A stretch of DNA of 61,090 nt, counting the filler, from Dugesia japonica (lineage: Eukaryota): the NCBI GenBank assembly GCA_001938525.1. It is 5 parts of 5 records of this genome, joined end to end, with 100 filler letters (N's around TTAATTAATTAA, not from the genome) between each part and the next. Parts side by side here need not be neighbours in the genome. Positions count along the whole stretch, not along the records: positions 17,038 to 33,101 come from MQRL01648093.1; 4 more parts are not named here. One strand, given 5' to 3'. Within the stretch, counting starts at the first letter, position 1, and each line of letters starts with the position of its first letter. A program made the translations under genes and the position numbers. Below are positions 1 to 61,090 of the stretch, piece after piece. Under the pieces are notes generated by a model. It saw only the letters and a list, made by a program, of their open reading frames with translations, searched no databases and was not told the DNA's origin.

Positions 1-129
1 TTGGTTTTCTTTTGTATATAGTTTTCAATTCGTTTTTTTTATAAATTAAAACAAATAATACAAACAAACTAGTTAGTTATTAAATGAATTAAGAGAAAAT
101 TAAAAACGAAATAATATATCAATAATAAA

Positions 130-1300
130 TCATTATAACCACACTTTAACTGATGATGAATTTGATATCCTTAAACTTAGCTTATCACCTTGAATTAAAT
201 ATAAAATATGAGTTTAATTTTAAGGCTTAAATTGAATTGGCATTTTCTAAATTGCTACTTTCAGAGAGTTCAAATAAACAGGATGAACTATAAATAATAA
301 GTTTAACATCCAATCATATGTTACTAAACTTGTTAACAAAAATAAACGTTTTCATTTTAAAGATGAAAAAATGTTAAAGAAATCCACAAAGAAAAATTTG
401 AGCATTTGTAAATTTGATAAAGGCAATCGACTAATGATCACGGACAAGAATTATTTTAACAATAAAATAATAACGATATTGCAAACAAATAAATTTGAAT
501 GAATAAAGTTGAGAAAGAATAGCGTACCATTACCAATCAATGGCGAAAATCGATTAACAAAAATTCTAATTCAATTAAAAACAGAGATCACATAGATAGT
601 TTAGTTTCAAATTTTATGTTATGCTATGAAAGTCAGCCTGCAAAGCTTTATGGCCTACGAAATTACATAAACTTTACATCCATTTAAAACTTGTTTAATC
701 AATAATAAACACAGTGCAATACAAAGTTGATAAAATCCTTGACAAAATGTTTAAGTCATTAATATGCAAACAATTGATCTCAGATAAGGAAATTACGGTT
801 TCTTTTGATATAATTAGTATGCTCAAAAACGCTCCTATAAATGAGATCATCGATACTTGTGTTGATTTCAAGTAAAATCATTACGTGAATTTAAACTATA
901 AGTTTTTATGAAAACGCTGAGATAACTATTGGCATTTTATTGTACATACGTTCATCTTTTAATCAATAGTGATTGGTTCTCTCAGAAAGATGGTATTGCA
1001 ACGGGATCTCCGTTGGCAACAACATAAGCATCATTATATTTGTCTAAAATTGAGTCACGAATTACTAATTTTTCTGGTAATCAATCAACAGAATACAAAA
1101 GAGGAAATATTCCTTATTTTTAAAGATCAAGATGATATATTACCTTTTTTTGATTATGTGAACAGTGCTCATCCAAATATAAAATTTACTACAGAAATTG
1201 AAAAAGAAGGTTTTCGTTTGAAGACACGATTGTAGCTATAATACTGCAATCTATAAAAATAAAACCAACAGACACAGAACTCTATATCACTCCAAAAATA
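130..1300 (+). mobile_element. Degenerate Penelope-like retroelement reverse transcriptase
   Basis: Frameshifted/stop-interrupted peptides ICKFDKGN, PAKLYGL, VSFDIISM, FSQKDGIATGSPLA, FFDYVNSAHPNIKFTTEIE and KPTDTELY match the ADKGN / PxLYGLPK / SFDVxSLF / QxxGxxMGSPL / HPxIKFTxE motifs of PLE-type RTs. Confidence 0.8.
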
Positions 1301-2322
1301 TAATGAATACATTTTGTGAATAAGCTCACAAGACTATAAATACATAATTTCATTCAAACACACATGCATATTTGGTTGTATGTATGAATAGGATTAGTAT
1401 CTATCAATAGTGTAAAAATAATTTTTATATAGTGTTAGTAACTAATTATTTCAATTATAATTATAATTCATGTATAGAAAATTAGAAAATAAATTATCTA
1501 AATATTTTTAATTAATAAAAAAATTTATTTTAATTTGTAATACTAAAATAACTTCAAATAAATTTATAAAGTTAATTATTTTTTGGGTGTGTTGAATTTA
1601 TTCCACCTCAAAATGAAACCGGGAATTCAAATCTTATTACACGGATAGCATTTTCTAGCAATATTTTATTAATTAAAAAAAATCTTAAAGACAACTTATG
1701 TTTATTTAAAAACTGAAAAGAAAACAGAAAATCACTTATCAACATTAATTGATTAATATAAAACACAACAAGCTATTCATTTCATTTTACCCAATAGATG
1801 AAAATTGCATTTTGTAACAATTAATGTAGAATTGATTATCTAATATAATTAATTTTTGTTTAAATCGCAAAATTGAAAATAATTATTTGTTATTTAAATA
1901 TTACAAAGAATGTTGCCACAACTGTCGTCATTACAATCTTATTTTGGTAATTATTTTCAATAATTATTTCTCTAAAATTTTAGATGAATAATAATGAAGT
2001 TGAATATTTATGAATATTAATGAATAAAAATAATTTGAAATAAATGTTTCTAAGAAAAATAATTCCCAAAAGGATATTTTAACGGAAATCTTATAATTAT
2101 ATAAATTTGAATTTAAATAAATATAAATATAACTAAATAATTATAAATAAATAAATACAAATTGAAACAATAATATATTTAAAAAAGAAAATAAATAAAA
2201 TTTTTATTTTTAACAACAAAAATTTTTTATTTAAAACATGTTTTAACAACCAAAGATAGAAATTGCTGTTTTTCTATTTTCAATATTTAGACATAGCCTT
2301 CTTCAAGAACGGTTGTTCAGTA

Positions 2323-2591
2323 TATTCTTATTACAAATTGCGACATAAAGACGGATTTTAAATAAATCTGAGTAAAATCAATTTTCATTGGTTTTTATTT
2401 GTAATATAAAATTAGATGAATATTTTCTCGAATAATTACTGCAAAGCATTATGATAAATCTATTTTTAGAATTTTTTAAAAACTTAAAAATTTTTTTTAA
2501 TCATTGATCTGTTAAATAAAAAAAATTCGTTTTTAACAATAAAACATTTTTATTTAAAATCTATGTTTATGTCAAAATTTGTAATAAGAAT
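2323..2591. repeat. Inverted repeat (foldback), ~43-bp arms
   Basis: attcttattacaaattgcgacataaagacggattttaaataaa (~2324-2365) is the near reverse complement of tttatttaaaatctatgtttatgtcaaaatttgtaataagaat (~2549-2591). Confidence 0.6.
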
Positions 2592-4022
2592 TTTTAAAAA
2601 GAAAATTTAAAAAAATTTTTAAAATTCAAAAAATTTTTGTTGTTAAAAACAGATTTACTTATTTAAATAAATGATTAAAAAATAATTATTAAATTTCAAA
2701 AACAATTTAAAAATAGAAAAATTTAATTATTTTTTTCTGATTAATTATTTAAATATTATATTTTATCAAATAAATAAAATGATTAAAATTCATAAAATAT
2801 TCAAATGTTTCATAGTGTATAAGCAGAGGAAATGTAAAATTTACATACTAATCCAAACCATCACTTCCACACAACGAAGATCTTAGAAAAGACTGTCTTT
2901 TCCAGTCAGAAATGACAAGTGATGTAGCCTAACTAACTACTTTATAACGGAAATATTTCTTTCACTTAGATTTTAGTTTTTTTTCTCTTTAAGACAAGAA
3001 ATTCATCTGAAAATTAACTTGACAAATTATTAGAGATAAATTCAGCTTTTGAAAAAAGAAATTACTTTATTTTTTTTTACAATTAATGAATCCTAGCATC
3101 ATTAATATTCGATATTCTAATAATATTAGAAATAAAATACAATTCATACGAGAAGATTATTTTGAAAATGATTTTTCCACTGAATTACAGACTGTCAGTA
3201 TGCATTTTTATAGAAATAGCATATAACTAATACCTTTCTAATTAAATTCAATCTTTTTAATCTCAACGTTATAATTTCTTTGTATAATCAAAGAAATTGC
3301 TTTTGTTTTGTGACTTCGCTTGGAGAGAAATGTTCATAAAAATTTTATTTTAAAATTTGTCTAGGAATTTTAATCTCCATAATTCATTATTTTTTGTTTG
3401 AATTTATGATATTAACTAAATATCGTTTTTTTTTATAATAAAAATAATAATAATAATAATTCATTGTTTATAGAAATTTCCTAGACTATTGTGTCAATTA
3501 AAGCTTTTCTCGATGTTAATTGAACATGATTTTATTTTTTAGTTTAAATGGATATTGTTGTAAATAATAATACAGAATTTCAAACTAATTAAAATTAAAA
3601 AAAAATTTTATTTTGAAATAAATATTTAAAATTTAAAAAATTAATTTTTTTAAAACGAGAATTGTTTTTTTTATCTTTAAAAATCGGATTAAATAAGAAA
3701 TAAGGAAAATATTTCAATAGATGGATAATGGCGAACTGAAACCAATTCTGTAGTACCCCCCTCCCAGGATTAGTAATTAAAAGTTGTTTAAATATTTTTA
3801 AAATAACTAAATTATTTACTTAAATAATTTTCAAAATATTAAAAGATTTTTATAAAAATAGTTTAAATTTTAAAAATTACACGTATTAAACTTTTTCGTA
3901 GATTTTATGAATATAAAATTATAAAACAAAATATTCATTTAATTGAATTAATTAACAATGATCTCATTAATTAATTAATTAATTAAAAAAACTAAATTAA
4001 TGATAAGAGTTTTAATATTTGA

Positions 4023-4422
4023 CAATCATTAATAGCGACGGGCGATGTGTGCAAAAAGTATGGACATAAACAGCGCAAGCTATTGATTTGCGCTTACTAG
4101 AAATTTCTTGTTCATGTGAAATAATAACAATTCACAATCCCTGTTACGACAGTGTTTCACAAGATTGTCCAACTATTTCTAGTAAGGTTTACTCGTTGGA
4201 ACTGCTATTGCAACGCATGTTCGATCCCAGACATCTACGGGTATCTCAGACCTGTTATTTCTCTTTTTCATTTAGCTAGACGCTATTTATTTTTATAAAA
4301 ATTCATTATTTACGACTTAAAATAAATACTTTATTTAGCAAGTTAGAGTCTCGTTCGTTATCAGGATTAACCTGAAAAATAGCTCCACCAAATCAAGAAA
4401 GAGTTATCAATCTGTCAATCCT
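4023..4422 (-). pseudogene. 18S rRNA: Degenerate 18S rRNA gene fragment (3' part of the SSU rRNA)
   Basis: Reverse-complement SSU landmarks in the correct order: tagcgacgggcgatgtgt, gacatctacgggtatctcagacctgttatt, gtctcgttcgttatc, gctccaccaa, aagaaagagttatcaatctgtcaatcct; many substitutions and a deletion; no flanking rDNA. Confidence 0.9.
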
Positions 4423-5145
4423 CATCAATTAAAAAATATTTTCAAATATTTTTCTAGCTAAATATCCAAAATTTTCGACAATTGTAGGTGATCCAATTAT
4501 TTTGCTTTTGCCTTAAGGTTTTTAAATTTATTTTATAAAATAAAATTCGAATAGAAATCAGTTGAATTGATAAGTTAATTTAACTATTATTGACAGTGTA
4601 TGTCTATCCAAGTTAGAAGAGGGATAGTGCAGCACTAGATCAGCTGACCTGGTACCAACAGAAATCCAAAATGATATACGATTGCAAAACAAATATTGAT
4701 GTGAAGTAGTTTTTCAAGTCATTATGAAGTAAGCAATCTTACTTATTGTATAATAGGAATATAACATCGGCATACCTTATAAATGATAATTTTAGTCATA
4801 TTAAAAGTTAGCGATTAAGTGACATAAATGCTATTTATTTGTTTCTATTCATGCTTTAAATGAAATTTTAGTCAAATGGCCAAAAATATAAAGAATTTAT
4901 GTTGATGGATAATTAGCAAGGACATATCCAAAGGGAAGCGATCGCTCTTCCCCATAACCGGCTTTTAAAAAAGTTATAAAATGATAAGGAGCGACTATCC
5001 ACATGAAAATTAGGATAGTAGTATGAAAAAGTAAAGAAGAAATAATTAAAAACAATTTGGTATTAAAAAGTCGAAAAGAATAAAATAAAAACAATTATAG
5101 ATTAACAGTAAATTAGATAGATAATGGAGCACTAAGTTACATCCC

Positions 5146-5269
5146 AGGTGTATTACAAAGTGGTTTAGAAATTCGGTTTCAAATTTTGGTTTAGTAATTT
5201 TAATATACATCCAAAATTACTAAACCAAAATTTCAAACCGAATTTCTAAACGACTTTTGTAGAACGCCT
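5146..5269. repeat. Palindromic MITE-like hairpin (~55-bp arms)
   Basis: aggtgtattacaaagtggtttagaaattcggtttcaaattttggtttagtaatttt pairs with aaaattactaaaccaaaatttcaaaccgaatttctaaacgacttttgtagaacgcct around a ~12-nt loop. Confidence 0.8.
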
Positions 5270-5674
5270 TGAATATTGTAAAAAAATATTAAATACTAAA
5301 AATTATAAATTAAATAAATTTTAAATAGAAATTGTACTTGTTTGTTTTTTGTTATTTGCATTTATTTCCGCGAGAATATGTTTTGGCGATTTTTACCCGT
5401 GTTATTATTACTCAACGTAGAATTCTTTATATTGAATAGATGGGTTGATAATAAAATTTGAGATACTTTTTATTTTTCGAAAAATCTATGTAAAATATTG
5501 AAAAAACTAAAAATGACCCACGTCAAATTCTTAACAGAACGGTATAAAACTATTTGAAATCTGAGCATAAAAAGTATTTTTAAAAAACTTGGACTGTTCG
5601 CCCAGATTCCATTAAAATTTGAATTATTTATAAAACAATTTTATTTATTGTGAAAGTTCACTTTTAATAAAATC

Positions 5675-5972
5675 AAATATTTTCAAAATTAAGAAAATAA
5701 ATTAAGGCTTAGATCAAAAAAATGTTTTTTAAAAGCTTTTATTAAGGTTAAAAATTTCAAAAATTTTAATTACTTTCCAAAATCTTCGAATTTATATTCT
5801 TCGAGAGTTGTGATTGATTTATGGAATTTATTTAATCAAAACTACTAAAGAAAATAAAATCAAAAAATTGGGTCAAAGAAAATTAAATTTTTGAAATTGT
5901 TAACCTTAATAAAAATTAAAAAAACAATTTTTGGCGAAGTCTAAGTTAAATTTCTTCATTTTGAAAATATTT
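5675..5972. repeat. Degenerate inverted repeat, ~100-bp arms
   Basis: aaatattttcaaaatt...ttttattaaggttaaaaatttcaaaaattt versus aaatttttgaaattgttaaccttaataaaa...ttttgaaaatattt. Confidence 0.6.
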
Positions 5973-6472
5973 AATTTTATTTTTTATAAAATTAATTAAT
6001 TAAACAAAATCGACTTTTCTACTTGATTTCGGTGAAAATTAATTAACAAATTAATTTTGGTAAATATAAACAAAAAATAATTAATTTTACTTTATTTAAA
6101 CTAAAAATTTAATTTCCAGTTGATTACAAAATAAATGACGTAATAATTTTTCTATCATCCACCCATGAAAAATTCCTGGATCCGTCGCTGATAATTAGAA
6201 GGGTTGATAAATGAAGGTCTTAATACTTGATAATATAAATTTAAAAACCGTTAGTCAAAAAGAAAAAAAATGAATAACAAACAAAGTCTATTGTCGAAAA
6301 TTTTGAATATTTAAATTCAAAAAATTTTTGAAAATATTATTTAATTAAATATTAAATTTAAATTAAATTTTTTTAATTAATTAAATCATAGTTAATTAGT
6401 TAAATCATTGTTAATTAATTCAATAAAATGAATATTTTATATTTTTATATTTTCATATTTAAATAATTAGCC

Positions 6473-6482
6473 AAATAATAAT

Positions 6483-6523
<41 letters not shown>

Positions 6524-6633
6524 TAATAATAATAATAATAATAATAANNNNNNNNNNNNNNNNNNNNNNNNNNNNNNNNNNNNNNNNNNNNNNNNNNNNN
6601 NNNNNNNNNNNNNNNNNNNNNNNNNNNNNNNNN

Positions 6634-6676
<43 letters not shown>
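6473..6676. repeat. (AAT)n microsatellite spanning an assembly gap
   Basis: Pure AAT repeats on both sides of an N-run; the same pattern occurs at 9065-9115, 15893-16068 and 52946-53010. Confidence 0.95.
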
Positions 6677-6677
<1 letters not shown>

Positions 6678-8900
6678 TGTTGGGTTTTTAGGATTTTGAT
6701 GTTTTAACAAAACACTGGTTTACTTTTGATATAACTCGCTTTCATTCTGAACAATACATCATATCTAGGGGCATATCTAAAAACCACAAGCATTTGTGTC
6801 CCCTCTGTGACATGCCCCTCTTCTTACAGGTTCTTACTCACTAAATTTATGAACCCAGACAGCAATCTCTCTCACTTGCTCAGTTAAAATTTGACACCGT
6901 AATTTTACTATAACAAACAAAAGCATAATTCATAACACGCTAATAATATCCATTAACATATTATTTAATTATTTACAGGTTGCATTTGATCAGCAATTCT
7001 GAGTCCAAGTCTACGGTATTTGTCTCCCTAACCTATTCATCTGGCTTCGATCTATAATTTAACCATAGCGTCCTCAAGGAGACGAACAAGGAGCTTTCTC
7101 GGTCGGCGTATGTCTTGATGACATCTGCCATAAGCTGGTTTGCGGGCTGAAGATAATGGAGCACTAAGTCACATCCCAGGTGTATTACAAAGTGGTTTAG
7201 AAATTCGGTTTCAAATTTTGGTTTAGTAATTTTAATATACATCCAAAATTACTAAACCAAAATTACGCTCCTTCTTCCAACGCTTCTGTGCTGTCAATAA
7301 CGTCTTCTTGATTACCATTTCCTCGTTTGATTTGTTCACTAAAATAATTTTACAATGAGGGACGCATAAAAAATAATTATGACAAATTATCGGTAAGGTT
7401 ATTATCATTCTATTATGGAAATGCGAATCTCTCACTTTATCACTTTTAGGAATAAAAGACACAAAACCCTCATTTAATTAAACTTAATTAATATTGTCAT
7501 TAAATTACTCGCCACTTCTGCATTTTCTTAACATGAGATTACAATATCGTCGTGAAATACATATCACCTTTCTTCAGATAAATAAAAAGAAACAACATCA
7601 TCTCAACACTGTATTTACTTTATTTTAATTCATCCAATTCCACAGAGACGATTTCTCTCAACCCCACCAGCTCTTGCATTATCTAAAACTCCTCGGCCTC
7701 CATTTCATCGTCAGTTGAGCCCACTAAAGTCCGAACGTTAGTAATTTCCAACGTAGTATTAGTGGAATCCGGCAACACCGAGGTCTCCTTTCCAGGATCC
7801 CTCTGGTCACATTTCCTTTGGTAGTTAGTCAAAAGAAGGTGGGCTTCCTTGATTATCAATTGTAGTTGTGGTGTCTCTAAATCTGCCCACATATTCGTGA
7901 TTTCTAACTCCCAACTTTCTCTTTCCCGCCTCAACATGGATTAAACTTCCGACCACTCCACACAGAAGAGTCTATCCTCATTGATGTGTGCCCCATTATA
8001 CTCGTCCATTCTTTCACTGTTCTCATTTTGATTCAATTTATACATCTATGAACAAACAAAATTATATTATTACAAAGTGTTATTTTTTAAATTAATTAAT
8101 TAAAGCTTGATAACAACAGAATTATCCGTTTCTTTGACCTGCAGCTTATCTGATCTTTGTGACCATTTCTAGAAGGCGAACCAGAGAAGATGTCTTATTT
8201 CCACAACTCGTCTTCCTTCACTTCAAGGATCTCTTCGTTATCCATTAAGCCTATTCACAACGACTTGATCAGTAGTCCTCCTAACAACTTTTGTCCCTAA
8301 ACATTTGCAATTTCCGACATGATTTTGCATTAACATTTTATCCATGAACATTCTTTTTTGTATGAACATGCTTTTTTGCCAATAAATCTTTCTGCTTTTA
8401 CGACAATAAACATTTCTGACTTTTCAACATTAAACATTTCAGCTTTTTCACAATAACTATTTCTGCTTTTCGAGGACACGGATTCTTCCCGGAGAACTCC
8501 GATACATGTAAGGTATGAGGATAATTAAATTTAAATGTTACAAACAGAATTTACTTTTTGTAAAATATTATTCTTCCAATTTGTGTTTTCGATAATAACA
8601 GTGAAATTACGATCCTCATTTTATATTATTTTTGAAAGAATTAATAAGAATTTATTTTATTTATAAAGAATTTATCGCCTGATTCAGACAAGGCAAGATG
8701 ACTAGACCAGACTTAATTAATTTATAATAATAGTATTGAACGCTGGACAGCGTAATTATAGTAATGAAATACGGTCGTAGAGACCCCTTTAATATGATAT
8801 TATAATATAGTATATTATTTTTATTATTTAGTTCGTCATTCCCGCTTAGTACATATAATTTTTATTTCCGTCTCGCTAAATTTGGGTCTTCTACGCCCGA
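6678..8900. mobile_element. Putative LTR-like element with decayed minus-strand ORF cassettes
   Basis: Starts TGTTGGG like the LTRs at 13682 and 22375; GC-richer blocks on the minus strand, e.g. tttgtttgttcatag|ATG at 8045 reading in frame through one stop into ORF 7683..7937; right end not resolved because of the gap at 8940. Confidence 0.4.
8380..8473. repeat. Four ~24-bp tandem repeats (acaataaacatttctgctttt..)
   Basis: Direct visual periodicity; the minus strand reads EKAEMFNV-EKSEMFIV-VKAERFIG. Confidence 0.75.
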
Positions 8901-9064
8901 TTTTTCTTTTTCGCTCTTTTCAAATAATTCAAGAATAATNNNNNNNNNNNNNNNNNNNNNNNNNNNNNNNNNNNNNNNNNNNNNNNNNNNNNNNNNNNNN
9001 NNNNNNNNNNNNNNNNNNNNNNNNNNNNNNNNNNNNNNNNNNNNNNNNNNNNNNNNNNNNNNNN

Positions 9065-9118
<54 letters not shown>

Positions 9119-10709
9119 GTAAAAAAATTGAAAAAGAAAAATTGAAAATTACTTGAAAACGTAATTTTCCTTCTGATTTTGTCAACAACGTTTTCTGTTG
9201 TATTCTATTAGAATACTTCAAATTTATTCTATAATTGAATTTTAAGTGTTTTGATATGGTTTTTAAAGATAAGTAAAATTAAAATTTTATTTTACAAACA
9301 ATAAAATATTCATTAAAAATTATTAAATTAATACTAAATATTAATATTTATTATTTTAAAATAATTTAATACTTATAAATAAATAGTAGTTGAAAAAATG
9401 ATAATATAAAACCAATTTTTTACTTATTGAGTTTTAGCTATTTTAAGCAAATTTAGTTTAGATGATCTTTATTTTCTATAGATTGATGTATAGTAAAAAA
9501 ATTGAACACGATCTGAACTATATATTTGTTTAAATATAATATTTCCATATATTTCGCAGATTTTCTATTAGTAGACTTGTTTTCGTGTTGTTACTGTTAA
9601 TTATTAAGCTAAGTTACTAAACAGAAGAGAGTACAATTTATCATATGTTTCTTAGTATGAATCGCTGGCATAAGGATTACAATGTTATAATAACGGTAAT
9701 TATTATTTAATATTTCTGTTTTTTGTAATTAAATTTTACTTTGTAATTGTAAATTCTCCTATGTCGTCAGTAGGTAGATACGAGCGCAACAAACCAGGGC
9801 CCCTCGAGGTAGAGGGTACCCACATGAGTCATTGCATATTTTTTTGGGATGGACGATGAGTCTTAAAGTATCCCCCATATTTTTTTAAAAAATTTTATTT
9901 ATTTTTTTTTAAAATTTTTTTTTGAAATTTTGTTTTTTTACGAATAATTTGAAAGTAAAATTTTTCTTAAGGTTAAGTGTAGTATCCCCACACTCTCACG
10001 GAAACACATTACTTAAAATTATTTTTTTTGAAATTTTTTTGTTTGAAATATTTTTAATTTTTTTTCTCAAAATTTTTTCTCAAGGTCATAGATATTACCA
10101 AACCTCTCACAAAATCACATTACTTAAAAGAAAATTTTGTTTTGTTTTATGAAACTAAATTTGAAATTTTTTTTGTAACTTTTGTTTATTTGAACATATT
10201 TTGAAAAAATTATGTTTTTCAAATTATTTATTTATTATTTTTTTTTAATAAAGTCTTATATTTTAACCATGTCACTCAAAATAATATCCAGTGATACCTG
10301 AATGTGTCTTTATTTAAAAAGCTTAGCGATTGCATTTCTTTATTCATTTTGCATTTGAATTGCATTATAACAAATTATTTAAAATTGCATATTATAGAAA
10401 TTATTATATTAAAAAAAGCATTAAATAAAACTCTGAATTTGGTAAATTATTTCCTCGGTAATGGTCAGTTTGGGTGATTTGTGTGATTTGGTCCATTATT
10501 TCCTCGGTCTCGTTAGTTTGGGTGATTTTTAAATGATTTATTATTTACTCTCAAGAGGCAGTTTTAGATGAATTTGAGTGATCATTTGTACCGTTTAGGT
10601 TGAATTTTATGGAAATTCATGATAAAGATCGAATGTTATTTTTAATTTTCAAGTTTTCAAAAGATAATTAAAATTTCTTTTTGTAGATATTCGGTATTGT
10701 TTAAATAAT

Positions 10710-10806
10710 ATGAAAATTTTTAAATTTTTAAAGGAATTTTCATTGGGAATCCGAGATATCCGAAATTTTGAAAATATTTTTTATCAAGATTTTTACATTA
10801 ATCGAT
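10710..10806 (+). repeat. Dispersed repeat, second copy at ~43154-43262
   Basis: Shared tgggaatccg...tccgaa..tt.gaaaat...ttttatc.agatttttacat.aatcgat; the region also carries a recurring tatt.g.tagaga.ttt motif (10888, 11050, 11190, 12350, 43335). Confidence 0.65.
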
Positions 10807-11729
10807 TAAAATTGACCTAGGAATCATTTCTAGCTAAAAATATTTTATTCAAAATTTCGTTTTTCAAATTTAATTATAAACTAGTCTATTCGGTAGAGAA
10901 TGTTTCCCTGATCAAGAAAACCATCATCGTCAAACTTAATTTTGATAGAGAAAATTCGAAAAAACATGGTCAAAAATCCCTATGATGCTTAGCCGACACA
11001 AAAAAATTAATTGTTTTCAATTTTCATCCAAATTTAATGATCCAAGTACTATTAGGTAGAGATTTGTTTTTACTGATCAAGAATATATACGGTAGATATT
11101 TGTCAAATTAAATTAATTTTAAAAAAGTTTTTTATTCTCAATAAATAATTAAAAAGTAAAAGTATCTCAAATTAAAATTTAAACAAGTCTATTATATAGA
11201 GATTTTTACACTGATTCCAAATATGTTAACCTCAAATAACTTAACATTATAGATAAAAATTTTCATTGAAAAACAAGTACTTAATTTTGGAGTCCCCAAG
11301 GAACTTAAAAATAGGATTATAATTTATTCGGTAAGGTCAATTTTTGGGTGATATTTTTTATGAATTTAGATGAAAGTTTACTCTCCACTAGTACTCAGTC
11401 ATCAATAATATGTTAGCAGTGCACTGACAATTAATTATAAATGGGTTTCTCACTTTTTGGCTGTCTTTTCTATCATTTACTGGTTTTCTTCAACTATTTG
11501 CAGGTCTTTTATTTCATTAACTGGTTTTCATTCGCTATTTGATGGTATTTACTATTCAATAGTGGTAAATGTAATGCTTAATTATTTATCCTGTTCTATA
11601 TTTTTCCTTGAAATTTAAAATTAAATAAGATTTCGTTTGTATTTTAATTCTTGTTCTATTTTTATCATAAAGTGTTTTTAAAATTTAGATTACAATAGGA
11701 ATTTTTTATTAAGTATTGAAAATTTTGTA

Positions 11730-12550
11730 ATTATTTATTGAAAATATCTCCTATAATTGATTGAATAAATTAAGTATGATGAATTGATTAATTTTCAATG
11801 GGTAATTTGATTAAAACTATGCTTTTGTTATTAAAATGAATTATGGTTTGAATAAATTTTTAATCTTGTTTTGAAAATAAATTAGATTTCATGTAAATAT
11901 TTTTATGATTAAATTTTAAATTTTTACGGTTAAATTAAAATTATAAAAGAAAATGTTTTTATTAATTATTGATGGAATTTTGAAATGATTTTAAATCAAA
12001 TTAGATTTCGCAAGTAATTTTATTTTATGTCTGATTTATAAAAGAAAATTTTTATTAAGGATTGACTCATTGAAATAATTTTTAAACATTTATTGAAAAT
12101 AACACATATAATTAATTGAATAAATTAAGAATGACGGATTTAATAATTTTCAAATAATTATCAGTAAAAGTATTCAAAAAAAGTCAATTCCTTAAACCTA
12201 AATTTTGATCAAAGCTTTATAGTTAATGAATTCTATAAAACAATCAATGGTTATGTCCCACAATTATTCTCGCAATAATTGTAATTTTTAAATTAGGGTC
12301 GAGGATTAATAAAAAATAAAACTTAACTCAAATTTAAACATCAAATAGCTATTAGATAGAGAATTTTATGCTAAATAAGAATAACATGATTAAAAATCGT
12401 CTGTCTTTAACCTTAATTAAAATATTTCTTTTTAAACTTTAATTTATAATAATTGCAATTTTTATTAAGCATGAGATAATTTGATATATTTGTAAATATT
12501 TATTGAAAATAACTAAAAAGATTTTCAAATAATTATGAGAAAAGTATTTA
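11730..12550. repeat. Three degenerate ~350-400 bp tandem units
   Basis: atttattgaaaata...ttttcaa anchor recurs at ~11733, ~12088 and ~12497. Confidence 0.55.
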
Positions 12551-13681
12551 AAACATTCATTTTAAGTGTATAATACATTCACTTTAGAATTTTTTAAAAT
12601 AATAAGTAAAATTTAAGCTTTTACAATTATAAAGAGGAAAAATTGTTAGCATTTTTATTTTCAATTAAGATACTACAATAAATAAGGATAATTTTAAAAT
12701 TAAATTCAATGAATCAAATTAGTAACTCAAATAGTTATTGATTTGATTATAATTTTTCTTTGAATAAAATTTCTTTCAATATTTAACTAATTAATTTTAA
12801 AATAAATATTTAAATGAATAAATCAGTTTATTTGAAAGGTTTAAATTAGATTTTTGAATAATTGGTTAAAATTTTAATGATTGAATAAATTTAAAGGTTC
12901 CAAGTAGGTGAATAATTGGTTAATAAACACATAAGAAATATATTTTTGTCTATGGATTTTACTATATAAAGTTGAATGATTAATCGGTTTATTCGGATTA
13001 TTAGTTGTAAAGTATATATTCAATGTGAATTATAGAGTTGAATATAATGAATAAGCGATGAACAGATTAAACCATTAACTGAAAGATCAATTGGTAAATG
13101 ATGATAACGAGTATTCTGTATGTTAATACTTGATGATAATGAGAATTGTGTTGGTTAAGAGCTGTTGGTAACGAGTATTGTGTATGTTAAGAAACTCTCC
13201 TTGATAATATTAACATTTGGTACCAATTTTTACTAAGTAATTTTATGAATGAATTATCAAAACATGAATGTTGACAGTTTTAGAATCACTATTACAGAAA
13301 AGATTGTGAAATTTAAACCATTTTTAGAACATTTCCTGTAATTTTTTTGATGACAAAAAATGATTGTGTAATTTTTCTTCGATTCGAAAACAGTTCATGT
13401 TAATTTCAGATTAAATTTCATGACTTCAAGTAAATTTGATAATACTATCTCACTCTTTCTTACCCTCTCATTCTTATTCACTCGCATTTATCTTTTATCA
13501 CTTGATTCTTCTCACTTTTGTTCTTACTTATCATTTTTCTAACTTAAAACAAAGAAACTTACTAAGAATGAAGCAAAACCTAGTTTGAGTGAGAAATAAT
13601 TGAATACTTGTTTGTTTGTTAAGATGTTGATCTAAGTGTTGAAAATATCAATAAATCATAATGCAGTGTATTTAATATATC

Positions 13682-14345
13682 TGTTGGGGTTTTATTTATG
13701 TGAGCTAATAAGTCTAGGGTAGTTGGCCTAATAAAACCCCATTAAGAATTTTATCTGGTGTCACCAAAATTCCAGATCTTCGGAATGGAGCCGTTGACTC
13801 AAAATTCGAGTACAGACTCGCACTCCTTTAGTTCGGGTCCATTTTTTATGATTCTCGCTCGATTATTTTGAGACATACTCATTCTCTATAAAATCTTATC
13901 GTACTAGTTTTCGGTTTATGGAACATTGTTATATTATTATTTATTTAGTTAATCTAATCTTAATTAATTGTACTTTCATGATTTTTAACATTATGAACTA
14001 GTTTATTTAATACTTTCAGTTTAATAATCATTGCCTTAGTAGGATCTAAGACTTAATTTAATGAAGAAAAACAAAACATACAAGAATTGAACCAGTGAAA
14101 ACTATATTAAATATATCATATTTTCACTTGTTACACATAAATTTAATCATTATTACAAGTAATATAACTAATATAACCTGAATCCCGATCCGGAGCAAGC
14201 ACANNNNNNNNNNNNNNNNNNNNNNNNNNNNNNNNNNNNNNNNNNNNNNNNNNNNNNNNNNNNNNNNNNNNNNNNNNNNNNNNNNNNNNNNNNNNNNNNN
14301 NNNNNNNNNNNNNNNNNATCAAGTCGGAAATCGTTGCAAAACATC
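13682..14345 (+). mobile_element. LTR retrotransposon 5' LTR and start of internal region (interrupted by a gap)
   Basis: Begins TGTTGGGG; 13730-13845 and 14180-14200 match the reverse complement of 50330-50465 and 50075-50100; 14318-14340 (agtcggaaatcgt) matches ~49990-50005 beyond the LTR. Confidence 0.7.
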
Positions 14346-14475
14346 AATTTTAAAACGGGTAATACCTGTTGAGATAAATTCAGTTCCAAAATTTGATTGA
14401 GTAAAAATTTTGATTTAAAATATCTGTTTGGGACTTGATTCGGTTATAAATTTTCACTACAAATTTTCATTACAA

Positions 14476-15480
14476 AACCCGTATTTTCATGTTAAAACCT
14501 ATATTTTCATGATTAAACTCATATTTTCAGGATAATATCCATATTTGTCATTTAAAATGTATTTTCCATTAAACCTATATTTTCAATGTTGAATCAAGCA
14601 TTTTTAATAATGAGACCCATATTTTCTATGTTAAACTATTTTTTTCTAACAACTTTACTGATAATTTAATATATTAAAAAAATAAACCTTTAAAACTAAA
14701 GAGCAAGCAGAGTTGACAACAAACAAGCAAAAAAGTAGAAGTATAATCAGATGATAAAAATATACTGAAATAGTTATATTATTTTAAATAAAAAGAAAGT
14801 CATATCAACTCTTTCTTACTGTCACTTAGTTTTATTGTCTTTTTTCTCTAAATGTTACTCTTTAAAAATTAAGATTCGATAAAAATTAGAAGCAAAATAT
14901 GGATTAATAGATGTAAATGTTAGAAAATAAGGGTAATTGAAGTAAATAGGTTAACCGGAGATAAATGTTGAAAATCGGCTAAAATATAACAAAATTGTAT
15001 AAAATAGATGGAAATGGGCAAAAAGTGACAAAAGTAGACTAATTAAGCATATTAAATAATTGTATGTATAGAATAAATGTAGTATAATTAATGACTAGAT
15101 TTACTCTATTTAATATTTCCCATGACAAGACCAGTATTTTTTATGGTAAAACTAATATTTTCTTTGATAACTTCATAATTTTTCTTTGATAAGTCCATTA
15201 TTCTCCAAAGATGACCATCATTTTCAAAATAGTGAAACTCATATTTTCAATAACGAAACCATATAATAATGTATAAGTTCTAGTCTCAAGATTGATTTTA
15301 CTAACAATGTAACTGATAATTAGGTATTTAAAAGAAAATAAGCCCATGAAAANTAAAAGCAAGNNAAGAAACCAAAGAGCAAGCAAAGATGAAAACAAAT
15401 AGTGAAGGATTTTATTGAAAAGGATACCTATATTTTACAAGATAAAACTTGTATTTTTCCTGTTGAAACTTATATTAAAC
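14476..15480. repeat. ~20-21 bp minisatellite blocks (aaacc.atattttcatg.t.)
   Basis: Repeated units at 14476-14640, 15110-15270 and 15425-15480. Confidence 0.65.
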
Positions 15481-15584
15481 TCAAATTGTAATGGACACAA
15501 TATTTTATTTAACAAAATAAGCAATTTGACATTATTGATATTCAAAGCTTAATACATAAATATGAAGAAAATAAAGAGAAATAC

Positions 15585-15730
15585 AGTAAAATTGAGTAAA
15601 ATAAGGGGAAATCCAGCAAAATATTGAAAATAGGGCAAAAATAGGGTAAAAATATGGTAAAATAGTACAAAATATGATAAATAAGATAACAGTAAAACTG
15701 GATAAAATAGGATAAAATAGCATAAAAGTG
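15585..15730. repeat. ~10-bp periodic repeat (aaaatagggt-like)
   Basis: aaaatagggc aaaaatagggt aaaaatatggt aaaatagtac aaaatatgat. Confidence 0.6.
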
Positions 15731-15892
15731 GGAATTTATGAAATAAACGATAAATCTTTTAATCAATAAAGACTATAATTATATAAAATCTATAGAATTA
15801 AAGTGTATTATAAGACTCCGCGAAGGATTATTAAACAGTATGGAGGATTGCGAAGAACAAGAAATACATTTAATTGAAAATGATTCGATCAA

Positions 15893-15960
<68 letters not shown>

Positions 15961-16010
15961 NNNNNNNNNNNNNNNNNNNNNNNNNNNNNNNNNNNNNNNN
16001 NNNNNNNNNN

Positions 16011-16069
<59 letters not shown>

Positions 16070-16284
16070 ATTTATATTATTATTTAATAATTACCATTTT
16101 ATTAGTAATACTATTAATCAAATAAATTTGAAAATTTTTTAAGTTCATTCAAAAAATGAATTTAAACAAAACATATATCGTTTAACATCGACCTTTTATT
16201 ATTTACATACCAACCGTGTAATTTATGGTTTATAAGTGTATTATTTACATAGTTACCATGTTTTATTTGGTAACATATATTTTT

Positions 16285-16536
16285 AAGGATACATATATAA
16301 GAGAATCATGCAGAACCATTCTTACAAAAATTAAAGAACATCTCAAACAGAAAGAAAGTGAAGTCTTCAAACATTTTCCAAACAAACATAATGTTTTACC
16401 TGGAAATCATCATATTACATGGAAAACATTAGAAACAGGCTCTATTTATACACTACATAGAAAAAAACATGAACAAATATTAATTAAAGAGGTTAAATCT
16501 GAGATTAACGTGATTTTTAACAATTACAATAATTAA
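16285..16536 (+). mobile_element. GIY-YIG endonuclease C-terminal fragment (Penelope-like element)
   Basis: TYIRESCRTILTKIKEH resembles YIGETxRxLxxRxxEH; RKKHEQILIKEVKSEIN resembles RxxxEAxxIxxxxPxLN. Confidence 0.75.
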
Positions 16537-16937
16537 AAATTCTCTCAATAATAAAAATTATTAAAATCGTTTTTTTTAAAAAGATTTTTTTTCAATAATT
16601 AACATTTTCAAAGATTTTATATAATAACAATAATTAAAAGTTAAAAATTAAAAATAAATAATTTAAATAATTTAAAAAATAAATAATTAAAAAAATAAAT
16701 AAACATTTTTACAAAGATTTCTAATAATTAAAATAACTAAAAAAATCATTATAAAAAATATTAGTAAAAAAATTTGAGTAAAATTTTAATATTAAGAAAA
16801 CACATATCTAAATATTTTAATAATTTAATGCATTAAATTTTTTAAAAAAACATTTAGGAAATGTTTAATCAAATTTAATTAAAAAGAATTTTTCAGACGT
16901 AATTTAAAATAAATTATAATTTAATAGACCAAAAAAA

Positions 16938-17037
16938 NNNNNNNNNNNNNNNNNNNNNNNNNNNNNNNNNNNNNNNNNNNNTTAATTAATTAANNNNNNN
17001 NNNNNNNNNNNNNNNNNNNNNNNNNNNNNNNNNNNNN
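16938..17037. other. Artificial scaffold spacer N44-TTAATTAATTAA-N44
   Basis: Identical 12-mer (stop codons in all six frames) embedded in Ns at 16982, 33146, 43396 and 52378. Confidence 0.95.
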
Positions 17038-18071
17038 GTTACATCTAATGAACCAAATTCATCATCTCTTTTCCATTCGTAATTTTTAATTCGTTCGATA
17101 AACTCATAACTCAAATAAATGGCTATTCTGAGAAAAGTCGAAGAAGATAAAAATAATTTTAAAATAAATAAAAATTTATATTGTATTAATAATATAAAAA
17201 TATTATGTAATGTAAAACTATAAATACTTGTATCCTTCTTCAATACATTTTGAAGTACTAACTTTATGATCGGTTTTAGGAATAAAATTTCCGGCTTAAA
17301 TTTTAGAAATGCTGAGTAAAATAATGAAAAATAATTCTTGCTTTTTAAACCACATGGTATAATAAAATTTCTTTATATTTACAATATACTATGATAGTAC
17401 AATTTATATTAAAACAATATCGTATCATAAAAAATATTTGGCATAAACTATAGATTTTCACATGAAGAAATTTTAATTAAAAATAAACCTACAATCAATA
17501 TAATGTATAATAACTAATATTAATCCAGAAAATTTATAATAACTAATATTAATCCAGAAAATTTTATTTTTAAAAAACTTTAAACGTGAATGAATCCCAG
17601 AACTAATCCTTGAAGTTGATATGCAAAAATTTAATTTATTTATTAAATCATCTACATATTTATATGGTTTTAATTTTTGTATAATAAAAAATTAAGTTTC
17701 CAAAAATAATGAGTTCAAAATCAATGGTAAATGATTTTGAAAACAAACATTTTTTTTAACCTTACTTTAACATAATTATATTAAAATTTAATTTTCTTAA
17801 TTCATGTAATCTAAACACAATAATTTCATTATTAAATTCAATTAAATTGTTGACCTTGGTTTTACTAAATGTATAACCGTATTACTTAAATATAAAATCG
17901 GCCATTATTAAAGCGGGCCATATATAATTTATAACCATTACGTCACTGTAATTTTCGTTTATTGTTTTAAAAGATTTAATAATTATTCATATTTTAATAA
18001 AGCTTTCATACTTATAATAAAGCAATTATATATGTGAAAAATTGTTTTACGTAATTTTTAGATAAACGTAG

Positions 18072-18793
18072 ATGGTAAAAGAAAACAAGTCTATGTTAAA
18101 TAATATTAATATTATAGCAGCGACTAATTATTCACCAAATTCGCAAACAGAAGCAAATTATTCCAAATTACCACATCTTTCGTCAAATAATATGGCGATA
18201 ACTAAAAGTAGTCCTAAGATTATTAACAAGTTAACCAATCAAAATATTCATTCTATTACAAACCATATGCACCAGATACCCTCAAATAACTACAGAAATG
18301 GTCATCACAATTTATCGTCAAATCGTAATCCTCAAAACAGTGGATTTGGAGGAGTTTATGAAGTTTATAACAATAACTTATTAGAAGGTTCACGATTAAT
18401 AAGACAACTTGGAAAGCGCAATAATATAGTTGCAATTGATACTGAATTTCCAGGTGTGGTATGTAGAGTAAATGGTGAATATACCAGTACAACATCACTT
18501 TCATATCATAATATTAAATGTAATACCGATCTAATGAAACCTATTCAAATTGGATTTAGTTTTTTTAATCAAAATGGAGAACAATCCGAAGTTAACGCAA
18601 CTGTGCAATTTAATTTAAAATGGGATATGGAAACAGAAGTGTTTGCAGAAGAATCTATTACATTATTAGAAAATTCCGGAATCAATTTTCAAGAACATAA
18701 GATGCACGGAATTGAAATTCAAGATTTTGCTGAGGTTTTTTTAGCTAGTGGATTACCTTTAAATGATAAAATTACGTGGATTGGATTTCATTG
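18072..18793 (+). CDS. CAF1: CAF1/POP2 (CNOT7/CNOT8 family) deadenylase, coding exon 1
   Basis: AIDTEFPGVV catalytic D/E motif, YHNIKCNTDLMKPIQIG, QFN, LLENSGINF, WIGFH; donor TG|gtaatt at 18794 (phase 2). Confidence 0.95.
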
Positions 18794-20264
18794 GTAATTT
18801 TAATATTTTATTTTTTTAAAATTGTAATTGTATGTCATATAATTAGCAAGAATTCATTTAATTGTTAAAATTAGATATTTTATCATTCTTTAAAAGTCGA
18901 TGAATCTAAAAAATTAATACGATGCTTTAAAGTGTTCTTAAAAATGTTAATTCTACTTTTGAATGGAAGATTACAAATGTCAAATATTGTGTTTAAATTT
19001 TTGTTATTTTTTGTATAACACTCTCGCTAAGCATCAAGTGGTAAGTACACATTAATTATAAGTGTCTAAATAATTTGACGTATAAAATACAAATTGATTA
19101 GTTTTTATGATCTAAGTTAATTTACCTAGGGTTTATGCTAGAAGTTAAGTTACAATTCCGTGTTACGGTGGGGTTAATTCATAATTTCTTTAGAATATCA
19201 TTACAATACATCGTGTTGTATAAATTGTGTCACTGAAAATTATGACATTGATTATTTTGAGTTACGCAAAATATTAGTCTCTAATATTGAAATTGCTTAA
19301 AATGCATTGAAATTTCAATATTAAAATTAATTTAGAGTTGGTTGACTTTGTTCATATACCTATACAGTCTAAAAAAATAGTAAGTGTAAAAATGCATTGA
19401 AATACACTAAAAAGAAGTTATTTGCTGGATTTTGATTGGATCCCTATAATATAAGAAAAATTAATTCATACAATAAAATTTTCCTACACTAAATAAAGTT
19501 TAATAAGTAAATTATGAAAATAAATAATAACCTGATTTTTGCGGCAATCTGATTGGCTAAAAATATAGAATTGAAAATAATTAGTAATTTATAACTTNNN
19601 NNNNNNNNNNNNNNNNNNNNNNNNNNNNNNNNNNNNNNNNNNNNNNNNNAATTTATAACTTAATTTTTTTAAGCTTAATGATTATAGAAGGTAGAAAAAA
19701 TAAGTACACAGCGTGCACACACAAAATCCTAAACACCTGAATTTTTTAAATTTATGTTTTTAAAGATTTTTTAATTTTTGAAAAATTTATATTTTTGTTT
19801 TTATTTTAAAAATAAAATTGGAAAACATTTTAAATGCGTATTCTTGATAGGCTCCCAAGTAGCCTATCAAAGCAACTTTTTTTATTTCTTGATGCTTTTA
19901 CATTTCACCAAGATTTTGCTGTGGACAAAAAACGTATGAAGATGGAAAAGATCTGAAAACTGTGAGTGAGATCCTAATTTCGAATCCTTAAAAAATATAA
20001 TTTATAATCATACTCTCACCACAACGGACAACTACAAAATACTCAATTTACCACCTTACAGCCAATTTTTAAATTCTATCGAAAATTATTTGCATTTTAA
20101 ATCCCAATTGCGGAGAATTTCGACCAAATCCGTCTTCAAATTTCTTCAAATAAAATCGGCTATTTCCTCAATAGTCGAAGAAGATAGAAATACTAGCATG
20201 ATGAAATACTGTGACAAAATAAAAACCTTTTATCCCGCATGTTAAAAATGTAAAAATATTATGA

Positions 20265-20298
<34 letters not shown>

Positions 20299-20819
20299 GT
20301 ATGTCTTTTCTTAAATAATGTCTAAATTTTGAAAATAAATATAGTTTATTAATTAACTTATAGTTTATTTATATATAAACTATATAGTTATTTATATAGT
20401 TTATTTATTAACTTAACTTCAAATTGATTAATTCAATACTGAAAAATAATTAATATTTAAAAATAATAATTTAAAATAATTTTTACATTTAAAATTCAAA
20501 ATTATAAACAAATAACTCAATTATGGTATCATTAAAAATAAAATCATACGTATTAAACTTTAAACACTGTAAACGTTTAACAGATGATTATAATATAGAT
20601 ATCTAAAAATGTAAGAAAAAATAAACAAACACACAGCAAGCAAACATACATATACACTGTTTTCTCATAAAAATTAATAAGTTTAAGAGCTACAATTTTA
20701 AAATTATAATATGAATTTTGAAACTATTTCAAGTGCGAGTTTTGACTCTACAAAACCCTACAGGCTACCAAAGCCGTTAAAAGTAATTCTTTAATTTTTA
20801 ATTCATATTAATTATATTT

Positions 20820-21562
20820 TAACAGGATTTCTGCTGTAGACAAAGAACGGATCATAAAAGCCCATAAAAGGGCAGAGATTTGAAACCTGTCAGTAAAATT
20901 TTAAATGTAAATTTCGGCTCTTTAAAAATATATAATCTCCAAGCAATCTTTAAATTATTTTATTTAAAATAAATCAAAAATCATATTTTGGATATAACAG
21001 AACGGGATCAATTTCCAAACGAAAACATAGGCGACACAAAAAATTTGATAATGAATAAACGGGGAGGGTCATTTGTTAGACGAAATCGATAAAAAAAAAA
21101 CCATATGACCTTAGAAGAAATAAAACTATTTTGTATAGAAAAAGGTCTAGATACTGCAACAACAACAATATCGACCCTTTTGAATATTAGGTTTTACACA
21201 ATAAAGACATTACGATATTCTATTGGTGAAAAAAATAAAGATCGGGTCAAAATTTTAAGAAAAAATAATGTTGAAAAATTTTTAGAAGTCAAAATACGGT
21301 CTAGCCAATGCATATATATAGACGAGACTTATTGCAACTTATGAACCCAATGATTAAAAAGAAAAAGCTTCAATGGCGACAATACCAACTCAGCGTGTCC
21401 AAATTATTTCAATCATAATGGCTATTGGAATCAAAGGTCCAATTCATTTTTTAATACACCAGAGTTTCGTCAAGCAACTGTTGTACATGAAATTCATCCA
21501 TGACCTTTCTTTAAAATGAGATGCAAGTGAATATTATTTTATTTACGATAATGCATCTATTC
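20820..21562 (+). mobile_element. Tc1/IS630-like DDE transposase pseudogene, 5' part
   Basis: ISAVDKERIIKAH (HTH start), MTLEEIK, IYIDET, SIIMAIG, YDNASI motifs; a related N-terminal copy lies at ~19910-19990. Confidence 0.75.
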
Positions 21563-24500
21563 TAGAGCTTGAAATTTTCCCATGTATACCAAAGTCAGTC
21601 AATTTATCAAAAAGTATTCTCTTGAGGTTAAGAGCGGTAGACCTAATTTCTAAATGAACTATGCCAAGATTAAATATTTTTATAGATCCATTGATAATAA
21701 TCTGTATGTTTATCCCCATAAATGATTCACTTCGCCAAGAAACTGCATCAAGCTTTTTAAAAATCAACTTCCCTTTTAAAATTTTAGATATAACTTTGTA
21801 TTTATGATAACTAGCATCTAAAATTTTCTTAATATTCACACTTTAATTGACATTAGTTGAACTCGATGAACAATGAATCTAGAAAAAACTTAAAAGCTCC
21901 TTCGTTAAAAATTTCAACGGTATTCCTGTGAGCAATAATTCTAACATTTTCTGATTAAATTCATCTTGACAAAGATAATAAGGAATGTATAACTTTCTTT
22001 TGCTGCAGGTATTATCAACTTATCCGTCGTCATCTACTTCATTATCTTTCATTATCTTTGATTTTTTAATATAATTTAAAGTCCAATCTTTATAAAATCT
22101 AATGAGATGTCTGTTGAAATTGTGTTTATCTAAGGTAAATTAATTGCTTCTAGTGCAGACGTTTATTTTGCATAAATGCTTGGATTGATTTTTGCCATTA
22201 TTATCGACTTCCGTCTTAACGAACATAGACTTAAAGTATGTATAATCATCCTTTGTTTTAGATTTCCATATCAATTCCTCTTCCTCACTTTCCCATTTGA
22301 AATCCAGTGAACGCTTTTTTTTATTCTCATTTTTTTATTAGACATTTTAAATCCTAAATTTAAGATATTATTTATGCTGGGGTTCACCCTGAGTTGGTGT
22401 TAGAAAACTTGTGGCTGGAGAAAAGACAGCCTTCAGGGGACCCTTTCAAGAATTTATCTGATGTCCCTAATTAGATTCTCGTTACAGAGCGGTTCACTCC
22501 CATCTCTTGGAGTACTCACTCGTATACCTTTAGTTCGTGTTCATCATTTTTCCCTTATTTTTATTTATTAAATAAAATTTAACAACATTCATAAGTAAGA
22601 TTTATTTTATATTCATCACATGAACTCTAATGGATCATGGTCTAACCATTGGCCTGGTTCGAGCTCCATGAAATTAAAGGCAGCCTCATCATCCTCGCTG
22701 TTCCAGCGAGTCCATGTCTCTTCTTCCAGTCGAGCTGCTTAATCCGCTATATACCCTTGCAGAAAATCGATTTTGTACGTGAGAATCTGTTTCGTGTGTT
22801 CGGCTAACTCGCTTTGTTTTTTAACGATCACATCTAATTAGACGGTTGCGCTGGGACAAGTGCTGAAAAGGATTCGTTCATTCTGGCGCTCAAGAAGTAG
22901 CTTCTAGATTAAGCGCTGGCAGCGTCGTAAGTTGATGGGGAGGCGGATTCTTGGCACTACAAAAGAAATAATTAAGAAAGAGATAGTCACGATAAGTTTA
23001 ATTTAGACAATTAAATAACTTGAAAATTTATTAAGGTGAAAACACGAATTATTCATTAAATCAGAACCATATATTTATAACACCAAAAAGATGAAGTCAT
23101 GTTATGGGCGTGAAGTTTGTTGATTTTTCCGTCATTACGGGTTCTAAATGCATAGCTTTTTTCAGTGTCAAGATATCCTCAACCAATTTATTCTCTCGGT
23201 CATGGAAGGACCGGATAAACTCTGCAAAGGACTCTATTTGATTTTTCCAGAGTCTCTCTTGAGCATGAGAGGCCTCCGCTTCCTTTCTAAATGCGATGCA
23301 TTTATTTTGTACCGCTTAACTTTACTTTATGCAGTCGCCGTGTCGGCCTACCATCGACGTTTAGCGACGTTAGGTAATCTCTAAATCTTCACTTTTTGGT
23401 CTGGGTGACGGAGCGATTTAGAGAAGAATGCACTAGAAATTGAACTCAAATTATCAACTGGTTATAAAGTCAGACTATCTTTGAATATGAATGAACAAAG
23501 AGTCTAAAACTAATTTAAAATGGAATTCATCTAATCATCATAATGAATCAAACGATTATTTAATGGAAATATTATTTGTAACTAAAATATTTTATTAGAA
23601 ACTATCGCAAAGTAAAACCATAAAGGCAGTGTCTAAGAATGTGGGGCACTCTCTGTGGGTGGTTCGATATTTTCATCACTGCCACCACTCGAAGTATTCC
23701 GACACTCCAAAGGGTGTCACTGATTAGTCCTCCCAACCACATCGGGGTGTGGACCGGTTCAAGAGGAGCAGGCGTGTTTTCTCTCCAAACTCGATCATAA
23801 ATTGGCAAACCATTTACATAGTCGGTGGATACCATTCCCACAGAAAAAGTCACACGACTGCGATCAGGGCCGGTCCAGTAATAATACTCCTGTCAATCAG
23901 TGGCGTCCATCAGTCTTTTGTCATAAGCAATTCTAGCAGGCAGGTTGGACCGCTCTGTTAAAAGCCCAGCATCGCGGTTATACGGGTTTAGATATTTTTA
24001 CAATATCATCCGGCCGGTGGCCCTGTCCTGAATCACTTCCCATTTATATTCCATTTAAGACTGAAAACAAAGTATCAATCAGTTAATAACTATCTTAACA
24101 ATAACAATATTTGAACATTATCCCTCTCTATACGGAAAACAATATAGTTAGAAGACAAGTTATATGAATAAACAACACCCGTATAGCAGGAATTTATTCA
24201 ATCATATAATAACCACTATTATCGTCTATATCAACCTCCCACAGAAGGTTTCAATTCCTTGAAACATTGATGATCTAATTCGTCTGGAGAAAGAATACGA
24301 TCGGGGAAGAATAGATGGCCGATTAATTGTTTCTCGGCGTGATTATTTTCTCTCTCGATGTATGAAGTTCAACGCGTCTTTCAGAATTCTAGACATGTCT
24401 GAATAAATTATAAGCCTACATTATAGGTAAATTATAGTGTAGTGGATTTCAAATCATGGCTAGTTATGTCAACCGGTTGTACTGGGTGTTGGAGTAATAA

Positions 24501-25781
24501 TTCGCTCCGATTTCTGGTTTAATCATATCTCAGGGGTAATAATTTTAATAATATTTCTAACAGAAACATCAATAATAATGCTATTGCACTGAATAATTAG
24601 ACGAGGGTTTATATGTGTACTTGTAATTATATGATAATACTCATAATAAATATTTTAATTTGAATAATAGTAAAATAATTGCTGTTATTGAGATCTCATG
24701 AGTTTATTTAAATTATCAACAACCCTAGGAACATTAATAATAATCAGTGCATTGTCACCCAATAGTTTCATTAAGTTGGAAAATGCTAAATAACATAATG
24801 GCAATTTTATAATAAATAATTAAAATTGCTATGGCAGGATTAATGCCTGCTAATTCATATAGTTAAACGATGATCAGTATTTATTGCCATAATATACCAA
24901 TGTGGAAATGACCTTACGTTCATCAATTTGAGATAATGCATGACAAATACATCGTTGGAAAGACGCCGTGTAAGTTAATAATGTTAAGTTACTCAGCAAG
25001 CTATCCAACTGCTAATAGAAATATCGATTTTGATGACATAGACAAAAAGACTACACTGGAATCAGTTAGATGTTGTCTATCACATGACTCATCTCATGTA
25101 GGTATGTCCTATTGAGTTACAGCATGCTATTCTAACTTATTTTATTTTTTTAGACGAGAATTTTCTGCAACAAAGAGTGATATCAATTGTTACTTCTATT
25201 TGGAATTACTTCTGTCATTGTCTCCTTTTTATTTTCTGGTTCCTCATTGTTTCATTCTTCAAACCATTTTAACGGGACATTCTGTTGATGGTAGGATATT
25301 TTTGTTGGACCATTTGTCCTGTAACTTTCTCCTTCCAGTTTTTCGTACTAGAATCTTTTATGATCTTCCAGGGTGAAGATATCTTACAAAAACTCATTTT
25401 CTGTTAATTATTATTCTGTTTGTAATAAATTAATTAATTTTTCTTGATAATTAAATATTATTTTCTGACTATAATTTACTTGTTCTTCTAATAAATTATA
25501 ATTTTCCTTAATTATTCCGATCGATTCCAGGTAATATCTTATTTACCCAGTATTTTCTTTTTATCTTTTGTATTTTTCTTCTTGCTTTTTTACCTTTCTT
25601 TTTTCGATATAATTATTGTACTTTTAATCAGATTTTTCTTTTAATTTAATTTAATTTTTTTAAGTTAATTTTATTTTTTCAGCCCCCTCCTTTAATATTT
25701 CTGATTTGGGCCCTTGGTCCTAATTTTTTTTAAACCGGGCGTTTTATTCCAATATTTATTATAAATTTATATAAATTTATG

Positions 25782-25815
<34 letters not shown>

Positions 25816-26447
25816 NNNNNNNNNNNNNNNNNNNNNNNNNNNNNNNNNNNNNNNNNNNNNNNNNNTTAATTATTCCGATCGATTCCAGGTAATATCTTAT
25901 TTACCCAGTATTTTCTTTTTATCTTTTGTATTTTTCTTCGTGCCTTTCTTTTTTCGATATAATTATTGTACTTTTAATCAGATTTTTCTTTTAATTTAAT
26001 TTTTTTAAGTTAATTTTATTTTTTCAGCCCCCTCTAATATTTCTGATTTGGGCCCTTGGTCCTAATTTTTTTTAAACCGGGCGTTTTATCCCAATATTTA
26101 TTATAAATTTATGTAAATATATATATATTTATTAAATTAACTTAAATAAGAACGGAACTATTCTTTGCGAAATTTTCTCAAATATATCTGATAAATTAAA
26201 CCTTTTTGACATTAATTAAAGAAGCCATAAATATTTGTATTTATAGAATTGTAAATGAAAAACGAATTAATATAAAGAAAATCAAAGATCATTTTAAAAT
26301 ACAAAATTCATCTTTCTCTATAATCATAAACTATTTTATAATTTAATTAAGCCGGGGTATCGGGGCAACAGAAGCCCCGGCTCCAAACTAATATTTTTTC
26401 TTTGCCCCAGCCCCGGAGCTCTAGTATCGGGACAATTTCAAGCCCTG
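21563..26447 (-). mobile_element. Internally deleted hAT DNA transposon with TIRs and 8-bp TSD
   Basis: TIRs tagagcttgaaattttccc / gggacaatttcaagccctg; perfect TSD ATCTATTC at 21555-21562 and 26448-26455; gccccg subterminal repeats; transposase remnant 21582-22330 (BED-like CKINVC..NFNRHL; LDAVSWRSESFMGINIQ). Confidence 0.9.
22375..25754. mobile_element. Long solo-LTR-like element with antisense ORF cassettes
   Basis: Starts TGCTGGG and ends (T/C)CCAATA, with TTTA on both flanks; its first 160 bp share ccc.tt.aagaattt.atctg.tgtc and cctttagttcg.gt.ca with the LTR at 13682; the right end is duplicated across the gap (alternative end 26096). Confidence 0.6.
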
Positions 26448-26700
26448 ATCTATTCATAACAATGCCCTAACAACAGAAAATCACATAGTTATTCACCTAC
26501 CACTATACAGTCCAATAAACCGAATAGAAAATATCTTTTCCCATTTAAAATCAAAACTAATTAAAATAACAATTAAAGTAACAATTTGGATTTAGACTCA
26601 AGTTCCAAATTCCATCAGATTAAGTCAGCAATTTTCCAAGTAGTAGAAGTGGATAAAAATATAACTCTAAAATGTTATTAAAATAACTAAATATTATTGC
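26448..26700 (+). mobile_element. Tc1/IS630-like transposase pseudogene, 3' part
   Basis: Continues DNASI|HNN...NHIVIHLPLYSPINRIENIFS (LPxYSPxxNPIE motif) after the hAT insertion. Confidence 0.75.
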
Positions 26701-26889
26701 ACAAAATACTTGTTGGAAAAAGACATTTCGTGAAAATATAATTTCTTCTATTTCTCTATAATTATATCTAAAATTTTTCATTATTAATTATATAAAGATA
26801 ATTTATTACAAAAATTCTTAATAATTATTAAAAACCATCAAAAATTAATTTACATAAAAAATTTTAAAAATAAAGAATTGTTAAATATT

Positions 26890-27790
26890 AAAAACTTAAC
26901 AACATTAATCCCTTCCACGAAAAGCATTGATTAATCATGGTGATTCAAATATTAAAGGCCATAAAATTCAGAAAGAAAGAGTAACAATAATAGATTGTAC
27001 AACTAGTTCAGGAAGCCATTAACTAAAATCAGAAGTAATTGGAAAATCGGCCAGACCTCGATTATTAAAAGAGTAGAATACAGATCACAGAAAAATTCAT
27101 GGATGGACACAAAAAAAAGGTTTTTAGAATGGCATTATAGAATATTTATCCCAAAGGTTAAAAATTTCATAATAAATACTTATTTTCGATAACGCACAGG
27201 TGCACTCTAAGTTCAAATATATTAGCGAGGATCTGGAAATTTTCAAACGCCACATCTATATTACAACCTATGGATCAAGGTGTAATCGCATCTTTGAAGA
27301 AAATATATGAGAAGCAACTATTGGAAAAATTATTATTAATTGATAAAGAAAAGGATGTTGATGTTGTAGATTTTATAAAGTCTTGATGCATGCTCTTCTT
27401 ATCAATATTACTGATAATAATAGTAAAATTCTTACACAACAAGAGGAGAACGATAATACTGCAAAAATAAAGGAAGTTTTTGATTCTTATAGAAAAAGAT
27501 TCGATGATAATATTTACGAAAATCATCTTAAAGAATAGATTTTAAGTGATTTACAAGATTCTGATTGTCATTTTAAATAACGATGAAATTTTTGCTTTAG
27601 AATTAAATGCTCAAGAATGCAATGAATATGATTCAAGTTTGTCAGAGGAGATTGATAATGTTAAAATAACTAATTCGGAGACAATAAAGGCTTTAGAAAT
27701 ATATCTATTAACTGGTTATTAGACCAAGAAAAATATGACTTCCGATTATTATTGCTTTAAAAACTAAACTATTGGAAGAGGCTTGCGACA
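26890..27790 (+). mobile_element. pogo/Tigger (DDE_1, CENP-B-like) transposase pseudogene
   Basis: GHKIQKERVTI, VIGKSARPR, FDNAQVH and QPMDQGVIASLKKIY motifs with stops and frameshifts. Confidence 0.85.
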
Positions 27791-28014
27791 AGAGCAAAAT
27801 GATTTTAAGTACACATCAAAATTTTTTATTATTAATTTGATATCATATGAATTATAAAATAAAAAAATATTTAGCATTCAATAATGTTAACAAAATCAAA
27901 AATAAAAAATGATGTAATTTATAATGGTGTACTTTATAATATATTTATAATAATTATAATATAATATATATAATTTAGATTTTCGATAAGAATTACTTTA
28001 TTCATTGTTTTTAG

Positions 28015-28273
28015 TGCTTATGACTGGGCATATATGATTAAAATTTGCACTAATTTACCGGATATGCCTGAATCGCATGAAGAATTTAGTACATTGCTCT
28101 TGTTGTATTTTCCTAAAACCATTGACATAAAAACTATAATGACTGATAAAAATCTACCTAAAAGTGGTCTACAGGATCTAGCTCGTAGTCTCAATGTCGA
28201 GAGAATCGGTGTGCAACATCAAGCTGGCAGTGATGCAAAATTAACTGGTGATACGTTTTTTAATTTTTTTAAA
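28015..28273 (+). CDS. CAF1: CAF1/CNOT7-8 deadenylase, coding exon 2
   Basis: Acceptor ttgtttttag at 28014 restores GFHCAYDWAYMIK; contains IDIK and GLQDLA..ERIGVQHQAGSDA (remaining DEDDh residues); donor aaa|gtaagt at 28274 (phase 0). Confidence 0.95.
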
Positions 28274-28619
28274 GTAAGTTATGCAAACAATCAGGTTAAT
28301 ATTTTTAAAAATTATTCGTTAACATTTTTAATGTTGGAAAATTCTGTTTTTATGCGAATTGAAAAAAATTATAACGTTGAATCATATAAGCGTTAAATTA
28401 CATCAAATTGCGTAAAAAAGAACGTAATGATTTTTTTGAGTTACGTTAAATCCAATTCGCATAAAATAAACTCGCGTAAAAATAGAAATAAGTGGTATAT
28501 ATATGTTGTATATATAATAGAAATATAACTGTTATTGCTTATTTACTGTAAAATAACAAATCCACTTTTTTATGGTTTGGAGGTAGTATATATTTGTTTA
28601 ATTCTTTTAAATTTGAACT

Positions 28620-30428
28620 TCTATTTTGATTACCACTCTTTGTTAATTTTCAAATTTGAAGTTATAAAATCACGTTGCGTCACTTAAATGTTGCAGCTAA
28701 TCCATGATTTTCGGTGTTTCGCGTCAACATAGAGAAACTATTTTTCGTCGCCGGTGACAATGTGACAAGGGTTTCTTCCCGGGATTTCCGTTCTCGATTT
28801 CCCGGGAAATTCACCAAAAATTTCATTCTCGATTTCCCGGGAAACGCAAGTTCATTCCCGGGAAATTTAATTTAGACTTAATCATAAAGATAAATAAGAA
28901 AAATATAAAAAAAATGTGTTAAAAACAATTTAATGTCTTAGATTAACATTTTTATAAACGTAATAACTCATCTATGAATATTGGCAATCAAAAATATATA
29001 TTTTTTGATATAAAGTGGTTTAAAAGTAAAAAAATCTCACAGAAGTATAGTTCATTTAATTTGAATTGCGGATCTAATTTAACTATTAAATTTTAATTTT
29101 TCTTGCAAGTTTACTTTTATCACACCTAATAAAAATATTATTAAACGTAATATGATATAATAAACGTTATGTTTAATATAATATTTGAATAATTTAAATT
29201 AAAATAAATTCTAAATAAAACTTTTTAATGTTATGGAAATAAAAAATGTCAACAGAAAAAAGTTGGAGATCATACTTTTCAAACTCATTAAATGTAATCA
29301 GATAATTGTGTGAAAGGGTGGTTCAACAAGTGATATGAATTGTAATATACAAATACAGCATAGAATATATTCAATATATAACTTTGAATAATAAAAGCGA
29401 TGTGCTAGCTACACCTTCCCCAGAAACACTTGATAAATTTTGTGTAGGCAATAAAAATTCAATTGTAAACTTTATAAAAATGCAATCTTTGGAAGAAATA
29501 AGTGCAAGACTTGCAGCTGTAGATGCTATTTTGAAAATTACTTTTATTCGTGAATCTTTATCTGCTAAAGGATATTATCTTCCATAAAATCTTCACAAAT
29601 AATTAACATTAATGAATAATGAATAACTTCTATGCAAAAATGAAATTATAATTTAAAGTTAAATTTTCAAATCTATTAAAATTAAATCAGAAATTTTGCT
29701 TGCCTTTAGATAAATGGGCTAGTAACCGTAATCGTAGATATATGAATATAAACATTTTGTTCAATGATTAAAATTGTTCAATGATGAAAATTTAGGATTA
29801 GTGAGAATTTAGAGAAAATGTGGAGCAGAAAAAACTTTAGAAATAGTTAATAATCAATTACGTAATTTTCCCGGGAATAGCATTTTAGTATTCTTTTTTG
29901 TTGATCAAGGAGCAAGTAAACCGGTCACAAACGTGGACCTCAGATTTGTTTTTCTCCATCAAATCACATGGAATCCAAATCCCAGTTTTTGAACTTTTTT
30001 CATCCGATAAAGATGGCTAAGTAATGCTTTTGGTTGCAATGCATTTGTTGAACCAATTGCATTGTTAATTGACGGGAATTTTCACCAAGTTTATTCATGT
30101 GCTCCTCATTGAAATCAACGATTCATTTCTGGAAGGTCAAAATTACCGTTTCTTTTATTGCATTCGCACCGTAAACAGTGAAAATTTCGCATGTCGCTTA
30201 AGATGCATTGAGCCACTATTAAATCTAATTAGCAGGAAGTGCAGTAAATGCTTGTTTTGGTTTACTTGACTGACAATTTAAAATATCCAAAATTTATCAA
30301 AATTATATTGAATAATTAAAACAAATTTGACCTTGTAGAGCGAAAATTTCTCTTTCAAATAACATATAATACATATAAACTATTTTTAAATAAAACTAAA
30401 ACGGACATTATTTATTCCCCACCTGATA
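28620..30428 (-). mobile_element. Degenerate mariner element interrupted by a hAT fragment
   Basis: Terminus ta-tcaggtggggaataaataatgtccgtttt at ~30400-30428; N-terminal HTH-like peptide (CEIFTVYGANAI), a WIPxxL-like region ~29930-29990, and IVTGDEK at 28742-28762. Confidence 0.8.
28767..29885 (+). mobile_element. hAT transposon fragment nested in mariner
   Basis: agggtttc terminus with repeated ttcccgggaa subterminal motifs at both ends; remnants KGGSTS, SLEEISARLAAVD and LDKWASNRNRRYMNINI (hAT D-x-W-T/S motif). Confidence 0.8.
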
Positions 30429-30983
30429 CTAAGGTGTTAAAAAGTAATTTAAAGTTTGTTATCTCAATGCGTTAAGATAAATTCAATATAAAGTTGTGTT
30501 CTTAATTGAGAATCAAATCCATTAACTTTTTATGGAAATTACAATACAAATTTCATTATCTGTTTAAAGATTGAAAACTAAGTTAGCTTGTATTTAATCT
30601 GTATGTGCAATGAAAACTCAATCGTTTTATCAATATTGTGTGTGTAATTTTATCGTAGTCAGTAATGACTTAATATTAATATTTTTTTCTCATTTTTCAT
30701 GTTAAAAAAATATTTTTTTACGTTTGAATTTTTAAAATTTTTGATAATTGGATTTTATCCATTTTCTTGTAAATGTGATAAGATTTTTCAAACAATTTTT
30801 ACTTGCGAATTTATGCTAATTTGGAAATTAAAATCTTTTGGTCCATTGCAAAATATATTCTCGTTTATTTTATTCTTATTTCCTCCATCGAATGTAATTC
30901 GTTGATTCTTACTTTTCACATCTTAACGTCATGCAACTTTACTTATCTTACGAAATGCTAAATAGAGATCAATTAGTTACATG

Positions 30984-31158
30984 TAGGGTTTTCAAAACCA
31001 GTATTTTGGAATTAAACATACCGAAACCGAAAATACCGGTATTTTGGTATTAATAATTTTTATAAATTTTAAATAATTTTAAACATGTATTTTTAATCAA
31101 AATTTTTAATACCGAAAAACTGGTATTGCTCGTTAGAAACACAGGTATTTTCGGTATC
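30984..31158. mobile_element. hAT-type MITE/terminal fragment
   Basis: tagggttttcaa terminus followed by multiple aataccg/cggtatt subterminal repeats. Confidence 0.55.
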
Positions 31159-31304
31159 AATTTTTACCTTATACTTTTTAAAAAACAAATATCTAATTTT
31201 CTAAGTGTACAGCTTTTTATTATAGGATCCCTTATATATTTATTAATTTATGCTAATATTTAATAGTAACAATCTACATATATAAAATTCAACTTAATTT
31301 TTAG

Positions 31305-31655
31305 ATTTACTGCAATAGCATCATAGACGAGAAGTATATTAATCTTATTTATGGTCTGAATTATTGTCCAACAAGTGGTGCAAATATGCTATGGTTACCA
31401 AATCAGTCTCCAACTCCAGAAGACCTAGAAAATCAGTGTCATAATGCCAAACATTGTCATAATATTGTTAATTCTATGAGAGATCCTGATCTGACTGATG
31501 ATATATTTTGTTATTGTCATCATTCAGAGTTTAACATTAATGAGTCAGTCAATCGTGTTCCTTCATCTTGTAACAGTTCTTGTGCAGAGAGTATCGGTCG
31601 CTCATCTAGAGAATCATGTGTTCAATCACAAAATGATAGTTTAGACGAAACCTAG
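31305..31655 (+). CDS. CAF1: CAF1/CNOT7-8 deadenylase, coding exon 3 (terminal)
   Basis: Acceptor aatttttag at 31304; reads IYCNSIIDEKYINLIYGL (CAF1 C-terminal IDxxKYxxxLYGL motif), in frame with ORF 31386..31655. Confidence 0.9.
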   Translation: MYCNSIIDEKYINLIYGLNYCPTSGANMLWLPNQSPTPEDLENQCHNAKHCHNIVNSMRDPDLTDDIFCYCHHSEFNINESVNRVPSSCNSSCAESIGRSSRESCVQSQNDSLDET

Positions 31656-31721
31656 TTTTTGCATTTACATTTCTCTATTCCACTTCTCTTTCATTGATTT
31701 TTGTTTTATTTCTTTCAGTTT

Positions 31722-31727
31722 AATAAA
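31722..31727 (+). promoter_or_regulatory. Candidate polyadenylation signal of the CAF1 gene
   Basis: AATAAA ~66 nt after the stop codon; weak evidence in AT-rich DNA. Confidence 0.4.
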
Positions 31728-33914
31728 TCACCGTGTACAATATATAATACTTGAAAACTTTCAGATTACATTTTTCGATATTATGATGCATATATATCTT
31801 GTCAAATATTTGAGGTTACTTACTATCATCATTTATAGGATTTGTTCATTTTGATGAGTCGACGGAGGTGCTCTTTAATTTTTTAATTAATTAAATTTTT
31901 TGTTAATTTTCAAATTTTTAGAGATGTTTTACTTTTAAAATTAAAAATGATTTACAAGTATAAATTCTTAATGTTCGTAAAAAGATTATCATGATTTATG
32001 GAAGTTTATTTTTATTTGATTAAATATTAATTTTTAATGTACAGGTAAAACATTTCTTATGATGTTGAGCTTTGCTCAACTTTTCGTATTATGTTATTCG
32101 GATAAATAATTTCAGTGCCTTTCGATCTTCGTGTGAAAACTGTTTTTGGTGCAATGTAAATGTGTGTAGAGTTTTGCTTTGTCGTATTAATTAATAAGAA
32201 TATATCTATTTAATAGTGTTACTATATCTTTGATATTTGTATGGATTTAAATTAAAATTTATTCGAATCTATTTTTAGGATGAAACTAAAATACGTGCGA
32301 AAAATTTTCGCTTTAAATTCAATTTTAAAAATTTATGTGTATAGAATAATTATTAACAAAGTCTACAGGAAATGTTAGGATTTTAATATATCTTAATTCT
32401 ACTTTGGTGAGGGGTTTTATATGTTTATTTTGTTAAGTGTGTTTTACAAGATTCATTTACTTGATTTATGAGGGTAGAATTAATCTCATAAATTTTAGGA
32501 GATGGGTTGTGACTAAGAAGTAAATTATATTAAGATATTAATTTCTAATTTTTCGAATATTATATCAGCCCGTACTTATCTCATCAAACTTATTTGACAT
32601 TTGCAATTAATCAGTAATTGTAATTAGTAGGTAGATAGTGGCGCACTGGATCAATGTCGAATTTTTCAAGGTTTCTAATACTGTATTCTAATTGATCGAA
32701 GTTAAATGAATGTAGGTTCAGGTAATGTCCATGACAACCATTAATAGGTTAATGTAATTGGTTTTGACGACCAATTTTCGAAAGTAATCTAGTATCCGCC
32801 ACTCAGAATGCAGTAACTCAGACAATTTAAAGAATAATTATTCATACTTTAGAAAAAAATGATAAAATCTTTAAAATTTTAACTTTCAGTCAGCCTTAAC
32901 ATTAATATTCCCCGGGGAGACTTATTAATAATCTCTAGACAAACTAAATATCAATATTTTAATTATTTATTTTTGTGTAATGTATGTATTATTTGATCGT
33001 AATTTGTGAACTTTGTAAATGTAAAATATTTTATTAATATTATCGTAATTTGCCTTGCATATGTATTGTATTTTCTTTGTTTAAAATTGGTCTGCATTGC
33101 ANNNNNNNNNNNNNNNNNNNNNNNNNNNNNNNNNNNNNNNNNNNNTTAATTAATTAANNNNNNNNNNNNNNNNNNNNNNNNNNNNNNNNNNNNNNNNNNN
33201 NATTTATTTGATAATTCCTTTATTTAATTTGACTTTTTAATCATAATTGTTTTCTTGATTTTTATTTATTGGCGCATAAAAGGATTCTTGGATTGGTTTG
33301 AGTCCTAACAAACACACACATATATTTATTTATTTAAGAAATTTATGCAATTTATACTATTTATAACTACTATTCGAGGTTTTCTTTCACTGAAATATAG
33401 CTATCCAGTTTCAAGTTTATATTAATATTTTTTAGATCCAAAATTCACAATTGGATTCATTTTACTTGTTCATTTCTTTAACATATTTTTTATTCACATT
33501 ATTAAATTTTGTTAAATAATTTTATAATTCAATATTACATCAAATCTATATTTGTAATAAAACCCAATTAAAATTGTTTACATATGTGAAATACTCTTGG
33601 ATCAAGTACATATAATGATATACATGATATATATATATTCCGAATTTACGAAAAACCTTTCTGAAAATCTTTTAAAGTATTAATTGAAATAAAAATAAAA
33701 TTTATTAAAACAGAGAANNNNNNNNNNNNNNNNNNNNNNNNNNNNNNNNNNNNNNNNNNNNNNNNAAAATGTAATTATATATTACATATTTCAACTGTGC
33801 TTCGATATTTGTTTTATTAATTTCTATTTGAAGATACTTTTAAGATTTATGAATATATGGCTAACATTGAATTTTTTATAATAATATTTAATAGTATTTA
33901 CTTTTATTTTAGAC

Positions 33915-35231
33915 ATGCCTGAATTATATTCTACTACAAATCTAATTATTAATAACATTCCTTCTGCAATCTCAGACGAACAATTAAATAAGCTGTTTAG
34001 TACGTTTGGTCCAATTAAGTCATGTAAAATAATCAGAAGCAATGAAAAAGATAGTAAAGCTTTCGGTTTTTGTGAATATAATGATGCGCGCTCAGCTAAA
34101 CAAGCTTTATCACAATTAGATAATTATAGATTAAATGATCGTATTCTAAAAGTTTCATATGCAAAATTATTTCCAAAACCTAAAGGTAAGTGTATCGAAG
34201 TAGTTAATCTGCCTAAAACAACTCAAGAGGAAATGGTGCGCAAATATTTCGGTCAATTTGGACGAATAGCTCGATTAAGATTATTGTTTAATAATATTAA
34301 TGGAAACCAAACGAAGACTGCCGAAATAGTATATGAAAATAAGGCAGATGCAGACAAAGCAGTAATTAAAAACATGGTTAAATGGAACTATGATAATAGT
34401 AAACATGTGATAGTTATGGTGAGTCTTACGTCGTCAGAAAAGTCAAAATCCGAAAGAGAAATAAACGATAGTAAAGTTGTGAATAATAATCTTTTGTATA
34501 TTAATTCCAGTAAACAGCTCGGTGATAACCATTTTTATCTTCAACAATCAAACTTAAACAATGCTTCTCACATTGAACAAAGCTACAATGCTAATGCATT
34601 TGATTTATCGAATTTAAATAATATTGTTAATTGCGCGTCTTTTACACCAATTTTTCAAAATCCTTTTCAATTTTCAAATGGATTTTATTCAACCCAACAT
34701 TTTAATAATGTTGCTATTCAAATTCCTCAGTACAATTCGTACGAGATCAATGATAAAACAATTCAATCTTTCAGTGCAATCAATAACGCATTTCCAATAC
34801 AATATCCATTCGGTTACCCGAATTATAATTACGTTAACACTTCTAATCAACTGCCATTGGGTATTCCTTTAATGTACACACAGTTACCCAATAGTTATCC
34901 AATTAAAACTGCATATGAAAAATCAATGAATCCAATCAAACCAGATTATATTTATAGTAACAGTAGTAAATCGATTTCCAGAAACTCCTATGTTGTTTAT
35001 GTTTACAATATCGGTAATTCAACCACAAAAGAACAGTTGAAGGAGTTATTTGCACCGAAATTCGGAAAAGAAATAATCAAAGTCGACGTTCCTAAAGACT
35101 CTCAAAACGGTTCCAATAAGAATTTCGGATTCGTTACGTTTGGTAATTATCAGAAAGCTCAATTGGCCATTCAAGAAATGAATGGTAAAGAATTTCAAGG
35201 CAAACCGTTGCAAGTTTCTTTCAAGAAATAG
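33915..35231 (+). CDS. elav: ELAV/Hu-like RNA-binding protein (RRM1-RRM2-hinge-RRM3), intronless CDS
   Basis: 438-aa ORF; TNLIINNIP..FGPIKSCKIIR..AFGFCEY..ILKVSYA (ELAV RRM1) and VYVYNIG..KNFGFVTF.NY..A..AI..MNG..LQVSFK (ELAV RRM3). Confidence 0.88.
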   Translation: MPELYSTTNLIINNIPSAISDEQLNKLFSTFGPIKSCKIIRSNEKDSKAFGFCEYNDARSAKQALSQLDNYRLNDRILKVSYAKLFPKPKGKCIEVVNLPKTTQEEMVRKYFGQFGRIARLRLLFNNINGNQTKTAEIVYENKADADKAVIKNMVKWNYDNSKHVIVMVSLTSSEKSKSEREINDSKVVNNNLLYINSSKQLGDNHFYLQQSNLNNASHIEQSYNANAFDLSNLNNIVNCASFTPIFQNPFQFSNGFYSTQHFNNVAIQIPQYNSYEINDKTIQSFSAINNAFPIQYPFGYPNYNYVNTSNQLPLGIPLMYTQLPNSYPIKTAYEKSMNPIKPDYIYSNSSKSISRNSYVVYVYNIGNSTTKEQLKELFAPKFGKEIIKVDVPKDSQNGSNKNFGFVTFGNYQKAQLAIQEMNGKEFQGKPLQVSFKK

Positions 35232-35814
35232 ATTTATCAAGCTAATAANNNNNNNNNNNNNNNNNNNNNTAATAATAATAATAAAATGAACACGACTGGT
35301 TAAATATATATATAAATAGAACAAATAAATCTACTCTCTTGCCGAAACAGTGCTCTATTGGTTTTGCAGTTTTGTTACAAATATTTTTTATCTCGAGAAC
35401 TTTACACAGGTGCTTTTTTCAAAGATTAAGAGAGTGAGAATGTACTTTCATTTTCATCTACTTTACATGAATTTTATTGTAAATTATATATTGTGTGGGT
35501 ATTTGGAAATAATATTTTGTGCCAGTCATGGTTTTTTTTGGGTTTTTATATGTTAACTGCTGTAATACGTGTGTAATCAGGTATTGATCCCTCCCTCTCT
35601 CTACCCTCTCGCACTTATTTTTTTGTCAAGTTNNNNNNNNNNNNNNNNNNNNNNNNNNNNNNNNNNNNNNNNNNNNNNNNNNNNNNNNNNNNNNNNNNNN
35701 NNNNNNNNNNNNNNNNNNNNNNNNNNNNNNNNNNNNNNNNNNNNNNNNNNNNNNNNNNNNNNNNNNNATATAAGCATTAAATGTTTTGTAGTCGACTTCG
35801 GATTATGGTTTTTA

Positions 35815-36795
35815 AGGGTCGTTCCTACCCCCATGTTCCCCATTTTTTTTAATTAATAAAGTATCCCGCTTAACGCGAGGTAGGCGTTTCTAATTTTCAT
35901 AATAAATCATTTGCAACTGGTAAGAACGATTTGTGCTTTTAAAAAAATCACGCTAAAATGGGTAACGTTAAATAAAGTGGAAAACGGAATTTTTAAATTT
36001 TAGATAATATCATCATGTGAACCCTTTTTTGTCATTTAATTATATTTAAATGTTTCCCTTCATACTCACTAATATGTTGAATTAAGTTTCCGGGGGTTCC
36101 ACCTACGTTCCCAAATTTTGTAAATTATAACCCCGCTTAATTTGAAGTATGTGTTCTAAAGTCTCGTTACGTTAAAGGGGGTTCAATTTGCTTGGATAAG
36201 TACATAATAAGCGAAATTTTTAAAAAATCGCACTAAAAGGGCTAACATTTATGAATTTCAGTATCGTAAATTTTAACTGAAAACATTAGAATTTCTTAAA
36301 TTTTAGATAATATTATATAATGCGAAGCTTTTTATATATCAGAAATACGATGTGAGGCAAAAGTGACGCTCTTTTTTATTTTGTCATTTTATTGAATAAA
36401 AATTTATTGTATGTCCTCTTCTCTACCCGTTTCCAATTTAAAATCAATACAGTTATACCGCATTTAATGTGAAGTATGCGTATAAATAAATCATTTGAAT
36501 CTTAAAAAAGTACATAGATACATATATTATACCTTTAAGCACAATTAGTACATTAAATAATTAAAAAAAAATCACACAAAAAGTAATAATGTTAAATGAG
36601 ATATTACTGTATATGAATTTCAGTTATGTAGTCCGTGCCGGTAGTCACGTAAAGTAAATTTCAACCGAAAACATTTCTTAAATTTTAGATAATGCTATAA
36701 TATAATGTGAAACTTTTTATTAATTAAAAATTCAGAGTGAGGCAAAATTAACGCTCTTGGTTATTTTTGTCATTTCATTGAATAAAACTTTATTT
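35815..36795. repeat. Three degenerate ~280-370 bp tandem units
   Basis: Recurring blocks ccgcttaa..gaagtatg, aaaaaatcac.ctaaaa, ttaaattttagata, tttgtcattt at ~35820, ~36090 and ~36415 onward. Confidence 0.7.
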
Positions 36796-38562
36796 CAGTT
36801 GTTAAGGAAACCATGAAAATGTTTCTCTTCATCTTCATTCTAATTCTAAACCCTACTGGTAGAAGTTCTACAAACTTTTTGATAAGGTTTTGCAGTAATT
36901 ATATAAAACTTATAAAAAATTGCTTGTTTTGGTTTGAGTCTACAGACTCAAACCAATGAGATCAACCAGATCTTAGAAAATCACTTACAAATTTTTGTTT
37001 CAAATTTTCTTAATGTTTTGTAATGTTTTGGCTATGCACCTGCCGAATATTGAATTCCATATATAACAAAGGAGTGGCTTCAACACCATTGCTATTATTG
37101 CCAAAATAAAGTTGTACCCTCGTTTATTATATAGTCATATTTATCTAAAATTCTTGAAATAAAAAGAAGAAATACTACTTTATAAAAATATTTACAAAAA
37201 TGATATCATATATCTTTACTATATATAAATTAGTAAAGTAGAAATTCTATCCGTACAAATAAAAATGGGCGTTAATTTTACTTTATCCTGTACATAAAAA
37301 ATTTTATGTTTTATGGATTAATACTATTTCAGCTGTAACTTAACTGATTTGATAATAATATTCTATAAATAAAAAACTGGTATCACGGGCAAATCAAACT
37401 TTTCTTTCTATATATTTGAGTTACTTGATTTTCTAAACAGTATTTTGCGCCCCGGTTGCAGCCTAGGTTCTATCCATATAATATCTACGCACATATTTAG
37501 ATGGTACGGTTGGAATCATGCGATTTGAGTGGGGTAGTGGTTTCAAATGGTTGCGTACATATGTATAAATTTATATGTAGCCTTCGTAAAAATATAATTA
37601 TTAAGTAGGGCCCGTAAAACATCAGGATTTTAAATAATGAAATTCAAAAATCGACTAAAATGTAAGGCAAATAACATTCGAGAATGATGTTCAATAATTG
37701 ATTTTACGTTTAAACAAAATGAATTCTGAATGTTTAATTAATTGGAAGTATTAGATTCAGACCAAACGTTTTTTATTATATTGTTAAAAAATCAGTATTT
37801 AAATATGAATATTCATGTCGGATTGATTAAATTCCAATTTTTTGAAATAAGTCTTTCTTTCGCTTAAGTGTTCTAATTTATCAATTACTTTGATGCAGTG
37901 TTAAAAACAATAAACTTTGTATTTTTTTTATTAAATTTTAAAATTAGGAAACTGAAAATAGTAAAACAAATGCGGTGTGACGTTGATTAATAATTAATTT
38001 CTCAAACATTGTTGGAGTAGAAAATCTAATTGGTACGCACATATTGGGGATTCAAGAAATGTACGGGATGCAAGAAGTGGTATGAAAATGACTTTTTGTG
38101 CATGTGATATATGGATGCCTTTTTTCTTTTTAATATTTAGCATTATGTACTGAAATACATATATTTTGATGTTGATAATACATTCAATTGAAATAGTCAA
38201 TTTTATTGAAGACTTAGGTTTTTCTTTGTCTTTATTTATCTAATAATATGTATTGCCATATATTCTTATTTAAAATTGAGACGATTTTTCAAAAATCAAA
38301 CTGGTTTAGAATATTGAAAATGTAACTCAATATTTATTGTATTTATAAAAGTTTTGAAGCAACGAGTTCTGTTAATGTCCAATGTAGTATTAAAATGACA
38401 TTCAGATGTAATACAGTTGTCTTTATCCTTTTATATTTAAAACTGTTTTTGTGCAAGTTTTTTACGTAACGCAAAAAATTCATTGCGTTCATTTTTACAT
38501 GATTTTATGTGCATATTTTGAATCACATTCAATCGAATTCATGTAAAAAAGAATTACGTGTA

Positions 38563-38670
38563 TGGGGTCATCAATAAAGTATGTCACTATTTTTTAAAGT
38601 TTTGACCCTCTTCCGACCTCTGTCACAATCTTTCACAAATCTTGAACCCCCTTTGAAAGTACGTCACACT
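38563..38670 (+). mobile_element. DNA transposon terminal sequence (GGGGtcatc.ataaagta.gtcac type)
   Basis: Resembles a common invertebrate TIR with internal gtcaca repeats; the partner TIR was not found. Confidence 0.4.
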
Positions 38671-38711
38671 CTGAAACTAAAAAATTATTTTAAAAATAAA
38701 CTAAGATAGTT

Positions 38712-39046
38712 ACGGGTAGACTGGAACAAAAGATGCCACCATACAGTAGTCGTGAAATTTCACACTTTAATGTATACTGGACACCCGTTGCGGTAGACTT
38801 GAACAAAGAATGCTGCTACATAGTAGCTGTAAAATTTCACACGGTAGCTGTGTGACGGCTAAAATTTTACACTTAATCTTAAATTTCTTAATCTTAAATT
38901 AAATTTTAAATTTGTGAAATCTTAAATTTCCCACTTTAATGTAAACTGTGACACCTTACGTGTTAATTTTTTCACCTTAATATAAACAGTAAACAATGAT
39001 ATATGCAATGTAAAATTTGCACCCGTGTTGTCAATTTTCACACATT
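38712..39046. repeat. Short tandem array of aaatttcacac-like units
   Basis: ggtagact.gaacaaa..atgc..c.a..tagt..gt.aaatttcacac duplicated (~38715, ~38792) plus about 5 further aaattt(c/t)acac units. Confidence 0.7.
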
Positions 39047-39081
39047 AAATTAAAAATTGATTTTAATATTTTCATTATTTT

Positions 39082-39240
39082 TTAATCGCAATAATTGAGT
39101 TTTAAGATTAATTCAACGATTGTAAACATATAATATAATGGTTTGAGAATATTATTCACATCCATTTTACACAATTCTTTAATTAAATAATTATCATCGT
39201 TATCTTGAAAGGCTTCATAGTCAATAAAAAAGACGGACAT
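39082..39240 (-). pseudogene. Truncated DEDD/DnaQ-like exonuclease ORF of a Maverick/Polinton remnant
   Basis: MSVFFIDYEAFQDNDDNYLIKELC resembles the ExoI hhDxExF...hhKEhx start; directly downstream of the protease on the same strand. Confidence 0.5.
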
Positions 39241-39284
39241 TTTTTAAAATATCTATTTTTGTAATCACATTATTGTTTATAATT

Positions 39285-39490
39285 ATAATGGCTTTTGAGC
39301 CATGAAATACAATATTGTCCACATAGAAATGTCAATGGATTCTAATACATGATTTGATTATACTCGACACATTGCTGCATACGCTCCAATTTTGCTACCA
39401 ACAATGGTGGATAAAACATACCTATTGGATCAAATACACGAATAATATTTGATTTGACATGAGAATAACAATCCAATGCTCACCATCACC
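39285..39490 (-). pseudogene. Adenain-like cysteine protease fragment (Maverick/Polinton)
   Basis: GEHWIVI /frameshift/ RVFDPIG ... YNQIMY*NPLTFLCGQYCI: the His, Asp, (Gln) and Cys motifs of clan CE adenain-type proteases. Confidence 0.8.
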
Positions 39491-40030
39491 AAATAAATGC
39501 TTGTTACTATCAACCCACATACTCCTCAAAAGTAGCAAGCGTACATCACCAACAAGAATGGGATCGACTATCAATAAGTAAATAAATAGTTGTCTTATAA
39601 CACCATGTAATAATGGTTTATGCAAACCCTTTACTTGTTCTGTAGACTTGTTGAATTTTACAGAAGGAAGACCAAGTATTGGCGAAAGACTCTCATCAAA
39701 TGATACATATGCAACATTATCAAGTAATTTAAACATGACCAGTCCAAATTTTGAATCTATAACAAATTCTTTAAATATTTTGTGGCATAATTTAATAAAT
39801 GATGTAACCAGATTATCCAGATCGGTAACCGTTAAATCAATTTCGAATTCAAAACAATTTATTTCTGTTTTATTTCAGTAAATTTTAATTTAACATCAGT
39901 TTTGACAATTGTTGTTTTATAACTAAAAGGAACTAAATAGACAAAATATATCTTAAAACTGCCGATTACATATTAGTTCGACTAAACAACATCTATTTCT
40001 ACATCCCCTCTCAAATTTATTGTTGGTATT
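39491..40030 (-). pseudogene. Maverick/Polinton minor capsid (penton) protein fragment
   Basis: LSPILG...RQLFIYLLIVDPILVGDVRLLLLRSM matches the YVYxDIVxPxxVGDxxxPLLRxV signature. Confidence 0.75.
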
Positions 40031-40079
40031 TATGATTTACTTTTTGCTCTCAAATTGGGTAGCGCCTGTCTTTACTTTC

Positions 40080-42135
40080 GGTTTTCTGTAACTCTAATGT
40101 ATTAGGTCTTGTTATTCCACTGATGATAGATTTAGATTTGTAATTAGTTTGACGAATCTCTCCCTTGAACCGTTTTACTTGGTGAATATTCCTTCTTATT
40201 CTTTTATTGTTCAGTAAAAGCTCTAAATTATTATTAGGTAAATATTATTAACTTGCCATGGTCCTAAGAATCTCCTCGTAAAAATAGCCCTCTCGTTGGT
40301 TTTTACCATCACCAAATCCCCTACTCTAGCTTTGTTTTGTTCTGTTCGTGGTTCTTCCGGTAATTTTAGCTGGTTCTTTATCTCCTTAATGTTGTTTTCT
40401 GCCAACTCTTTCTTTCCTTTTTCGTTTGTTTTCTAATTCTTTATTTCTCCTGAAGCGATTCTAGTGCTTAATCTCATTTTAGTACCAAATATTATTTCGA
40501 ATGGTGAAATATTGTGTTTATTTGATTTAGCTGATCGCATGCTCATTTCTGCAAATGGTAAAGTTTCTACCCAATTTTGTTTATTCGATTGTCTCATCGT
40601 AAATATTTTATCTTTTGCGGCTCTGAATCCTCGTTCTATTAGTCAATTTCACTTATGATAATAGAGAGACAAATATGATTTACTTATGTGTAGCTCCTTG
40701 AATAATCTTTTCATCGATGATGACTTAAATTTTGTTCCATTGTCTGTATGAATGATTTTAGCAATTCCAAAATATTCTATCCACCTTTTTTGTATAGATT
40801 TTGATCCCCTCTGCGGTTATATTTTTTATTGGGATTAATGATACATATCTGGAGTATATGTTTATTATGCCCTAGATGTAGGAATAACTGTCTACTGTTG
40901 TTAATGGTCCTGTGATGTCTACATATATTGTTTCAAATAGTTTTGATCTTACATCCTAGTTAATTTCCTTCTTTTCTTTCTGCACATGAAATACAATTGT
41001 CAATGAATGTATCTATATCGACTTTCATGTTATTCCACTGGTGGTATCTTTGTACATTATGCAAAGTCTGCCTTCCACTTGGGTGTTCTAATCTATTGTG
41101 AAAATAATTAAATGATTCATTTACTCTATTCGTATCGTAGGCTTCTCGTTCTTTCTCAATCTCTTTGACTTCACAATAACTTATTTTCTCATTTTCAGCT
41201 ATTGATTTTACCACCTTTATGTTCCGTTTCTTTTTCGGGTCTTTATATTTTATTTCACATTGTTCGCATTGTTTCTCTCTAGATAAAGCGTCCGCATTCA
41301 CATGAAATTTTCCAGTACTATGTTGAATTTCAAAATTATAAGCCTCTAATTCTGCTATCCATGAGCAATATTGGGAGGTATTTGGCTTGTTCCAATTCCG
41401 CATCCATGTTAAACTTTTATGGTCCGTCCGTGTGAAAATTATTTTGCCTAAAAGGTAATGTTTAAATCGTGTTGCAAAATAATATACTGCCAGGAGTTCT
41501 TTCCTAGTTACACGGTACATCTGCTCTGTCTTTGTAAATTTTTTGATCCATAGCAGATAAATTTCTCTTCATTATTTTGTAACTGGCTCAGAACTGCCCC
41601 ATAGCATGGTGACTAGCATCAGTATCCAATACAAAAATTTCTGTTCGATTTGAGAAAACTAAAACTGGGGAATTTGTCAAAGTGTCTTTTATTTTTGAAA
41701 ATGACATTGTGTGTTCCTCTTTCCATTTTAGATTTACAATCTTTTTCCTATTTCCAATGATATTAGCTTCTCTAAGAATTTCTTCTAAAGATCTAACTAT
41801 GACGGCATAGTTCTCAACAAAAATGTCTGTAATAGTTACAGAATCTTAAGAAACATTGCAAATCTTCATTTGTTTGTGGTGGCTGCTAATTTTGAACAGC
41901 TATAACTTTATCTGGATCTGTTTCAATTCCTCTTTCAGATATAATATGATCCAAATATTTAACTGAATTCGTAGAAAAGTGCACTTTGTAGGTAATAATT
42001 TGACTCCTGCTTGTCGTATTTCTCTAATACTGTTCTTAGTCTCTCATTATATTCTTCAAAATCTTTTCCAAAGATGAGAATGTCATCTAAGTATATTAAA
42101 CATTTTTCAAAATTTTCTTCTCGTAAAATGAAAAA
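40080..42135 (-). mobile_element. Ty3/Gypsy pol pseudogene (RT-RNaseH-integrase)
   Basis: IYLDDILIFG, VKYLDHIIS, LDTDAS, TRKELLAV..F..YLLG, TDHKSL, NADALSR, H..H..C..C zinc finger, DITGPL, IHTDNG, GPW; integrase lies after RNase H. Confidence 0.92.
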
Positions 42136-45100
42136 CTAAATACTTGATTGCATTATTATCAGGTCGAGTTCTTGGACAACTATTACTCGGCAAACCATAT
42201 AAAAACTCATTATTGGATTTGAGATGCTTGAATCCACTTAGGCTTTGAATACCCGTGTCATTTAACTAAATATTGTTTATATTATCCAAGAAAATATCAT
42301 GTATATATTCGTATACATTTCTTTTTATATTATTATTATAGACTTAAAGCTAATCGTAATCAACAAAATAAACAAATATCTACAGTTACAAAACAAATTT
42401 CAAACAGCTTGAATCAACAACAACAACATCCGATGGAACAAAATCATAATTCTACTATACGGAAATATAACACTTATCGTTTCCAGTTGTGGGATTAACC
42501 GATCATTGTAAATATTGAAGACAGTGTAGAAATTAAAAAATCAAAACATTTATATATAATAAAAAATATGAGCGAATGTGATTTGGATAAAATGCCACAA
42601 GCAATGAAACAGTTGAATGCCAAATTAGATTTTGATGAAAANNNNNNNNNNNNNNNNNNNNNNNNNNNNNNNNNNNNNNNNNNNNNNNNNNACAAAATCA
42701 TCTTTACTTACCAGGTTATAAAATAACAATTTTGGATGTTATTGGTCGAAAATTGAAAAAGATGCAAAAATCAATAAAGTGTAGTATCAAGATTGCTTTA
42801 AATGGTTGTCAACAAATGAATAATAACCACTCTATGATCCCTTTATGGGATATCAAGCAAATAATGTATGACTATGAATGATATGTCGTGCGATAACTTT
42901 ATTTGTAGCAGTCAACCTCTGCACACATGCAGAACCCCCCCCCCAACGTAATCGCATTATTACATAACTGAGGTTGTATTTTTCTAATGTAAATAGGCGG
43001 TGGCACACATTTGTGTGCGTTACATAATGTAATTAATCTTGTCGCGAGATTATTACGTAAGGTTACTTTTTTCCTGTGTATTTAGTTGGGAAAAAAATTT
43101 TATCGGAATTTTTTAAAGAATCCATGCAAACTGTTCATTTTGTTTAAATATTATGAAAATTTAAAAATTTTTTAAATCAAATTTTTATGGGAATCCGGGA
43201 GAACCTCCGAATATTCGAAAATTTTTGCAAAATTTTTTATCGAGATTTTTACATGAATCGATGGAGATTATTTTTCTCAAATAAAAATTTTTCGAAAAAA
43301 TTATTTCTCATCTTTACATAAAATAACTATGTTTATTAGATAGAGAATTCTNNNNNNNNNNNNNNNNNNNNNNNNNNNNNNNNNNNNNNNNNNNNTTAAT
43401 TAATTAANNNNNNNNNNNNNNNNNNNNNNNNNNNNNNNNNNNNNNNNNNNNGTCAGGTATGTTGATTTATTTGTTTTAGTCCCGTATTATTATTTCATAG
43501 ATTTCCCCAAGACTGCTGGCTTCTATAACAATATATATAGAAGCCGGTGATGTAATATTGTCATAAAATATATTTTAGAAACTCTAGTTGGACTTCTTTA
43601 TAACAAGCTTCATTCATAATCAAGTTCAAATAACAAATCTAAAATTGCTACAATAATAATATTTATTAATAATACAAAATATTTTTAAATTTACAAAATT
43701 GAGTTATTATTATTGAGTTAAATCTTCAAATTTACAATATAAAAATGAATAAATAATAAAACAGTTTATTTACAATTTATAACAACTTACGCAAATTAAT
43801 TTTTTATCAATAATTGTAGATTTCGAATAATGTCAAAAATAGTTTTACAATCAAATTTTACAGAAAATTTAAAAAACGGTCAGCATACAATATTTTAACC
43901 TCGTTATAAAAAATCAATAATTCAGAATTCATTAATTTATGTGCATAATAAAATAACTAATGTTGGGTATTACAACTCAACAAAAGATTTTATGGTTCGA
44001 AAATATATATATATATTAAGATTTTACGGGTGTTAAATTCTTTATCTTTATGTATGTCTATACGATATTATATAATTAATATGTGACAATGTAAATAAAC
44101 TGATATATTGTATTTTCTATATAAATAAATGAAAACAACCTTTTAAACTACTTTTATTATTTTTGTTGTATAACAATACACGGTGTACAACTTATACCTT
44201 AGAGAGCTAATTTTAATTATCAGAAGTACTGCCTCACTTAGAGTTCGGAGCCTTNNNNNNNNNNNNNNNNNNNNNNNNNNNNNNNNNNNNNNNNNNNNNN
44301 NNNNNNNNNNNNNNNNNNNNNNTTGATACACCTACAATAAAATTCTCAAAAATTTATTCTATATTTACAATAAAATTTTATTCAATCAGATATTTTTTAC
44401 AAAAATTAATTGTTTTTTTCCAAGATAGTTTTATAAAATTTCACAAAATAAATTGTTTTTTCAAAATAAATTTAAAAAATATTTTACATTAAAAATAAAA
44501 TAAAATAATAAAATAAATTCAATAAATTAAAATATACACTTTATAAAACATTGTTCAATTCAGCTGAATTAATAATTCAGATAAACAACTAGGATTAAAA
44601 ATAAACTGTTCGATTCAATAAAATTAATAATTCAATTAAACAATGTCAATTGAAGGATAGTTCGAATTGATTTGGATCTGAATTGAATTTGTACAATAAT
44701 TTGACTGCTTTGCTTTGGGGTTTTGAGGATTTGCTTTTGAGCTTCTGTCTGATACATTTATGTTCTGCATGTTATGTTTTGCATGTTGTATGTAACTTAT
44801 AAACTCAACCCTAAAATATTCGCAAACCCGACATTTTCTTACTATGGTTTTTGAGACAACATCCTGGGCAATTAGAAAACCGTATTATAAAGCTAGTAAA
44901 TTTATAGATGAGCTTGATAATCTTATTTACTTGTGTGATAGTTGAGAAGAAGTCTTGATGGACTTTACTTTTCTATATTATACATTTCTAATATATAACA
45001 ACGCATCAATTGAATTTGTAACTGGAACATCGCAAACGACGGAAATAGTTGCTATAAAAAAATAGTGGCTATAATTGAAAAAAATTAAAATGATTGTTTG

Positions 45101-45968
45101 TTAATGCATACAGTTCATGAGAAAAGCTTGTTGGTAATATCAAAATAACAACATGAAATATGAATTCCAGCTAATGAGTCTTCATATTTAGCAATAGATG
45201 ATTTTCTTAGAATTCAAAGAGTGTTCGTATGAAGATTACTAGTTACTGTTATTCATAAAAGACACTTAAACAAATATTTTCATATTATTGTAAAACCTTG
45301 TCTATGTAATTTTACTTAATCTTGTTTTAAACTTTTCAAAATGTTTCTGATTAAGCACCTGAAAATTAATTATACAATTTTCAGCATTAAATCAAGAATT
45401 TACAATTTTTTCTTATCAGTTATATCATCAATTTTTATTCTTAATAATCTCGCTAATTTTTTAATTTTTCATATATTTATACAGTATACAAAAAGAATTT
45501 GATAACCTCATTCACTAAGTTTGTTTTGANNNNNNNNNNNNNNNNNNNNNNNNNNNNNNNNNNNNNNNNNNNNNNNNNNNNNNNNNNNNNNNNNNNNNNN
45601 NNNNNNNNNNNNNNNNNNNNNNNNNNNNNNNNNNNNNNNNNNNNNNNNNNNNNNNNNNNNNNNNNNTGTTTGCATTTAGGTAATTCTCTTATGATGAGCA
45701 GGTAATTTTAGTTTCATCATATCATATATCGATCAGTATATTGTTTTTAATATATATTTTAATTAACTGATTGCAGTTCTTTAATTTCTTTTCAATCAAT
45801 ATATTTCTTATTTTGTTTTCGCTATTCCTTTATTTTAATCATTTAGTCTATTAATTATCTTTAACTGCCACTTTTTTATGCGTTTCAATGCTTAGTTTCT
45901 CACAATCTGGGTGTTGAAGCTTCCTATTCTAACAAAATTAATTAATTAAATTTAAACATTATCTTAGC

Positions 45969-46267
45969 CAGTGGTTACCAAACTAGGGACTGAGAAGGTG
46001 TTTTAAGAGGACCACGAGAGAGATTGTGCTGGAAAAAATTAGAGTTATTTACATTTGGTTTGTGTCATACAACTTTGGTGGACACTAAAAAACCTAAGCT
46101 GCTTAAGTTAAAGTTTGATTATTCGGAAATCTCTGAGCTTTAAAATGTTACTATGTGCCACTGTATTAACCTATATATACCCCTCCTGAAGCTTGGGAAC
46201 CGCGGTGTGAATTTTTTTTATTAAGGAACCTTACAGTGAAAAATTTAAAAAAGTTTGGTAACAACTG
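45969..46267. mobile_element. hAT (Charlie-like) MITE, 299 bp
   Basis: TIRs cagtggttaccaaact / agtttggtaacaactg; degenerate 8-bp TSD atcttagc / atttaagc. Confidence 0.8.
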
Positions 46268-47921
46268 ATTTAAGCAATGATGATAGACTCTAAAATTTTA
46301 ATAAAAACTATTTTGNTTTTATAGTTGTTAGATACAGTATACAAAACAAGTATACTTAGTAAACCAATTTGAGTTTAATTAAATAAAATAATTTTAATGT
46401 AGATAGAAAACTACGATCGAAAATAAAAGTAATTTTAAAATTATTGGCACGTCTATGGTCGAATTAAGTAAAATTTTATGAAATAAAAATTTAGTTTTAT
46501 ACTTATTGTTGATTACTACTGGTGGTATTAGTATTGATTAAATTCTGTAATAATGATTAAGAAAAATTATTTATTCATTGTTAAATTGTTTAAATGCTTT
46601 ATTTAATTTACCTTGAAATTCGTTTTGAAATTATTATTATTAATTTGAAAATTTAAGCATAACTACATTATTGTTATTAATATATTTATTATTTGATTAA
46701 ATGAACGGTTATCTGATTATTTTTAATTGTTAAATGACATTTTAAGTGTCTTATTCGGATGGTTTCTACCAAAGTCTTTTAAATAATTTTTAACCAGAGC
46801 ACATTGNNNNNNNNNNNNNNNNNNNNNNNNNNNNNNNNNNNNNNNNNNNNNNNNNNNTATAGTTTTAAAGCTAAATTTTTGAAGTTGAATTATATATCAC
46901 TATGGTTTTAAAAGATTAATGAATAGTGATAGAGTAATGTTAGTTGTTGGTGGACAATTTTTTTACGAATACTTTATATTATTTTTGTATTGATCCTTTC
47001 TTTATTATAATAATATTTGTAATGCTTATTGCATTGCACATCCACTAGTGCAAATCTATTTTTATTTAAATTTTATTTGAAGTTTAGATTTTTTACAAAA
47101 TTTGCACATGATTTAATAAATTTTTATTGTATAAATCTGAATGAAAGCTATGTTACTTATTGAACATAGTATTTGATAAAGCATTTCTATGATTTATTGA
47201 AAATTATATTAGGTGTTATATATATGGCTTTATTATATGTGTGTATTATTTCCATTAAGTTTAATGATTGTATTTAGTTTATTATATGCATATTGCTTAT
47301 TTTGTGAATTGGTTGTAATTGATTTATTGTTTGTATGTACACCCAACTCTTTATGCGGTATATGGATTTCCAATAGAAAACAATACACGTCACCCAATAA
47401 AATAGGGTATGTGTCCTACGACTTANGAAAATCGTATCTTTAAAAACTACATATTTTTCCAAAACACCCTGCAAAAATATAATAATGAAACGTATATTAT
47501 ATGTTTAAACCCAATCATTTTTATTGTAAAATAAAATTAGTCAGTCCATAATTATAAATAAAAAATTGATGGAAAATTTGAAAAAATAATTCGTATTAGG
47601 CATAAAAATACGAGCAAANNNNNNNNNNNNNNNNNNNNNNNNNNNNNNNNNAAAAAGATAGGTGTATTTAATTTTCTATGTATTGGGTTGAATACGTTTT
47701 GGATTTAACAGATTAATTGGGATTTGTTCAGTGTAAAAACTATCAAAACCAAATAGAAAACTTGTAAACCATTGAACTACACCTTTGAACGCTACAGACA
47801 CCTAGTCAGATTCTATAGTTGCCTATGAAACTTTAAAAGCCAATAAGACCCTAAAAGACTTTATAACACCATTTTAAAAAACTAAAACAAGTTTTAATAC
47901 TAAAACTCTATAGAAAGACTA

Positions 47922-48245
47922 TTAAAATCTTCTGTAAAACCTATGAAATAATGATACTAATGCTGGTGCCAATGAAGAACCCATTGCAGCGCCATCTTTC
48001 TGAGAGAACCAATCATTATTAAATAAAAGAATTAAAATCTTTACGGTTCCCTTAACTATTTCATCAAATTTATAGTTTAAATTCACGTAATAATTTGCCC
48101 AGGGATAAACACAGATATCCCTTGTCACATTTATAGAAAAATTTTTGAACATACTAACTATATCAAAAGAAATCATAATTTTCTTATCTAAGATAACTTG
48201 TTAACTTTTTAAGCAATTTACGAATTCAAACGAATTTTTGATTTA
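47922..48245 (-). mobile_element. Penelope-like RT fragment, same family as 130..1300
   Basis: MISFDIVSMFKN...WFSQKDGAAMGSSLAP; shares nucleotide sequence (attacgtgaatttaaactata) with ~880-900. Confidence 0.8.
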
Positions 48246-50056
48246 ATAATTTATCAAATTTTCAGTTTGCTTATTCGTGCTAATTAATTAATTAAATAAT
48301 TTACAATAAGTTAAATTATATCATAAATTAAGAAAATAAAATATTTATTAAATTTTTTATGAAAGTGCAAGTTAATCATGTACCAAATTATAATAAAATT
48401 ATATTAGTACGTATGAATATTATTTTACAATGTAAATTAACATTTTTCTAGTAATTTATACACCAAAATTAATAAAATGATCATAAATAAAAGCAATACA
48501 ATTGGAATAAATAAAATTTCTTAATAAAAATGTTAATGTCATTTTAATTTGAATTGAATTGTATTTTGATCGAATTATTAATATATCGTATACAGTGGTT
48601 TGTTTCTTGGATAAAATTGATTGCCGGGCTTGGTTGATTGATCGAGAATTAATGTTATTTCACGGGATTATTGTCAAGTTTATCTTGTTAATGTTGTGTG
48701 GTGATTGTAGTATAGTGTTTGCTTGATTGTTATGTAATGATTGTTGTATGGTTTTTGTATTGTTTTCGCAACAATATCACACACACATATATATTTATAT
48801 ATAAATAAAATATCATTATATCTATAGTATCAATAATAAGTCATAGGATTCATCTATATTGTGTATTATATTTGGATTTGCAATTTATCTTAATTTAAAT
48901 TTTTAAAACTATCACATTTGCTGACTTAAATTTTCCAAATCTCAAAACCATCTTCACAAAAAATTCGTTTATACAATATAAACAAGTTACTAAGTTATAA
49001 ATTTGTTGGGGTGAAACACCGGGTACGGAGAACAAAAATGGCAGTAAGTAAAGTCGAAAGTGAAAAGATAGTCACCAAATAGGGAATCAAAGAATCCAGA
49101 CAAAGGAAAATTACAATTCATTGAAGGAAAAAAATAATTAAGAGGAAAACCTAGGGTGGTAGTTAAAACCAACGTAATAAAGTTACAGCAAGAAAAAACT
49201 CAGAAATAAGAAAGCCAAAAGGAAGAAAATAAGTAATAGAAGCTATCAACCAGATAAAGAAAACAATGAATAATTAGTTCATTAGGCAAANCTAAGAAAA
49301 CCATATTGAACTAATAAATGGAGAAAAAGAAAATAAATTAAAGGAATTAATTTAATTAATTAATGAAAGAAAAAACGTCGAACTTAAATTAATTTCAGAT
49401 CAAAAAAACAAAGAAATGAATATATAATTAATATTTACGAAGAAAATAAAATAAACAATTCATTTATTTTAATAACATAAACCATACGAATTAATATAAT
49501 TTATTTTTAAAAGAAAATTAAATATTTTGTGAAATATGGATAAAACGACGGCTTCCCAAGGTGGAAAAATGAGCGATAAAGAAGATTATAGTCAAGAAAA
49601 AATCGGAGAATTCGAAAATTTAAGTTAAAAAATCATAACAAGACTCAAATAGAAGATACAAGAGTTTGAAGATGGACCAATAATTTTGGAATCCTAAAAT
49701 AACCGCCAATAAAATGAACTCATGTGACGTTCAAGCCAATAGACACATTAGAAAAATTGTACGATGTTAAGTAACCAATGAAAGAAACGAGAGTGTAAAG
49801 AAAAACAGTATAAATACCGTTTCAATTTCAGACGAAAAACCCATTAAAAATTTAATCCTTAAATAAAAATCTATACTTAAACCGAACCTCAAAAAAACAA
49901 AAACCAATATTAATCAATCTTCGTTATTGGAAAATTCACTGAAATCAAGAATCTCAACGGTAATTATTTATCCATATGAAATTTGGATGCCACGATTTCC
50001 GACTGGAAGATGGAAAATTATGGAGGACCAATTAGGATCGTTACTGGCTACCGAAA

Positions 50057-50492
50057 TGTTGTCAGTTCGCGTGCGGTGCATGCACCGGATCGGGATTCAG
50101 TCTATGTTAGTTATATTGATTGTTGTAATTATATGCTTAATTATTAATAAGTGAAGTTTTTTAATCCCAATATATTTTTCACTTACAAACTCTTTTGTTT
50201 TTATGATAATTAATTTCCTAACTTATGAAAGTAAAAATAACTAAGATTAATCAGATAAATTAACACTCCATAAACTGGAAATTTTATAAGAAAACGATAA
50301 GTATGTGTCTTAAGTTAAGCGAGTATTCTGAAGTACGAACCCAAACTAAAGGAATGCGAGTCTGTACTCGAACTACGAGTCAACGGCTCCATTCCGAAGA
50401 TCTGGATTTTTGGGACNACAGATTAAATTCTTCGCGGGGTTTTACTAGGCCGACCACCCTGAACTTAATTATTAAAAAAAATTAACCCATCT
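50057..50492 (-). mobile_element. LTR (~435 bp) followed by a PBS-like sequence
   Basis: Minus strand ends ...ctgaCAACA, then tttcggtagccagtaacgatcc; homologous to 13682-14202. Confidence 0.65.
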
Positions 50493-50544
50493 AGATAAAA
50501 CCTAAACAAATTTATAAAATGGATAAATTAAGAAATGATGCATA

Positions 50545-51070
50545 ATATCAAATTATGGTCCTAGTGGTGGTGAAAAAACTCTGTTCGTATGCAATTATTT
50601 AAATTCAATTTATTTAAATAAAAGTTCAGCAAAATATACCATCAGAGTTCAGTACTATAGAAATGACAATTATAAATGAATTTGATGATTATTGGAGCAA
50701 GCAATTGAAACCAGATGATATAATTGTCATTGATGATCTATACCGGGAAGCAAACAAAGAAAAGTAGTTTAACGATTTATTCACAAAGATATCAAGACAT
50801 TGTAATGTGACTATGATATTCCTTACTCAAAATCTATTTCATCGAGGACGGGGTCACAGAACACGTAATTTATATGCATATATACTTGGTTCTATTTAAA
50901 AATTCAAGAGATAAAACCGTGGTCGATTTATTAGCAAGACAGACATATCCTAATAATAGAAAATTTCTTATGAATTCAATCAAGAAGGGAACAATAAATC
51001 CACATGGATATCTTTATATGACATTGAATAACAAGTTTTACACCCGCATTGTTACTTGTAATGATTCCTT
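50545..51070 (+). pseudogene. Maverick/Polinton A32/FtsK-like packaging ATPase fragment
   Basis: Walker A GPSGGEKTLFV, Walker B IIVIDDL, LFTKISRHCNVTMIFLTQNLF, LVLFKNSRD...LARQTYP...PHGYL. Confidence 0.85.
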
Positions 51071-51074
51071 ATGA

Positions 51075-51713
51075 AAATCTGAAACTAAGAAAATCATGGG
51101 TAAAGCATGTTTAACCCGGAAAATCCACACCAAAACGAGACTTGCATGAAAACAAGGTGTTGCTATCCATTTTTTGCGATCAAAGGAGAATTATTTATTT
51201 TGAGCTTCTGAACAAACGTGAAACGATTGATGGTCAGTGTTATCAACAAAAATTAATAAAATTGAGTCAATATTGCACGAAAAACGGTCAGACTATTCAA
51301 ATAGACATGAGACGGTGTTGTTACAGCATGACAACGTTCGACCCCACATTTCAATTTCAGTGAGGAATACGATAGCAGAATTTGGAAGTGAAGTTTTACC
51401 TCACCCGCCATACTTACCAGACACTGCACAAAGTGATTACCACCTTTTTCTCTCAATGCAAGATGGCTTTTATTAACAGCACATCAATAATCATTATGAT
51501 GTCTAAAAATGGCTTGACTATTGGGAAAATTCCAAGAAAGAAATTTTTTTATCATGGCATTCATTTGCTGCCAAAAAGGTGGCAAATTGTTATTAGCATT
51601 GATGGACGCAACTTTGAATTCAATGTTATGTAAAAATAAATGCATATGGAGTTTTAATTTACGTTTCTTCTTATTCTTAAAAAACAGCGAGAATTAATGC
51701 AACTAACCTAATA
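51075..51713 (+). mobile_element. mariner transposase 3' half with right TIR
   Basis: KVLLSIFCD...IIYFELL, LLQHDNVRPH, VLPHPPYLPDTAQSDYHLF (DD34D), GIHLLPKRWQ; TIR aaaacagcgagaattaatgcaactaacctaa-ta. Confidence 0.92.
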
Positions 51714-52130
51714 GAAGAAAAGTAGATACGGCCATAAAAAATTTAGTGGACGCTAATATTATAAGAAAATGTAATTCGCTGATTTTTACCACACCACTGA
51801 TATGAGTCTGGAGGAAAATAAAGGATATGAGACTTTGCTTGGACTTCAGAAAACTGAACGCAGTTACGGAACGACAGGCCTTCCCGATGCCAAATGTGGA
51901 AAAAATATTAGACAATTTGTATTGGGCAAATATTTCAGTACCATAGACTTGGGAAACGCGTATTACCAGGCATCGTTAGAAAAATAGTCACAAGAGAAAG
52001 CAGCCTTTTCGACAAAAAATGGTCAATATTGCTTCACAAGAATGCCATTCGGCATAGCAGCAGCCACAGGAACATTACAAGAACTAATGACAAAAGTATT
52101 GAACGGTCTAAATGGAGCAATGGTGTAGAT
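51714..52130 (+). mobile_element. Ty3/Gypsy reverse transcriptase fragment
   Basis: RLCLDFRKLNAVT..FPMP, YFSTIDLGNAYYQ, AFST..GQY.F.RMPFG motifs. Confidence 0.88.
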
Positions 52131-52945
52131 TCATCAAGAATTATTCAAAGAAATCAAGAGCCCTGGGAAGCAACATCACCAAGCTAATTTGGTCAGATGG
52201 ATCGGCTTGTAGAAGAAAATAAATATGACTATTGAATTATGATTTGATTTTGATTGAAATAAAATATTTTCGATCACTTGTTTTTTATTTATTGAATTTA
52301 TATTTTATTGATAAAAATTTAAGAATAGTAGTANNNNNNNNNNNNNNNNNNNNNNNNNNNNNNNNNNNNNNNNNNNNTTAATTAATTAANNNNNNNNNNN
52401 NNNNNNNNNNNNNNNNNNNNNNNNNNNNNNNNNAAGAAAAAAGTCCACATACAAAAATGCTAACACGAAAAAAGCCTATACGGACAAAGCCCCACGTTGA
52501 CAAAAGCTCATATTTCTGTATTTATCGAACATATTTATTATTTTAATCTCAATTTCCTCATGTTTTGTGGGGTTGATTACATTAGTCTTAATTGATTATT
52601 TATATTTTGTATTGAGATGTTAAGATATACAAACATTAATTACTTTTCCATAGGGTCCCTTCTTGTGTAAATATATTTTCATATAATAAAATTTCATTTA
52701 GAAGTAAAAAAAATTAAAGGCAAATAAAGAACGAAAACATTTAACATAATAATAACTAATATGTATTTAAATAGTAAAAACAATATTTATGAAGTGATTT
52801 TCTAAAATCATAAAATCTTAAAATAATAACATTAATGTAATTAGTAGGNNNNNNNNNNNNNNNNNNNNNNNNNNNNNNNNNNNNNNNNNNNNNNNNNNNN
52901 NNNNNNNNNNNNNNNNNNNNNNNNNNNNNNNNNNNNNNNNNNNNN

Positions 52946-53010
<65 letters not shown>

Positions 53011-53849
53011 TCAAATATATAGGGATGTCTAGAAAACTAAATGTATAGAAATATCACTATAAATGGAATTCTAAAATTATTATAACAAATTATAACTTAA
53101 ATTTGAAAGTGTGGAATAAATAGAATATTAATTGTATACTGTTAGGGAAATAAAAATGGAATACATTGATAAATGTATAAATTATTTGTGAATAATGAAA
53201 TCTGTGAATGAAAAACTTTGTTAATTATTTATTTCTTATCATAATAATTTTAAAATACATTAATTCCATTTGCAATGATACTTGTATGCATCTACTTTAA
53301 CACGGCNATTTTTTCTGGGTACCCCTTTGTATAAAAGATGTTTATAATATTTTATTATAAATATTTTATTTTATATTTTACATACTCAACATAATTTAAG
53401 TTTTTATTATTGTTTTATTTATTATTTCAATTGCATTTTATTTTATTATGTGTATTTATGAAAAACTTTGCGCTTGATCGTGTACTAAATTACTATAAAT
53501 TTGAGAGAAATACCTGATGTTATTAATATTATTTCACCAATTATTTTCAATACTCCCATTCCATCCAAATTAAACCAAAATAAGTTAGATTACTATTGTG
53601 TAAATTTCATTATGTGTTCATGTTACATTTTTGTAACAAAACGGGAATATATGTAGTTCTATTGATAAATTTTACCATTGTTTTCTTTTTGTTTTTGTTT
53701 TATTATTATTGTTTAATTTTATAAATCTTTTGAAAATTAAATTTAGACTATATAAATACTTTNNTTATTTACTTTGAAATTTTTAAAAAGATAATTTTAT
53801 AAATATTTTCATAATTATATTAAATATTTAAAATATTACTTATTAGAAG

Positions 53850-54810
53850 GCATAGCATGCAGTTTTCAAATAATATGAATGGCAATAGAATTTTGATTTA
53901 TTTGAGTTTTGAATACTTATATTTTTGCTTTACATAATGGAATGTTAACACGTAGATGCAAACAAAGTCGTTCTTCAAAGTGTCATGAAATTATGAAGAC
54001 AAAAGATGAAGAAAAAGTATAACAACCAACCGAATATTGCTATGATTCCTGTCCTCACAAAGCATAAGCAAATAATGCCAGAAACAAAATGAAGAAATAT
54101 ATGGAAGTAGTTTCGGCTACTCCTCGAAATATAATGATATTTATTTTGTCAGAATTAAGCAATGGTGTACTGGTTCATATGCGCAAGCAATTATCACTAG
54201 CCAGAAATTTATGGTGATAAATAACTCTCGCTTCGATTAAATAAAAACACAATTTTTGGAAATGATAGTTTTGATAAAGTTCTGAATGTTTTACCAACTA
54301 TATACATGGCACGTTAAGATAAGGAACTCATACCCACCATGTATATAAGTTTTGTTACAGAAAAAACATGGACACTTATAATAGAATATTTGAAATCATG
54401 AAGCCATGGGTTCCAAATCTACTGCCACAGAAAATCTTAGTAGAATTTAAGAAGGCTAGCATGAATGTAGCATGAATCGACTTTCCGCAAGCTGAAATAA
54501 AAGGATGTTATTTTCACCTCTACCAGAGTCTAATCAGAAAAGTAAGCAACGTTGAATTAAGATCAGATTTTAAAACTGATATTAATGTAAAACTTAAATT
54601 AAAGTCTCTTACTGCATTTACTTTTGCCCAAATACATAATGTGATGAATGTTTCTGACGAACTTATTGAATCATTTCCAAACGAAAGTTGCTATAATGAG
54701 ATGCTCACTTACTTTTTTTCAGCATACATTGAAGATGCAGTGGATAGAGATCACCAATTTCCAATAAAAATATGGAATCATTATGATACAGCTCTTCTGA
54801 CTACGAATTA
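53850..54810 (+). mobile_element. Mutator-like (MULE) transposase pseudogene
   Basis: FLYWCH-like RRCKQSRSSKC; KILVEFKKASMN..FPQAEIKGCYFHLYQS (DFE and GCxFH motifs); YFFSAYI...FPIKIWNHY. Confidence 0.85.
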
Positions 54811-55379
54811 CGTTTTTATTAAATAAACATTACAATTCGTAGTGTTATTATTTTATTAAAATTTATGTTTTTTTTACAAAAAAAGCATGCATATAAATAT
54901 TTATGTGCATGTGTTTTTTTATATAATAATAAAATTATATATAAAAAGTCAATAAAAAATATTGACAGAATAGAAATTGAAATTAAACATTTGGATTTAA
55001 AATTAATATACTTGGCAAACATCAACAAAGATAAAAATGATAGTAAGAGGAAACTGAACTAAAGAGAAGATTCAAATTTTAAAAATCCATGTATCAACAG
55101 CAATCGCCAATAAAGAAAAAAATCGAAACAAAAAATCAAAAAGTTGATTACTCGGCAACCGTTTATAGATTGTTGTATATTGAAATCCTGCACCGAATCT
55201 ATTTCTAGAAAAATATTGGAACTATACTTAACAAGTACATTATATTTTAATTGCGATTAAATAAAATTCGTTACTTAAGTTTTGTTGATTATTTATTTTT
55301 GATGTTTTTATTATAATTTGTTTAAGGGTGTAAACTTTTTTACAATAAATCTATCCCCACATAAATTCAAACAACATTC

Positions 55380-55625
55380 ACCCCAAGTGTCCCTACACAG
55401 ACAAATTTTCTTTCTTTCACAATCAAAATTAATAAATAAAATAACAATAGGCAAAAGTAAAAGAAGCATGAATATAATTTAATTGAACAGTTATAGAATA
55501 AGCCACCCACGTTATTAATACCCAGGCCCTTATAGATTGATCAAAGTTGACAAAAACGTAGCAACATTAATCATCGATCAAAAAGAAGTAAAAATAAAAC
55601 TCAGAAGAAATAAACCATATCACAT
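55380..55625 (+). mobile_element. Gypsy integrase C-terminal GPY/F fragment
   Basis: YPGPYRLIKVDKNVATL...KPY. Confidence 0.5.
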
Positions 55626-56599
55626 ACCAATAGGAAACAAACATGTAACATTCAACACGCAAAATCAAATAAAATTCTCAAATGCAATCAAATTCACAAA
55701 AACACACGGATAATACAAACAAATAACAAACATAAACAAACATATTGTAATGCAAAGGATTTTATTTTTGAGTTCTGGCATGTAAACGTTTTATATATTT
55801 TACGTCAGATATCTTCTTTTGTACAAAGTATTAAAAATGTAAAGAACGTCCAGATGTAAATAGTTGATCATATTTATTCTTAAATCGTTGAATAAACCTC
55901 CGCTCTTAAAGGAAGAAGTTTTATGTAGTGATAGTGTTTTTATTAAAATTATTTTTCTTTACAAAAGTGCATGTCCGTGTATGTTTATTTTATAATATAG
56001 GAATATATTATATATAATATAAAGTTTCAATAAAGATTATTGACACAAATAAAATGTCAAAAAAAAAGAATATCTTGGCAACCACCGAAAATTAAAGAGT
56101 GGGAAATATATTTTTACAAAATAGAAGATACGATTATTTAAATAAAAATCTGCTGAAACGGAAATACGGAATAATTTATCCTGAATTTTGTAAATAATAT
56201 AAAAAATTGGTTGGATAAATATAAAAAGTCCAATCGTCAAAACAAAGAATCCATTAAACAGATTTCAATCCCGAAAAGATTTTTATTCTGCTATACAAGT
56301 AAACAATTATTTGTTTCTAATAGAATTTGTTAGTTGAACGTGTTATCATTTTTATTATTTATTTTATAAGAATATCTGTATTTGATAATATTTAATAACA
56401 TTCTAAACATATATAGTTTGCATAACATCCACCCCAAGTGGTTCTAACCAAACACATTTTTAGTGACTCTCTTGGAGTCTACAAGTTCTTCTTTTATAGA
56501 TAAAGTAATTAAGTAAAAAATAAATAGAAATTAAAATAATCTAGAAGAAAATAATATAGAGAATAAGATAGAAAAAACTGCGGATATTTTGAAAGCCTC

Positions 56600-57005
56600 T
56601 AATACGAATAACTCATAAATATGTAATAATTACTCATACGATTGAATTAGACTACAAATTGCTGGTAAGGATTTCAAAATGCACTCAATTTCTTATTTCA
56701 CTGCAGTCATCCTAGCGTTTGGATTCTATTCGATGGATTTCAGATGGAATGATTTATATATCGCAGGACATTCTCGTCCATATTTAATCATCATTTTGGC
56801 ACCATCGTTAGTAGATGAAACTACATCTTTTCCAAAATTAATATTGAAAGTATTTAGATGGTTTGTTACCAATTCAACTAAAGCGGAAGCATAACATGAT
56901 TCATATATTATAATTAAGCCAAGTTTAAAAGTTTTGAATTCATTATCATGTAAGTTAATGTTTACAAACCGTTTCATAGCAACACTAGTCCATTCGTCTA
57001 AAGTT
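56600..57005 (-). mobile_element. hAT transposase catalytic-domain fragment
   Basis: LDEWTSVAMKRFVNINLH...LGL...VVSSTNDGAKMMIKYG. Confidence 0.85.
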
Positions 57006-60000
57006 TTGCGGCCCAGTTAAATATTTAAGTTTNCAATGCGGCCCATTAAATTAAAAGGTTGGGCCTCCCTCTAGATTCTATAGCTTACATGGTATCATAC
57101 AAAATGAATACCTCATGTTCTAACAGAAAGCCGCAAAGCTGTTTGTGTTGATCATTTTTACGAACTTATCGAATTATTCAAAACAAGATTTTATTGAAAT
57201 AATGAAGAAAATCGTCAAGGCGATGACTGGTGTGTATATCTACCAACTATTTGCTTATCGTTGAATTGCTGCATTATTTATTAATGTTCTCTAATAAAGC
57301 CCGAGCTCAAATAATATCATACTTTTAGTTCCAAAGAAAGTCATGATATTATCGGTAAACTCGCTTATTGCCATGTTTCATGATAATAAGCATTACTTAA
57401 TTTTATTAAAGGACACAACTTACTGAATGTTTAACAATAAATGTATGACTATCTCTTACATGGACATAACAATAGAATGCTACAGTTAACTTATGAAACC
57501 ATTTTGTAAGTGTCGACTAATGTATTTTTGCTGCATTATTCAAAATCACACAATGTATTTGGCTATCCAATTGGTTGTAGTGTTTCCGATCTTGTATGCC
57601 ACTATTAGACAAATGCCTTTGAAGATTCCACAAGGACTCCAAAAGTTTAGAAAAGTTTAGTGAAACAGTTTCAGAATCATCAAATTTACTGAATATATTA
57701 ACTATCTAGCTTTCTTTAGTATGATGCTTCTAACAATCCTTTTTTAACTTAATGGTTCAGTACATTTTAAACCTTGGTCAACATCAAGAAGGTATTTAAC
57801 ATTGAAGCAACGTCCATTTGCATTAAAGTACGTGAGGTCATATGCTGAAACTTTCGTATTGCTCGTACATGAAATATATATTTTAATGTGATAATTTTTT
57901 TCGATGTCACCTATAATGTTCGAATTTTTGGATTTTAAACAAAACTTCTTCGGAATATAAATAGAATACATCCTAAACAATTTACTCAAAGATATTTAAA
58001 CAAATTTAGAAATATATTAATATTATTTATTTATTTCAACCACATTGTACAACATGAATATTTAATTTGATTAAATAAAGTGAAGAAAACGACACTAAGT
58101 TTATTAATTAAAACAAATTAACTAAATAATTTACGCAAAAACTGAACGCACATCATTAAGTTGATAGTTTTTAAAAATTTTTAAATTGAAGAATTTAAAG
58201 AAGATATTAAATTTGTTTTTTCTAATTTTGGATTCAAATAAATTTGAATATAGATACACTTAATGATTTTGATTCAGATACTCAAGAGCCAGTGTTTCAC
58301 TTAACATGCATTTTTCACACTTTACCGTAAATTTAAAATCTTTATTTAGAAATTTTTTTATATCTTATGAAAATCTGAAGTAGAATTGTATTGATTAATG
58401 TTCAACTATGTGCATAAATAACTAAAATATTCTTCGATAATTTCGATTTTATAAATTTCATTTCGTAATTTAAACTTCAATTAATGTTTACAAAATATAT
58501 AATAATCTAGAAATATATAACAAAATTGTATTTGAATTTCTTTAATATCAGCAAGCAAGTGTTCTTAACGCACCAGTTGTTTCAAAATAATATCAGCATA
58601 TTTAGTCGATGTAGACAAGTTCCTGAGAATTTTTTTCAATTTTTCAATTGATCTTTGGCGCATTTATTAATTATTCTGCAAATTAATTACTTTACGAATA
58701 TAAAAAATTTATTAAATAGTTATTATACATTTTAGTTATTGTATAAATATCTTAGAAAACATTGTTGCCCTCCGTGCTGGTATTATATTTGCTTGTATAC
58801 ATAACTCTGGTAGCCAATAAACAAATTCAAATGTTTAAGTAAATATAACATACAAATATATGTACTTAATTTTAATTAATTAATTATTATTAATAAAGAT
58901 TTTTTAAATTATGAATATTCGATTCATAAAATATTCGATTTTAAAAAAATTTAGAAATCCAAAAAACTGAAATATGAATTAAAAATAACACTTTAAACTC
59001 CTAAGTTTAATTTCATAAACAATTTATAATTAAACATGCCACATATAGGGTTAAAATTTGCAAGACTGAATTTTATTTATTATATTTTTGTTGGTCATGC
59101 AACTTATAAAAATTGGCTAAATTAAGAATGAATTTATTCATTGAAGTAAATTTATAAATTTCAAAATTCATCAAAGGAAATATAACTTCTNNNNNNNNNN
59201 NNNNNNNNNNNNNNGCAACATGATAAAAATTCAAAACGTTAATAAAATTAATTTTTAATCAATTAATTAAATTTAATTAACTTATTAAAATGATCCAAAT
59301 GAATGGATTCTGACTTAATCAAAATTCAAATAATTTTACCTTCATTAAATAATCATACCTTCATATTGCGGTACACTATATCAGTTTCGAGATCTTAATT
59401 AAAATAAAATTTTACAATACAATATTGCTCAGAACAACTAGTCCAAAATTTGTGAAAACTAAATAATCAAAATTTGTTAAGTGAACAACAATTTATTAAT
59501 AAAATAAATTAGAAAGTTTTTCTAATGAAGAAAATTATTTAATTGATGATTATTATTTTTATAATTAATTCCTAAAATGCTTTTCCATTGTTATTACCTT
59601 GTTATATTCATGGTAATGTTCACATTTTAAAAATAATTTGCCCGAAAATAATTGTAAATAATTAAGTTAAATTAACTAAGGTAATTTTATTGAATTTTTG
59701 TTGAAATTATACTAAGAATATCTGATTCACTGAAATAAGAAACAAACGAAAAGAATTTCCATTGCTCTATTACTACTTATATTTTCAATAATTTCCGAAA
59801 ATATTCAAATATACATGGCGAACATTATAAAATCAAAATTTTACATTATTATAATATTCTGTTAAAACAAAACATTTTTAAAACTTTACTTCGATAATCT
59901 TTAAATCAAATTAAATTAATTAAAAAACAGATTTTTTTTAAAAAGTAAAAAAAGTAAAGAAAATCAATTCATATTAATTTGAACAATAACTGAAAAATCA

Positions 60001-61090
60001 ATTTCATACGAGAACTTTAATTAAAATTCATTAAAGCTTATTTATATAATTTATAAAAAAATAAATTCTATTAAAAAAACTGATTTACTCAACCATGAAG
60101 AATAGCCGCAATTGTTAACTGTTTTATTGCACAAAGAAAATTATGGTAATTTATGTAAATTTCATAATAAATGACTTTTAGAAATATAGTTTTCCTAAGT
60201 TATGATAAATATTGATTTTTTATTGATAGATTTAATTGGAAAAATACTGAAATGCATAATATATAATTTAAAATTCAAAAATATTGAACTCTAATTATTG
60301 ATATTAGATAGAATTTATAAAATTATTTCATTTATTGTTTTCATTAATTTCTAAATATAAAATAATTTTTTGAATATTATTCTAAGCAAGTTGAAAACAA
60401 TTTACACAAATTCTTAAGTTTTGAAGAAAAGGCAAAGAATGCAATAAAATTAAAATTTCATGTCGTTTGAAACGCATATAAGCTCATATAATTTTTCAAT
60501 TTGAAATATAAATAAAATTAAAATATAATACAGTATAAAAATTATAGCGTTTCCAATTTATTGATTAAATGTAGTAAAATGCTTAATTTGTACATTAATA
60601 ATTAACTGATAACATCAAATAATTTCCTTACGTTAAATGGTACCACCTAAATAAATAATATTGCTTTCAATTTTTGATCTTTAAGAAATTTATAAAAGCT
60701 TGAAATAATGTGTTGACTGAAAATATAATTAATTCGATAAAGGCGGCTGGACTTTCAGATAATTATAAAGATAATCTAATACATGACATTTGTGGTTCTA
60801 GATTTTCTGAGCATGGTGTAAAAATAAGGGGGAATGCTACAATGATAATGGAAGTCGCGATCGGTTAAAAAATGATTTATATGTAATAATTCATCAATAA
60901 ATTCTGATGTCTTTTTAAAATTACACATTATTTTTAAAATAAAACATAAAAAAGTACCACCCATTAAATAATATTACTAATTTTTAGTAATTTTACAATT
61001 GCAATTATTGAGAGAATAATTGTTGGACATAACCATTTATCGCTTTTTAGAATTCATTTAAAATAAAAGCTTCGATCAAAAATTTTTTTT

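Follow-up and report, generated by a model that had tools for sequence, protein, structure and literature searches.

The window, i.e., the whole analyzed stretch of 61,090 nt, contains an element with LTR-like ends that lies inside an intron of a gene for a CAF1/CNOT7-family deadenylase (Table 1), and both exons flanking this intron have Pfam CAF1 matches above the cut-off. The element starts with TGCTGGGG at 22375 and ends with CCAATA at 25754, and, as proposed in the original prediction, a TTTA direct repeat abuts both ends; given the local composition, this 4-nt match would arise by chance with a probability of 0.012. The terminal inverted repeat is short (~7-9 nt) and imperfect. TG..CA termini with a short inverted repeat and a target duplication within 4-6 bp are both expected of a Ty3/Gypsy solo LTR, and both are found here. 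The left junction is also present in the independent run X1 (record 2, 22314-22919), and no joint that skips the element, i.e., no empty site, was seen among the joints listed (best 15 of 18). To the right, the last 283 nt of the element occur a second time. The right flank is identical beside both copies, and this doubled 3' end is likely an assembly overlap of two alleles.

Table 1. Features of the element at 22375-25754 and of its surroundings
Feature	Coordinates	Strand	Comment
Intron of host CAF1/CNOT7-family deadenylase gene, enclosing the element	18794-28014	+	GT 18794, AG 28013-28014
Left target-site duplication	22371-22374	.	TTTA; chance 0.012
Whole element	22375-25754	.	3380 nt, TG..(C>T)A ends, decayed
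Terminal block kept across the family	22375-22560	+	Common to 13682 and 50492
AT-rich tract with AATAAA on both strands	22560-22606	.	Minus 22606, 22569, 22565; plus 22571
Cassette A	22616-22957	-	Acceptor AG 22957, then TG and 112 codons
Cassette B	23097-23433	-	AG|TG at 23433; 72 open codons (23315-23100), coiled-coil-like
Cassette C	23602-24061	-	Acceptor 24061, ATG 24054, 150 codons
Cassette D	24225-24399	-	Acceptor 24399, ATG 24396, ~55 codons, broken near 24350
Candidate shared splice donor A|GTAATT	~25209-25214	-	GT would start at 25209
Internal block common to 49507-49702 of the 1.5-kb relative	25229-25407	-	Candidate promoter/leader region
3' terminus and right TTTA duplication (25755-25758)	25734-25758	+	15/21 to the 49004 terminus
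Repeat of the element's last 283 nt and right flank	25866-26132	+	92% identity, beyond a 50-N gap

The sequence at 22375-25754 is a real repeated mobile element that is multi-copy and has LTR-like ends and a target duplication. Read mapping establishes its membership in a multi-copy family: 1904 X3 contigs map to the element, mostly 85-95% alike, and the X3 bin depth reaches 10173 over the core of the terminal block (22422-22456; 104 contigs at 22432) vs 48-71 in the flank, 12068 over the core of cassette B (23170-23218; 89 contigs at 23186), and 620-730 over 25298-25543. Several X3 joints among those listed (best 15 of 18) connect neighboring blocks in unchanged order. To this extent, the original prediction is supported. 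No paired LTR, PBS, PPT, or linked gag-pol was found within the window. Gypsy pol pieces are located at ~39900-42140 and 51700-52150, and by eye no element-type ends lie beside them. The window contains no tRNA, and no related loci were found in JGI metagenomes or IMG/VR.

The 5' ~190 nt of the element are related to sequences at 13682 and 50492, as had been proposed, with local scores of 84 and 73, respectively, vs shuffle means of 21 and 20 (0/500 shuffles reach the score in each case); by blastn, the likeness is 70% over 117 nt. The description of these relatives as a ~450-bp LTR, by contrast, was mis-delimited. The 50492 copy extends over 1.49 kb, ending with CCCCAACA at 49004, and the 13682 copy by eye extends beyond its N gap. 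The end at 49004 matches the element 3' end at 15-16 of 21 nt; the higher figure (16/21), obtained with the duplicate end at 26076-26096, is unsurpassed by any other non-self match to this terminus in the window. The 1.5-kb relative (50492-49004) has both ends and one internal block in common with the element (score 65 vs 37.7 +/- 6.1; 0/500 local shuffles) and lacks the cassettes. A PBS-like tract after 50063 was dropped, since homology to the element continues to 49004.

On the minus strand of the element, four blocks with a GC content of 0.39-0.47 are separated by AT-rich spacers of 139-168 nt (GC 0.21-0.27), in agreement with the original prediction. The acceptors, start codons, and AATAAA motifs following block A that it quoted are present (Table 1), as are the quoted peptides in their frames. 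Cassette A has in-frame stops at codons 17, 39, and 72 and is entered without an ATG of its own. The 5' half of cassette B is broken, and its entry frame does not continue unbroken into the open part. Cassette C has in-frame stops at codons 19 and 54, while cassette D is the least supported block. The AT-rich tract at 22560-22606 is a candidate 3' end of a cassette transcript; minus-strand AATAAA motifs are also present in the A/B (23032), B/C (23596), and C/D (24198) spacers. No paralogy was detected among A-D (all |z| < 2).

A second element, at 6678-8939, contains different blocks in the same acceptor-led layout, with entries AG|ATG at 8046 and AG|TG at 7339. Its last block matches cassette B weakly (score 45, z 5.9, 0/1000 shuffles); over whole frames, this match has a z of 4.0, and an unrelated control pair has a z of 3.7. 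Because the 5' ends of the two elements are not similar in DNA (421/500 shuffles reach the score), the 6678 element would be at most a distant relative.

Cassettes A-C carry a coding signature. When A, distal B, and C are pooled, their codon positions 1/2/3 have a GC content of 0.51/0.38/0.48 (P=0.001; best phase, 5000 shuffles), with values of 0.54/0.34/0.52 for A. For cassette C, the database protein P0007 matches residues 1-66 with 47% identity (E 2.4e-11, z=30), and the match begins at the same Met. The first stop of C is replaced by another letter in 24/24 X3 contigs covering that site, and 6 of the 10 other listed differences from X3 copies are synonymous (expected 28%, P=0.03). All three listed differences in cassette A are non-synonymous, and for the four blocks together 7/16 are synonymous (P=0.12); these differences were drawn from the best 40 of 537 rows of the X3 comparison. 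The proposal that the frames were once open is thus backed by codon-position bias, the P0007 match, and the synonymous lean in C, but not by stop depletion, which alone is non-significant in every block (P 0.09-0.68). The argument for decay that most internal stops are one transition from a sense codon carries no weight because this holds for every stop codon. Overall, blocks A-D were likely once protein-coding.

The encoded proteins match no known family in our searches. For the cassettes, Pfam, PHROGs, and PDB sequences gave nothing at the cut-off, including gag, pol, and env, whose absence had been judged by eye; in A-D, Pfam found no transposase, no host family, no TRP28 (PF04195), and none of the Burro polyprotein domains (MATH/BIR/BCL2/ankyrin/env). 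The large protein searches took in B, C, and P0007. A 50% protein library returned P0007 and P0008 for C; P0008 was rejected as a homolog, its score adding up five weak matches to bacterial Ig repeats. A homologous-protein search among near lengths accepted 0/7 candidates for C, gave no candidate for B, and for P0007 accepted only P0007 itself among 3. In the protein atlas, P0007 had no usable match, and distal B fell among generic coiled-coil clusters (0.90-0.93, low recognition), which we do not count as evidence. Modeled with AlphaFold from a 2-row alignment, P0007 reached a pLDDT of 47.5. Rfam gave no family and one sub-threshold match.

The original prediction described the cassettes as acceptor-led. 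Acceptors are indeed present at the entries, but acceptor-like sites are common, with 14 on the cassette strand of the element and 2.5 per kb in the window. Of the 13 AT-to-GC steps that the four TG elements have on their cassette strand, 3 show an acceptor and then TG or ATG, vs 2/58 outside elements (Fisher P=0.04) and 1/9 on the other strand; the remaining 10 of the 13 steps have no such site, and the test did not catch the B and D entries. Of the four blocks, only B has a donor-like site close to its end (a single one, at 23138); A, C, and D have none there. The candidate shared donor hexamer at 25209 is identical to the donor of the host CAF1 intron; two other donor-like candidates, at 24917 and 25387, are stronger, and neither is preceded by A.

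No splice joint was found in RNA run X23, in which 36 of 13.6 million reads mapped, all partially and from relatives; in X22, 0 of 10.5 million reads mapped, and this run hence provides no test of splicing. No read group at the acceptors was seen among the rows listed for these two runs, and no spliced-leader-like loose end was seen among the best 15 of 421 rows. The X1 contigs of the 22375-25754 copy are unspliced. In X23, one direction of mates predominates over A and B (e.g., 2.37 vs 0.32 at 22592-22714) and the opposite one over the terminal block (1.86 vs 0; library strandedness is not on record); these few reads lean slightly to antisense. A CT..AC joint at 22697-23221 in X3 was not accepted as a splice, being from one contig with neither run kind nor intervening sequence recorded.

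With slightly less than even confidence, we interpret the element as a decayed, solo giant LTR of a GLT-like, Gypsy-type family whose cassettes would be spliced singly to a shared leader. Its LTR nature is suggested by the termini, the target duplication, and conserved ends flanking a variable middle. A single promoter near the T-rich end would give one pre-mRNA that begins in the block at 25.2-25.4 kb, crosses D, C, B, and A in that order, and ends at the AATAAA tract near 22600, and the shared leader would be spliced to one acceptor per transcript. Acceptor choice would be mutually exclusive, given that every block is closed by a stop and has no terminal donor. At the AG|TG entries, a leader ending in A could complete an ATG at the junction, while C and D would use their own ATG just past the acceptor. 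The products may be small accessory proteins, A and B being helical or coiled-coil-like; by analogy to other retroelements, we speculate that they could act on host defense or on the element's own cycle. More tentatively still, this may be an animal retroelement lineage in which the LTR has turned into a modular multi-gene expression unit. The conserved ends would then supply promoter, leader, and poly(A) site, and the middle a swappable array of 1-4+ short genes, with alternative acceptor choice picking the gene and the start codon assembled at the junction.

We consider the planarian repeats GLT and GLT2, which we take to be classed in Repbase as Gypsy LTRs, a closer lead than Burro. Both names are used in PMC8532177, where transposon annotation is based on Repbase and GLT2 is reported to be expressed on loss of PIWI (smedwi-2). 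Read by eye on its other strand, the GLT2 probe listed there (Table S1, PMC8532177) has a T-rich AG, then TG and ~78 open codons, and also contains another GC-rich block and an AT-rich spacer; its AG|TG entry resembles those of A and B. The GLT probe has a like layout, but with ATG behind AG, and the spacers of both probes are AT-rich and 60-110 nt long (PMC8532177). The passages of PMC8532177 describing GLT and GLT2 mention neither coding cassettes nor splicing. This likeness was judged by eye over ~400 letters per probe and is not a published definition; the one GLT2 primer searched (20 nt) had 0 matches in the window when up to 3 mismatches were allowed.

LTRs are regarded as control sequences without coding function, and the coding exceptions known to us carry one accessory gene. 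If our interpretation is true, an LTR with several spliceable, lineage-specific genes would give retroelements a novel means of carrying and exchanging accessory functions, and these genes would outlive the loss of gag-pol, with solo LTRs left by recombination serving as stand-alone accessory-gene carriers spread genome-wide in large numbers. On that reading, the RNA counted as "GLT" transposon transcripts after PIWI knockdown would consist of mRNAs coding for unknown proteins. Should the likeness to GLT prove real, a marker transposon for PIWI loss in planarian stem-cell work would encode unannotated proteins, which would allow a direct test on existing RNA-seq and ribosome data. A full-text literature search did not find the coding layout; Grohme 2018, supplements, and Repbase reports lay outside this search and may describe it, and the repeat family as such could already have a catalogue entry.

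The same coding cassettes could alternatively belong to a complete, non-autonomous non-LTR element of 1.5-3.4 kb that is moved in trans by an integrase-type enzyme leaving TG..CA ends and 4-bp duplications. None of the four TG-started relatives in the window is accompanied by gag-pol, and length varies widely between the conserved ends, as this scenario would have it. However, solo LTRs commonly outnumber full elements, the inverted repeat of ~7-9 nt is shorter than Ginger-type TIRs (40 nt or more), and Pfam detected a transposase in none of the blocks; we regard this alternative as unlikely. A Ginger or other TIR DNA transposon would itself have long TIRs and encode a DDE transposase; both are absent here, and this classification was rejected.

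The cassettes could also form an operon-like array resolved by spliced-leader (SL) trans-splicing, with each cistron receiving its own cap, which we find improbable. The flatworm SL ends in AUG. SL addition fits less well than cis-splicing from a shared leader because an AUG-ended leader joined to the AG|TG of A gives a frame with 7 stops, not 3; by eye, the GLT2 block would likewise enter a frame with early stops. The spacers do stay inside the 300-nt range by which flatworm operons are defined, and Schmidtea is reported to use SL trans-splicing (PMC12582326). The spacer AATAAA motifs would also fit, but this hexamer is frequent in AT-rich DNA, and the leader-like loose ends sought in the RNA reads were not seen among the rows cited above.

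It appears distinctly improbable that the blocks derive from a single captured host or viral gene whose exons travel as passive cargo and are spliced into one protein. Exon-like GC blocks, intron-like spacers, and the intron-rich genome around the element would suit it, but donor-like sites are missing at three of the block ends, the blocks finish in stops, the C homolog shares the starting Met, no host family was matched, and the 6678 element has different blocks in an identical layout. Least probable is that GC-richer LTR modules without coding function (enhancers or structured RNA) make up the blocks, with frames arising by chance, which the non-significant stop depletion and the lack of homologs for A and D would allow and against which the C homolog, the codon-position bias, the synonymous lean in C, and the absence of an Rfam family argue.

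Compared to known systems, the solo giant LTR that we favor would share with Burro a Gypsy-type affiliation, multi-kb LTRs, and accessory ORFs (PMC6431247). Burro/GYPSM1, a giant Gypsy type from planarians, has an internal region of up to 25 kb, a total length above 30 kb, and thousands of copies, and differs in that its extra domains are in a ~4900-aa polyprotein or an upstream ORF; an ORF array in its LTR is not mentioned in the relevant part of PMC6431247, and the two are set apart by description, not by LTR sequence. Ogre LTRs are similarly long, at 1.9-6.5 kb (PMC6431247). The plant Gypsy elements Retand/Grande/RIRE2 likewise have extra ORFs of unassigned function, there antisense to gag-pol, but these are long, lie between pol and the 3' LTR, and mostly encode TRP28 (PF04195) (PMC11963269). 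The element here instead has several short acceptor-led cassettes inside a TG..CA unit, with no TRP28 match in Pfam. In Drosophila gypsy, the env ATG is built from donor AT and acceptor G (PMC2585583), a start codon formed at a splice junction as proposed for the AG|TG entries; env is one sense gene downstream of pol (PMC2585583). The element differs in having several cassettes without env similarity and a putative A+TG split. Among retroviruses, MMTV sag, nef, and foamy bel are accessory genes overlapping the LTR. HBZ and APH-2 are further antisense or LTR-overlapping examples (PMC11963269). Such genes resemble the cassettes in lying in, or being driven from, the LTR, often via alternative splicing from a leader, but number one or two per element, whereas here an array of four lies wholly inside the repeat.

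The element at 22375-25754 begins with TGCTGGGG at 22375, ends with CCAATA at 25754 and is flanked on both sides by TTTA (chance of 0.012). Its first 190 nt align with two other elements, one at 13682 and one on the minus strand at 50492 (0/500 shuffles each), an internal block at 25229-25407 matches 49507-49702 (score of 65 vs 37.7 ± 6.1; 0/500 shuffles), and 15-16 of the last 21 positions agree with the CCCCAACA end at 49004, 16/21 being the best non-self match to this 3′ end on both strands of the window. The whole T-rich tail compared with the relative gave no significance under a local-composition control (35/300 shuffles). Because relatives share both ends, the element borders are independently fixed. 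Since both ends and the internal block are common to 50492-49004 (minus strand), that sequence, which the original prediction described as a 450-bp LTR, is instead a 1.49-kb member with a shorter middle. This member and the sequence from 13682 to about 14375 are shorter relatives of the element; both contain a small GC-rich block on the cassette strand (49985-50106 in the former), in which a short frame is conserved between both copies, by eye. The last 283 nt of the element are repeated at 25866-26132, with the right flank shared and an N gap between, and this repeat is probably an assembly overlap. With a GC of 0.258, the window is AT-rich, and it contains spliceosomal introns; this composition, together with the likeness to planarian GLT repeats described below, makes a planarian host plausible. 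The host CAF1/CNOT7-family gene extends over 18072-31655 on the plus strand, with a probable last exon at 31305-31655, and transposon fragments fill its introns.

Twenty listed sequencing runs from nine studies of one organism contain part of the window, and 4 of 24 runs were compared with it at 85% likeness. Run X3, whose kind is not recorded, gave 1904 matching contigs, mostly 85-95% alike. Summed depth in X3, which is not a copy number, peaked at 12068 (23084-23206) and 10173 (22346-22468), against 48-71 in the flank; it was 250-1000 at 22469-22837 and 620-730 at 25298-25543, with most other parts at 28-200. Each peak position was covered by about 90-100 distinct contigs, and several joints, each in a single contig, connect neighbouring blocks in window order, a pattern that diverged but colinear relatives should give. 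Contigs of run X1 span this copy nearly end to end, unspliced, at a flat depth near 7 and including the left junction; therefore, the locus is real, and the X1 signal is what host intron RNA or DNA would give. This is very likely a mobile multi-copy element.

Stop counts in the four minus-strand cassettes A-D did not beat chance in any block when compared with shuffles (P of 0.09-0.68), and the argument that stops one transition from sense indicate decay fails, as it is true of any stop codon. With corrections, among them to this argument and to the 450-bp LTR, the original observation was largely right. GC1/2/3 of the A, distal B and C frames is 0.51/0.38/0.48 (P = 0.001). Searched against proteins with X at its stops, C matched P0007 at 47% across residues 1-66, starting from the same Met (E of 2.4e-11); P0007 is an unnamed singleton of 94 aa encoded on a 512-nt ENA contig. 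Among the 40 X3 variants listed of 537, 17 lie in the blocks and one of these is the first stop of C, where 24/24 X3 contigs differ from the copy at 22375-25754. Among the same 40 of 537, synonymous differences amount to 6/10 in C (P = 0.03), 0/3 in A, 1/2 in B and 0/1 in D, or 7/16 in all four blocks (P = 0.12). From sequence, a coding status is well supported for C, moderately for A and B, and weakly for D, and the blocks were very probably once coding. Searches of protein, Pfam, PHROG and PDB collections returned no family, fold or named homolog for the cassettes.

Cassette entries and the host intron that holds the element
Feature	Position	Strand	Entry or basis
D entry	24399	minus	AG/acATG
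C entry	24061	minus	AG/tcttaaATG
B entry	23433	minus	AG/TG
A entry	22957	minus	AG/TG
Host intron, 9.2 kb (CAF1-family gene)	18794-28014	plus	Pfam, border reading

Because acceptor-like sites are common, we examined objectively placed AT-to-GC steps, counting a step when an acceptor followed by TG or ATG lay no more than 25 nt away. On the cassette strand of four TG-started elements, 3/13 steps had an acceptor entry vs 2/58 elsewhere (P = 0.04); the other strand gave 1/9 and random positions about 3.6%. Acceptor-led entries are thus modestly enriched at these steps.

Because A-D end in stops, mostly without donors at their ends (donor-like sites lie only at 25387, 25209, 24917, 23138 and 22519), they probably do not serve as exons of a single protein. 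In the simplest model, one promoter and leader would lie near the conserved 25.2- to 25.4-kb block, the leader would be spliced to the alternative acceptors of the cassettes, and the AATAAA tract near 22600 would mark the 3′ end of the transcript. After the AG/TG entry of A, the third-base frame has the fewest stops (3 vs 7 and 7), and a leader ending in A could complete an ATG there. The flatworm SL ends in AUG. The donor-like site at 25209 is preceded by A, and its hexamer is identical to the host CAF1 donor. According to PMC2585583, gypsy env uses a start codon split at a splice junction. In RNA, no splice junction was found in run X23 (36 partial reads matched, from relatives), and 0 reads of run X22 matched. 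The original interpretation is partly supported, for a mobile multi-copy element with once-coding blocks but not for a junction. X23 reads over A and B tend to one mate direction and terminal-block reads to the other (tiny numbers; strandedness not on record), a pattern that would agree with cassettes running against the main transcript of the element. Equally, the order of promoter, cassettes, poly(A) and conserved end could represent the sense direction of the LTR itself, given a long R region. Shared-leader cis-splicing of the cassettes is somewhat favored.

The element is likely an LTR. Its ends are those of a Gypsy solo LTR. The planarian repeat GLT is presumably a Gypsy LTR in Repbase. 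On the other strand, the GLT2 and GLT probes of PMC8532177 (Table S1), compared by eye over about 400 characters each, show what looks like the cassette layout, with an open GC-rich block behind a T-rich AG, then an AT-rich spacer and another block, the GLT2 probe having a TG entry, about 78 open codons and an internal ATG near codon 31. Taken jointly, a mobile, multi-copy, once-coding LTR with shared-leader cis-splicing is a tentative reading, slightly short of even, its components being correlated. A Retand-type antisense ORF was rejected (no TRP28; different location), as was a TIR transposon. Ginger TIRs are 40 nt or more.

At 6678-8939 lies another element, built to the same plan from different blocks (AG/ATG at 8046, AG/TG at 7339). 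It begins with TGTTGGG, its right end falls in an N gap, and its GC-richer minus-strand blocks (P0010, of 143 codons, P0011 and P0012) lie behind acceptor-like sites; none of the three has a Pfam or PHROG family. Its last block resembles B (pairwise z of 5.9), with a whole-frame z of 4.0 where an unrelated pair gave 3.7, and its 5′ DNA has no match to the 22375-25754 element. A 114-nt stretch with an internal inverted repeat, possibly a MITE, occurs in two copies (7151-7264 and 5119-5232; 99% identical), the first of which breaks this last block.

Elsewhere in the window, the N gaps at 16938-17037, 33102-33201, 43352-43451 and 52334-52433, with their central TTAATTAATTAA spacer, are scaffolding filler, not biology. 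A single long plus-strand ORF at 33915-35231 (438 codons from the first Met) has three RRM domains in an ELAV-like layout and no entry in the protein collection searched. A decayed Gypsy pol piece at 39900-42140 (minus; RT, RNase H and integrase zinc finger by Pfam) is followed by a purine tract and then a different TG-started repeat near 40000. Beside it, a 150-codon open frame without a Pfam match (39425-39874, minus) appears, by eye, to resemble Polinton-associated small capsid-type ORFs. At 50540-52150, Polinton-type packaging ATPase-like, mariner-type transposase and Gypsy RT fragments lie in a row, by eye.
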